Shown: positions 1 to 52,461 of the stretch, in pieces | Layout of the letters: every line of letters starts with the position of its first letter | Numbering within the stretch: the first letter of the stretch is position 1 | Assembly (NCBI GenBank): GCA_051439505.1 | Contig: JBFRWI010000072.1 | Coordinates: forward strand, 1 to 52,461 | DNA from: Hormoscilla sp. | GTDB lineage: Bacteria; Cyanobacteriota; Cyanobacteriia; Cyanobacteriales; Desertifilaceae | DNA: 52,461 bases | Reading direction: 5' to 3' | Position numbers and translations under genes: made by a program | Notes under the pieces: generated by a model | Database searches by the model: none | The model's input: only the letters and a program-made list of their open reading frames with translations | What the model was told of the DNA's origin: nothing

Positions 1-1440
1 ATCGCGGCTTATGGCCAAGCATTGTCAGTCTGGACTTTTGAGGCATTCCCCAAAGAATGGGCAACCGCGCAAAACAATCTCGGGTTAGCCTACTCTGACA
101 GAATAAAAGGAGATAAGGCAGAGAATATAGAACAGGCGATCGCGGCTTTGGGCCTGGCATTGTCAGTATATACATTCGAGGCATTCCCCCTTGATTGGGC
201 ATTGACGCAAAACAATCTCGGATCTGCCTACTGGCAAAGAATAAAAGGAGATAAGGCAGAGAATATAGAACAGGCGATCGCGGCTTATGGCCAAGTATTG
301 TCAGTATTGACGAAAGAGGCATACTCCCAATCTTGGGCATTGACGCAAAACAATCTCGGTACTGCTTACGATAACAGAATAAAAGGAGATAAGGCAGAGA
401 ATATAGAACAGGCGATCGCGGCTTATAGCCAGGCATTGTCAGTATTGACAAAAGAGGCATTCCCCCAAGATTGGGCAAGAACGCAAAACAATCTCGGGAA
501 TGCCTACAAAAACAGAATAAAAGGAGATAATGCCCAGAATATAGAACAGGCGCTAGCGGCTTCTGGCAAAGCATTGTCAGTATTGACAAAAGAGGCATTC
601 CCCCAAAAATGGGCAAGCACGCAAAACAATCTCGGATCTGCCTACTGGCAAAGAATAAAAGGAGATAAGGCAGAGAATATAGAACAGGCGCTCGCGGCTT
701 TTGGCCTGGCATTGTCAGTCAGGACAAAAGAGGCATTCCCCTTTGATTGGGCAGGGACGCAAAACAATCTCGGTGGTGCCTACATTGACAGAATAAAAGG
801 AGATAAGGCAGAGAATATAGAACAGGCGATCGCGGCTTTGGGCCAAGCATTGTCAGTCTGGACAAAAGAGGCATTCCCCTTTGATTGGGCATTGGCGCAA
901 AACAATCTCGGTGCTGCCTACAATAACAGAATCAAAGGAGATAAGGCTCAGAATATAGAACAGGCGATCGCGGCTTATGAAAAAGTCTTGTCAGTCTGGA
1001 CAAAAGAGGCATACCCCCAAAAATGGGCAGTGGCGCAAAACGGTCTCGGTATTGCCTACAATAACAGAATCAAAGGAGATAAGGCTCAGAATATAGAACA
1101 GGCGATCGCGGCTTATGGCCTGGCATTGTCAGTATATACATTGGAGGCATTCCCCCAAGTATGGGCAAAGGTGCAAAACAATCTCGGGTATGCCTACTGT
1201 GGCAGAATAAAAGGAGATCGGGCAGAGAATATAGAACAGGCGATCGCGGCTTTTGGCCAAGCATTGTCAGTCAGGACAAAAGAGGCATTCCCCCAAAATT
1301 GGGCAAGCACGCAAAACAATCTCGGGAATGCCTACTGTGGCAGAATAAAAGGAGATCGGGCAGAGAATGCAGAGAATATAGAACAGGCGATCGCGGCTTT
1401 TCGCCAAGCATTGTCAGTCCGCACTCCCCAAAACTTTCCC
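1..1440 (+). repeat. 120-bp intragenic tandem repeat array encoding the TPRs
   Basis: Near-identical units (caaaacaatctcgg...agaataaaaggagataaggcagagaatatagaacaggcgatcgcggct) recur every 120 bp. The last unit has a 9-bp duplication (AENAEN). Confidence 0.95.
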
Positions 1441-3222
1441 CTCAATTGCTTGCTAACGGGTCGCAGTTTAGGTAATCTAGGATTTTGCAGCGGCAATTGG
1501 GAAGTCGCCGTAGAAGGCTACGAACTCGCCATCGCTGCTGTCGAACAAAGCCGAAGCTGGGCAGCCACAGAGGAACGCCGCCAAGAAATTCTTAAAGAAT
1601 CCCTTGATGTTTATGAAAACATGGTGCAAGCCTGTATCAATCTCGGTCAACTGGATAAAGCCATCGAATATGTGGAACGTTCCCGTTCCCAGCGTCTGGT
1701 AGACTTGATGGCGAGTAACGACCTGTATCGCGGCGGAGAAATTCCTCCAGAAGTCGAAGAAAAATTGCAGGAATACGAAGCACTACAGCAAAAAATTAGC
1801 CAAGAACGCTCCCGTCAGCCCGGGGACAAGCAGGAAGAACGCGGTGCGACTACCCCCGCCGCGAGCAGCCGTCAAGGGCGCGCCGCCCACGACGCCTACA
1901 GCCAAGAAATCGCCCAGTTAGAAGCCCAGAAACAGCAGGTTTGGGAAGAACTGAGAAAGCGAGACTTTGAACTCGCCAGTCAGATTCAAGTTAGCCCTCT
2001 GAACATAGCAGCCATGCAGCGGTTGATTGCATCTCCCACCACTGCTTGCGGCGAGCGTAGTCGAACTGCGATCCTCAGTTTCTACACTACCGATGACCAT
2101 ACCCATATCTTTATCCTGCGCCAGAACCAAGCCCCACAGTTACACAGCTGCACGGGACAAGGGTATGGTACCTTGCAAAGGTGGATTGACGAAGACTGGA
2201 TACAACTCTATGCTGACTCACGTGACCCAGATAAATCACGACAAGAGCAAAAACAGCTAAGAACGCAATGGATTAGCCAGATGAGTGGTTTTCTCACCGA
2301 ACTTGCCCAGCGCCTGCAACTGGAGGCTCTAATCTCCCAGCATCTGGGGGACATCGAAGAATTAATCATAGTACCGCACCTGTATCTCCACCAAATACCC
2401 TTTGCCGCCTTACCCATCAATCAATCTGGAGAATACCTCATCGACAAGTTCATCCTGCGCACGGTTCCCAGTTGCCAAATCTTAGAATTTTGCCGCAGAC
2501 GCGATCCCATAGAAGGCTCCAGCAGTTCGACTACCCTCACTGCAAAGAGCTACGGTATAGTAGAAAATGCCACCGAAGACTTGCCCTACGCAGCCGTTGA
2601 ATGCTCCCAAATAGTCGGGATGTACGGCATTCCCGAGGACCAGCGCTTAAAAGGTCGCCAGGGGGCAACAGTAGAGAACTATCGGCAGTTAGCTTCACGA
2701 GTAAATGTTCTCCACTCCAGTCACCACGCCAAATCCCGCCTTGACAAGCCTCTGGAATCCTATCTACAGTTAGGAGATAGGGATATCACCTTGGGGGAAC
2801 TGATGAGTCCGGGTTGGCGCTTGCGAAATTTAGAGGAAGTATTTCTCTCTTGCTGCGAGACAGGTTTAGGCAAGACCGAAATCACCGATGATATAATTAC
2901 CATAGCCACAGGATTTTTGTGTGCGGGGGCCCGCAGCGTAGTGGGGACGCTGTGGGAAGTAAACGACGTAGCCACAGCGATCCTTTGCGTATACTATTAT
3001 GAGCAGCGGCAGGAGGGCAAGAGCCGATCGGAAGCCTTGCGATCGGCACAAATTTGGCTGCGGAATGTCGGTAAAGTAGAATTAGAAAAGTGGCTTGAGG
3101 ATCGGCAGATGCCACTGAAGCGTAGGCAAAGAGCAGACCTCAATCTGCGCGAGCTTAGTGATACAGACAAAGTATTCCAGAAGCCTTATCATTGGGCTGG
3201 CTTCTGTGCCGTTGGTTTATAA
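1..3222 (+). CDS. TPR-repeat + CHAT (caspase-HetF/separase-like) protease, 5'-truncated by the window edge
   Basis: About 12 tandem 40-aa repeats (WAxTQNNLGxAYxxRIKGDKAENIEQAIAA). C-terminal CHAT motifs LIIVPHLYLHQIPFAAL, LHSSHHA (His), LSCCETG (Cys), GARSVVGTLWEVND and PYHWAGF. The frame is open to base 1, so the true start lies upstream. Confidence 0.93.
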   Translation: MAAYGQALSVWTFEAFPKEWATAQNNLGLAYSDRIKGDKAENIEQAIAALGLALSVYTFEAFPLDWALTQNNLGSAYWQRIKGDKAENIEQAIAAYGQVLSVLTKEAYSQSWALTQNNLGTAYDNRIKGDKAENIEQAIAAYSQALSVLTKEAFPQDWARTQNNLGNAYKNRIKGDNAQNIEQALAASGKALSVLTKEAFPQKWASTQNNLGSAYWQRIKGDKAENIEQALAAFGLALSVRTKEAFPFDWAGTQNNLGGAYIDRIKGDKAENIEQAIAALGQALSVWTKEAFPFDWALAQNNLGAAYNNRIKGDKAQNIEQAIAAYEKVLSVWTKEAYPQKWAVAQNGLGIAYNNRIKGDKAQNIEQAIAAYGLALSVYTLEAFPQVWAKVQNNLGYAYCGRIKGDRAENIEQAIAAFGQALSVRTKEAFPQNWASTQNNLGNAYCGRIKGDRAENAENIEQAIAAFRQALSVRTPQNFPLNCLLTGRSLGNLGFCSGNWEVAVEGYELAIAAVEQSRSWAATEERRQEILKESLDVYENMVQACINLGQLDKAIEYVERSRSQRLVDLMASNDLYRGGEIPPEVEEKLQEYEALQQKISQERSRQPGDKQEERGATTPAASSRQGRAAHDAYSQEIAQLEAQKQQVWEELRKRDFELASQIQVSPLNIAAMQRLIASPTTACGERSRTAILSFYTTDDHTHIFILRQNQAPQLHSCTGQGYGTLQRWIDEDWIQLYADSRDPDKSRQEQKQLRTQWISQMSGFLTELAQRLQLEALISQHLGDIEELIIVPHLYLHQIPFAALPINQSGEYLIDKFILRTVPSCQILEFCRRRDPIEGSSSSTTLTAKSYGIVENATEDLPYAAVECSQIVGMYGIPEDQRLKGRQGATVENYRQLASRVNVLHSSHHAKSRLDKPLESYLQLGDRDITLGELMSPGWRLRNLEEVFLSCCETGLGKTEITDDIITIATGFLCAGARSVVGTLWEVNDVATAILCVYYYEQRQEGKSRSEALRSAQIWLRNVGKVELEKWLEDRQMPLKRRQRADLNLRELSDTDKVFQKPYHWAGFCAVGL
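2044..2067 (+). repeat. 24-bp SDR-like small dispersed repeat inserted in frame in the CHAT gene
   Basis: actgc-ttgcggcgagcgtagtcga-actgc; adds ACGERSRT within SPTT..AILSFY. The gagcgtagtcgaa core resembles cyanobacterial small dispersed repeats. Confidence 0.6.
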
Positions 3223-3231
3223 TGGAGGAAC

Positions 3232-3591
3232 ATGACCATGTCAAACATGTTAAATCAGAATACAATAGATGAGTTTGGAGAAGATGAACAGAGCATTGTC
3301 GCCTTTGTCCATCTCTATCAAACTCAGCCAGAACTCTTTTCAGACTACCAGAGCAGTCTAGCTGAACTATGCGACAATCTGCCAGACGATATAGAGGCAA
3401 TCTCTGAAAAAATCCTAGAATGGTGTGAAGATGACGCTCCCAAGGTGTATCCTGAATTGGTTAAACTTCTTTCCGAGACTATCAGGGGACCGGGGGGCAG
3501 GAAAAACCTGAACGTAGAACAAGCCAAAGATCTGGTAAATAATGGTATCCGCAAAAGCATTCCCGATCGGGGTGTGGTCAAAAACAGTTGA
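3232..3591 (+). CDS. Small acidic helical protein co-transcribed with the CHAT protease
   Basis: SD ggagg upstream; starts 9 bp after the CHAT stop; 119 aa; contains SETIRGPGG. Confidence 0.8.
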   Translation: MTMSNMLNQNTIDEFGEDEQSIVAFVHLYQTQPELFSDYQSSLAELCDNLPDDIEAISEKILEWCEDDAPKVYPELVKLLSETIRGPGGRKNLNVEQAKDLVNNGIRKSIPDRGVVKNS

Positions 3592-3617
3592 TCGTTCGGG
3601 GGGCCCTCCCAGTCGCC

Positions 3618-3684
3618 GGATCCCCCCTAACCCCCCGCTAGATTGGGGGGGACCGCTTAAAAAGGGGGGGCTTGGGGGGGATCC
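3618..3684. repeat. GC-rich palindromic intergenic repeat
   Basis: ggatccccccta-acccccc...gggggggcttgggggggatcc; C-run and G-run arms. Confidence 0.6.
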
Positions 3685-3718
3685 TCTACAACTACTTTTG
3701 ACCACACCCGCCCAAAAA

Positions 3719-5161
3719 ATGACGACAATAAACCCAAATCAAAAACTTCGCAATCCTAGTCTCACCCTCTACGCCTTCCACCTGCGCTCCGACATCAGTA
3801 AAATTCCCCAGAAAGAGGAAGCTGAGCGTTGGTGGAAGCAATTGGAGAAATTATCGCAACCGCTTCAGGTTCCCGAACTTCGTACCCTGGGGGACAAACT
3901 GATCTGCTACCAAAACGGTCAATACGACCCCAACGCAGAAGACGAACCGTTATTCGGGAATTTAAGCCTATTGCGTCCAGGAGAACAGATTGATTTACCA
4001 AAAGTACGCCAGTTGAGTCCTCAGTTAGGTTCTCTGGAACGGGGTACAATGTTTGAACCATTCCGGATCAACGATACCTATGCCACAGACCTGACCCTAT
4101 ACTATGAGGAAGGCACTCTCCCAATTTTCAAGCTTGGATCTTATTTGAATCCCCAAAACTGTCTGCTACCCCAAAATATGCAAGCATCCCTGGGTCAAAC
4201 CCTGGTTTTGCTTGCCGAACCGGTAGGGGAGGTTGAGGATTATGAACTCTTAGCTTCCGAGTGCGTCGCCCAGTTGCTACAGGGAACAAACCAACCCCAA
4301 CTAATTGCCAGAGGAGTCCTCTGCGGCAGCCAACTTTTTGAATACGATACCCAGGAGTCAGACCCAAGTAAAAGATGCCATATTTGGGTGTGGTTCGGTC
4401 GGGAAGAATCCCTAGACATGATACAGGAGGCATCAGGCTACCTGCTAAATTTGCTCTGTTGCCGCCACAAAATCCTCTACATCGAGTATCAATCTCGATA
4501 CTGCAATCAGCAAGCTCGCGAACTATATAGCCGGTTGGAGGAACGCATCAAATTAATACTTCAGCTAAGCGATGCAGTAACGGAACGGGTCGAGCAATTG
4601 AAAGAGTGGCTAGTAGAACTGCCGGAAAAGCAACTGAGGTACGAGCATTTCTTGCGAGACATGGAAGACCATAAAACTGCGATGGCAGTCAATCTTGATA
4701 ACTATATGAAACTCTTGAATAGTATACCAGATAATGAGGGAGATGACAGATATTTTATCGAGAAATTTTGGAATCTAACGGAAAGGAAATATCAGCGGCA
4801 AATAGAAGTCGATATGAGTTTCTTGGCACCAGGGCGCTCGTTATTTACCCAGTTTGTTGCTACAATTAGAGGGTTGGTAGATATCGAAACGCAAAAAGTA
4901 CTGCAAAAACAAGAAGAGGGCGATCGGAGCCTAGAAAGAACCATCCAGGTGGTGGGAGTAGGTTTGGGGGTAGGGGGAATTGTTGGATCTAGTTCCGGTC
5001 AGATCGACAAGGAATTGAAACAGTCTTTTGGGATTGAAAACCCTTATCCATTTTTTGTTCCTTTATCCTTGAATGTCTTCGTTGCCCTAGCAGCAGCAGG
5101 GATAACTTGGTGGTTAACTCGACCAAAACGCGATCGGCCTAAAAGCCCTGACAAAAAGTAG
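3719..5161 (+). CDS. Hypothetical protein with long helical region and two C-terminal TM helices (CorA-like topology; candidate effector)
   Basis: Likely start ATG 3719 (MTTINP..LRNPSLTLYAFHL); the ORF-track extension crosses a repeat. TM segments TIQVVGVGLGVGGIVG and FFVPLSLNVFVALAAAGITWWL. Confidence 0.8.
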   Translation: MTTINPNQKLRNPSLTLYAFHLRSDISKIPQKEEAERWWKQLEKLSQPLQVPELRTLGDKLICYQNGQYDPNAEDEPLFGNLSLLRPGEQIDLPKVRQLSPQLGSLERGTMFEPFRINDTYATDLTLYYEEGTLPIFKLGSYLNPQNCLLPQNMQASLGQTLVLLAEPVGEVEDYELLASECVAQLLQGTNQPQLIARGVLCGSQLFEYDTQESDPSKRCHIWVWFGREESLDMIQEASGYLLNLLCCRHKILYIEYQSRYCNQQARELYSRLEERIKLILQLSDAVTERVEQLKEWLVELPEKQLRYEHFLRDMEDHKTAMAVNLDNYMKLLNSIPDNEGDDRYFIEKFWNLTERKYQRQIEVDMSFLAPGRSLFTQFVATIRGLVDIETQKVLQKQEEGDRSLERTIQVVGVGLGVGGIVGSSSGQIDKELKQSFGIENPYPFFVPLSLNVFVALAAAGITWWLTRPKRDRPKSPDKK

Positions 5162-5165
5162 GGAA

Positions 5166-5199
5166 GGCGTTGCACATTTTTGGGATGATAGCAGTCAAT
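5166..5199 (+). repeat. MITE-like end (GGCGTTGCACATTTTTGGGATGAT family)
   Basis: 33/34 identical to 52317-52350. Confidence 0.65.
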
Positions 5200-5266
5200 G
5201 GTTGCAAATTGCAAATTGCAAATTGAAAAGCCAGTATAGCCTCGTCCCCTGGCTTCGCCTGGGAAC

Positions 5267-5291
5267 GCCGGGGTTTGAACCCCGGGCGGGC
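5267..5291. repeat. REP-like hairpin, partial copy of the double-hairpin family
   Basis: gccggggtttgaaccccgggcgggc. Confidence 0.6.
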
Positions 5292-5380
5292 GGCGCAGCG
5301 AAGTAAATAAGTGCGGTGCGATGTGGGAATCTCGCCCGGGCCAGCGGGCATTGTGATATCATTTCATTAAAGATCTGATA

Positions 5381-5616
5381 CAAGACTTCTCGGTTAAGAA
5401 TATAGGTTGTCATTGCGAGGGGGGGGGTACTCCGCGATTAACTTCTGCGCCGATAGAGTAACCCCCCCCCCGAAGCAATCTTCCCGCCCAGTATGATATG
5501 AAAAACACTTCTGCGTCATCGGTGAGATTGCTTCGGGGGATTGATCGCGACGCTCCCTAAATGATCAGTTTGGGCATCCCCCCTCGCAATGACAGATTGT
5601 ATCCCTTGAAGTATTG
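5381..5616. mobile_element. MITE copy 1 with internal GTCATTGCGAG...CTCGCAATGAC palindrome
   Basis: Ends caagacttctcggttaag and cccttgaagtattg; flanked by 10-bp direct repeat agatctgata (5371-5380, 5617-5626). Confidence 0.85.
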
Positions 5617-5661
5617 AGATCTGATAGACTTAACGGTAGCAGGGATAATCAGGAGGCACCG

Positions 5662-5874
5662 CAATATTTCTCGGTTAAGCATCAGAGGCTGTCATTGCGA
5701 GGGGGGGGGTATGTAGCGATTAACTTATGGGAAATCTCCTTAACCCCCCGAAGCAATCCCCTCGCGAGCGTAACAGACTCGGTGAGATTGCTTCGGGGGA
5801 TTGTTTCGGGGGCCAACAAATAGTTAGTTGGGCATCCCCCCTCGCAATGACAAGTTGTATCCCTTGAAGTATTG
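5662..5874. mobile_element. MITE copy 2
   Basis: Same ends (caatatttctcggttaag, cccttgaagtattg) and internal palindromes; no clear TSD. Confidence 0.8.
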
Positions 5875-5921
5875 AGGCGGATCCTCTTAATGAGGGTAAA
5901 ACGCTTTCTCTATAATGTTTT

Positions 5922-5978
5922 CAGTCGGTTTCAACCGACTTTAGCTATTAGCCGGGGGTGGGATCCCCCCGGGCGGGC
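5922..5978. repeat. Double-hairpin REP-like repeat
   Basis: agtcggtttcaaccgact-ttagctatta-gccggggg...cccccgggcgggc; same family at 24221, 35638, 38710 and 45776. Confidence 0.8.
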
Positions 5979-6042
5979 TAACAGCGAAGTGAATAGGTGC
6001 GATCGGGCTTCCTCAGGCAAACCAAGGGGATGGGCTAATAGC

Positions 6043-7665
6043 TTAAAAAGAAAGGACCATGCGGATAGTACCCGAGACAATACTGTCGTTATCATCCTGG
6101 TTGCCAGCATTAGTAATCAACTGCACTAAAGGAGTGATCCGGATATTATCGTTAACGGGAAAATTATAGAAAACTTCAAAATTAGTCTGAGTAGAATTTC
6201 CCAATTCATTAGCAATAAAGGGCTGACTGGCGGCAAAACCAGCCAAAGATCCAGGCACGAAGAGGTCTCTCAAGGCGAACCCGGCCATCCAATAATTAGG
6301 CTTGACATCACCAAAGGTAGTGTCATCGTAACTGCCATAGCCGTAACGACCAAACAGCCCCAACTTTTCCGAGAAAGTAAATTCCAGATTAACCCCGAAA
6401 ACATCAAAACGTCGATCGAAGAGTTCGCCGCCGCTATACTGAAGACGGAGAGCAAAACTGCTAGAGGGTTTGAATTCTAGTTCCACCATGCTTTGGTAAA
6501 AATCGCCGAATAATCCCAGTTCGCCCTCCTCTCCGGGATAGAGTAATTCGGTAAACGCTGCCAAACCAAACCCGATCGTGCCTTCTCCAGGATCGGCAGC
6601 ACCGGGTGCCGCATATAAGGCCCGCAACCGGAATGGTCCCTCCCCAGGGTTCCAATTAATTGCGGCACCGCCATTGCCACCAAAGACCGGAAACAGGATA
6701 TAATTGTTAATCATAGCCAGGGTGGAAAAGTCGAAGAAGCAAAGGTTGGCGTAGCTATTAGTATCGATGTAATCCGTAGGCACGATCGAGGGTCCGACAT
6801 CTAATCGGAAATTATCAAAGGGGGTAAAGCTATAGTAAAGTCGAGCCAGGACAAACTCGCCGTCAGTGGGAGGTTTGAGAGAGTAGTCCAGAGCACTAGC
6901 AAAAAATGGCTCCAGGACTGCCGCTGCATTATCCAGGGCCCCACCAGTGCCAGCCTCAATGCGGATTTTCAGCAAGTCCGTTCCGACGAAACTGGTGTCG
7001 AGATCCAAGGTCGCCCGAGAGATCGTCGTCGCCTGGGGGTCGCCACGAGCAATTTCGGCACCGGTCCCATCCAGGATCCGATCGCCATTAAAGCCACCCG
7101 CACTAGCGGCCATGAGGACAAAACCTGCCATAGTAGTAGTAGTGGAGAACTGATTGGCTTCCAGTTCCGCAGTGCGAGCTGACAGAGAGTCTACGCGACC
7201 CCGCAAAGTTGCTAACTCGGCGACAAACTCTTCCTGGAGCCGTTGTAATATAGTCAGGTCATTGCGAGAAATCTGGGCCGCAGCACCTGCCCCAATCAGC
7301 TCTTCGATCCGGTTGAGCGCTATATTCAAAGCAGCGGCAAATTCATAACGAGTCATAGAGCGGTTGCCCCCGAAGCTATTGTCAAGATAGCTGAAATCTA
7401 TGCCATAGCGCTCGATCAAAGACCGTAGTGCTTGGTACGCCCAGTCTGTAGGCTGTACGTCCGTGAGTTCCGTCACCGAAGTCACACCTCCCTCCAATCT
7501 GGTGCGGGTCGGTAAACGCCTTTGGGCGATCGCATTTTTGTCAGCCAATGTTGGCCTGGTGGAATCTTCGGGGAAAATCTCCGCAGCTTGTCCTATCCTA
7601 GGAGCCTGGAGATTTATACTCAGTCCGCCCAGACCGAGGGCAAGGTACAAATAAATCTTGTTCAT
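6043..7665 (-). CDS. SLH-domain outer-membrane porin (OprB/SomAB-like, 'iron uptake porin' family)
   Basis: Signal peptide; SLH motif DVQPTDWAYQALRSLIERYG..TRYEFAAAL; coiled coil ELEANQFSTTT; C-terminal EVFYNFPVNDNIRITP ending in Phe. Confidence 0.92.
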   Translation of the reverse strand: MNKIYLYLALGLGGLSINLQAPRIGQAAEIFPEDSTRPTLADKNAIAQRRLPTRTRLEGGVTSVTELTDVQPTDWAYQALRSLIERYGIDFSYLDNSFGGNRSMTRYEFAAALNIALNRIEELIGAGAAAQISRNDLTILQRLQEEFVAELATLRGRVDSLSARTAELEANQFSTTTTMAGFVLMAASAGGFNGDRILDGTGAEIARGDPQATTISRATLDLDTSFVGTDLLKIRIEAGTGGALDNAAAVLEPFFASALDYSLKPPTDGEFVLARLYYSFTPFDNFRLDVGPSIVPTDYIDTNSYANLCFFDFSTLAMINNYILFPVFGGNGGAAINWNPGEGPFRLRALYAAPGAADPGEGTIGFGLAAFTELLYPGEEGELGLFGDFYQSMVELEFKPSSSFALRLQYSGGELFDRRFDVFGVNLEFTFSEKLGLFGRYGYGSYDDTTFGDVKPNYWMAGFALRDLFVPGSLAGFAASQPFIANELGNSTQTNFEVFYNFPVNDNIRITPLVQLITNAGNQDDNDSIVSGTIRMVLSF

Positions 7666-7732
7666 ATGCTGCTATCTTCATGGAACATTTAAGTATGGGG
7701 TAATCATATAATAAGGCCAGGGCAAAGCTCAG

Positions 7733-7755
7733 AATTGTAACGTATCGTTACAATT
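7733..7755. promoter_or_regulatory. Palindromic candidate operator between the divergent porin and fbp genes
   Basis: AATTGTAACG-tat-CGTTACAATT, perfect 10-bp arms. Confidence 0.5.
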
Positions 7756-7932
7756 AGCTCACTCAGGAGTGGGAAGAATCTTTAATTGATATTAAGGTTA
7801 GGGAGCTTTGGGGATAGGTTTCCTAAGATAGGGAGAAAGGTAAGGATCGGGAGGTGTGACGCCAAGGGAGGGGTGAGACCCCACAATGGGCCATCGCCAG
7901 ACCGAGTGGCAATCAAGCAGGAAGAAAAAAAC

Positions 7933-8976
7933 ATGGTAGATACCCATGTAGAGAAAGCGGATATTGAGGCCCTAGACAGGGATTGCATGACCCTGTCTCG
8001 TCACGTATTACAGCAGTTGCAGAGCTTCTCGCCAGACGCGCAAGATTTAAGTGCGCTGATGAATAGGATCGCCCTGGCAGGGAAGATCGTATCCCGCCGC
8101 CTGTCGCGATCGGGTTTATTAGAGAATGTCCTGGGATTTACAGGAACGGTAAACGTGCAGGGAGAATCCGTCAAAAAGATGGATGTATATGCCAATGACG
8201 TATTTATATCGGTGTTCAAGCAGAGTGGGTTAGTATGCCGCCTGGCTTCCGAGGAAATGGAAAAACCATATTATATCCCGGAAAATTGCCCGATCGGGCG
8301 TCAGACACTGATCTATGACCCGATCGATGGTTCTTCCAACCTGGACGCGAATCTGAGTGTAGGTTCGATCTTCGCGATCCGCCAGCAAGAAGGGATAGAT
8401 TTAGATGAAAGTGCAGCGGACTTGCTAGCCAATGGACGGAAACAAATAGCGGCAGGTTATATTCTGTATGGCCCCAGTACAATGCTAGTATACTCGCTCG
8501 GCACGGGGGTGCATAGCTTCACGCTAGACCCCAGCTTGGGTGAGTTTATCCTCAGTCAGGAAAATATCCAAACTCCAGCCCACGGTGCGATCTATAGTGT
8601 AAACGAGGGCAACTTCTGGCAGTGGGATGAATCGATGCGGGAATATATCCGCTACGTGCATCGCCATGAAGGATATACGGCTCGTTATGGAGGAGCGCTG
8701 GTGGGAGACTTCCATCGGATACTATTCCAGGGGGGAGTATTTTTGTATCCCGGGACGGTGAAGAAACCAGAGGGCAAATTGCGATTGCTATACGAATCAG
8801 CACCCTTAGCTTTTTTAATGGAGCAGGCGGGAGGAAGGGCCAGCACGGGCACTCAGGATATTCTGGACGTGGTGCCAGATAAACTGCATGCCAGAACGCC
8901 GCTGATTATTGGCAGTAAAGATGATGTAGCCCTGGTAGAATCATTCGTGAAGAAAGGGGCAGCGGTGAGCGTTTAG
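7933..8976 (+). CDS. fbp: Fructose-1,6-bisphosphatase class I
   Basis: [31 protein letters not shown]; likely start ATG 7933. Confidence 0.97.
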
Positions 8977-9054
8977 AAATTAGTTAGTATGGATAATTGA
9001 CAATTGTCAATTGAGAAATGTTGTTACAGACCAGAACACACCAGAGGAGTAAAC

Positions 9055-10191
9055 ATGGCAACGAATCACCTGTTAGAAATATCAGCCTACGGTCAGAGTA
9101 TCTGGATGGATAATCTCAGCCGCGATATCATTAAATCGGGCGAACTGAAAGAGATGACGGAAACGGGGGGTATTAAGGGGATTACCTCCAACCCGGCAAT
9201 CTTTGAGAAAGCAATCAAAGGTAACAAAATATACGATGAGGAGATCGAGGCAGGGATTCGCAAGGATAAATCGGTACTGGAGATTTACGAATCTCTGGTG
9301 TTTGATGATATCCGGGATGCCTGTGATGTGTTTATGCCAGTCTATGAGGCGACGAAGGGACTGGATGGTTACGTGAGTATTGAAGTGCCGCCGACAATAG
9401 CGAAAAATACGGAAACAACCCTGGCAGAAGCGCGGCGGTATAACCAGGCGATCGGGCGTCCGAACGTGATGATCAAGATTCCGGGAACGGCAGAAGGTTT
9501 GCCAGCAGTGGAAGGGGCGATCGGGGACGGAATTAATGTGAACATCACCCTCTTGTTCTCGGTGGAAAGCTACGTGCAGACAGCATGGGCTTATATTCGG
9601 GGCTTGGAGAAACGGGTAGCAGCAGGACAAGACATCAGTAAAATCGCTTCAGTAGCGAGTTTCTTCCTGAGTCGGATCGATACTAACATCGATAGCCAGA
9701 TAGATAAAATGTTGGCAGCAGCTACAGATGCAGAGTCCAAGGAAAAGCTGCTCTCGATCAAGGGGAAAGTGGCGATCGCCAATGCCAAAATTGCCTACCA
9801 GGAATACAAAAAGATTATCCAGAGCGATCGGTGGAAAGCCCTGTCGGCCAAAGGTGCCCAAGTGCAACGGCTGTTGTGGGCCAGCACCAGCACCAAAAAC
9901 CCCGAATACAGCGACGTGATGTACGTGGATGAACTGATCGGACCGGACACGGTCAACACCCTGCCCCCCACCACGATCGTAGCCTGCACGGACCACTGCC
10001 ACGTCGATAATCGGGTGGAAAATGACATAGACGCAGCCTACAAGTTGATGGAAACACTCAAGGAAGTAAACATCAACCTAGATGAAGTGATGGCCGAATT
10101 GCTGGAAGATGGGATTGACAAATTCGTCAAGCCCTTCGATACCCTGATGAAGTCCTTAGAAGACAAGGTGAAGCAGTTGGTGCCAGCATAG
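9055..10191 (+). CDS. tal: Transaldolase
   Basis: GITSNPAIF, MIKIPGT, NVNITLLFS, QRLLWAST; SD aggag before ATG 9055. Confidence 0.97.
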   Translation: MATNHLLEISAYGQSIWMDNLSRDIIKSGELKEMTETGGIKGITSNPAIFEKAIKGNKIYDEEIEAGIRKDKSVLEIYESLVFDDIRDACDVFMPVYEATKGLDGYVSIEVPPTIAKNTETTLAEARRYNQAIGRPNVMIKIPGTAEGLPAVEGAIGDGINVNITLLFSVESYVQTAWAYIRGLEKRVAAGQDISKIASVASFFLSRIDTNIDSQIDKMLAAATDAESKEKLLSIKGKVAIANAKIAYQEYKKIIQSDRWKALSAKGAQVQRLLWASTSTKNPEYSDVMYVDELIGPDTVNTLPPTTIVACTDHCHVDNRVENDIDAAYKLMETLKEVNINLDEVMAELLEDGIDKFVKPFDTLMKSLEDKVKQLVPA

Positions 10192-10235
10192 TTGGCAATA
10201 GTAGAATTGACGGGCAGGCGATCCGCGCCCGCCCT

Positions 10236-10446
10236 CAATACCTCTCGGTTAAGGATATAGGTTGTCATTGCGAGGGGGGGGTACATAGGGATTAACTTAT
10301 GCACCAATTGAGTTGACCCCCCCCCGAAGCAATCCCCCCGCCTCGTATGAGGTGAGATTGCTTCGGGGGGATCCGGGCGGTGAGCCCTAAATTATCGGTT
10401 TTGGTTTCCCCCCTCGCAATGACAGGTTGTATCCCTTGAAGTATTG
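10236..10446. mobile_element. MITE copy 3 between tal and zwf
   Basis: caatacctctcggttaag ... cccttgaagtattg; 10-bp TSD cgcccgccct (10226-10235, 10447-10456). Confidence 0.87.
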
Positions 10447-10510
10447 CGCCCGCCCTAGGTTTGACGGGCAGGCGATCCGCCCGCCCTAGGTATATTGACA
10501 AGGAAAAGAA

Positions 10511-12040
10511 ATGGTAACGCTACTGGAAAATCCCTTACGAGTGGGACTGCAACATGACCGGATCCCAGAACCACAAATTTTGGTAATCTTCGGTGCATCT
10601 GGAGATTTAACCCAGAGAAAACTCGTTCCCGCCATCTATCAGATGATGCTGGAACACAAACTGCCCCCAGAACTGACGATCGTGGGGGTGGCGCGACGAG
10701 ACTGGAGTCACGAATATTTCCGCGAACAGATGCGGATAGGAGTAGAAGAGTTTGGCGGCGGACTGGGTAGAGAAGAACTCTGGTCGCGATTTGCAAAAGG
10801 GCTATTCTATTGTTCTGGGGACATTGACAAACCCGAAAGCTATCAGAAACTGAAAGCATTCTTAGGTGAACTAGACGAACAACGAGGTACGCGAGGAAAT
10901 AGAGTATTTTACCTATCTGTGGCACCCAGATTCTTTGGAGAAGCTACCCAGCAACTGGGAAGTGCAGGAATGCTTCAAGATCCCAGAAAGCAGCGCCTAG
11001 TAATCGAAAAACCTTTTGGTCGAGACTTAGGATCGGCCCAAATGCTCAATCAGATCGTGCGTCAGGTATGTGCCGAAGAGCAGATTTACCGGATCGACCA
11101 TTACTTAGGCAAAGAAACGGTGCAGAATTTGTTGGTGTTTCGGTTTGCCAATGCGATTTTTGAACCTCTGTGGAATCGTCAGTTTGTCGAGCACGTACAA
11201 ATCACAGTGGCGGAAAAGGTAGGTCTAGAAGGGCGGGCAGGTTATTATGAATCCTCTGGGGCCCTGCGGGACATGGTGCAAAATCACCTGATGCAGTTGT
11301 TTTGTCTGACAGCAATGGAACCGCCGAACTCCTTAGATGCTGACAGCATTCGGGGTGAAAAGGTAAAAGTTGTCCAGGCCACGCACCTAGCAGATTTGGA
11401 AAATTTGGATCGATCGGCCATTAGGGGTCAATACACGGCGGGTTGGATGAACGGCAAGCAAGTGCCGGGCTACCGAGAAGAAGAGGGGGCGGATCCCAAT
11501 TCAACTACTCCCACTTATGCAGCGTTGAAGTTATATATAGATAATTGGCGCTGGAAGGGAGTGCCTTTCTACCTGCGGACGGGTAAGCGGATGCCCAAGA
11601 AGGTAACGGAAATCGCTATCCAATTCAAAGAGGTGCCCTATATGATGTTTCAGTCGGCGGCCAAGCAGATGAATGCGAATGTTTTGGCACTGCGAATTCA
11701 GCCCAATGAAGGGATTTCTATGCGGTTTGAAGTAAAAACTCCAGGCAATTCCCTGCGCACCCGATCGGTGGATATGGATTTTCGTTACGATACGGCTTTT
11801 GGTAAAGCAAACACGGATGCCTACAGTCGTCTGCTGATAGATTGCATGTTAGGAGACCAGACTCTATTCACCCGAGGAGATGAAGTGGAAGCTTCCTGGC
11901 GGGTACTCACTCCTCTGTTGGAAGTTTGGGATGCCCCGGCCCCTCCGGAAACGATTCCTCTTTATGAAGCAGGAACCTGGGAACCTGTGGAAGCAGAATT
12001 ACTGTTAAATCGAGATGGTCGGCGCTGGCGTAGACTTTAA
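10511..12040 (+). CDS. zwf: Glucose-6-phosphate 1-dehydrogenase
   Basis: [27 protein letters not shown]. Confidence 0.98.
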
Positions 12041-12103
12041 TAGCGAATAGAAAGGGTGGGCAATGCCCACCCTAGCAAATTAAGGAAAAAGGAAAATTAA
12101 AAA

Positions 12104-13432
12104 ATGACAGCAACTCCAATTGTTGCCCTGCAAAAACCAAAAGATATTTCCCTGGGAGAAATTGAGGCAGAATTGAGTAAAATATGGCTCAGGCAAAATA
12201 GCGGTAAAGCAAGTCCGGTTGCTACCAGGGCGGCGACATTTAGCATGGCGATCTATGAGCCAGAAGAATTTCAGCAATTGCTGGGAGCTTTGGGGTTTTA
12301 CGATGGCCCGATCGATGGCATTCACGGACCCAAGACCAAGGCAGCGGTAAAGCAAGCTCAAAGGGCTTACGGGCTGAGAGAAACGGGTTTAGTTGACCCG
12401 GAAACATTGGCAAAGTTACGGGAAAAGTTTGCCGAACAATCGTCGGAGTCGAAAGAAGTAGAAGTATCTAATCTGAACATGAGGGGATTTAGTATTAGTG
12501 ATGCGATCGCGTCCCAAAATCCCTGCCGGATCGTTACCCTTTGTCCGGAGTTAGGAGAAGATCGAGGGGTAACGGCACAGGTTTCCGCCTATTGCCCGAT
12601 ACAAAAAAGTAGCAACAACAGTCTGGTATGCTGTGAATACATCACCCTGCGAGGGACAAAAGAGGCTCTCGAAAGGGTAAGCGAGACAGTTTCGGAGCTG
12701 ATGATCCCGGATCTGCCCAAGTTTGTCTGGTGGAAGGCGACGCCTAATCCCGAACAGCCCTTGTTTAAGCATCTAGCCTCTAGTTGTAACTGTATGGTAA
12801 TGGACTCTTGCTACTTCAGCGATCCCGCTAGCGAGTTTCTGAAAATGCAGGAGTTAATTGAGTCCGAAACCTATGTTGCAGACCTGAATTGGCATCGACT
12901 GTCCGCTTGGCAAGAGTTGACGGCGGCGACTTTCGACCCGCCAGAACGTCGCGCGGCTTTAGTAGAAGTAGACCGGGTGACTATTGACTATCAGAAGGGG
13001 AATGCAGCCCAAGCGCTGATGTTTTTAGGTTGGCTAGCTAGTCGCCTGGGTTGGGAACCCGTATCTTACAGTTCCGAAGCTGGGGATTATGATATCATAC
13101 ATGTCAGGTTGAGGGGATCCCGCGCGATCGAAGCAGAATTAGCAGGAATTCCCACAGCGGACTGGGGAGAAATTCCCGGCGATATGGTAGGATTGCTTCT
13201 AGCTTCTACCAATACTGATGCTGATTGCTGCACGATTCTCTGTTCTGAAACCACAGGATGTATGCGGATGGAAGCTGGGGGAACTGCCCAGAAATGCCGC
13301 ACGGAACAGGTGACACCTTTGAGCAACCAAAAAGCCGAGTCGCTGATGTCTCAGCAATTAGAACGCTGGGGTCGGGATCTGCTTTATGAGGAAAGTCTGG
13401 CGGTGACGGCCCAGATTCTCAAATTGCGATAA
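12104..13432 (+). CDS. opcA: G6PDH assembly/activator protein OpcA
   Basis: Follows zwf; NPCRIVTLCP, VSAYCPI, CCEYITL, DLNWHRL; PG-binding-like insertion near the N terminus. Confidence 0.95.
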   Translation: MTATPIVALQKPKDISLGEIEAELSKIWLRQNSGKASPVATRAATFSMAIYEPEEFQQLLGALGFYDGPIDGIHGPKTKAAVKQAQRAYGLRETGLVDPETLAKLREKFAEQSSESKEVEVSNLNMRGFSISDAIASQNPCRIVTLCPELGEDRGVTAQVSAYCPIQKSSNNSLVCCEYITLRGTKEALERVSETVSELMIPDLPKFVWWKATPNPEQPLFKHLASSCNCMVMDSCYFSDPASEFLKMQELIESETYVADLNWHRLSAWQELTAATFDPPERRAALVEVDRVTIDYQKGNAAQALMFLGWLASRLGWEPVSYSSEAGDYDIIHVRLRGSRAIEAELAGIPTADWGEIPGDMVGLLLASTNTDADCCTILCSETTGCMRMEAGGTAQKCRTEQVTPLSNQKAESLMSQQLERWGRDLLYEESLAVTAQILKLR

Positions 13433-13440
13433 TGCAAACA

Positions 13441-13465
13441 GTAGAGTGGGCATTGCTCACTTTAC
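13441..13465. terminator. Hairpin between convergent opcA and PP2C genes (GTAG-type repeat or terminator)
   Basis: gtagagtgggca-t-tgctcactttac; related hairpins near 12053 and 21067. Confidence 0.45.
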
Positions 13466-13525
13466 TGGCGATCGGGGCATATGCGGGGGCGAACATTTTT
13501 TTGCCTGGGCGAACAACGCAATTGC

Positions 13526-15259
13526 TTAACAGTAGTAGTCTACATCGCATTTTAAGGCGAGAATAGTGGCGTTATCGCGGGCTCCTCTGGCCAAAACTCG
13601 CTGAATAGTTACCTCCACATTAGTTTGCAAAGACTGAGGGGTGGTAAAGATCTCCGCTAACTCATCTGCTGGTACTAAGTCCCACACGCCGTCCGAACAG
13701 AGTAGCAAGATATCGCCATGCTCTAGAGAAATGGAGAAATCGGCACCGAACTGGCTTAAATATTGTATGAAATCTTCACCTAATCGGCGTTTGGCTCCCA
13801 GACATTTGGTGAGCACGTTGCGATTGAGATTGCGCTTACTCTCTTCATAAGTAATTTCGCCACTGGCTAGCAGCATAGCTGTCAAAGAATGGTCTTCGCT
13901 TAACTGACAGATGCGATGGTTCCTTAACAAGAAGATGCGACTGTCTCCAATATGGGCGATCGCCAACTGCCGCCCGATCGCCCATACTAAACTCATGGTC
14001 GTGCCTCCATGTTCCACGCGATCGGCTATAGTTTCGTTGGCCTGTTGCACCAGAGATTCTAGCCATTCGACAGGTTCAAAGATACTGTTAAAATCGGTAG
14101 GAACTGCTGCTGACATGAATGTTTCGACAGCTAACTTGCTAGCTACCTCTCCTTGTTCCATGCCGCCCATGCCATCTGCGACCACTGCTAAAATCCCAGT
14201 ATCAGACCGATCGCTTGTTTGTTGTCGTACTTCCCGGACTCCATAGCTATCTTCATTAGACAGGCGATGTAGTCCCGTGGTTGAACGTCCGGCCACATGC
14301 CACTGCACTTGCGGTTTACTCAGTAATTGCCTGGTTTCTACCAACATGCTCAATAATTGAGACAGACTAAATCGCTGTGTACTCGTGGGAGAAAGACAAT
14401 TACTGAGAATTTGGTAGATCCGAGGGATAGATTTAATTTCGGGTTGCACTCCCTCATGCCAGTTAGGCAGTTGATGGTGAATCGATTGATACAGCAGAGC
14501 ACCTACCACATAAGTACACATCTGCTCGGTAATTGGACAACCTAAGCCAATTCCCGGAGGGCAGTAGTCTCCGATAATACCATAATCCAATTGTAATCCG
14601 GCGGGATAAGCCCCAGTCAAATCAAAAAATTGCACGGGCGTCCCCATCTGAATGAATTGGGGATATATTTGAATCAAGCACCATCCTTGGCTTAAAACAT
14701 ATCGCAACAGTTGGCACACCTGACTGGCGACTAATAATGACTGTTCTAAAGGATGTTCCTGAGTTAACCATGTTGCTAATGTCTGTTCTGCTGGGGGCAA
14801 ATAACTCAGCAAGAGAATCTTCTCAGCATCAGATTCCCCCATGATCTCTTTGGGCTGGAAAAATTCTGACTCTAAATATGCTGCTGATTCGGGGGCGAAA
14901 CTTGGCTCTGCTGCGGGCCCAGGATCGGATATAGTTACGAGGGCTTCCGTGCAGTAAGCTAGTAACTCTGATATCATTTGGTAATCGCCCAAAGTCTGCC
15001 GCAACTCCATTTCTCGGCTGAGACTGCCCCCCACTGAACCTACACGCAAAAGTCCTAATTGAGGTGCATCTGGCGGGTCAGATTCTGAGTGGATGTATAC
15101 TCGGAAGTAATGCACGTCCGCAGACTGTCCCAGATAAGATGCCACTTCTACTCGCCAGCTATTTATCTGAAAGCATACCCGTGCTTGAATAATTAAAACC
15201 TGCTCTCCATGGGGTATAACCAGAGTATCTTCTGTTTGGGATGATGTGATTGATGTCAT
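13526..15259 (-). CDS. Degenerate (pseudo)kinase-like domain fused to PP2C Ser/Thr phosphatase
   Basis: PP2C motifs NEDS, VADGMGG, HIGDSR, CSDGVWD, DNAT. The middle region follows Ser/Thr kinase C-lobe spacing but lacks HRD and DFG (QGWCLIQIYP, FFDLT, YCPPG). Confidence 0.88.
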   Translation of the reverse strand: MTSITSSQTEDTLVIPHGEQVLIIQARVCFQINSWRVEVASYLGQSADVHYFRVYIHSESDPPDAPQLGLLRVGSVGGSLSREMELRQTLGDYQMISELLAYCTEALVTISDPGPAAEPSFAPESAAYLESEFFQPKEIMGESDAEKILLLSYLPPAEQTLATWLTQEHPLEQSLLVASQVCQLLRYVLSQGWCLIQIYPQFIQMGTPVQFFDLTGAYPAGLQLDYGIIGDYCPPGIGLGCPITEQMCTYVVGALLYQSIHHQLPNWHEGVQPEIKSIPRIYQILSNCLSPTSTQRFSLSQLLSMLVETRQLLSKPQVQWHVAGRSTTGLHRLSNEDSYGVREVRQQTSDRSDTGILAVVADGMGGMEQGEVASKLAVETFMSAAVPTDFNSIFEPVEWLESLVQQANETIADRVEHGGTTMSLVWAIGRQLAIAHIGDSRIFLLRNHRICQLSEDHSLTAMLLASGEITYEESKRNLNRNVLTKCLGAKRRLGEDFIQYLSQFGADFSISLEHGDILLLCSDGVWDLVPADELAEIFTTPQSLQTNVEVTIQRVLARGARDNATILALKCDVDYYC

Positions 15260-15272
15260 ATTTTCCTGTTTT

Positions 15273-15899
15273 TTATGCTATTTGAAACAATAGGCGCACT
15301 TTCCCTATGGCAATTTCATCTCCAGGATTTAATCTGGACGGGGTAGTAATTTTCGGGCCAAAGCGAGGATGACCGGCAGGTTTAATGTAAATTCCATTGA
15401 TAGAATTAAAATCTTTGATCTGCCATTGTCCTTCCTCTAGGTAAATTTCTCCGTGATGGCGGGAGACTGTTTCCGATCCATAAAATCCCTCTAAGTCTAC
15501 CTCTACCGGACCCGTATCTGGATCGAACCGTCCGATAATTGCACTGCTGCTATCTAATATAAACTCGGGTACGGGGGAACCGGCTTGTTTGGGTATTAGT
15601 CTGGCCGTTGTCGGAGTCTTTGTCTCTGAGGTAATGACTGTCGGGGGAATATTATTTGTGGCTTCTGGATAGATGGGTGGTGGACTAGACTGAATAGAAG
15701 TGGGTTTTGAATAGATGGGTGCTGGAGAAGGCGGATAGATATTTATTGTTTCTTCTGTCTCTGGTTCTGGTGGGTTAAGGGGAGGGCTTGACGGAAATAC
15801 GTTGAGTGGTTTTTCTGACAATTCTGTGCCACAAGCTTCACAAAATTGGGAGCCCGATGGGTTGCGATCGTAGTTACAGGCCCCACAGGTAATCGTCAT
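15273..15899 (-). CDS. Double Zn-ribbon + Pro-rich linker + FHA domain protein
   Basis: CGAC..FCEACG; FHA motifs IGR, VSRHHG, DFNSING. Confidence 0.92.
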   Translation of the reverse strand: MTITCGACNYDRNPSGSQFCEACGTELSEKPLNVFPSSPPLNPPEPETEETINIYPPSPAPIYSKPTSIQSSPPPIYPEATNNIPPTVITSETKTPTTARLIPKQAGSPVPEFILDSSSAIIGRFDPDTGPVEVDLEGFYGSETVSRHHGEIYLEEGQWQIKDFNSINGIYIKPAGHPRFGPKITTPSRLNPGDEIAIGKVRLLFQIA

Positions 15900-16008
15900 T
15901 TACATTCCTCCTTGGGTATCTAAGTAATTCCGGAGCTTCGTTGTTATCCCGCTGTAGGTTGGGTTCAGCGGCAGTTTCAAGTCACAGGACTCTTGGGTTT
16001 CGTGAATT

Positions 16009-16045
16009 GACCACTTACAACTGACCACTTACAACTGACTACTTA
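16009..16045. repeat. 14-bp tandem repeat
   Basis: tgaccacttacaac, about 2.6 copies. Confidence 0.6.
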
Positions 16046-17398
16046 CGTTCCTGATGCTTTACGAATTTCCTCTTCCTCCAGATCGTTATTAATATCACTT
16101 GCCATTTTCACTGTTTTGCCCTTGGAGCCCATTTTAATAGTTCTGCGCGTCTGGGCAGAAATTTTCTGCGTGCGCCGCAACTCATCTTTCGCCACTACTA
16201 GAGAAGAAGCGATCGCGTCATTACCTATTTGTTTAGTGATGCGTCGGGCTGTTTCGAGCATTTCTGCGGCCCGCCGAGGGTTTTGGTCTGCCAGGCGGGT
16301 GGCAATATCGATCATCTGAACGATATTGCACTGCTGCATGTAGCCCATCACTTCGGGATCGACCTGGGCGGTAAAATTAGCACCTGCCATAAATTGTACC
16401 ACCAAATTCTGGGGCTGTAGTTCGCCCCGTTGATTTTTTCCGGGGATATCATAGGTCAAGCCCAACTGAGCTATGCGCACCCGGGAGGCTACATGACTTT
16501 CTATGGTAAACTCTAGGATAAATACCGTGTCATCATTTGCCCAGGCGTTACCTATAGGGAATGGTTCTCGGTCTAAAAGAAATTCTGCCTGTCCGGGATA
16601 GGCCCGCACCACCCGAGTCAGTTTCACCCCTTTGATGGTTTTCACTGTTAAGGCGAGGTTGGCGATCGCTTCTTGTTGAGCTTGCAAGAATTCTGCTAGG
16701 ATCTGGTCGGGCAGGTCGGCAATTGCAATAGTAGCACTGCCATAGTTTTTGGTAACTACATGTAAGGGGCGTCCCCCCGTCACGTCGCTGAGATAATTCA
16801 GCAGGTCTTCATTAAAGTCTCCCATTCCCAGGGCGGTAATGGGGATATTTTGGCGAGCAAATTCTCCTGCTAATTCTCGACATTGGTCTTCATCGCAGGT
16901 TTGACCGTCGGTAAATAGTAAAGCCCTCCGACAGGTCATGTTTAGATCTGATAGCATAGTCAGGGCTTGCTGCATCCCCAGTCCCATGCGGGTGCCCCCG
17001 GAAAATTCTCCCAGCCGGGCGATCGTACTTTTGGGGACTGCCGTTGCTGCTGTTAGTCCGATGATGCTAGAAGCATTGTCATCAAATTGGATCAGGGCCA
17101 GGCGATCGCTTGCCGTCAGCTTTCCCGAGTCCAGCAGGTTTTCTAAGGATGCGATCGCGATCTCCCGTTTCGTCTTTCCCCCCGGGACTTCCTGCCATGT
17201 TTTCCCCGTCTGTTTTGGGTCGCCGACCACCACTTCATCCATAGAACTGCTAGTATCTATTATCAAAGCCAAGGCCGTGGATGGCCGCGTCGCCGCTGCT
17301 TCTTTAGTCGGTCGCAGCTTCAGCATCACGAACAGCTTTTGTTCCGGGCGATCGGCTGGCAGAAACTCGCGGTGGGGGGTTATAGTTACATTTAACAT
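16043..17398 (-). CDS. Cytoplasmic vWA domain protein
   Basis: MIDAS IDTSSSM, GGT, LFTDG; C-terminal Ig-like and helical extension. Confidence 0.9.
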   Translation of the reverse strand: MLNVTITPHREFLPADRPEQKLFVMLKLRPTKEAAATRPSTALALIIDTSSSMDEVVVGDPKQTGKTWQEVPGGKTKREIAIASLENLLDSGKLTASDRLALIQFDDNASSIIGLTAATAVPKSTIARLGEFSGGTRMGLGMQQALTMLSDLNMTCRRALLFTDGQTCDEDQCRELAGEFARQNIPITALGMGDFNEDLLNYLSDVTGGRPLHVVTKNYGSATIAIADLPDQILAEFLQAQQEAIANLALTVKTIKGVKLTRVVRAYPGQAEFLLDREPFPIGNAWANDDTVFILEFTIESHVASRVRIAQLGLTYDIPGKNQRGELQPQNLVVQFMAGANFTAQVDPEVMGYMQQCNIVQMIDIATRLADQNPRRAAEMLETARRITKQIGNDAIASSLVVAKDELRRTQKISAQTRRTIKMGSKGKTVKMASDINNDLEEEEIRKASGT

Positions 17399-17410
17399 CT
17401 TTGCACGTCC

Positions 17411-17788
17411 TCAAGCAAAATCCAATGGGGGTAGGGCACCTATGAGGGGTTCTACCTCAGATATCTCTGGGTAAATTATACCCGGTATTTCTTGATTTCC
17501 TGATTCTTGGAGATTTTCCATATTCGCCTCACTCATTAGGGGTAAATCCAGAGTCAGTTCGCTATGACGGTATCCTTCTTTGATATCTTCGATCCAACTT
17601 GTCACAATCCGCCGGAGATGGCTGTCATTTATTCTACAGGCGCTTTGTCTTTGCAGTTCCCCTCTGATTTTCTCACATTCTGCTTGGGTAAAGTACCTTT
17701 CTGGCCGATCCTCCTGAGTTTTTTGCAGGTCGATCGCCCATTCATATTTCTCCTGGCCTACCTTAAGATTAAAAGTATATTTTACCAT
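17411..17788 (-). CDS. Hypothetical protein (125 aa)
   Basis: Tightly coupled to its neighbours (1-bp overlap with the HEPN stop, 12 bp to vWA). Confidence 0.75.
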   Translation of the reverse strand: MVKYTFNLKVGQEKYEWAIDLQKTQEDRPERYFTQAECEKIRGELQRQSACRINDSHLRRIVTSWIEDIKEGYRHSELTLDLPLMSEANMENLQESGNQEIPGIIYPEISEVEPLIGALPPLDFA

Positions 17789-18264
17789 CAGGGATTAATT
17801 TGAAAGACTTGCTTGATAAAATTTTCCACATCCTGGGCTAGACTGGGACGGAGGATGCGGGCTTTATCTAAATTTATTGCCAATTTATCGTAATCTATAT
17901 TCACTCCATAGGCATGACGAAAGAAATGTCTAAACCCCCGCATGTTATTCATATTTAGATAACTTGACTCTGATAATAACCGGGGGCGAATGCCCGGAAT
18001 ATATTGAGTCATTCGTTGTAACAAGGCACTTCTGCCTAGGGCCGTATCTGTGATTTGATTTTCAAAATGTGCTGCCACTATTTTCAACAAGTCCTCTACA
18101 GCATTGTAAAGATTGTGAATTTGATAGGCGACACTCTCCATTATCGCCGGTTCATCGGGAGTTAGCCCGATCGCGCGTTCCTCTAGTTTAGCAAAGATCT
18201 TGTCTATCAGAGTCATTTGTCCTTGAATCTCAGTCTGGAGAACCGTCAGGGCATTTTTGTCCAT
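17788..18264 (-). CDS. HEPN RNase toxin (HepT-like)
   Basis: HNLYNAVEDL and the RX4HXY motif RHFFRHAY; likely start ATG 18264 (MDKNAL). Confidence 0.88.
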   Translation of the reverse strand: MDKNALTVLQTEIQGQMTLIDKIFAKLEERAIGLTPDEPAIMESVAYQIHNLYNAVEDLLKIVAAHFENQITDTALGRSALLQRMTQYIPGIRPRLLSESSYLNMNNMRGFRHFFRHAYGVNIDYDKLAINLDKARILRPSLAQDVENFIKQVFQINP

Positions 18265-18597
18265 AATATTCCTGTTTCGCGGATGCGGTGGGCAAAGTGA
18301 CATTGGTCTAGCTTAATTAAGTCTACCTCTGGAGCCTAGGGCTGTTACTAACAAGCTAATAACAGTAAAAAATTCCTCTGGATATATCTGTTCGACAGCG
18401 ATGTCTACATCGGATGTTTCCGTAAAGCGATCGGGCCTGGTGAGGGAACCAAAGATGTAGGCCCTGCCAATGCCATACTGACTGCCATAGTCATCTAACC
18501 ACTGTTTGACCTGGGCCAGCAATGTTTGCCGTTCCTGTTCTCGTCGATCGCGCTTGGACCGGATAATTTCATCCAGCAGATCGGTGTTAAATGACAT
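18246..18597 (-). pseudogene. MNT nucleotidyltransferase antitoxin, frameshifted
   Basis: IFGS..SDVDIAV motif. The frame stops at 18313, but the expected tail EVDLIKLDQCHFAHRIRETGILWTKMP* continues in another frame to 18246 (span 352 = 3n+1). Confidence 0.8.
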
Positions 18598-18610
18598 TTA
18601 TTATTCTCCA

Positions 18611-20008
18611 TTAATACTTTTGCCTCATGGACCTAGCTAAAAGCCAGAAAGGCAATACACCCAACAACCCTAATGCTGCCAATACAGATAAGATAATTAT
18701 CAACCTCGTGGGTCCGGGAAGGGTAGGTCCTACCCAAGGAAATACATAGGTTTTTGGCTCCGATCCGATCGCACCCCCAGGACTATTCACTTCTATTGTG
18801 ACAGTATGTTCGGAACCCCGATCGGCATTGGTCGGCTGACTGTAGCTAATTTCATACTCTCCCAGCAATGCTTCGAGGAATTCCTTCAGATTTTCCGATA
18901 TCTCAGAGGCGTTCCCCGAAAATTCCGCGATCGCCCCTGTGGCCTGGGCAATTTGCTGCAATCGTTTTTGGTCAACAAATTCTTCTCCGGGGACAGTAAT
19001 TTGAGCTAATCTATTGGGGTTAGTAAAGTCTGATGGTGCCACTTTGCCGACATCGGCGATCGTCGGAGGTCTCGATAGATTATATTTAGCTTGTAACTGC
19101 TGGGGTGTCAAGCCGTAACCCAAGGTATGTATGGTAATATCAGGATAACGCTTGAGCAGCTTCAGCAGCTTTTCAAAATCTGCCGCTTCCCGTTCTACTT
19201 CATTTTCTTGGCCGTGATAGATGCTATGATAGCCATCAGAAAGCAGGACGATCGATAATCTTGGCTGAGGTTGATTGGCATCCTCTGGAGGGTAAAAGTC
19301 TTCCTCTGTTGGATCTCCTAAAAATTCTACTGCTCTCCGCACGGGATCGTAAATATCTGTAGCCCCGCAGAGGTTATTTAGCTCAGTCTCTAGTTCCTGG
19401 AGAGTATTTTCTAGTTGGCGATCGCCAGCTAACTTGAAATTCTTTAGTTCTCGCTCGCGCACGGGATTGCCGAGGCAATTCTTGCCGCCTCTGCTGAAAG
19501 GGACGATCGCCATATAGGTATTAGCGCCCCGTGCCGCCAAATCCCGATCGAATCTTCTAATCGCCTGAATGGCCCCCTCTAGCTTCGTCGTGCCGCTGCT
19601 ATCGAGTCGCTTCATGCTACCGCTAAAATCTAGGAGCATGATTATCCAAGCTGGGGGCAGTTCCTCGGGCCGGGGAACTCTCAATTTGGGATTCGACTCT
19701 CCCAGGGTTTGACATTCACCTTCTGGGTCACAAACTATTAAGTTCATGTCCTCTATTTCCAGACCATTGACAGGTCGATTATTTTGGTCGTAGACCTTGA
19801 CGCGCAGACTTACCGTACCCCTGTCTTTATCCACCCGGGGGTTGTCGATAATTTCCACTCTCTCTATCTGCTGGCCCCAGCAGGGACCGATCGAGCTACC
19901 CACTAGCAACAGAGATAGACTAAGCTTGCGGATCCAAGAAGCGATTGTAATAGACGAATCTGAACAGCTTTTTCCCATGATATACACCCTCGTCGGCGTG
20001 AAAGGCAA
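18611..20008 (-). CDS. Exported, C-terminally membrane-anchored vWA protein
   Basis: Signal-like RKLSLSLLLVGSSIGPCWG; MIDAS LDFSGSM, GATD, LSDG; C-terminal TM helix. Start is uncertain because it overlaps the upstream gene. Confidence 0.88.
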   Translation of the reverse strand: MPFTPTRVYIMGKSCSDSSITIASWIRKLSLSLLLVGSSIGPCWGQQIERVEIIDNPRVDKDRGTVSLRVKVYDQNNRPVNGLEIEDMNLIVCDPEGECQTLGESNPKLRVPRPEELPPAWIIMLLDFSGSMKRLDSSGTTKLEGAIQAIRRFDRDLAARGANTYMAIVPFSRGGKNCLGNPVRERELKNFKLAGDRQLENTLQELETELNNLCGATDIYDPVRRAVEFLGDPTEEDFYPPEDANQPQPRLSIVLLSDGYHSIYHGQENEVEREAADFEKLLKLLKRYPDITIHTLGYGLTPQQLQAKYNLSRPPTIADVGKVAPSDFTNPNRLAQITVPGEEFVDQKRLQQIAQATGAIAEFSGNASEISENLKEFLEALLGEYEISYSQPTNADRGSEHTVTIEVNSPGGAIGSEPKTYVFPWVGPTLPGPTRLIIILSVLAALGLLGVLPFWLLARSMRQKY

Positions 20009-21026
20009 TCATATCATTATGCCTTAAATCAATTGGTCTGGCAGAAGTGAGTCGATCGCCCCTTAATTCTACTCGATCGTAAACAGCAGGATTGGGAACC
20101 AACTTAGCCGTGCCGGGAGATAGATCTAGGTCGGCGACATGGGGAGGCAGTCCCGGAATATAGATATGGGCCCCCGAACCCGAACCGATTCTAATTTTTT
20201 TCCCCCTACCAGGTAACTGGATGGACAGTCCCTCTTCTATGCGATCGCTGTAGTCATCACTGACAAATTTCAATCGTGGCTTTAATTGCTTCTGAATGCG
20301 GGGATGATTAGTTGATATAGTTCGCTGACTGTCATCGTCGTAATTATCCATCGTTTCCACATACTCGAAACCCGCTCCTGCTCTCAGGGCTACCATGTAA
20401 CTGGGAGATGTAGAAATGCTTAACACCAGACCCAGTAATGCCCCCAGCAGCGAAAACCCCAGAGGATCCTCCCAACCTTTTTGGGCTTCGGGAATTTCCC
20501 CGCCTAATTGCTGTCGCCACCACTCAAATATTAATGCTGCTGCTAGGGCCGCCAAGCTGCTGGCGATCGCACTCGTCAATAGGCGTTGCCAGAAACGTTT
20601 GTTGTCACCTGCTTCCACGCTGCGCCAGCGCCAAGTCCATCCCTCGGCAACGCCAACTGCCAATCCGATCGACAACCAACCCACAATCCGCACAAATTGA
20701 CTAGAAACACTCAATTGTTTCCGCGTGACAGGATGCAAGAGAATTTGCGTTATCCCTCCAGATGCTAATCCGATTATTAGTCCCAATCCTGCCGCGATCG
20801 TCAGGGCCAACCAACCACTGCGGAGGTTACGCTTAGGTCTGGTGGGATTACTCAGAAAAATCTCCGTAGCAACTATACCAATAGCCAGGGAAATTGCCAC
20901 GCAGGGAAACAGCGCCAGTTCTGGCAACTGTTGTAACCACTCTAGGTCGCTAATGATGAATTGACCAGCGCTCCAGCCAATCAAAGCTGAAGCGATTCCC
21001 GATAATATGTAAAGATAGACTCTCAT
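19920..21026 (-). CDS. Multi-pass membrane protein with C-terminal FHA-like beta domain
   Basis: About 6 hydrophobic helices, then IRIGSGSGAHIYIPG...LRHNDMIAF (FHA-like, lacking the canonical GR). Confidence 0.8.
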   Translation of the reverse strand: MRVYLYILSGIASALIGWSAGQFIISDLEWLQQLPELALFPCVAISLAIGIVATEIFLSNPTRPKRNLRSGWLALTIAAGLGLIIGLASGGITQILLHPVTRKQLSVSSQFVRIVGWLSIGLAVGVAEGWTWRWRSVEAGDNKRFWQRLLTSAIASSLAALAAALIFEWWRQQLGGEIPEAQKGWEDPLGFSLLGALLGLVLSISTSPSYMVALRAGAGFEYVETMDNYDDDSQRTISTNHPRIQKQLKPRLKFVSDDYSDRIEEGLSIQLPGRGKKIRIGSGSGAHIYIPGLPPHVADLDLSPGTAKLVPNPAVYDRVELRGDRLTSARPIDLRHNDMIAFHADEGVYHGKKLFRFVYYNRFLDPQA

Positions 21027-21212
21027 CCCATTTGAGATTTTATATTTTGTTCAGCCGTTCGTAGACGTAGGGTGGGCACCGCCCACCATTGATCGGTTAA
21101 GCCAACGTTCCGAATGTGTAAATATTTTTGTCCATCTACTTATATTAGACTCGGAACGGGATGTATGTGTACTTTTTGCGGCCATTTCATGTGTCCGTCA
21201 GGGCAGTTGTGG

Positions 21213-21330
21213 GCCATTAGCCATTCTCCATTAGCCATTAGCCATTCTCCATTAGCCATTCTCCATTAGCCATTAGCCATTCTCCATTAGCTATTAGCCA
21301 TTAGCCATTAGCCATTAGCCATTCTCCATT
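21213..21330. repeat. STRR-like heptamer tandem array
   Basis: Mixed CCATTAG/CCATTCT units; shorter tracts near 31160 and 52187. Confidence 0.9.
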
Positions 21331-22643
21331 CAATTGGATATGAGATTGCCGATCGCATCTGCCTGCAAGCTTTTGAAAGTCCTGTCATTAATATCGATTA
21401 TGCCATTAGCATCAATTCCCTTGCGACTCTGGTATGTTCTGATGGCCTCAATCATTCTTTGAATTTCCGTTCGGTCTCCCCGTTCCACAGCAGCAGTATA
21501 GTCTAGATAGCTCACTCCCAGAGTTGACTTAATTGCCGTCACAATATTCATGTAGTTTAGTTGAACCTTGGCATTCCTTAAATCTGGGTTATTCTGCAAC
21601 TCGGCAATCATTTGCCCTAGGGCCGGTTTAGTTATTTTCGCAAATTGAAACAATTCCGTTGTTTTGATATCCCGCTTTAAGGACTCAGCCGTTTCCGACC
21701 CTGGTTCTATGTAACCAAGGGGCTGTCCTATTTTGCGCTTTTGATATAAAGAGATCGCCTCCACCCACTTCTGTTTAGCCGCCTTCAACCGTTCGGGAAC
21801 CCCGGCAAACTCCCGTTTTATTGCCCCTCCATACTGGAGGTCAAACTCACTTCCCAGCAGGTCTCTCAGTCCCAGAATGACAATTCTTTCGCTAAACTTG
21901 CGTTCCCCTTCATTTGCTGTTACCAGTTCCTTTTCCGCCAGATAAGCTACAATTTGCTGTAAGACTTGACTGGTGGTCTCGAATCTCCCCAATGCTTCTA
22001 CCTTTGAGTCCCTAGTTGCCGCAGTTGTCAAGATCGAACTTGACATGGGAAACGGCGAACTCCCCCGTTTTCCGGTTAACCCGAAAGCATTTACCAACAG
22101 GCTGACTACGAAACCACTCGCTGCTGCCAAGATTATTGCTATAATAACTCTCACCTCATTCCGGGTTTCTCGATTCAGCAGCCATTCCAGTATCCATGAC
22201 ATCAAGCCATAGGCAATAATTACCACGATCGGATTGGCATTGCCTAGGAAAAACAGGAAGCTAATCAAAAGGGCTATTCTCGCCAACCAACCGGGCTTTC
22301 CCGACATGAAAGAGAGCAATTTTTCACTCCAGGTAGGTTCCCGATCGATTTTCAGACCGCAAAATACGGCATCTACATTGTTGCCAAAAGCTCGATTAAA
22401 TACCTTGTGCGGCACTTTACCGTAGCTCACTTGGTGAAAGTATGCAGCTATCCTATATGCCCACAATATTTCTTCTTCCGAATCTTCCGAATTTTCCAAC
22501 CATGCGGACTCTCCCAACCTCGTAAACAAATCTGCCAAGGGTTCATAGGTGGTCTCCTTGCTTAAATTTTCTCTCCAGTAGGTTTGCAGATTTCTCCAGA
22601 TATATTCTCCGCATTCAAAATCGTTTTCGTTTGCTTGTACCAT
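21330..22643 (-). CDS. C-terminal half of the paralog of the 834-aa protein (TM helices plus two PG-binding-like repeats)
   Basis: FECGEYIWRNL..YEPLADLFTRLG matches FSCGENLWSNL..YKPLAELFARLG; AIRTYQSRKGIDANGII. ATG 22643 lies 1 nt after the upstream stop. Confidence 0.8.
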   Translation of the reverse strand: MVQANENDFECGEYIWRNLQTYWRENLSKETTYEPLADLFTRLGESAWLENSEDSEEEILWAYRIAAYFHQVSYGKVPHKVFNRAFGNNVDAVFCGLKIDREPTWSEKLLSFMSGKPGWLARIALLISFLFFLGNANPIVVIIAYGLMSWILEWLLNRETRNEVRVIIAIILAAASGFVVSLLVNAFGLTGKRGSSPFPMSSSILTTAATRDSKVEALGRFETTSQVLQQIVAYLAEKELVTANEGERKFSERIVILGLRDLLGSEFDLQYGGAIKREFAGVPERLKAAKQKWVEAISLYQKRKIGQPLGYIEPGSETAESLKRDIKTTELFQFAKITKPALGQMIAELQNNPDLRNAKVQLNYMNIVTAIKSTLGVSYLDYTAAVERGDRTEIQRMIEAIRTYQSRKGIDANGIIDINDRTFKSLQADAIGNLISN

Positions 22644-22644
22644 T

Positions 22645-23889
22645 TTAATTCTGACCAAATGAACTACTAATAATTTTTAAGTCCCCTCGGATATTTTCAT
22701 AGAGATCGTCGCGATACTTAGCCCACAGCCCTTCTTTTGCCGTTAATAACCAAGCCACATTTTCTACTGGTAACTCACACTCACGTTGTATCAGTTGCTC
22801 TAGGACAATTCTAATTCCTTCTGCCAGGAATGGTTCTAGTCTCCGATATTCGTGAATTCGCAGTTGAAATTGAAACTTTGCCGATGCTATTTGCTGATGA
22901 CTTTCTTGGTTTTTTTCCTCCTCCGTGTTCAACCAGTTGAGAAACTCTGGCAAGGTCTCTGGTAGGGCGATCGCCCTCACGGTCAGCAATCTAGCATCAT
23001 TACCATGGGGGTTACCCATGAGGGCCTTCGTCGCACCCAACCGGTTAAAAATATCCGACCATTGTGTTTTAGTTAGCTGCTTCTCTTCCAAGGCCGTAGC
23101 TAAAGCCTGGACTCGCTCTTTCCTGACCTGGGCATTACCGATCAGAGCTTTGATCTCGGAGAATAGTGCCGCTACATCCTCTTCTGTCCCAGGTAATCTA
23201 CTGGCCTCACCAACTAGATCTTCCTTGATTTCTGTCAGCTGTTGATATGCGCCTTCAGTAGCGGTCTGAATAATGATAAAGCTTTCTGGTCTGGACAGGG
23301 CCACTACATTATCTGCCCAGGATACTGCTTGGTGGCGATGGGCCTTCAGTTCCGCCATTCTGTTAATCATTTGGGGGGTAACGTTTTGGGACGGTTCTAC
23401 CAGCAGGGGGGCCGTCGATTCACTCAGCCAATCTTGCCAACCCCGGTCTAAGTTGACCTTGAGTTTTTTGCCGACCATATGCACTTCTTGCTGTCCGGGC
23501 CCTCTGGTTTCTCTGGGATTGAAAACCGGCAGTCGCCCTCTGATTTTCTGATATTGTTCCATCCAATCAAGGATCATCCAGAGGCGATCGGCCCCTTCGC
23601 AGAGGAAGTAGCGATAGGTCGGGAAGGAATTTCCCTGATCGTCCAGAGAGCGAGTGACGATCGCGATCGCGGACCAATCCGACTGCTGATCGCCCAAAAC
23701 CACCCGACCGAGCACTGCTGGTTCGTAACTCTCAGTACCCTCAGCGATTTGGAATAGCTGGTCGCGGATCCCTTGTGCTACCGGTAATGGAATCTCGCGC
23801 AGGGTTGAGTTTCCGAACTCACCTACCTGAAAACCCCTGGTTTCTCCTTCTATTCTGGTGCTGAATTCGTGAATTTCCAAAGTTTCCAT
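22645..23889 (-). CDS. N-terminal half of the paralog of the 834-aa protein
   Basis: IHEFST..RGFQVGE..NSTL, YRYFLCEG and LPETLPEFL are shared with 24346..26850; SD ggagg upstream. Confidence 0.82.
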   Translation of the reverse strand: METLEIHEFSTRIEGETRGFQVGEFGNSTLREIPLPVAQGIRDQLFQIAEGTESYEPAVLGRVVLGDQQSDWSAIAIVTRSLDDQGNSFPTYRYFLCEGADRLWMILDWMEQYQKIRGRLPVFNPRETRGPGQQEVHMVGKKLKVNLDRGWQDWLSESTAPLLVEPSQNVTPQMINRMAELKAHRHQAVSWADNVVALSRPESFIIIQTATEGAYQQLTEIKEDLVGEASRLPGTEEDVAALFSEIKALIGNAQVRKERVQALATALEEKQLTKTQWSDIFNRLGATKALMGNPHGNDARLLTVRAIALPETLPEFLNWLNTEEEKNQESHQQIASAKFQFQLRIHEYRRLEPFLAEGIRIVLEQLIQRECELPVENVAWLLTAKEGLWAKYRDDLYENIRGDLKIISSSFGQN

Positions 23890-24016
23890 CTGCTCATCCT
23901 CCCAAAATGGCCAGATCCACTATCTTCGATCATCTCCGGTGACATCGCCCCTGTACGTCATCAGTATACAGGATCCTGGCGGCGATCGCGATCCGGGTCG
24001 CGGTCGCTGACCAGTC

Positions 24017-24116
24017 ATGTCCCAAACCTCAAGGTCGGGCTTTTTTGGCTGATTCTTCAGGTCCAAAGACCTCAAGGTCGGGCTTTTTTGGCTGACTGTT
24101 CATGTCCAAGACCTCA
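24017..24116. repeat. 42/43-bp imperfect tandem repeat, possible decayed small ORF
   Basis: acctcaaggtcgggcttttttggctga occurs twice; the minus strand reads EVxDxxxQPKKPD repeats across a 1-nt frameshift. Confidence 0.55.
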
Positions 24117-24220
24117 ATCGTGAGCTAATACAGTCCGTCTGCGCCACTGCCGGCGATCGCGCCGATCGGCATCGAAGCGTTGCTCACTCCTGGTCGTGGG
24201 GTGTGGCCCAAAGTCTCCTA

Positions 24221-24275
24221 GCCCGCCGTGGGTTCAAACCCACGGCTAATAGCTTAAGTGGGTTAAAACCCACTG
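24221..24275. repeat. Double-hairpin REP-like repeat
   Basis: gccgtgggttcaaacccacggc-taatagctta-agtgggttaaaacccact. Confidence 0.8.
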
Positions 24276-24345
24276 GAAGCTTGTAGAGAAAGGGTTTAGT
24301 CAACTGCGATCGGGGGTGCTGTCCCACACCGGTAGATATCAATAT

Positions 24346-26850
24346 CTATTCTCCTCCATCTACCCTGTTTAGCAGTTTTTCTCTTACCTCCTCTTTCAAA
24401 ACCTCGTATGTATCTCCATCTAAATCTATTATCCCATCCGCTGCTAGCCCGTTTTGCTGCTGGTAGGAGAATATCCCTTTCACTAATATTTCTATTTGTT
24501 GGGAATCTCCCTTTTGCACAGCCCCGCTATAATTTAGGCTTTCCTGGCTTGACAACGCTACCTTGATTTCCGTGACAATTTCCTTGTACTTATCCTCTTC
24601 GCTTAAATATTTTAATGCTTCCTCTTTTCTTAACTCTTTGACTAGCGTTCCCAGAGCCTTTTTTGTGCTTCTACTGAATTCATTTATCGCGCTTTCTATT
24701 TGTTCTTCGTTCATTTCAGCTAAATCTTGCCCCGCAAACCTGCCCTTGCAAATTTGTGGTCTGTGTTGCAGCTTAAGCTTAATTTCCAGGGAGTCAGCCA
24801 CATCACACTTTAATAAATTATATGTCCTCTTCCCTGGTTCTATGTATCCATCAGCCACAGGCAACTTCTGCTGATTTCGCTGCTGATATGAATGGATAGC
24901 TTCTACCCATTTTCCTTGAGCTGCTGCTATTTCTCCTTGCCAGTCTATTTCCCACCTATTTGCAGAAATTGCTTTTTCATAATTCAGGTCTTTCGCCTGC
25001 ATATCAGTATTCTCGCTCAGAGTTTCCTGAAGTGTTTCGATAATTTTATTACGATCTTGCTCCGGTGTTTTATCTGACAACTGAGTTAACTCTCTTACCA
25101 GGCTTTCAATTGCGTTCTTAGTTATCGTAAAATTCCCGATCGCTTCCCTCTTCCAGGGCGAAACAATTGCTGACATTTGCTTTTGTCCCTGCTTTAAGCC
25201 CACTAAATACGTTGCCACATGGCTGCTTGCTAGCAGACTGACTATAGCAATAATTCGGGCATATTCTTTGACAAATCTCATGCCCTGCTCCGGTAAAGGA
25301 ATCTTTCTTTTAACTTTCAGCCCAAAAATATTCCCTTCATCGGAGCGTTCCCTTGGCAAGGCTCGCTTAAATATCGCTGTCGGCACTGCACCGTCACTCA
25401 CTTGGTAAAAGTATGCCGATAACTCATATGCTGCGGATGGAGCATTTATCGACTTAGAGTTACCTAACCGAGCAAACAACTCTGCCAAAGGTTTATAAAT
25501 GCTAGAGCGATAGGAATTTTGCCAGCACGAGCATAAATTACTCCATAGGTTTTCTCCGCAACTGAAAGCTTGCGGTTCTGGTGCCCTTCTGTTACTACTA
25601 AAGGAAGTGTTAATTGCGATTAAATCTCTCCTGACATCTTCAATCAACTGGAGACGATATGGTGCCCAAAGACTTCCCTGCGCAGTTAACAACCACAGGA
25701 CTGCTGCTACTGATAGCTTTTTGCACAGGAGGCCATTGAGGGCATTTATAATCCCGTATGTAAAATTATCTGGGAGCTGATTCAACTTATTTTTCAGTTG
25801 GGTCTGAAACTCTAGGGATACTTTTTGCTGCGGTTTTTCTTGCTTTTGCTTATCCTCTATCTTTAACCATTCCAGAAACTCTGGCAAAGTCTCTGGTAGT
25901 ATAAATGCTCTCAGAGTTAAAAGTCTTACCATTTGAGGATTGGAATTTCCCTGTCGGAGGGCATTTGTTGCACCCAGTCCATCAAAAACTTCCTGCCATT
26001 GCGTATGTTGATTTTCCCGTAATGCCGCCAATATAGTTTGAATCCATTCTGACTTTATCTGAGAACCACCGCTCAAACCGTTGATTGCTGTTTTGAGCGC
26101 CGCGCGATCGCCTGACGGTACCATCGCCCCTCGATCGCCTGACGGTACCATCGCCCCCGCACTCTCCACTCTCATCTGCCGCCTTTGCGCCAGATTTTGA
26201 TATGATTGTCCGTTAGCTGCTTGAATAATCGTAAACATTTCTGGATGCTCGATCGCCTCTACATTGTACGCCCAGGATACCGGTCCTCCATTGGCTTTTA
26301 CCTCAGCCATGGCGTTAATCGTTTGTAAATTAGGTACTCGCCCTGGTTCAATGACCACAGGTGTCTGATTGTCACTCAGAAAAGTTTGCCACTCCCTTGG
26401 TAATGGTAATTCCGGTTTATAAGCGATCTCGTACAAATGCGGATGTCCTAGCTGTTGGGTAGCAAAGGGATCGAAAACTATCTGCTTCCCTAACTGTTGT
26501 TGGTTATTCATCCAAGCGATAATTTTCCAGAGGCTATCATATCCCTCACACAGGAAGTAACGATAGAAAGAGGTCGATCGCCCATATTCATCTTGTCCCG
26601 TACTCACTGCGGCCACCACTGACCACTCATATTCTACCGTCCTCCCAATAAAGGTTGCCTCTTGACTGTTACGGTCCTGGGAAACCTCGAACCACTTGTT
26701 AGCGATCGCCCGCACCACCGAGTTAGGAATATTCTCCAGGGTTGAGTTCATGTACTCTCCCACCTTGAAGCCACGCGATCGCCATCTCCCGTCTAGTAAC
26801 CTCTCTGGGTTGATGCCCGTGCTAAATTCATGTATTGCCACAGTTACCAT
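24346..26850 (-). CDS. Large GTPase-associated (GAP1-like) bitopic protein with two C-terminal PG-binding-like repeats
   Basis: N-domain GQDEYGRSTSFYRYF; one TM (IIAIVSLLASSHVATYLVGL); AIHSYQQRNQQKLPVADGYI and GIFSYQQQNGLAADGII. The GAP1 label is an inference. Confidence 0.75.
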   Translation of the reverse strand: MVTVAIHEFSTGINPERLLDGRWRSRGFKVGEYMNSTLENIPNSVVRAIANKWFEVSQDRNSQEATFIGRTVEYEWSVVAAVSTGQDEYGRSTSFYRYFLCEGYDSLWKIIAWMNNQQQLGKQIVFDPFATQQLGHPHLYEIAYKPELPLPREWQTFLSDNQTPVVIEPGRVPNLQTINAMAEVKANGGPVSWAYNVEAIEHPEMFTIIQAANGQSYQNLAQRRQMRVESAGAMVPSGDRGAMVPSGDRAALKTAINGLSGGSQIKSEWIQTILAALRENQHTQWQEVFDGLGATNALRQGNSNPQMVRLLTLRAFILPETLPEFLEWLKIEDKQKQEKPQQKVSLEFQTQLKNKLNQLPDNFTYGIINALNGLLCKKLSVAAVLWLLTAQGSLWAPYRLQLIEDVRRDLIAINTSFSSNRRAPEPQAFSCGENLWSNLCSCWQNSYRSSIYKPLAELFARLGNSKSINAPSAAYELSAYFYQVSDGAVPTAIFKRALPRERSDEGNIFGLKVKRKIPLPEQGMRFVKEYARIIAIVSLLASSHVATYLVGLKQGQKQMSAIVSPWKREAIGNFTITKNAIESLVRELTQLSDKTPEQDRNKIIETLQETLSENTDMQAKDLNYEKAISANRWEIDWQGEIAAAQGKWVEAIHSYQQRNQQKLPVADGYIEPGKRTYNLLKCDVADSLEIKLKLQHRPQICKGRFAGQDLAEMNEEQIESAINEFSRSTKKALGTLVKELRKEEALKYLSEEDKYKEIVTEIKVALSSQESLNYSGAVQKGDSQQIEILVKGIFSYQQQNGLAADGIIDLDGDTYEVLKEEVREKLLNRVDGGE
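26105..26157. repeat. 27-bp in-frame tandem duplication anchored on HIP1-like sites
   Basis: cgatcgcctgacggtaccatcgcccc twice (GAMVPSGDR x2). Confidence 0.85.
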
Positions 26851-26854
26851 AGCT

Positions 26855-27742
26855 TTAATCCTTGTCTAATTGAGTATGATGTACTCCCGTACAAAGCCAG
26901 TATATAGGAGATACTAGACCAAAGGGTCGCCATCTTTTCGAGTCTTCCAGTACCGATGCCACCGCCCGGCGATCGCGCGTTATCTGCTTTGAATTCGGTT
27001 TGAGGAACTTATTGCCCAGCACTCCGAATGCCGATACTGTAAAATAGTCTACCTCACAGCTCCCCAATCGCTGCCAAGTCTCCAATTTTTCACAAAGTTT
27101 TTTGAAGCGGGCTGTCGCTAGCCATTTTGGTCTATATCGATTATGCCACAATTCTGTCAGTTCGCACTTAGTCAGCACCAAAGCTATTCTCCGTTTTTGC
27201 TTTTGCTCTCCACCATCACTGGCGCGATCGAGGCCGAGCAGCAGTTTATCTATCCCCTCAGCATACTCCGAGTCTAGCCTATGAGCCGTCCCATCGATCA
27301 GCAACAGCATTCCCGTTGCCAGGGCGCAGTCTTCTATATATTCTTTTAATTGTACCCCTGATTGCTTGAGCAAGTCACTGAAAAACTCTCCCGCATAATC
27401 CTTACAGTTAATATCCAGGTTCATCAATGCTAAGGGGTTATTCCTGGCCGACTGTTTTTTCAGGACTATCCGCAAGCCATAGTTTTTCACCTGCACCACA
27501 TCATCAGCCAGGCGCGTTTGTTCTAATTGCTCTCCTTGTTCTAAGATATTCTGAGCCATTTTAATCAACTCTTCCCCATCGTCGTTCGTAGCGGTCACCG
27601 CTTCCACCGGACTATCGGGGTTCGCCTGGGGCCAGCGGGCCAATGCCGCCAGATAGGTCGTTTTCCCCGATGCCCGATCGCCCACCACCCGCAGTTCCCC
27701 GGATAAGTTTTCCTCCTTGCCCTTAAACAGATCCTTAAACAC
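26855..27742 (-). CDS. TRAFAC-like GTPase 3
   Basis: G1 GDRASGKTT, G3 DYAG, G4 TKCE, G5 SAFG, C-terminal RPFGLVSPIYWL. Confidence 0.88.
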   Translation of the reverse strand: MFKDLFKGKEENLSGELRVVGDRASGKTTYLAALARWPQANPDSPVEAVTATNDDGEELIKMAQNILEQGEQLEQTRLADDVVQVKNYGLRIVLKKQSARNNPLALMNLDINCKDYAGEFFSDLLKQSGVQLKEYIEDCALATGMLLLIDGTAHRLDSEYAEGIDKLLLGLDRASDGGEQKQKRRIALVLTKCELTELWHNRYRPKWLATARFKKLCEKLETWQRLGSCEVDYFTVSAFGVLGNKFLKPNSKQITRDRRAVASVLEDSKRWRPFGLVSPIYWLCTGVHHTQLDKD

Positions 27743-28553
27743 CAGACTGCATCCTCTTGCCCTTACTTAACCAATATAGCGGCGAAATCATCCCGTAGGG
27801 TTGCCACTTGCGATTTCTCAACACCGACTGCTTACTTCCCAGATCGTCTATACGGTTGGGACGCGGATCGTTATGTTCCAGGATCCCAAAAGTAGATATA
27901 GCATAAAATCGCAAATTCTGCCGTTCAATTCTGTTCCGCAGAATACTTGTGGTTCTGGGTAAATGGACGCCGAACATATCCATTTCTGGGTCTAGTCTAC
28001 CAGGCCATAGTTCTCCCCGCTCGCATTTACTCATTGCCACCGCCAGTCGCAAGTCTTGAGTCCGCCCTCCTTCGTTCATTAACTCAATAAATCTGGACAT
28101 CACCTGACTATAGAATAAATCTCCGCCTCTATCCCATCTTTCCAGTAGCAGCAAGCATCCCACCACATCCTTGACGAAGCATTCATCGATAAACTCTTGA
28201 TGGATATTACTATATATCCCCGCTGCTAACTCATCAAATATTTCTCCAGGATAGTCCCTAAATACCAAATCTACTTCATCGTTGCTCGGAGGAAACCTCC
28301 GACTTATTTCTAGCTTAAAAGAGTACAATGGTAAATCAAAAACAGATTTTATTTTAAACCCATCTATCTCCGTCGGGGGCAGAGAGGCCCCCTGTAATAT
28401 AATCCTTTCTGCTTGTTCTTTTAGCCTTTTGGCATCATTAGTGATGCCCGTGATTTGATAATTTTGGTTGCTAGTATCGGACAAATATGCCAAAGCTGCT
28501 AAATAGGTTGTTTTCCCAGCACCCCTTGGTCCCAGCACGCAGATATTGCTCAT
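27735..28553 (-). CDS. TRAFAC-like GTPase 2
   Basis: G1 GPRGAGKTT, G2 PPT, G3 DYPG, G4 SKCE, STFG, QPYGMISPLYWL. Confidence 0.88.
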   Translation of the reverse strand: MSNICVLGPRGAGKTTYLAALAYLSDTSNQNYQITGITNDAKRLKEQAERIILQGASLPPTEIDGFKIKSVFDLPLYSFKLEISRRFPPSNDEVDLVFRDYPGEIFDELAAGIYSNIHQEFIDECFVKDVVGCLLLLERWDRGGDLFYSQVMSRFIELMNEGGRTQDLRLAVAMSKCERGELWPGRLDPEMDMFGVHLPRTTSILRNRIERQNLRFYAISTFGILEHNDPRPNRIDDLGSKQSVLRNRKWQPYGMISPLYWLSKGKRMQSGV

Positions 28554-28567
28554 TTTCCCGAGTTGAG

Positions 28568-29311
28568 TTAGATTGCTAAGTAGCTAGCCAAATATATCCA
28601 GGGTAGTTCCAGTAAAGTCCGGTTATAGATACTGGTGATAAAACAGCGAACTGATAAGCCCGATCGACTGCCATTTATTTCTGCTAGTTGGTCGAGCACT
28701 GGTCGAAAGTAACGGTACATTACATAATTATGGCGACCAAACCAATTCATCTTAGAATCATAAGGGTCGTAAGCTAGCTTGGATGCTTCTCCATCCAGGT
28801 TACAATAAATTAGGTCTGCTTTATTCAAGCAAATCACAATATGGCGTGCCTGGGGACAATCGTTCTGAAAAAATTCTACCCACCGGTCAAACCTATTGCA
28901 CCACTGCTGCTGTGTCATGTGGTTATCCGGGTCCACAGAAGGCTGCAATATTTCCCGATAGGGAGGTACGATCAGGAGAATGCCCTCACTTTTGTGGAGT
29001 AACTGCTTGAAGCTATTCCACTCGTCAGTACGATCTGATTGCCATGACTTGCGGAAGATCTCACCCGGAGTATCTATCCAGTCTAGAGTAATTTGACTTG
29101 TGCCAGTAGGCAAGCGTACTTGCACATCTAGAGGACGAGTATAGGTATCTGCCGTCGGTCTAGCTGTACCATCTTCCAGCAGATTAGCCCTTAAATTATC
29201 GTAACTTTGATTGAGAAGAGAAACGCTGACATATTTGCCAGCCGGTTTGGCCAACTCCACCGCCAGGTGAGTTTTGCCAACATTGCGATCGCCTATATAA
29301 ACCACACCCAC
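28568..29311 (-). CDS. TRAFAC-like GTPase 1
   Basis: G1 GDRNVGKT, G3 DTPG, G4 NKAD; likely GTG start at 29311, 1 nt after the upstream stop. Confidence 0.88.
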   Translation of the reverse strand: MGVVYIGDRNVGKTHLAVELAKPAGKYVSVSLLNQSYDNLRANLLEDGTARPTADTYTRPLDVQVRLPTGTSQITLDWIDTPGEIFRKSWQSDRTDEWNSFKQLLHKSEGILLIVPPYREILQPSVDPDNHMTQQQWCNRFDRWVEFFQNDCPQARHIVICLNKADLIYCNLDGEASKLAYDPYDSKMNWFGRHNYVMYRYFRPVLDQLAEINGSRSGLSVRCFITSIYNRTLLELPWIYLASYLAI

Positions 29312-29312
29312 G

Positions 29313-29751
29313 TCACACCCCCTTGTATCTGGCACCAACCGGACATGAGGGTCTAGGCATCTGGCGGACAGTTGCTAGATAGTATAGCATAGCCAGTGTA
29401 TTTTTCCCAACCCCAGGATATCTACATTTTACATCATCTATTCTATAGCAGCAGATCTTTTTCTGCAATCCACGGGGCCCGACGGGAGTCAACTGCAGTC
29501 GCCTCCCACCCCAAAAACCTCCCTCAACCAACGCCTGGACAGGTTTCGACATTCGCGGCCCCAAGGATCTCCACTCCCCGACTGCCTCGCGCATCGTCAG
29601 GGCACATTCAGATGCACGGGCGCTAGCGCAGCGGCTGCGCAGCAGTTAGCATTCGGAGATAGTATTTGTCGTTTTCTGTCATAGTTTGTCGCTCCGCCCG
29701 CTTCGCCCCTACAGATATATTTGCGCAGCAGCAAGGTAGCACCCTCGCCAT
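29313..29751 (-). pseudogene. Probable disrupted Cys-containing first gene of the GTPase operon
   Basis: MARVLPCCCANISVGAK...QPLR* (TAG at 29623-29625), then frame-shifted AVGEWRSLGP...PSCPVGARYKGV*, whose stop abuts the GTPase 1 start. Confidence 0.55.
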
Positions 29752-30452
29752 TCGGATCCCCGTTCGTCGGTAATTCCATTTTTTCCCAAATTTAACATTT
29801 AGTATATATTTGGTTGTGGCACATCCTCTGGTACAATATATCTTCATGCTCCCAACTAGAGGACAACAACTATCCTACAACCGTTTTTCCGAGCGGGCGA
29901 TCGCCACCACCGAGTTCCGCTTTAAGGAATTCGATCCCGGTATTGCGTATTACCTTATAATACAAAACTGAGGGGGGGTATACCCCACAGTTATTCTAGG
30001 ACAGGGTTATGACTTGGGTTTTCCCACTCAGGCGATCGCGCTTTGTACCCACCGGTTCTGACCATATTACTACGAGCGCCCGCTCGGCATTGATGGCGAT
30101 CTTCTTCTAGGAAGGGAGCGAACTCCTCATGGCCAAGATTTTCTACCATAATATCCTGAAAAAGCAACTGATACCCTGAAAAAGCAACAATATCGTGCTT
30201 AAATAGAAAAGATAGTAGTAATGGGCAAAATCACTTAGATAATCGATAGATAAAATTTCTGTAGTTATGCGAGTTGTGCGAAAAATACATCCCAGAAAAC
30301 CCCGATTTTCTAGGGATAAATACTGATTTGAAAGGAGGTAGATAATAATGATGTTGCAGATAGTCGAACGACTAAGGGATAGGCGCCGGATTGAGAAGAT
30401 CGAGTATCTCTTGAGGAAAAGGAAAAGAAATCAGCATCTCTGGGGAAAAACC

Positions 30453-30881
30453 ATGAAAAAAATTCAGATGCAAACCGAAACAGATCTGAAAGCCTTAGAA
30501 ATGGTTTTGCAATGGTACGATCAGCTCGATAATCTCCCAATTCCCAAACGGGTTTGGATGGAGTGCCAACTGGCGCTAGCGGAAGGTTTTACTAACGCAG
30601 TTCGCCACGCCCATAAAGATCTGCCACAGTCAACTCTAATTGAACTGGAAATTAAGGTATTTGGCGATCGTTTAAGGATGAATATTTGGGACTTCGGAAA
30701 GCCATTTGACCTCCAGGCCCAAGTCCGCAAATCTCTGGCCAAAACCGAGGAAGCAAAAGTGGATGAGGTAGGAGGAAAAGGCTTGTTATTGTTGCAGCGG
30801 ATAGCAGATCGTCTCAGCTATAACCGCACTGATGATGGACGCAATTGTCTGGCGATCGTCAAGCATTTTTCAGAAGTTTGA
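30453..30881 (+). CDS. RsbW-like anti-sigma factor / HATPase_c protein
   Basis: LALAEGFTNAVRHAH, IWDFGKPFD, GGKGLLL; likely start 30453. Confidence 0.9.
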   Translation: MKKIQMQTETDLKALEMVLQWYDQLDNLPIPKRVWMECQLALAEGFTNAVRHAHKDLPQSTLIELEIKVFGDRLRMNIWDFGKPFDLQAQVRKSLAKTEEAKVDEVGGKGLLLLQRIADRLSYNRTDDGRNCLAIVKHFSEV

Positions 30882-30894
30882 TATGATTGCAAGA

Positions 30895-31078
30895 AGCAGC
30901 TCGGTATGAGCAAAAAACCTGGTTGATAGACTACGAGGCAGGCATTTCGGCAGTCATGAAGCTCAACTTGTCCGGGAATGCCCGGAACGCTAGCAACGCT
31001 ATGACATTAGCTTTCAGTCTCGTTCGATCCTAGAGCATTAAGCAAATATCGCCTCACCCAACTGCTGGGGCGTTTTTG
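30895..31078 (+). ncRNA. ssaA: 6S RNA (cyanobacterial SsaA)
   Basis: 5' AGCAGCTCGGT pairs with 3' ACCCAACTGCT; GCAAAAAACCTGGTTGA segment typical of cyanobacterial 6S; -10-like tatgat at 30882; terminal hairpin and T-run; about 185 nt. Confidence 0.82.
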
Positions 31079-31182
31079 CTGGACAACGCAATGTGGGTAA
31101 AGCCAATATCTGTCAGATCCTTCGCGTTTTCTCTATTAACAATTGCTCAATTAGCAATGAACCATTAGCCATTAGCTAATCA

Positions 31183-31971
31183 TTAAGCCCCCATGCCAGA
31201 ATAATGCTTCAACCCCCGCCGCCATAGCCAGCGATTTAAGCTATAGAATATCATTCCCCAGCCCAGCATCGTCATTAACCCGCGCGGCACATTCACTGGC
31301 AAACCCATTAAAATTGCGGCTGGGAAATGCAATAAATAGGGGAACGGCGTCCAAAGTGCTATCTCCCGCACCACCGGGGGAAACACCTCCAGGGGCGCGA
31401 TATAACCAGAGAGGAATATATACAACAAAAACCACAGTTGCTCGATCGCGCTTGCCCTCTCCGTCCAAAAGGCAAACATCGCCGAAGTATATTGAATCAA
31501 AAACCGGACGATAAAACCCAGGACAATTACTAGGACAAACAGCAGCAGATTGCCTAAAGTTGGTAACCAAAGTGCTTGGGGATAAAGGGCGAAAAATAAA
31601 CCCAGCGCCACCAGCAAAAACGGCGATCGGGCCACTCGTTCCGACAAGTGCTGCGCCACGTGACGCCAAACCGGGTCAATTGGCTGTAGCAGTTGCGGAG
31701 ATAATTTACCCTGCACCACTTCTTCTTCAAACTCCCAGATCACCCAGACAGCCGTCAATTGCCGCACGGTAAAAGCTGCGATAAAGTAACGGGCAAAATC
31801 AATTGGTGCTAACCCAAAGCGTCCCGAACCAGCCGCTTCCATCCAGATGCCCATCATAATTAAGGACATGCTGCCAGATAAAGTCCAGAAGAATAGTTCC
31901 GCCCGATATTCCAGCATCTCCGCGTAGTAAGTCACTAGCAACACCCTGGCTTTTCTAAGTATCTGGTTCAT
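31183..31971 (-). CDS. ABC-2 family transporter permease
   Basis: Six TM helices; EVVQGKLSPQLLQP; overlaps the ATPase stop. Confidence 0.9.
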   Translation of the reverse strand: MNQILRKARVLLVTYYAEMLEYRAELFFWTLSGSMSLIMMGIWMEAAGSGRFGLAPIDFARYFIAAFTVRQLTAVWVIWEFEEEVVQGKLSPQLLQPIDPVWRHVAQHLSERVARSPFLLVALGLFFALYPQALWLPTLGNLLLFVLVIVLGFIVRFLIQYTSAMFAFWTERASAIEQLWFLLYIFLSGYIAPLEVFPPVVREIALWTPFPYLLHFPAAILMGLPVNVPRGLMTMLGWGMIFYSLNRWLWRRGLKHYSGMGA

Positions 31972-32951
31972 GAGACAACTCCCGTTTGAAATACTTGCCC
32001 CACTACCTGTTCGATCGGGGGGTCCGTTACAGTCAAATCTGCTACATCCAACTCCGTCAGCAGTCGCGTCACGGTTTTAGTCAGTTTTTCCCTGCGCACC
32101 AGGAAACTCACCATTTGACACGTCACGGATTCGATCTCGCCATAATTAGATAACACTTCTTGGGGATACTCTTGGGCGAAGTCTACCTTCACCTCTCGAT
32201 AGGGAGCAAAGCGTTCCAACAGTCCCTCTAAAGATCCATCATAGACTAGCTGACCCGCATGAATCAATAGCACCCGCCGACAGAGGGCCGTGATATCTGC
32301 CATGTAATGACTTGTTAAGAGTACAGTCGCCTGATAGCGCTGATTGTACTCCCGCAAGAAGTCTCGCACGCTCGCCTGAGCATTAACATCCAGTCCCAGG
32401 GTAGGTTCGTCCAAAAACAGTACCTGGGGACGGTGCAACAGTGCCGCCAATAATTCCGCTTTCATCCGTTCCCCCAGAGAAAGTTTCCGCACTGGTTGAG
32501 TTAACTTTCCCTCCAGTGTTAGCATTTCTGTCAGTTCCCCGATCCGCACGCGAAACTCTCTTTCTGGGATATTGTAAACAGCAGCGTTAATTCTCAGAGA
32601 ATCCATTGCCGGCAAATCCCAGAGTAACTGCTGCTTTTGCCCCATCACCAAAGTTATTTTCCGCAAAAAAGCAGCTTGACGCCGAAAGGGAACGTGACCA
32701 GCAACTCTCACCTGACCGCTGGAGGGATGGATCAGACCCGCCAGCATTTTCAACGTCGTGGTCTTACCCGCCCCATTGGCACCCAAAAATCCCACTACCT
32801 CCCCCGCTGCGATGTCGAAGGAGACATTCCTAACAGCTTGGACATCTCGGTAGGTACGTTGCCAGAAGTGGCGCCATGTCCCCTGGAGTCCCGGTTCTTT
32901 GACAGCTACCGGATAGACCTTGCTCAGATCCTGAGCCATAATGCTCGGCAT
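31968..32951 (-). CDS. ABC transporter ATP-binding protein
   Basis: GANGAGKTT, LSLGERM, LFLDEPT, TSH. Confidence 0.95.
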   Translation of the reverse strand: MPSIMAQDLSKVYPVAVKEPGLQGTWRHFWQRTYRDVQAVRNVSFDIAAGEVVGFLGANGAGKTTTLKMLAGLIHPSSGQVRVAGHVPFRRQAAFLRKITLVMGQKQQLLWDLPAMDSLRINAAVYNIPEREFRVRIGELTEMLTLEGKLTQPVRKLSLGERMKAELLAALLHRPQVLFLDEPTLGLDVNAQASVRDFLREYNQRYQATVLLTSHYMADITALCRRVLLIHAGQLVYDGSLEGLLERFAPYREVKVDFAQEYPQEVLSNYGEIESVTCQMVSFLVRREKLTKTVTRLLTELDVADLTVTDPPIEQVVGQVFQTGVVS

Positions 32952-33120
32952 CAGCTTTACCTGTTACGATACTGATGCTATCCTACCTGAACTCTCGGTA
33001 TTATCGTCTCGCGAATCAGTCCCGATCGCGCAGCTGTTGTTTGGGTGAAAATGAACGCGGCTGACAACTGAAGTTACTTGAGCTACTCTAGTTATAAAGA
33101 GTCCTAGAAAAGGAGAAGGA

Positions 33121-33300
33121 ATGACTCAAGTAGTAGTAAGTGAAAATGAAGGCATCGATTCGGCTTTACGCCAGTTCAAGCGCGAAGTTTCCAAGGCGGG
33201 GATCTTGGCAGATGTCAAGTGCCGTCGCCATTTTGAAACTCCACCGGAGAAGCGCAAACGCAAGTTAGTTGCGGCCCGACGCAAACGGCGTTATTTTTAA
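33121..33300 (+). CDS. rpsU: 30S ribosomal protein S21 (absent from the ORF track)
   Basis: [61 protein letters not shown] aggag. Confidence 0.95.
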
Positions 33301-33356
33301 TACCTCTACTTTTAGCTAGGTAACATTACTCTTTCGCGATCGATCGATCGCATGCA

Positions 33357-33386
33357 GGCGGACTTCTTCACAAGGCCCGCTTTTTT
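33357..33386 (+). terminator. Intrinsic terminator after rpsU
   Basis: gcggactt..aaggcccgc hairpin followed by tttttt. Confidence 0.5.
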
Positions 33387-33429
33387 GGCGCTGCCGGGTC
33401 GCCATCGTTACCACCGGTAGTTTGCATTA

Positions 33430-34881
33430 CTATTTGAGACCCAACGCTGCATTATAAATTTTCTCCGCCGCCTGCACCGACTCCCACAAATCTACCATTG
33501 GCTGCGGATAATCTACCCCGAGTCTCACATTATAGCGCCTCTGCTCTGCTGCTGACAATTTCCAAGGTTCATGGACTTTATTTGCGGGGATGTTCTGCAG
33601 TTCTGGTAGCCAATGCTTCACATATTCACCTTGGGGGTCGTAATTTTGCGACTGTTTCTGGATATTAAAATAGCGAAACCCCCGGGCATCATTTCCTACT
33701 CCAGCAGTATAATTCCAATTTCCCCAATTGCTACAAACATCATAGTCTATCAGCTGGGACTCGAACCACTCGGCACCCATCTGCCAATTTATCCCCAAAT
33801 TCTTTGTCAGAAAACTGGCCACGTTTTGTCTGCCTCTATTGGACATAAAACCAGTCGCTGCTAATTCTCGCATATTGGCATCTACTAGGGGAAAACCTGT
33901 CATCCCCTGTTGCCAAAGGGCAAATTGGGAAGGGTCTTCCTTCCAAGGGATGTTTATCCCTTGCAAACCAGATTTTCTAAATATTTTTTTGCCATGCTTG
34001 GCGCAGATAAAGCGGAAATAGTCTCGCCACATTAATTCAAAGACTAACCAATAGGTGGAATCATTTTTAATTCGCTGGCTTTCATATTCTTTTACTTGTT
34101 CGTATATGAACCGGGGCGAGAGACAACCATTAGCTAACCACGGAGAAAATTTAGATGAATAATTAGCCCCCAGCATCCCATTTCTGGTCTGTTTGTAGGC
34201 TTTCAGACAGTCCTGCTTCCAGAAATATTCCTCTAGTCGTTCTCGTCCGGCCCTTTCTCCCCCAGTAAATTGCATTACGGCCCGTCGATCCAGTACAGGG
34301 GGGTCAAATTTATCGGGCATTTCTCCTAATTCTATTCCTGCTGGCAGGGGTGGTAGATTGGTGGGAGTTGGTAAGCTGGGAGAAACTGTGGATTTTTTCT
34401 CAAGTTGCTTGCGAAACTGGGTGAATATTTCGGGAATTTGCCGAATGTTAAAGGGTAATTCTTCTGGGTGGTACAGAGTCGTTCCCCAAAAGGATTTGAC
34501 TTTGATTCCCACTCGTGCTAGGTTATGTTGAAGTGCTTCTTCTACTGCGATTTCTTCTGATGTGACTTCCTCATGAAAGTAGACGGCAGATATATTTAGT
34601 TCCAGGGCGATCGGGGGAATGACGGTTTCTGGCAAACCCCGCCGCAATAATAGGTCGCTGCCACGCGATCGCAGCTGTTCTCTCAACTCGGCTACACTTT
34701 CCCACAGAAAGAAAGCCCGAAATGCCCCGGTTTTGGGGAAGCCAAATGATGTAGTCCCGAACAGGCGATCGTCCCAAGAGTATAATGGGATAACATCAGC
34801 TTGGGCTGTCAGGGCGGCGTGCAGGGGCTGATGGTCGTGCAGGCGCAGGTCGTTGCGATACCAGATCAAAATGCGACTCAT
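33430..34881 (-). CDS. cry: Cryptochrome DASH
   Basis: WYRNDLRLHD, YKQTRNGMLG, SSKFSPWL, GFMSNRGRQNVASFL, GVGNDAR. Confidence 0.93.
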   Translation of the reverse strand: MSRILIWYRNDLRLHDHQPLHAALTAQADVIPLYSWDDRLFGTTSFGFPKTGAFRAFFLWESVAELREQLRSRGSDLLLRRGLPETVIPPIALELNISAVYFHEEVTSEEIAVEEALQHNLARVGIKVKSFWGTTLYHPEELPFNIRQIPEIFTQFRKQLEKKSTVSPSLPTPTNLPPLPAGIELGEMPDKFDPPVLDRRAVMQFTGGERAGRERLEEYFWKQDCLKAYKQTRNGMLGANYSSKFSPWLANGCLSPRFIYEQVKEYESQRIKNDSTYWLVFELMWRDYFRFICAKHGKKIFRKSGLQGINIPWKEDPSQFALWQQGMTGFPLVDANMRELAATGFMSNRGRQNVASFLTKNLGINWQMGAEWFESQLIDYDVCSNWGNWNYTAGVGNDARGFRYFNIQKQSQNYDPQGEYVKHWLPELQNIPANKVHEPWKLSAAEQRRYNVRLGVDYPQPMVDLWESVQAAEKIYNAALGLK

Positions 34882-34997
34882 AATAGTTTGCTGGTAATTT
34901 CGGGGATATGGACGATCGTACCACGGTAGCGATCTGTCAACGATCGAAAGTTTTAACCGACTAAGAAGATAATGCTTAAACTAATGGAAAATCATGA

Positions 34998-35297
34998 CTA
35001 TTCAGCTTCTGAAAAAAGAGCCTCTAAGTCACGGTAGCCACTTAGTAGACGCTCAACTTCTATTCCCTTTACAGCCGGACGGTAGAAGATGATGTAGTTC
35101 TCAAGTGGAAACCCTCGTAATGCAGGAGCTAGTTGACTATAACTGCGACCCATCGCCGGAAACCTGGCTATCATCTGGCATTGCTGCCGGAATGCCTGAA
35201 CAAAACGCCTTGCTGCTGCTGAGTTGTTGCGAGCAATGTAATCTTTAATTTCCTAATGGTCTTCTTTTGCTTGAGCGGTCAGAATATAATGGCTCAT
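34998..35297 (-). pseudogene. parE: ParE/RelE toxin with in-frame TAG at codon 15
   Basis: MSHYILTAQAKEDH*EIKDYIARNN...RFPAMGR...YIIFYR...LSGYRDL; ATGA overlap with the antitoxin; otherwise in frame. Confidence 0.85.
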
Positions 35298-35560
35298 TGT
35301 TGGGCTTGCTCCGCTTGGTCGATCTCTTCAAGCAGTTCTCTGACTACATCTTCTCCATCGAAAACTTCTCCTCGATCGCCTTGCTCAATGCCAATTGCAA
35401 TTTCCGCTCGCAGTTTATCGATGCGCATTTGGCGAATTCTGTCTTGTTGTTCGAGTAGTTGCAATGCAACAATAATCACTTCGCTGGCAGACTGATATTT
35501 GCCAGTATTGACTTTTTCTTGAACAAATTCCTCAAGTTCTGATGTCAGCAATACATTCAT
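35294..35560 (-). CDS. parD: ParD-like RHH antitoxin
   Basis: MNVLLTSELEEFVQEKVNTGKYQSASEVI...GIEQGDRG. Confidence 0.88.
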   Translation of the reverse strand: MNVLLTSELEEFVQEKVNTGKYQSASEVIIVALQLLEQQDRIRQMRIDKLRAEIAIGIEQGDRGEVFDGEDVVRELLEEIDQAEQAQQ

Positions 35561-35637
35561 GGTTGTATCTGTTCTGTTTGGGTTTTAATAATACCATTTT
35601 GCTAAATTAATGCTACAATTTATCAGCATTATTCTCC

Positions 35638-35692
35638 TAGTCGGTTTTAACCGACTTTAGCTTTTAGCCGGGGGTTTGAACCCCCGGCGGGC
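35638..35692. repeat. Double-hairpin REP-like repeat
   Basis: agtcggttttaaccgact-ttagctttta-gccgggggtttgaacccccggc. Confidence 0.8.
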
Positions 35693-35693
35693 T

Positions 35694-37376
35694 TTAGCTT
35701 TGACTAGCGATCGGCATCCGCCAGCCCGTCCCAAAGGCCCTCTGGGTAATCTTCAATCCTGGAGGTGCCTGTCGGCGCTTAAATTCTGCCCGCTTCACCA
35801 TTTTTATGATGCGGTTTACTGTGGCGCGATCGTGCCCTGCTGCCACAATTTTGTCCTCTGATTCATGGTTTTCAATCAAGCGATGGAGAATATCATCTAG
35901 GATATCGTAGGGCGGCAGGGAATCTTGGTCTACTTGTCCGGGTTTGAGTTCGGCGCTGGGGGCTTTGGTGAGAATGTTTTCGGGAATTACTTCCTTTTGA
36001 GACTTGGCATTTAGCCAGCGACATACGGAGTATACGCTGGTTTTAGGCAGATCGGATATGACGGCTAAACCTCCATTCATGTCTCCATATAAGGTACAAT
36101 ATCCTACTGCCATTTCTGATTTGTTCCCCGTTGATACCAGTAAATGTCCGAACTTGTTCGCGATCGCCATCAGCAGGTTCCCCCTGATGCGCGACTGAAT
36201 ATTCTCTTCTGCTACCCCTGATGTTGTTCCTGCGAACATTTTTTCTAACGTGCGATCGTAACTGGACATTGCCTCGCCAATGGGAATAGTTTCTGTCGTC
36301 ATTCCCAAATTATCTGCTAATAAGAGGGCATCTTTAACGGAATGGTCTGAACTGTAAGGTGAAGGCATCAAAACCCCCAGGACATTTTCCGGACCCACTG
36401 CTTCTGAGGCGATCGCGGCCACCAAGGAGGAATCTATGCCTCCACTCAAACCTAGCACAATTTTCCTGAAACCGCACTTGCGAGCATAATCCCGCACTCC
36501 CAGCACCAATGCCGACCAAATTTCCGCTTCCGAACATGCTGCCAATGGAGTTAACTGCACTGCCTCTGATGCTTCTAAGTCGAGGATTTGCTCGTTAAAT
36601 GAGATTACCATAAAATCCGGGGCAAATGCCTGAGCCCGACCCAGCAATTCTCCTTTCCCGTTCAATGCCAAACTGCTGCCATCAAAAACTATGTCGTCAT
36701 TCCCTCCCACTTGGTTCACGTAGATTATTGGTTTCTGATAACCCTTGGCACTATGTTGCAGCATTGCTTCCCGTAATTGCTGCTTGTTAATGCTGTAGGG
36801 GGACGCTGACAAATTGACTACCACATCTACACCCAGTTTACTCAAATCCGCGATCGGGTTTTCCTCGTAACTCCTTTTCCCCCAAAACTCCTCATCGTTC
36901 CACATATCTTCGCAAATAGTTACCCCGATCTTGATTTCCTTCTCCTGTGAGATGGTAAAATATTTACTTGTCACCGCAGATTGAAAATAACGGTTTTCGT
37001 CAAACACATCGTAAGTCGGCAGCAGACGCTTGTGAAACATTTGTTCGACTTTCCCATTTCGCAGGAGGGCAATACTATTAAATAGAGGTTTACCGCCATC
37101 TTTTGGTGCTTCTGTATTGCGCGTTACCGTTCCCACCAAAACTGCCAATGCTGGCGGCAATTTTACGGCCAGTGCTTGTAAACTGGCATTCATCGCCTCT
37201 ACAAAAGAGTCTTGCATTAACAAATCTCGCGGTGGATAACCACACAAAGATAATTCTGGCGTCAGCAAGATTTGGCAATTCACGTCAGCTGCCATTTTGG
37301 CGGCATCTATTATCAACTGGGAATTGCCTGTAATATCACCAATGGTCGGATTTAGTTGGGCGATCGCAATTTTCAT
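35694..37376 (-). CDS. nadE: Glutamine-dependent NAD+ synthetase
   Basis: Nitrilase domain (PELSLCGY, KRLLP, ICED), SGGIDS, ENIQSR, TGNKSE. Confidence 0.97.
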   Translation of the reverse strand: MKIAIAQLNPTIGDITGNSQLIIDAAKMAADVNCQILLTPELSLCGYPPRDLLMQDSFVEAMNASLQALAVKLPPALAVLVGTVTRNTEAPKDGGKPLFNSIALLRNGKVEQMFHKRLLPTYDVFDENRYFQSAVTSKYFTISQEKEIKIGVTICEDMWNDEEFWGKRSYEENPIADLSKLGVDVVVNLSASPYSINKQQLREAMLQHSAKGYQKPIIYVNQVGGNDDIVFDGSSLALNGKGELLGRAQAFAPDFMVISFNEQILDLEASEAVQLTPLAACSEAEIWSALVLGVRDYARKCGFRKIVLGLSGGIDSSLVAAIASEAVGPENVLGVLMPSPYSSDHSVKDALLLADNLGMTTETIPIGEAMSSYDRTLEKMFAGTTSGVAEENIQSRIRGNLLMAIANKFGHLLVSTGNKSEMAVGYCTLYGDMNGGLAVISDLPKTSVYSVCRWLNAKSQKEVIPENILTKAPSAELKPGQVDQDSLPPYDILDDILHRLIENHESEDKIVAAGHDRATVNRIIKMVKRAEFKRRQAPPGLKITQRAFGTGWRMPIASQS

Positions 37377-37397
37377 CTCCTTTAATTTTCCCGATTT

Positions 37398-38129
37398 CTA
37401 AATGAATAGCAAAGGTTTATCCTTAAATTCGGCAAACGCTTCCGCATCAAAGCGGTAGAGACTAGCTGGTCGTCCCGCACCGCGAGAAGCTTTCATACCA
37501 GTATCGCACAAGAAACCATATTTGAGCAAGCGGGAGCGGAAATTAGAATAATCGGAGAAATTTTCCCCTAAAACCGTGGTATAAAGTTGGTAAAGGTCGC
37601 TGAGAGTAAAAAGTTCCGGCAACACGTCAAATGCCACCGGGCTATATTCTAGTTTAGCACGCAGGCGTCTGTAACCATACTGCAAAATGTTGTTATGATC
37701 GAAGGCTAATTGGGGTACTTGCTCGATCGGATGCCAAGAAATTTTCCCCGGCCCCCTGGGGGTCAGTTCCGCCAGATCCAACCGCACCAGGGCAAAGTGA
37801 CTTACGGACAGGTAACGCACCCCTTCTACAGATTCTCTGGGGTCCCGCCCGGGATTACCAAAGCTGTAAAGTTGCTCTAAATAAAGATTCTGCACCCGAA
37901 TTTTATCTGCTAAAGTTCGATAAGCAGCGTCTTCCAATGATTCTCCCTGACGGACCAGGGTTCTGGGCAAATTCCACTGGTGGCGAAAGGGTTCTCTTTC
38001 TCGCATCACCAGCAGGACTAACAGGCGGTTTTGGGCGGTATCCACGGAAAAAATTACATTATCTACCCCCACCTTGAAGTTAGCTAAGGGTTCTTTGTTT
38101 GCTGGCTTGCTGCTGTCTGCTAACATCAT
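37398..38129 (-). CDS. nrtR: Nudix-related transcriptional regulator NrtR
   Basis: Degenerate Nudix domain, LAFDH, wHTH NFRSRL..GRPASLYRF; located in the NAD operon. Confidence 0.92.
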   Translation of the reverse strand: MMLADSSKPANKEPLANFKVGVDNVIFSVDTAQNRLLVLLVMREREPFRHQWNLPRTLVRQGESLEDAAYRTLADKIRVQNLYLEQLYSFGNPGRDPRESVEGVRYLSVSHFALVRLDLAELTPRGPGKISWHPIEQVPQLAFDHNNILQYGYRRLRAKLEYSPVAFDVLPELFTLSDLYQLYTTVLGENFSDYSNFRSRLLKYGFLCDTGMKASRGAGRPASLYRFDAEAFAEFKDKPLLFI

Positions 38130-38685
38130 ACAATTGCTGGCGATCGATGTAGTCCTGGATGGTCCGAGTCAATGCTTTGTTGTCTCCTCGTTCGCGATAG
38201 GCTGTTGAAGATACTGCTGGAACATTTATATTGGCGATTTCTACCACCGCCCCCATACTCCTCAGCAGATCCAAACCCTCCCGATCGATAGTATAGCCCG
38301 GTCTGGGCACTACGAGCAGCGTCACTTGTGGTAATAGATCTGCCACTTGATACCAACGAGGCAATTGTCTCACTAAGTCAGATCCGATCGCTAGGGTCAA
38401 CTCCCCCTCTGGCCACTGCCCTTTGGCTTTGGCCACGGACTCCAGGGTCCTGGGACTGCTGAGTTCCAGATGCAGACCAATATTTTGCCGCCAATTAATC
38501 TCTGCGATCGCGATCTTTAGCATAGCAGACCTTTGGGACAAAGAGGACTGATTCTCCTTCATGGGATTGTCCGAGGCCCAAACTGCTACCCAGTCATAAT
38601 GTTGAGACAACCAGTTGATTATCGTCTGATGTCCAGTTGTCGGTGGGTCGGCACTCGTGCCAAACAGGGCTATTTTCTTGTTCAT
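38080..38685 (-). CDS. nadD: Nicotinate-nucleotide adenylyltransferase
   Basis: FGTSADPPTTGH, IGSD, SSTAYR. Confidence 0.93.
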   Translation of the reverse strand: MNKKIALFGTSADPPTTGHQTIINWLSQHYDWVAVWASDNPMKENQSSLSQRSAMLKIAIAEINWRQNIGLHLELSSPRTLESVAKAKGQWPEGELTLAIGSDLVRQLPRWYQVADLLPQVTLLVVPRPGYTIDREGLDLLRSMGAVVEIANINVPAVSSTAYRERGDNKALTRTIQDYIDRQQLYDVSRQQQASKQRTLS

Positions 38686-38709
38686 TGTTAATTTTCGATT
38701 TGTCTCCTG

Positions 38710-38765
38710 GCCCGCCGGGGGTTCAAACCCCCGGCTAATAGCTGAAGTCGGTTAAAACCGACTAG
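38710..38765. repeat. Double-hairpin REP-like repeat
   Basis: gccgggggttcaaacccccggc-taatagctga-agtcggttaaaaccgact. Confidence 0.8.
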
Positions 38766-38930
38766 AAATATTTCGATATATTTTTACTGTTTTACCCTCG
38801 TCCCCAGTATCAATTGTTAATTGCTAATTGGTAAAGAAACATGGTTTCTATTGTCACAGCATTTATCATCCTTGATAGCGGCATCCGAAACACTGCTTCT
38901 AGCTTCTACAGACTCTCTAGGAACCATGAA

Positions 38931-40295
38931 CTATGAACCATTAGCTATTGACAGTTGGGTTTTCTCTGTCAACTGCTGTAACTCTGTTGAGATTTCTACC
39001 GATAGCGGGGTAGGATTGTCTAAGCGTCTGGTTGCTGCTGGTAAACTGGCAACGGCAGCAGCAGTCCGTTGGGCGATCGCCTCTAGGGGTTCTGGTTCTG
39101 TCACTCGCCTACCCTGCTGCATCACCAATTCCAGTAATGGCATTTCCCCCTCTATGGGAGATTCACTTGCTAATGCTAAGCGATCGCCTCGCACTTGAGA
39201 ACCCTCAAATTGGCGAAAGATTTGTTTTCTCCCAGGATAGCTGACTTTATCACTGGACTGCTTCATGGTGGGAATGCCATTAATTTCTACCAGTTTATAG
39301 ACCCCATTCACAGGGGATCCAGTCACCAGTTTTGTGCCTATACCATAGCCATCAATGCAGGCACCTGCTGATTTTAACCGGGCAATTTCCCACTCATCTA
39401 TGTCCCCGCTGGCAAAGATCGGCACCCCTGGCAGCAGCGATCGCACCTCTTGGGACAGGGCCACCAGGTCTCCAGAATCTAATCGTACCCCTGCTAACTG
39501 CATTTGGTCTGCTGCTACCTTTTCTGCCAGACCTCGGGCAGCGGCTAGGGTATCGTAGGTATCAATCAATAAGGGGGAACCGGGAAAATAGCGGTGGAAA
39601 ACTGCAAACGCCTGTTCCTCCGTACCTTCTGTAGCCGCGATCGCCATCACCAAAGCATGGGCCATGGTTCCCACCGGCTTGCGTCCCAGATGAATAGCTG
39701 CTAGCACATTAGAGGTGCCATCCAACCCTGCTGCCAATGCCGCCCGGGCCGCCCAAACCGCAGCTTGAGGACTAAAGGCCCGTCTGGTGCCAAACTCCAG
39801 CAGTGGCACCCCCGGACCTGCTACATCCCGCATCCGAGCGGATTTTGTGGCACAAAGAGTTTGATAATTAATTGCATTCAGCAGGCAAGTCTCCACCAGT
39901 TGAGCTTGCCATAATGGGGCCTCCACCCGCAGCAGCGGTTCATTAGGAAAGACCGCCGTTCCTTCTGGCACTGCCCAGACATCCCCGCTGAACTGGCCAT
40001 CTGCCAGCATCGACCAGAAGCTTGCTGGGGCCCTCTCAAAAATGCCAGTCGATCGCAAAGCATCTAGCTGCGTGGAACTAAACTGCCATTTTTCTAAATA
40101 GTCCACAGCTTGAGCCAAACCCATTGCTATCAAATAGCCAAACCCAGCTGGCAGACGGCGGGCGAACAGCTCAAAGCTTGCCGGTGCTGTGTCCAGACTT
40201 TCACCAGCATAACAGGCCCCCATTGTCAGCTGGTAAAGGTCCGTTAACAGGCTGTAATCCGACGGACCGATCGTCAGTTGGAGATCGTCGCTCAC
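38931..40295 (-). CDS. pncB: Nicotinate phosphoribosyltransferase
   Basis: LLTDLYQLTM, EFGTRRA, GTMAH, LIDTYD, VRLDSGD. Confidence 0.96.
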   Translation of the reverse strand: MSDDLQLTIGPSDYSLLTDLYQLTMGACYAGESLDTAPASFELFARRLPAGFGYLIAMGLAQAVDYLEKWQFSSTQLDALRSTGIFERAPASFWSMLADGQFSGDVWAVPEGTAVFPNEPLLRVEAPLWQAQLVETCLLNAINYQTLCATKSARMRDVAGPGVPLLEFGTRRAFSPQAAVWAARAALAAGLDGTSNVLAAIHLGRKPVGTMAHALVMAIAATEGTEEQAFAVFHRYFPGSPLLIDTYDTLAAARGLAEKVAADQMQLAGVRLDSGDLVALSQEVRSLLPGVPIFASGDIDEWEIARLKSAGACIDGYGIGTKLVTGSPVNGVYKLVEINGIPTMKQSSDKVSYPGRKQIFRQFEGSQVRGDRLALASESPIEGEMPLLELVMQQGRRVTEPEPLEAIAQRTAAAVASLPAATRRLDNPTPLSVEISTELQQLTEKTQLSIANGS

Positions 40296-40325
40296 TCTCT
40301 ACTCCTGACTGCGCGTTTCCTTTGA

Positions 40326-40346
40326 TTATAGTAATTTTAACCAAAA
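40326..40346. promoter_or_regulatory. NrtR box 1
   Basis: TTATAGT-AATTTTA-ACCAAAA (GT-N7-AC), 30 bp upstream of pncB. Confidence 0.8.
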
Positions 40347-40420
40347 ATCGTGTTAACAGGGGGTTTCTCATATTTGCAGATCTATCGGGTGTGGTCAAAA
40401 GTAGTTGATAGCGGATTGAC

Positions 40421-40531
40421 TCATACCTTAAACACTGGTGGCGTTGGGTTCGCAGTGGGGTGGATGGGGTTTTGGGTGGGTTGGGTTGGGATTTTTGGCA
40501 TTCCTTGTGTGGAATTTGGCCCGTTGGGCAT
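40421..40531 (-). CDS. Possible 36-aa Pro/Thr/Asn-rich peptide
   Basis: Purine-rich aggaggaaggaaagagg precedes MPNGPNSTQGMPKIPTQPTQNPIHPTANPTPPVFKV*. Confidence 0.3.
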   Translation of the reverse strand: MPNGPNSTQGMPKIPTQPTQNPIHPTANPTPPVFKV

Positions 40532-40641
40532 GGGCCTCTTTCCTTCCTCCTGCTCCTTGGGACTGTTAGACGTCTCTTTGACCCCTACTCATTGCGATCC
40601 CATTCGTTCCCTGTAGCAGCACCTCCTCCCTCCGATCCCAT

Positions 40642-40857
40642 CTAGCGCGGGCAGACGCGATGCAATGCAAAATACCCATGATACTTCCCGGAGCACTCCA
40701 ACTCGCACTTTTCAATTGTTTCGCATCGAATATCATGTAATTGCTGAAAATTGTCGCAGCATCCCCATTCATCCGACGCAAATGCTTGTGCTGTACATGT
40801 TGCGCTCATGATTACGAAGGCCATTGCCAGGACTATGGCTTTGCAGATATTATTCAT
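40642..40857 (-). CDS. Small secreted cysteine-rich peptide
   Basis: Sec signal ending in A-x-A (AQA/AFA); mature part has 6 Cys (CC-x10-C-x5-C-x3-C-x13-C). Confidence 0.65.
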   Translation of the reverse strand: MNNICKAIVLAMAFVIMSATCTAQAFASDEWGCCDNFQQLHDIRCETIEKCELECSGKYHGYFALHRVCPR

Positions 40858-41472
40858 TGTTTTCTCTCTCTAAACCCAAGGTATTACAAAGCATTCATCT
40901 TTCGTTTTCAGCCAGAACCATATGTTTGGGGCCGTGGTTTTTCTAATTGACTCAAGGTCTAGTGTTCCCATCCTTCGGGTTCCCTTGATCATCCGCTGAC
41001 TTGAACGGACGATCCCCATAATTTCCGGTTGAGACTTTAGGATATGTGACCAGATAAAATATAACTGATGATTTCGCCAGAGTACATTGGTATTAATACC
41101 AGTTTAGCCGATGAGGCATGATGGGTTTGTTGTTTCCTAGGGTTGTAGTGTCGCACTTATGACCACCTCTGCTACCGGGTGCCAGTGTAGGACATGCTAT
41201 TATGTGCTGATGATGCTGATGATCTGCTCCTGTGTCCCATGCGCAACGCTGGTCCTTTTCGGCTTCGGTGGTGTAAGGATTTGGGGTGGATCGCCTCCCA
41301 AATCACTCCCACACCCACCACTTCGCGGAATTCAAAATTCAGAATTCAGAATTCAAAATTCGTGGGGAGCAAGGTTTTGATCCCTGAAGGGGTTACATGA
41401 GCACTCAAACGCTTACTATGTTTCGGTCGTGGCAATTTAAATGCGCGACAGCTTAATGGGGGTTTTGAGAAC

Positions 41473-41640
41473 AACAACGGCTAATGAGCAACAAACCGTT
41501 GTTCTTCGGTAATTGTTGCACCGAAGCGTTCATTTTGAGGCTCGGTAGCAGAACCCGAGGCCCTGTAGGAGTTTCAGCAGTTATTATCGAACTGAACCAG
41601 TGCCCGAAAGTGTAATCATCTATATGTTATCCGTAATCAC
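41473..41640 (-). other. Densely structured non-coding segment, possible mobile-element RNA remnant
   Basis: Four consecutive hairpins, at about 41473-41503, 41504-41526, 41541-41559 and 41573-41596. Strand assignment is tentative. Confidence 0.4.
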
Positions 41641-41796
41641 CGGTAAAATCAGAGAATGTGCAACGCAGAATTGCTTATGACCAGTATTACGCCTGCTCTT
41701 CCCCCTGGGTAAGGCTTGGATCCCATGCTCCAAACCTGGTTACAGGAGGATATTGGTCGGACCGATCGCACGACGTCGGCCCTCCTAGGAACGGAT

Positions 41797-42193
41797 GTTG
41801 AGCTTGCCATAACGGGGCCTCCACCCGCAGCACCGGTTCATGAGGAAAGACCGCCGTTCCTTCTGGCACTGCCCAGACATCCCCGCTGAACTGGCCATCT
41901 GCCAGCATCGACCAGAAGCTTGCTGGGGCCCCCTCAAAAATACCAGTCGATCGCAAAGCATCCAGTTGGGTGGAACTAAACTGCCATTTCTCTAGGTAGT
42001 CTACAGCTTGAGCCAAACCCATTGCGATCAAATAGCCAAACCCAGCTGGCAGACGGCGGGCGAACAGCTCAAAGCTTGCCGGTGCTGTTTCCAGACCTTC
42101 ACCGGCATAACAGGCTCCCATTGTCAGTTGATAAAGGTCTGTTAACAGGCTATAATCCGAGGGGGCGATCGTCAGTTGGAGATCTTCCCTCAC
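41797..42193 (-). pseudogene. pncB: Duplicated 5' third of pncB
   Basis: Near-identical to pncB up to LWQAQ, then unrelated sequence to a stop at 41687. Confidence 0.93.
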
Positions 42194-42217
42194 TCTCTGC
42201 CTGCGCGTTTCCTTTGA

Positions 42218-42238
42218 TTATAGTAATTTTCACCAAAA
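42218..42238. promoter_or_regulatory. NrtR box 2
   Basis: TTATAGT-AATTTTC-ACCAAAA. Confidence 0.78.
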
Positions 42239-42440
42239 GTCGTGTTAACATAATTTAACGTCCCGTGAATTCGGTAAACCGGTAGAGTGCCGATCGCGCG
42301 CCAATCTGTTAAAATTCACTCAGCTCAGCTAAGTATATATATGTATTACATAGTCAGTATAAGTAATACAAAAAACACAGCAAAAGTGAAATTCGCATAC
42401 TGGCATCATTTTTTTCAATGAGCAATCTATAGCAAGTAAT

Positions 42441-43760
42441 ATGGTCCTCCCCAGAAAATACACCCTGAGATGTAGAAAGTGTGGAGCAGAGTATGAACCG
42501 AGCCCGGGACGTTTGGTTTGCGATCGCGATCACGCCCCCGCATTACTCTTTGCGTCCTACACCCAGAAACACCTTGAAGTCAAAAATAATCTACCGGGGC
42601 TATTCCGCTTCATCGATTGGCTTCCTGTAGAGAATACTCTGGATGTGGAAGGCAAACCGATAACTTACGAAAGCAAGAAACTGGCCCATCATCTGGGATT
42701 AAAGAATCTTTTTATCAGTTTTAACGGCTATTGGCCGGAGCGCAATGCCCGCCTACTTACCTGCTCCTTTAAGGAATTGGAAGCTCCCGTCGTCCTGGCC
42801 AGAAGAGATGGCGTCCCCGGTCGAATTGTCGTTGCCTCAGCAGGCAATACAGGACGCGCCTTTTGTTACATCTGCTCCCGGACCCAATTTCCCCTCTGCC
42901 TCGTCCTACCCGAACAAAACCTCTCTGCCCTGTGGTTACCCACAACCGGAGACACCAATAGCATTTGCCTGGTCGCTGCCAGTGGCAGTTGTGATTACTA
43001 CGACGCCATTCATCTTGCCAAACACATCGGTGATTTACCAGGGTGCTTCCCCGAAGGAGGAGCCAGCAACGTTGCCCGCCGCGATGGCATGGGCGTGACC
43101 GTGCTGGATGCTGCTGTGGAGCTTGGCCGTATCCCCGATCACTACTTCCAAGCCGTTGGCTCCGGTACCGGTGGCATCGCCGCCTGGGAAGCCAATCTGC
43201 GCCTCCTAGAGGACGGTCGGTTTGGCGGACGGCGCATGCAGCTTCACCTCGCTCAAAACCAGCCTTTTACACCCATGACAGATGCCTGGAAGGCCCGCAG
43301 CCCGTCCATCAGCCCCCTGTCAGAGACAGATGCCAAAACTTCTATCAGTCAAGTCTCGGCCAAAGTCCTCTCGAACCGACAACCAGCCTACGCTCTCTCT
43401 GGGGGATTGTATGACGCACTGATTGATTCCAATGGTGAAATGTACGCTGTATCCAATCAAGAATCAGACCAGGCCAGGGCCCTCTTCCAAACATTAGAAG
43501 GCATTGATATTAGTCCAGCGGCGGGGGTCGCAACGGCTAGTTTATTACAGGCCGTGGACGGAGGATTAGTTGGGCCGCAAGATTACATTTTGCTCAATAT
43601 CACCAGTGGCGGGTACCAGCGCCTGCAGCAGGATTTTCAGCTCCAATCTCTAAAACCTGATATCGCTTTTGCTAACGAGGATATACTGCCCGATCGGGTT
43701 GCTACAGGTATGAAGATTCTCTTGCAATCTACCCATAGCTCTGTCGCCAAAAAACCTTGA
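42441..43760 (+). CDS. Cysteate synthase (PLP enzyme, threonine-synthase-like)
   Basis: N-terminal CxxC; FNGYWPERNA..TCSFKELEA, ASAGNTGRAF, NVARRDGMG, YFQAVGSGTGGIAAWEA, LNITSGG. Confidence 0.85.
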   Translation: MVLPRKYTLRCRKCGAEYEPSPGRLVCDRDHAPALLFASYTQKHLEVKNNLPGLFRFIDWLPVENTLDVEGKPITYESKKLAHHLGLKNLFISFNGYWPERNARLLTCSFKELEAPVVLARRDGVPGRIVVASAGNTGRAFCYICSRTQFPLCLVLPEQNLSALWLPTTGDTNSICLVAASGSCDYYDAIHLAKHIGDLPGCFPEGGASNVARRDGMGVTVLDAAVELGRIPDHYFQAVGSGTGGIAAWEANLRLLEDGRFGGRRMQLHLAQNQPFTPMTDAWKARSPSISPLSETDAKTSISQVSAKVLSNRQPAYALSGGLYDALIDSNGEMYAVSNQESDQARALFQTLEGIDISPAAGVATASLLQAVDGGLVGPQDYILLNITSGGYQRLQQDFQLQSLKPDIAFANEDILPDRVATGMKILLQSTHSSVAKKP

Positions 43761-43877
43761 ACGATCGGGTCAAACCACTTCGTCGATGAGGTATCAACGC
43801 AGTCATGAACCTTTCTCGAACTCACGTTAATTGGCAATTTTGGCGGGGACACTGCATATTTGCAAAAATATTAATGT

Positions 43878-43964
43878 CGTAGGTTGGGTTGAGGCACGAA
43901 ACCCAACAAATAAATGTTGTATGCGTTGCCCTTGTTGGGTTTCCTAACGTCAACCCAACCTACG
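43878..43964. repeat. GTAG-type REP inverted pair between convergent genes
   Basis: cgtaggttgggttga..gaaacccaac / gttgggtttc..tcaacccaacctacg. Confidence 0.8.
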
Positions 43965-43968
43965 AATG

Positions 43969-45642
43969 TCAAAAGTGCAGTGTACCCATTTTGGCGGACT
44001 TATGCCAACAATCTCCCTGAATCAGGGTATGGACTTGCCAATCAGTAGAGGTTTGAGGATAATCGTTGCGGTAATGTCCGCCTCGGCTTTCTGTGCGCCA
44101 TACAGCACTTTTCAAGATTAAATAAGCAACATCAGCCAAATTGAGGGTTTCTGCAGCTAGCCTCAGGTGCTGTTCGGCCCGATCGGAGCTTAATTCTACT
44201 GTTTGGTTGGGGGATCCCTTGAGTAAGTATTGCATCACATCCAAATCCGTGAGTTGAGAACGCCAAATACTCAGTTGTGAGATTGCTTCTTCAAGCATGG
44301 CTTGAGAGCGACAAATTCCAGCCGTTTCCCACATGAGTTTAGGTAAATTTTGTCTAATGGCGCGAACCTCATCCATCTCATTGTTCCAGTCCAGTGGTTG
44401 TCTCTTCACCGGCAGTTCCCGATCTCCAAGAGCATCATCAACAGTATCTTTAGCGTGAACAGTCAGATGGGAGAAGTTGGCTGCAAAAACAATGCATTCT
44501 AGTAGAGAATTACTTGCCAAACGATTCGCACCATGTACCCCAGTACTTGCAGTTTCGCCCACAGCATAGAGTCCCCCGATCGAGGTACAATTTTCCAAAT
44601 TTGTCGCAACTCCCCCCATCCAGTAATGAGCCGCAGGAGCGACAGGAATCGGTTCTGTAAACAAATCAAAGCCCCACTGTTGACAAGCTTGCACAATGCT
44701 GGGAAAACGATCGCGCATCCTCTGGGCCTTTATGGGTCGCAAATCCAAGTAAACACAATAGGGATCGGGGTTGGTTTTCTGCAAGTGAGAGAAAATTGCC
44801 CGACTCACCACATCCCTAGGTGCCAACTCTCCATCCCGATGATAGTCAAAAGCAAAACGCTGTCCTTTGGCATTGACTAAATGTGCCCCTTCCCCCCGTA
44901 CAACCTCAGTAATCAAGAAACGGGGGATTCCGTTGACTGTTATGGCCGTCGGATGAAATTGGAAAAACTCCGGATCTCGGATTAAGGCCCCTGCACGCCA
45001 AGCTAGAGCAACGCCATCCCCAGTTATGACCGTAGGATTTGTAGTGTGGGAAAAAACTTGACCGCTACCGCCACTCGCTAACACCACAGCACCAGCTCTC
45101 ACCCAACGAATATATCCGCGATCGAGGAGACTCACCCCCTGACAGTTCCCTGTGGCTTCATTAAGCCACAAACTCAAGGCAAACGCCTGGGAAAACACCT
45201 GAATGTTTTTACGTGCCAAAACTTGAGCCGCGAGCACATCAATCAGCGCTTTTCCAGTCGTTTCACCATAATGGAGGACACGGGGGCGAGAGTGTGCTGC
45301 TTCTAGCGCCAAGGCGAGTTTCTGACCGTGGCTGTCAAAGGGAACTCCCATCTCTAGAAGAGACTCGATCGCACTAGGAGCATTAGAGGCTAAAAATTTG
45401 ACCGCTTCTGGCTCGCAAAGACCTGCACCAGCCTTGAGGGTATCTTCCCAATGGGATAAGGGAGTATCGTCGGGATCGATCGCCGCAGCAATACCTCGTG
45501 CCCATCTGCTCGCTCCCGTTTTCAGGGTCTCTTTAGTAATCAACCCCACTTGCAGGTGGCTAGGCAAGCACAAAGCGGTATAGAGCCCTGCTGCACCAGA
45601 GCCAATGATGAGGATATCTAACTGGGAGGGAATATTTGGCAT
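43969..45642 (-). CDS. nadB: L-aspartate oxidase, divergent second copy
   Basis: GSGAAG, QFHPT, LAPRDVV, AAHYWMGG, HGANRLASNSL; WAQGG motif shortened to WARG. Confidence 0.93.
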   Translation of the reverse strand: MPNIPSQLDILIIGSGAAGLYTALCLPSHLQVGLITKETLKTGASRWARGIAAAIDPDDTPLSHWEDTLKAGAGLCEPEAVKFLASNAPSAIESLLEMGVPFDSHGQKLALALEAAHSRPRVLHYGETTGKALIDVLAAQVLARKNIQVFSQAFALSLWLNEATGNCQGVSLLDRGYIRWVRAGAVVLASGGSGQVFSHTTNPTVITGDGVALAWRAGALIRDPEFFQFHPTAITVNGIPRFLITEVVRGEGAHLVNAKGQRFAFDYHRDGELAPRDVVSRAIFSHLQKTNPDPYCVYLDLRPIKAQRMRDRFPSIVQACQQWGFDLFTEPIPVAPAAHYWMGGVATNLENCTSIGGLYAVGETASTGVHGANRLASNSLLECIVFAANFSHLTVHAKDTVDDALGDRELPVKRQPLDWNNEMDEVRAIRQNLPKLMWETAGICRSQAMLEEAISQLSIWRSQLTDLDVMQYLLKGSPNQTVELSSDRAEQHLRLAAETLNLADVAYLILKSAVWRTESRGGHYRNDYPQTSTDWQVHTLIQGDCWHKSAKMGTLHF

Positions 45643-45775
45643 TTTCAGGGATTACATAGATAAATTTTATGGTCTTGCATCATCTTGCCCATCATCCTTT
45701 GGGCAGTGGGGGTGCATCTCACTCCCTTGCTCCGCCAGGGAACGAGGATAAAACACTTTTTATACAAGGCTGGAG

Positions 45776-45829
45776 AGTGGGTTTTAACCCACTTTAGCTA
45801 TTAGCCCGGGGTTTGAACCCCGGGCGGGC
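45776..45829. repeat. Double-hairpin REP-like repeat
   Basis: agtgggttttaacccact-ttagctatta-gcccggggtttgaaccccgggc. Confidence 0.8.
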
Positions 45830-45862
45830 CATGAGGCTAATTGAGAATGCAGAAAAAGCAAT

Positions 45863-47563
45863 TTATGCAATTGTACCAAAACAAGATTCTTTTAAACAAA
45901 CTCCTTTGCTAACTTCTTTGTCATCTATTACTAAAATCGCCTCCCTATATTCCAAGATCAGGTTACTTTCCATCCTTGATGTTTGATTTCGCAGAATGCT
46001 TGACCAAGTGGCAAAGCAATTATCTAATTTCAGGTGATACATCTTGTTTTCAATGCATGCACGAACACTTGTTTGGCGATGATAAGAATTTTTCGTGCGC
46101 AACGATATTTCCTTTGCCCTTGGGGAATTATTGAGTTTGGAAGTATAGAGGAGATTGAAATGATTGTTATCTTCTCGGCCAAATGTGGCATCAGCACTCC
46201 AAATAATTCCGTAATCAGGTAAAAGTGCATAAACAAAATGGTAGCCCCAAAACCTGGGATAATTTCCCTCATAAATTTTGCAATACCCTTCCCCTTTTTG
46301 AGTGCCCTTATCTGTATGGACTGTACATCGAAGTTGTGGCTGATGGATAACATCCCGTTGATTTTCCTCACCCGGAACACCCCAAGTGAATTGGCTCGTC
46401 ACTTCAAATTGCAGTTCTAGATTTGCTTCGGGCAAGCAAATCTTTCCAGCTTGATTGTTTTTTTCGATAGAGATATGGTTAGCTGAGCTTCTTTGTTCGC
46501 AGGTATTAATCAGTTCTCGGGAATTGCCATGACGGTCACTCCACCAAGCAGAGTAATGCTCGATCGTTTTGGTTTTAAAATGTCTGAGAGCAATGAGAGA
46601 GCCGTCTTCGAGAAAGAAATGGTATTGCTCATTGTAAACAGAAGTCAAAGGGGAGAAATAGATTTCAGGTACTTGATGAATCTGTGGAGCATAAGGTTTC
46701 TTCGCAGCGATCAATGCTCCACCAATGTTACCACTTTGAAACATATCCCGACCGATTCTGTACAATCGACTGCGGCGTTCGTAAACCTCTTCACCGAATA
46801 TTTTGATTGATTCTTCTTTGGACTCGATGAATTTCTGATAGCGTTCTACTTTACAACCTTGCCATCCTGTTGTTAAATCTATGAAACAAATGTCAGTAAA
46901 GCCCGCACGCTCTAAGTGATATCGGTAGGCTTCACGGCTCGGCACGTAAGGGGATTTAAATACTTCTTTGAGAGTTGTTTTTATTTCTGATGTCAGGGGG
47001 CAATTGGCAACGTAATCCTCAATGTAGATGCGGCCATTCTCTTTCAAAGATTGAAAACAAATTTCCAGCACTTGGTCCCGTTCTTCAATGTGTAGCAGGG
47101 AGAGAAAAGAAATGATGTTGTCAAATGAACTGGGTAACAGGGCATCTCTGATTTGGGAACTGAGAACATTGCCAGTCAGGTATTGGATGCGCCGATCTAA
47201 TCCCATCCGTTGGGTGAGTTCTTGGGCAATCTCACTAAAGTCCTTTCTTAATTCCACACATTGGAAGTGACATCCCGTTTTATAGCTAATATATCGTGCC
47301 GGTCCACCCACACCGCTTCCTATATCCAAAACGCGAGAGTTGGGATTAAGTGACAAATAATTGATGGCCCGATCGCAAGCTTGGCTACCAAAGTAATGAT
47401 ATTGATCCAGATGACCCAATGAGAGCAAATCTTGAATATCTAAATTCCCGATCGCTTTTCCTTTTTCTTTAAGTGCTTGACGAATACTATCAACGCGCCA
47501 GTCGTAAAGTAAAGCCGTCTCTTGTGACAGAGAAGATTGATTTTCCGATGATGGTAATGTCAT
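45863..47563 (-). CDS. SAM-dependent methyltransferase (sarcosine/dimethylglycine N-methyltransferase-like) fused to an unknown beta-rich C-terminal domain
   Basis: LDQYHYFG, motif I VLDIGSGVGGPARY, FDNIIS..LLHI, LKENGRIYIED; residues about 300-566 not recognised. Confidence 0.85.
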   Translation of the reverse strand: MTLPSSENQSSLSQETALLYDWRVDSIRQALKEKGKAIGNLDIQDLLSLGHLDQYHYFGSQACDRAINYLSLNPNSRVLDIGSGVGGPARYISYKTGCHFQCVELRKDFSEIAQELTQRMGLDRRIQYLTGNVLSSQIRDALLPSSFDNIISFLSLLHIEERDQVLEICFQSLKENGRIYIEDYVANCPLTSEIKTTLKEVFKSPYVPSREAYRYHLERAGFTDICFIDLTTGWQGCKVERYQKFIESKEESIKIFGEEVYERRSRLYRIGRDMFQSGNIGGALIAAKKPYAPQIHQVPEIYFSPLTSVYNEQYHFFLEDGSLIALRHFKTKTIEHYSAWWSDRHGNSRELINTCEQRSSANHISIEKNNQAGKICLPEANLELQFEVTSQFTWGVPGEENQRDVIHQPQLRCTVHTDKGTQKGEGYCKIYEGNYPRFWGYHFVYALLPDYGIIWSADATFGREDNNHFNLLYTSKLNNSPRAKEISLRTKNSYHRQTSVRACIENKMYHLKLDNCFATWSSILRNQTSRMESNLILEYREAILVIDDKEVSKGVCLKESCFGTIA

Positions 47564-47682
47564 AATTATTTTCAGGTAAGAGCATCTCTAAACTCCATCC
47601 GGCTTGAGTAGCGGAGTTTTGACTGCGGCCAAACTCCACTACTGGACTACTCACCCCGGACAATATATCCCGCAACTTGATA

Positions 47683-48654
47683 TTAAGCTGACATTTCCAA
47701 CATTCGTTGCATTGGCTTGAGGGCAGCAACCCGAATATCCTCTGGCAACGTAATTTCCGGTGTCCGATTCTTCATCGCCAAATAAAGTTTCTCCAAAGTA
47801 TTCAGCCGCATGTGAGGGCATTCATTACAGGCACAGTTCCCCGTTGCTGGTGCGGGAATAAACTGCTTTTGTGGCATGTGCTTTTCCATTTGATGAAGAA
47901 TTCCGGGTTCAGTCCCGACGATAAATGCCTCGCTCTGACTTTGCTGGCTATACTCAAACAAAGCTTTCGTTGAACCAATGTAATCTGCATGGCGCAAAAC
48001 TGGCTCTTCACATTCCGGATGAGCAATAAATTCTGCTTGAGGATGTTCAATTTTGAGTTGTACGATCTTTTTTTCCGAAAATATTTCATGAACCATACAA
48101 CTCCCGTTCCAAAGGACTAAATCTCGTCCTGTTTGCTCGCTAACATAGCGACCGAGGTTTTTATCAGGAGCGAAAATAATTGGTTGTTCTTTGGGGATTT
48201 GATTAACAATTTTCACTGCATTAGAGCTGGTGCAAATAATATCACTCATTGCTTTAACCGCAGCCGAGCAATTAACGTAACACACAACTAAATGATCGGG
48301 ATGGGCAGCTTTGAAAGCCGCAAATTCTTCCGCAGGACAGCCATCAGCCATAGAGCAACCCGCATCTAAATCAGGTAATAATACCAATTTATCCGGATTA
48401 AGGATTTTGGCTGTTTCTGCCATAAAATGAACTCCAGCAAACACAATCACATCAGCATCTGTAGTAGCTGCTTGCCGAGATAAGCTTAAAGAGTCCCCGA
48501 GATAATCAGCAATGTCTTGAATATCTGGCTCTTGATAATAGTGAACTAAAATAACTGCATTTAGCTCCTTCTTTAGATCTTCAATTGCCCCGAACAGATC
48601 GTCGGGAAAATCGCTCAGGTTATTGTTTGCTTTTTTTGATTCAGTGATAAACAT
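47683..48654 (-). CDS. nadA: Quinolinate synthase
   Basis: LVHYYQ, GDSL, GVHFMAE; three Fe-S Cys (GCSMA, CMVHE, CPHM). Confidence 0.97.
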
Positions 48655-48753
48655 TGTTATGGATATTGAATGGGTTTGGGCAAGTTAAAATGAGAAAGTC
48701 TCAAAAGAATCTGTAATACACGCTCACCGGTTCTCCTCGCCTTTAGGCACCGG

Positions 48754-48777
48754 AGCAGTTTGATTAATCAAACTGCT
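48754..48777. promoter_or_regulatory. Perfect 24-bp palindrome 100 bp upstream of nadA
   Basis: AGCAGTTTGATTAATCAAACTGCT. Confidence 0.45.
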
Positions 48778-49063
48778 GCAAACCCTTACAGGGCCGGTAT
48801 TTCTGCCATTGCGTCGAGGTGCTATCTCCCTTATTGAGTGTTTCAGGCTATCCTTTTAATTATACGCTTGATGGGTGCCAAATCTTATGACCGCACGCAA
48901 TAAACTATTTTAGCCTTTTTTATAGCCCTCAATTGTATAGTACAATACTTTTTTCCCGATAAACCGAGGACAGCTAACTAAATCTGCCTTTGGGCGTATC
49001 CTCTTGTGGGGAGAGAAGCTTCGCTCCTGGCGAGTTCCCCATAAATCCCCCTTTTTAAGCTAT

Positions 49064-49228
49064 GCCATAATGGGGCCTCTACCCGTAGCAGCGGGCGAAT
49101 AGCTCAAAGCTAGCCAGTGCTGTGTCCAGACCAACACCGGCATAACAGGCTCCCAGTGTCAGCTGGTAAAGGTCTGTTAACAGGCTGTAATCCGATGGGG
49201 AGATGGTCAGTTGGAGATCTTCCACCAA
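49064..49228 (-). pseudogene. pncB: Third pncB 5' remnant with internal deletion
   Basis: VEDLQLTISPSDYSLLTDLYQLTLGACYAG..SFELFAR is joined through a ccgc microhomology to DNA matching the PLLRVEAPLW segment. Confidence 0.88.
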
Positions 49229-49258
49229 TATCTGCTCCTGAAGGCACTTATCCTTGAA

Positions 49259-49279
49259 TTATAGTATAAGTTACCAAAA
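49259..49279. promoter_or_regulatory. NrtR box 3, between the pncB remnant and nadB
   Basis: TTATAGT-ATAAGTT-ACCAAAA. Confidence 0.78.
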
Positions 49280-49347
49280 GCATGTTAAAGTAGTGTAAAT
49301 TTGAGAAATTAGAGTTCTGAAAAATATTCTCAAATCGGGAGAAAAAA

Positions 49348-50994
49348 TTGCACAAAAAGACATTTGATATTATCGTCGTCGGCTCGGGAGCAGCCGGACT
49401 GTATGCTAGCCTGTGCCTACCAGAATGCTATCGCGTGGCGCTAGTAACTAAAGACAAACTCAGAACCGGTTCGAGTAAATGGGCCCAAGGAGGAATAGCG
49501 GCAGCAATAGCGGACGACGACTCCCCCCAACTGCATCTGGAAGATACATTGAAAGCAGGGGTAGGTTTGTGCGATCGGGCGGCGGTAGAATTTCTGGTAG
49601 AACATGCCCCAGAAGCGATCGCATCCTTGCTAGAACTAGGGGTAGCATTCGATCGCAAAAAGAATAAACTAGCAACAACCCTGGAAGCTGCCCATTCTCG
49701 GTCCCGAGTATTGCATTCTCAAGATACCACCGGACGGGCGATCGTCGATATCCTCACAGCTAGAGTATCGGAACGGCCCAACATAGAGGTATTATCTCAA
49801 GCATTTGCCCTCAGCTTGTGGCAAAACCCCCAAACCCATCATTGTCAAGGTATTAGTCTCCTGTACCAAAATCAAATCCGGTGGCTGAGGGCAAATGCGG
49901 TAATTTTAGCCACCGGTGGGGGCGGTCAAATATTCGCCAAAACCACCAACCCCTCAGTCAGTACCGGGGATGGAGTCGCCCTCGCTTGGCGGGCGGGGGC
50001 AGCAGTGCGGGATTTAGAATTCGTGCAATTTCATCCTACCGCCCTCAGTCAACCGGGTGTACCTCACTTTCTGATTAGCGAAGCGGTTCGAGGGGAGGGG
50101 GCCCATTTGGTAGATGAGTCGGGCAGGCGTTTTGCCTTTGACTACCATCCCCAAGGAGAGTTAGCGCCGCGAGATGTGGTCAGTCGAGCAATTTTCAATC
50201 ATTTAGAAAAAACCGCCTCAGATCCGGCAACGGCTAATGTATATTTAGACTTACGAGCGATCGCCCCCGATCGGGTTCGCTATCGTTTCCCGAATATCAT
50301 CGAAAAATGTCAGCAGTGGGGGATTGATGTTTTCTCCCAACCGATACCAGTAGCGCCTGCCGCTCATTATTGGATGGGAGGAGTAGTAGTAGATTTGATG
50401 AATGCTACTTCTATACCGGGGTTATATGCTATTGGGGAGACTGCCAGTACGGGGGTGCATGGGGCAAATCGTTTGGCGAGCAATTCTTTATTAGAATGTA
50501 TCGTGTTTGCGGCCCAACTGCACGACTTGGAAGTAGAACCAGTTAGCAGCAGCAGCGACGGCGAGTCTTTGACAGTGGAGACTGGAGACTGGAGTGGGGA
50601 AATAGAACTCCTAGAGTTAGTCAGGGAAAAATTGCCAGGGTTAATGTGGCATAGTGCGGGTATTTGTCGAACCCAGGAACTTTTAGAAGAGGCGATCGCT
50701 CATGTTAGTTCCTGGCGTTCTCAGTTGGCTGATTTAGAGATTTGTAAATATATTTTTAATTTATCTGCCACCAACAATATCCAATTTGAGTCCGACATTG
50801 CCTCCCAGCAATTAAAAATTGCTGCAGAAACGATGAATTTGTTAGATATCGGCTATTTAATGCTCAAAAGTGCAGCATTTCGGACAGAAAGTCGGGGGGG
50901 ACATTATCGCAAAGATTATCCTGAAACTGCCGCCAGTTGGGAAGTGCATACTGTAGTAGAGGGCGATCGGATAGAAACTGTACCTGGTTTGTAG
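49348..50994 (+). CDS. nadB: L-aspartate oxidase, canonical copy
   Basis: WAQGGIAA, HSQDTTG, LISEAVRGEG, HGANRLASNSL; TTG start. Confidence 0.96.
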   Translation: MHKKTFDIIVVGSGAAGLYASLCLPECYRVALVTKDKLRTGSSKWAQGGIAAAIADDDSPQLHLEDTLKAGVGLCDRAAVEFLVEHAPEAIASLLELGVAFDRKKNKLATTLEAAHSRSRVLHSQDTTGRAIVDILTARVSERPNIEVLSQAFALSLWQNPQTHHCQGISLLYQNQIRWLRANAVILATGGGGQIFAKTTNPSVSTGDGVALAWRAGAAVRDLEFVQFHPTALSQPGVPHFLISEAVRGEGAHLVDESGRRFAFDYHPQGELAPRDVVSRAIFNHLEKTASDPATANVYLDLRAIAPDRVRYRFPNIIEKCQQWGIDVFSQPIPVAPAAHYWMGGVVVDLMNATSIPGLYAIGETASTGVHGANRLASNSLLECIVFAAQLHDLEVEPVSSSSDGESLTVETGDWSGEIELLELVREKLPGLMWHSAGICRTQELLEEAIAHVSSWRSQLADLEICKYIFNLSATNNIQFESDIASQQLKIAAETMNLLDIGYLMLKSAAFRTESRGGHYRKDYPETAASWEVHTVVEGDRIETVPGL

Positions 50995-51076
50995 TAAACG
51001 CGCTTCGCGTTTGCCGGTTGGTAGTAAACGCGCTTCGCGTTTGCCGGTTGGTAGTAAACGCTTTAGCGTTTGCCGG
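50991..51076. repeat. 30-bp tandem hairpin repeat
   Basis: gtagtaaacgcgcttcgcgtttgccggttg, about 2.8 copies. Confidence 0.85.
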
Positions 51077-51145
51077 CGCTAGCACAGACTAACACCGCCA
51101 TAACAGCCATTATCAGTCTGACTGCCCGCCCGACAGTAACCACCG

Positions 51146-51355
51146 GTGTACGGCAGTACAGACATTTTTCGTCTCCACCGGTCATTTGTGGATGCCGTAC
51201 ACCTACATTAACGATCGCATGGATCCGCCAACGGACGACCACACCCCATTTAGACGTCTATGAGGCCAGTGTACGGCAGTATAGACATTTTTCATCTCCA
51301 CCGGTCATTTGTGGATGCCGTACACCTACATTAACGATCGCATGGATCCGCCAAC
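51146..51355. repeat. Two 87-bp direct repeats (period 123 bp), each folding as a three-way junction
   Basis: Copies at 51146-51232 and 51269-51355; outer stem gtgtacggca/tgccgtacac. Confidence 0.85.
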
Positions 51356-51696
51356 CATCAAGTCTGTATCTACCGGCGATCGCCCAGAATTTCGTTACAA
51401 ACGGTAACAATTATCAGAGTGCTTGCTTTTACTGAATCTAAGGGCTCGATCGCCCAGCTATAGGGCTTATAATCACCGAAATCGACTTGATTTGGGCCTG
51501 ATGACTGACTTAATATAACTTAATAAACTTAGTTTTATGTAGTTTTTTTACATAAAATATTGCAAAAAGTAACAAAAGGTTAATAATCCTATAGTATCGC
51601 TCCCATTCAGGAGCGCAGCCCCTATGATGAAAATATAGAGTTAGCAGTGACTATTTCTAGTCAGAGTCCCAAGTCATTAAAGAAGGAGATGTAGAA

Positions 51697-51831
51697 ATGA
51701 AAATTTCCATGAATGCACTGATGCAATATCTGATGGAAGCCTTCAACGAAATCTTTCGTCCCTTAGGTGAAGACTACCCAGCCATTGGCGTACAACCATT
51801 TGATGGCGATATTTCCAGCCAGTGGGTATAA
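51697..51831 (+). CDS. atpT: Probable AtpTheta (ATP synthase inhibitor small protein), absent from the ORF track
   Basis: MKISMNALMQYLMEAFNEIFRPLGEDYPAIGVQPFDGDISSQWV*; SD aaggag; YPxxGVQPFxGD motif recalled for this family; terminator downstream. Confidence 0.7.
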   Translation: MKISMNALMQYLMEAFNEIFRPLGEDYPAIGVQPFDGDISSQWV

Positions 51832-51920
51832 GAACTGACCGATTTTCCGGCTAGTGGAGAGCGCAGCTAATATGTCCACTAGCTCTAGTTGTTGGCATGA
51901 TAAATACGTTCTGTAAAAAT

Positions 51921-51953
51921 AAAGCCCTGGAAGAGTTCGATTCCAGGGCTTTT
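51921..51953 (+). terminator. Intrinsic terminator after atpT
   Basis: aaagccctggaa-gagttcga-ttccagggcttt followed by a T-rich tail. Confidence 0.75.
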
Positions 51954-52094
51954 GGTTTGTGTTATTGAAAATTGAAAATTGAAAATTGAGCAAGAGTTAA
52001 TTCAGAATAGCTCCATTTTCCGCCATTCGCAATTAGTCCCGTACCATTCGCAAATACCAATGCACAGGTATTTATGAAAATATTAGCTAATGCC

Positions 52095-52255
52095 GGGGTT
52101 GCACAATTAGGGGATGATAGGGGTTGTTGATGGGAGATCCTTGCAGGGTCATATATGCCTATTAATTGCGGTCTTTGTCCAGAACGCCATTAGCCATTAG
52201 CCATTAGCAAAAGGGGAAAATTTATCAAGCATCATCGGTAAAAATGTGCAACGCC
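52095..52255. mobile_element. Degenerate MITE with GGCGTTGCACA-type ends
   Basis: ggggttgcacaattaggggatgat ... atcatcggtaaaaatgtgcaacgcc form an inverted pair; another left end starts at 52317. Confidence 0.55.
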
Positions 52256-52461
52256 GCTAATGCCATAGATGCTTTAGAAGAATCAAATATGGGAAGTGAA
52301 GAGGTAAAGAAAAATCGGCGTTGCACATTTTTGGGATGATAGCAGCCAATTTTTCAACTTTGCTAATGGCTAATTGCTAATTGAAAAGAGTAAAGCTATC
52401 TATTCATGACTATAAATGACGCTCTCAATTAACCATTGACAATAGCGCTCCTGCGTCGCGC

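What the first reader, a model, noticed from the sequence alone, without database searches (positions are those of the whole stretch)
43969..48654. nadA - methyltransferase fusion - nadB cassette: candidate pathway for a methylated pyridine betaine (homarine/trigonelline type)
Seen: nadA, a two-domain methyltransferase and an extra nadB are adjacent and co-oriented. A canonical NrtR-boxed nadB lies just outside, no nadC is in the window, and I saw no NrtR box before nadA. Known: NadB plus NadA make quinolinate; homarine (N-methylpicolinate) and trigonelline (N-methylnicotinate) are marine osmolytes or signals; the MT resembles betaine-forming N-methyltransferases. Inference: dedicated quinolinate supply is N-methylated, and the unknown C-terminal domain may decarboxylate or otherwise tailor the product. 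I know of no described cyanobacterial gene cluster for this.
Basis: partly seen in the sequence, partly recalled or inferred. Interest (0 to 1): 0.82.

Follow-up and report, generated by a model that had tools for sequence, protein, structure and literature searches.

The report
Mobile quinolinate-methylating gene cassette
Marine filamentous cyanobacteria carry a conserved, apparently mobile three-gene cassette in which the two genes that build quinolinate (the ring precursor of NAD) flank an uncharacterised two-domain methyltransferase that likely turns quinolinate into a methylated pyridine betaine such as trigonelline or homarine, the latter an abundant marine metabolite whose biosynthetic enzyme is not yet characterised.

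Summary
In detail: nadA (47683-48654), a 566-residue methyltransferase fusion (45863-47563) and a second nadB (43969-45642) are intact, co-oriented and under purifying selection. The fusion joins a PMT/SDMT-type methyltransferase to a double beta-barrel of the AttH/kievitone-hydratase/Diels-Alderase fold with no Pfam family. 17 of 18 fusion copies (14 genomes) lie with nadA and nadB, 11 in this order, the methyltransferase taking the place that nadC has in a congener's operon. The three genes share one tree pattern, four congeners lack the fusion, and cassette nadA copies lack the NrtR-like box of housekeeping copies. Barrel-less relatives sit beside nadA or nadB in three further arrangements. 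Correction: this is the only intact nadA in the assembly, so the supply is not purely dedicated. Best reading (inferred, untested): quinolinate is N-methylated and decarboxylated; about 0.55-0.6 for that core, trigonelline (0.3) ahead of homarine (0.18). Main doubt: a different, homoserine-betaine-type methyltransferase also lives in these nad loci, so linkage does not fix the substrate; the barrel's fold relatives are not decarboxylases. No description was found in the papers searched.

The parts
47683..48654 (-). nadA, quinolinate synthase, 323 aa; only intact nadA in the assembly; belongs to the cassette lineage
46694..47563 (-). Residues 1-290 of the fusion: class I SAM-dependent methyltransferase of PMT/SDMT fold; motif VLDIGSGVGG; invariant R23, H51, Q54, H56, H158, R241, R264, Y268
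45863..46669 (-). Residues about 299-566 of the fusion: double beta-barrel of AttH/kievitone hydratase/Fsa2-CghA fold, no Pfam family; conserved Q313, H315, R327, H407, K429, W439, Y441, E559; also occurs alone in catabolic clusters
43969..45642 (-). nadB1, L-aspartate oxidase, 557 aa; one-residue deletion (WARG for WAQGG) shared with six other cassette copies; FQFHPT, APRD, AHYW and ANRL motifs kept
48655..49090 (-). Upstream region of the cassette nadA, without an NrtR-like box
45723..45848 (.). Dispersed genomic repeat between the methyltransferase and nadB1
49259..49279 (.). NrtR-like palindrome between the pncB 5' fragment and nadB2 (outside the cassette)
   Evidence: consensus recalled
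49348..50994 (+). nadB2, the host's own nadB (88-93% to congeners), outside the cassette
49091..49288 (-). pncB 5' fragment, right border of the rearranged segment
41690..42250 (.). pncB 5' duplicate (41797-42250, -, own box at 42218) abutting a nadC 5' scrap (41713-41790, +): debris of the older nad locus

Best explanation
The cassette is a conserved, likely horizontally moved unit whose NadB and NadA would make quinolinate outside NrtR control and whose fusion enzyme likely N-methylates it and would then remove one carboxyl group, most likely the one at C2, giving trigonelline. Shown: gene identities, folds, linkage, shared tree pattern, purifying selection, absence of the box. From established knowledge: NadB plus NadA give quinolinate; NadC alkylates N1 and drops the C2 carboxyl. 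Inferred: quinolinate as methyl acceptor (about 0.55-0.6), the barrel as tailoring or decarboxylating domain (about 0.4), trigonelline as end product (about 0.3, against homarine 0.18 and N-methylquinolinate or another betaine 0.1), use as a compatible solute or signal. In this genome the same nadA likely also feeds NAD synthesis through nadC on C68.
For: 17 of 18 full-length copies in 14 genomes lie with nadA and nadB: 11 nadA-MT-nadB, 5 nadA-nadB-...-MT, 1 MT-nadB with nadA 13 kb upstream. Congener G412 has nadA-nadC-nadB, so the fusion sits in nadC's slot; no nadC lies inside the 11 strict cassettes. NadA, NadB1 and the fusion group the window with G402, G404 and G407 (100/99, 100/100, 99/98), while 0 of 4 congeners and 0 of 13 family members carry it; GC3 0.36-0.38 for nadA and MT against 0.45-0.55 for neighbours. 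G403, G404, G407 and G172 keep a separate nadA as well. Box with at most 1 mismatch before 7 of 7 non-cassette nadA copies, 0 of 9 MT-cluster copies tested. dN/dS 0.06-0.29. Barrel-less relatives (36-39% identity) directly adjoin nadA in G908 and G848 and nadB in G871 and G942. A ProX betaine-binding gene sits inside the G172 remnant; EamA exporters flank the G401 copy. Three invariant arginines suit an anionic substrate. For trigonelline: dinoflagellates carry the fusion and Prorocentrum minimum holds 0.65-1.6 mM trigonelline (PMC3721227; its own gene not checked); 1 of 21 stand-alone barrels lies behind a hydrolase-reductase-LLM monooxygenase-ALDH-SSADH cluster that resembles the recalled tgn cluster.
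Against: A different SDMT-like methyltransferase (84.5% to the named T. erythraeum IMS101 protein ABG51659.1, likely the homoserine methyltransferase Tery_2447) also lies in nad loci of G402, G404, G405, G406, G409, G411 and others, so nad linkage can go with a non-pyridine substrate. The cassette nadA is the only intact copy in G000, G401, G402, G405 and G406. 13 of 18 barrel-less cyanobacterial loci and all 43 non-cyanobacterial ones examined show no nadA or nadB in the flanks held (5 of the 13 had only 1.5 kb per side; 1 further locus was cut by a contig end). One fusion copy (L012) has no nad gene within 8 kb and heads a flavocytochrome-MetH-NRPS/PKS cluster. None of the six strong fold matches of the barrel is a decarboxylase; 20 of 21 stand-alone barrel loci have no tgn-like cluster and none has nad genes. 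The G172 copy is broken. The box pattern was partly tuned on window and congener sites. Kin genomes are not independent counts.
Confidence: 0.55

Rival explanations
1. Same core, but the barrel removes the C3 carboxyl (for example after covalent hydration of the pyridinium ring), giving homarine. This is nested in the quinolinate-methylation core.
For: Homarine is stated to arise by decarboxylation of quinolinate through an uncharacterised enzyme (PMC8269262 section 8). The barrel's fold relatives include a hydratase and a lyase. C3 loss is the harder step and would need an enzyme (own knowledge); enzymatic 6-hydroxyquinolinate to 6-hydroxypicolinate is on record, for a UbiD-like enzyme (PMC6644310). 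Homarine was reported for Amphidinium carterae (cited in PMC3721227).
Against: Not found in small-genome family f25 (0 of 29; 0 of 27), which by size is probably the picocyanobacteria, although Synechococcus makes up to 400 mM homarine; no diatom or haptophyte among the named hits; dinoflagellates carry the fusion but were not seen to make homarine (PMC13236597).
Confidence: 0.18
2. The fusion methylates a non-pyridine substrate (an aliphatic amino acid or amine) and rides with nadA/nadB because the nad locus is a hot spot for osmolyte genes and nad genes serve as recombination arms or keep the unit under selection.
For: The homoserine-betaine-type methyltransferase cluster occupies the same kind of locus, in G409 and G411 inside the housekeeping pncB-nadB interval. 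Closest solved structures act on phosphoethanolamine and sarcosine. The window's locus is littered with pncB and nadC debris. The cassette nadA has replaced the host copy here.
Against: Both nad genes but not nadC are kept, with dN/dS well below 1, in genomes that have their own boxed nadA; cassettes sit at different chromosomal sites; nadB1 is only 61% identical and inverted relative to nadB2; barrel-less relatives met nadA or nadB three separate ways; substrate-side residues differ from the T. erythraeum enzyme.
Confidence: 0.25
3. The enzyme acts on a pyridine but not to make a betaine solute: an overflow or detoxifying valve for quinolinate or nicotinate, an O-methyl ester former, or a starter supply for the adjacent NRPS/PKS seen in some genomes.
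For: Five copies head a flavocytochrome c-MetH fragment-NRPS/PKS cluster. The fold group includes O-methyltransferases (RebM, TleD, AtmM). In G908 the barrel-less gene precedes a boxed housekeeping nadA.
Against: 11 strict cassettes have no NRPS/PKS beside them; unboxed extra nadA/nadB argue for raised flux, not disposal; ProX inside one cassette points to a betaine.
Confidence: 0.15

Closest known systems
Phosphoethanolamine N-methyltransferase (PMT; 5wp5, 4iv0, 3uj6) and sarcosine/dimethylglycine N-methyltransferase (2o57, NF041675)
   Same: Same class I fold (Z 27.8-28.7, rmsd 2.1-2.8, 240-264 aligned); His158 aligns with the PMT catalytic His (dyad role recalled).
   Different: 18-25% identity; far below the NF041675 cut-off; own invariant LGHLDQYHY motif and arginines; fused barrel; nad linkage.
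Trichodesmium homoserine-betaine methyltransferase (Tery_2447; likely ABG51659.1)
   Same: Betaine-type methyltransferase in marine filamentous cyanobacteria, also found in nad loci.
   Different: 29% identity over 195 residues, separate branch, single domain, lacks W22, R23, R241, R264; not found in this genome beyond 37-38% relatives on C208.
NadC (quinolinate phosphoribosyltransferase)
   Same: Occupies the same operon slot; the proposed chemistry (N1 alkylation, C2 decarboxylation) parallels it.
   Different: No sequence or fold relation; methyl instead of phosphoribosyl; product would be a dead-end betaine.
AttH (2ich), kievitone hydratase (7a0q), Fsa2/CghA/Phm7 Diels-Alderases, 25-phosphosteroid lyase; CrtC and tocopherol cyclase by language-model features
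   Same: Double beta-barrel fold, Z 16.7-22.6, next hit 6.7; feature hits to clusters with PF14249 (18% of members) and PF27123 (68%).
   Different: 7-11% identity, no Pfam match; none is known here as a decarboxylase or fused to a methyltransferase.
Plant nicotinate N-methyltransferase and animal nicotinamide N-methyltransferase (recalled)
   Same: N-methylation of a pyridine ring; trigonelline is the plant product.
   Different: Different methyltransferase families (no PF00891 or NNMT family hit at E 0.01); they act on salvage intermediates, not on de novo quinolinate.

Membership tests
NadA quinolinate synthase | Equivalog score above cut-off; three Fe-S cysteines and HYYQ, GDS, HPEC, GST motifs | tested here: met
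   TIGR00550 406.7 > 262.9; motifs in alignment (motif roles recalled)
NadB L-aspartate oxidase | Equivalog score above cut-off; catalytic His, Arg, Glu motifs | tested here: met
   TIGR00551 594.5 > 452.75; motifs kept; effect of the WARG deletion untested
Class I SAM-dependent methyltransferase | Rossmann-type fold, GxGxG motif I, acidic residue after strand 2 | tested here: met
Sarcosine/dimethylglycine N-methyltransferase (NF041675) | Score above curated cut-off 550 | tested here: not met
   52-54 bits
Homoserine-betaine methyltransferase (Tery_2447 type) | Orthology to the T. erythraeum enzyme | tested here: not met
   29% identity to ABG51659.1, separate clade; that this record is Tery_2447 is likely, not proven from the record
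Phosphoethanolamine N-methyltransferase | Phosphate-binding residues of PMT | tested here: inconclusive
   Best profile and fold matches, but the KQRKY stretch of PfPMT is not kept; residue roles recalled, no pocket analysis possible
Nicotinate / nicotinamide N-methyltransferases | Membership of the COMT-like or NNMT Pfam families | tested here: not met
   no such family among 10 Pfam hits at E 0.01
AttH/CrtC-like double beta-barrel fold | Two-barrel topology over the whole domain | tested here: met
   pLDDT 89, Z 22.6, rmsd 3.4, 247 aligned to 2ich
Pyridine-carboxylate decarboxylase | Decarboxylation of N-methylquinolinate | not testable with these tools
   needs an assay
NrtR regulon | NrtR-like palindrome upstream of nadA | tested here: not met
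   none within 450 nt; pattern partly recalled
Betaine (compatible solute) biosynthesis cluster | Product accumulates and responds to salinity | not testable with these tools
   only ProX and EamA neighbours

The most novel reading that the evidence does not exclude
The fusion is the missing homarine synthase: one polypeptide N-methylates NadB/NadA-derived quinolinate and uses a hydratase-fold barrel to strip the unactivated C3 carboxyl, a new cofactor-free decarboxylase family whose stand-alone members let marine heterotrophs process pyridinium dicarboxylates.
Probability: 0.18. Interest if true: 0.9.

Novelty: new variant of a known kind. Interest (0 to 1): 0.72.

Why it matters
Homarine reached 3% of particulate carbon in North Pacific samples and its biosynthetic enzyme is uncharacterised (PMC8269262); its catabolic operon was only just described (PMC13236597). 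A three-gene cassette gives a direct test of whether cyanobacteria divert the NAD precursor quinolinate into homarine or trigonelline, gives a marker gene for producers (benthic filamentous cyanobacteria, dinoflagellates), and would assign a first function to a barrel family with no Pfam model. Even the trigonelline outcome would be a route from de novo quinolinate rather than from nicotinate salvage.

Tried and rejected
Pseudogene or assembly artefact for nadB1: rejected, the WARG deletion is shared by six other cassette copies and dN/dS is 0.17-0.22. Link to the neighbouring cysteate synthase (taurine or cysteate methylation): no cysteate synthase in any fusion locus examined. Second intact nadA in this genome: not found, only a 92-codon remnant on C49; assembly 93% complete. 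Expression: no RNA holder listed, no evidence either way. Promoter/terminator scan: 16 promoter-like sites against 9.5 expected, 4 terminator-like against 5.4, nothing usable. Barrel against a tocopherol cyclase sequence: no profile match. Pfam on 22 stand-alone barrels: nothing. Stand-alone barrel in plasmids: no match. A decarboxylase was not among the strong fold matches; acetoacetate-decarboxylase-like folds scored only Z 5-7. Identity of the L125 monooxygenase with TgnB could not be tested: the paper is not held and no structure matched. Whether HomB or HomE resembles the barrel could not be checked: the supplementary tables were not readable. The Pade 2016 paper is not held. Paper searches listed no description of this cassette or enzyme; 'homarine biosynthesis' and six phrases for N-methylquinolinate or its enzyme gave 0 papers; subscription journals are mostly outside the library. 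No complex prediction was run. No rooted or one-clade test was run, so no donor is claimed.
Full report
Observation. The three minus-strand ORFs are present and intact: NadA and NadB pass their NCBIfam cut-offs; the 566-residue protein has methyltransferase Pfam hits in residues 57-280 and none in its C-terminal half. The outside nadB is 61% identical to the cassette copy. The whole-genome search found no second intact nadA, only the last 92 codons on contig C49 behind an NrtR-like box, and an intact nadC on C68. So the cassette nadA is likely the only de novo quinolinate source of this genome (93% complete), which weakens the word 'dedicated'. Contigs of two studies cover the stretch.

Anatomy of the fusion. 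The model (pLDDT 83.5) has two domains. Residues 1-290 match PMT and SDMT structures at Z 28 and 18-25% identity, but score 52 bits against a cut-off of 550 for SDMT. The family has its own invariant residues (W22/R23, LGHLDQYHY, H158, R241, R264, Y268). Residues 299-566, folded alone (pLDDT 89), match AttH (Z 22.6), CghA, kievitone hydratase, Fsa2 and a steroid lyase at 7-11% identity, well above the next hit at 6.7. A shared fold shows no function, and none of these is a decarboxylase. Full-length homologs come from Moorena, Okeania, Symploca, Dapis, Calothrix and other marine cyanobacteria (57-84%), from dinoflagellates and Perkinsus (29-33%), and as fusions with an NMT1/THI5-like binding domain. 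It is rare: barrel in 10 of 401 genomes of the order, 2 of 401 of the phylum sample.

Linkage. I obtained flanks for 18 full-length copies in 14 genomes (one further hit, L015, on a 1.9-kb contig was dropped; three handles that repeated earlier contigs were counted once). Eleven are nadA-MT-nadB (G000, G401-G404, G407 with an IS inserted, G544, G568, G588, G638, and a broken copy in G172 with proX inserted); five are nadA-nadB-...-MT (G405, G544, G568, G588, G686); G406 is MT-nadB with nadA 13 kb upstream on the same strand; one (L012) has neither within 8 kb. Congener G412 has pncB, box, nadA-nadC-nadB, so the fusion takes nadC's slot. Trees of NadA, NadB1 and the fusion put the window with G402, G404 and G407 at high support and next with the Calothrix copy, away from the window's own nadB2; 0 of 4 congeners have the fusion and each has one nadB; GC3 is low. 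This fits a unit that moved, though no donor or direction was tested. All three genes are under purifying selection. An NrtR-like box (at most 1 mismatch, within 450 nt) precedes 7 of 7 non-cassette nadA copies and 0 of 9 MT-cluster copies tested; three of the nine had 2-mismatch hits, the eight loci were not tested, and the pattern was partly tuned on the data. Barrel-less relatives give a more independent line: of 18 cyanobacterial loci examined, 4 adjoin nadA (G908, G848) or nadB (G871, G942; one event), 1 is cut by a contig end, and 13 show none; none of 43 non-cyanobacterial loci does.

Evidence against. A second, single-domain SDMT-like methyltransferase lies in a larger nad-associated cluster (NADAR, alcohol dehydrogenase, MurL-like, GBBH-like, isochorismatase, SDR) in several of the same genomes and in two congeners. 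It is 84.5% identical to the named T. erythraeum IMS101 protein ABG51659.1, labelled 'Methyltransferase type 11' like Tery_2447, the homoserine methyltransferase; the biochemistry of that enzyme is recalled from Pade 2016, which is not held. An earlier scan note reached the same view of that cluster. So a betaine methyltransferase with a probably non-pyridine substrate can live among nad genes. Stand-alone barrels (21 metagenome loci) sit among transporters and Rieske, luciferase-like, PhyH and TauD oxygenases, never with nad genes or the methyltransferase. One (L125) follows a cluster with the gene order of a Rhizobium leguminosarum plasmid cluster at 54-77% identity that matches my recollection of the trigonelline tgn genes; this was not tested against TgnB.

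Mechanism. Established: NadB and NadA make quinolinate; NadC alkylates N1 and loses the C2 carboxyl. Inferred: the unboxed cassette raises quinolinate flux, the methyltransferase domain N-methylates it, and the barrel would remove CO2. C2 loss is chemically favoured next to the cationic nitrogen (own knowledge) and gives trigonelline; C3 loss gives homarine and would need more catalysis, which a hydratase-like barrel might supply. Distribution tilts to trigonelline: dinoflagellates have the gene and P. minimum has trigonelline while dinoflagellates were not seen to make homarine, and the gene was not found in the small-genome family f25. I put the core at 0.55-0.6, trigonelline 0.3, homarine 0.18, a non-pyridine substrate 0.25, another pyridine role 0.15 (partly overlapping the core).

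Literature seen. PMC8269262: passages and section 8. PMC13236597: abstract, passages, section 6, a search of 3 supplementary files; one file and the Hom annotation tables were not readable and may bear on the barrel. PMC3721227: passages and section 2.2. PMC5864184: passages and Table S8 rows. PMC6644310: passages. Hall and Gurin 1975, Netherton and Gurin 1982, Perchat 2018: reference lines only, otherwise recalled; the 1982 paper, as I recall, proposed a non-quinolinate route in shrimp. Searches listed no paper on this cassette or enzyme.

Verdict. A real, conserved, apparently mobile cassette around an undescribed two-domain enzyme; a new variant of the betaine-forming methyltransferase kind, not a member of any characterised subfamily tested. 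One assay would settle it. Interest 0.72.

Noticed in passing
window 42441-43760 (+): Cysteate synthase (TIGR03844 524 bits, cut-off 325), single copy, absent from the matching nad locus of three congeners and from the other fusion loci; a separate insert.
   Followed up: partly
window 40358-42306 and 49091-49288: The nad locus is rearranged: two pncB 5' duplicates with their boxes and a nadC 5' scrap. Congeners show three other states (bare, nadA-nadC inserted, betaine-type cluster inserted), so it looks like a hot spot.
   Followed up: partly
G000 C49:14106-14433: Host nadA reduced to a box plus the last 92 codons, at the site where congeners G409-G411 have an intact nadA; G412's copy there is frameshifted and replaced by one at the pncB locus.
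   Followed up: yes
window 40642-40854 (-): Possible small secreted peptide of about 70 aa with a signal-like start and six cysteines; no Pfam hit.
   Followed up: partly
L138:9484-18431, L139, L134, L189: Conserved cluster of nadC/nadA, homoserine-betaine-type methyltransferase, NADAR, Zn alcohol dehydrogenase, MurL-like, GBBH-like, isochorismatase and SDR; product unknown.
   Followed up: partly
L012:8001-17684, L013, L217, L218, L220: A second fusion lineage heads flavocytochrome c, a stand-alone MetH B12-binding/reactivation half and an NRPS/PKS.
   Followed up: no
P0040, P0044, P0092, P0048, P0101: Methyltransferase fused to an NMT1/THI5-like (Ca3427) binding domain, with or without the barrel; suggests a small heteroaromatic ligand.
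   Followed up: no
P0022-P0034: Dinoflagellate-type fusions have basic N-terminal extensions that look like mitochondrial targeting peptides (by eye).
   Followed up: no
L016:7036-8804, L018:1913-5407, L088: Barrel-less methyltransferase beside MmgE/PrpD, another methyltransferase and a cysteine dioxygenase-like gene in Coleofasciculus and G172.
   Followed up: no
L224:8502-10474 (G000 C208): Tandem near-duplicate SDMT-like genes after an aminotransferase-like and a decarboxylase-like ORF (by eye); 177-191 bits, below the SDMT cut-off.
   Followed up: partly
window 13526-29338 (-): Run of three double-GTPase-like genes, two VWA proteins, FHA, PP2C and a HepT-like toxin pair; looks like a GAP1-type or other conflict system (label recalled).
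   Followed up: no
window 51143-51355: Two 90-nt direct repeats at 97% identity downstream of nadB2, after short tandem repeats at about 50986-51076.
   Followed up: no
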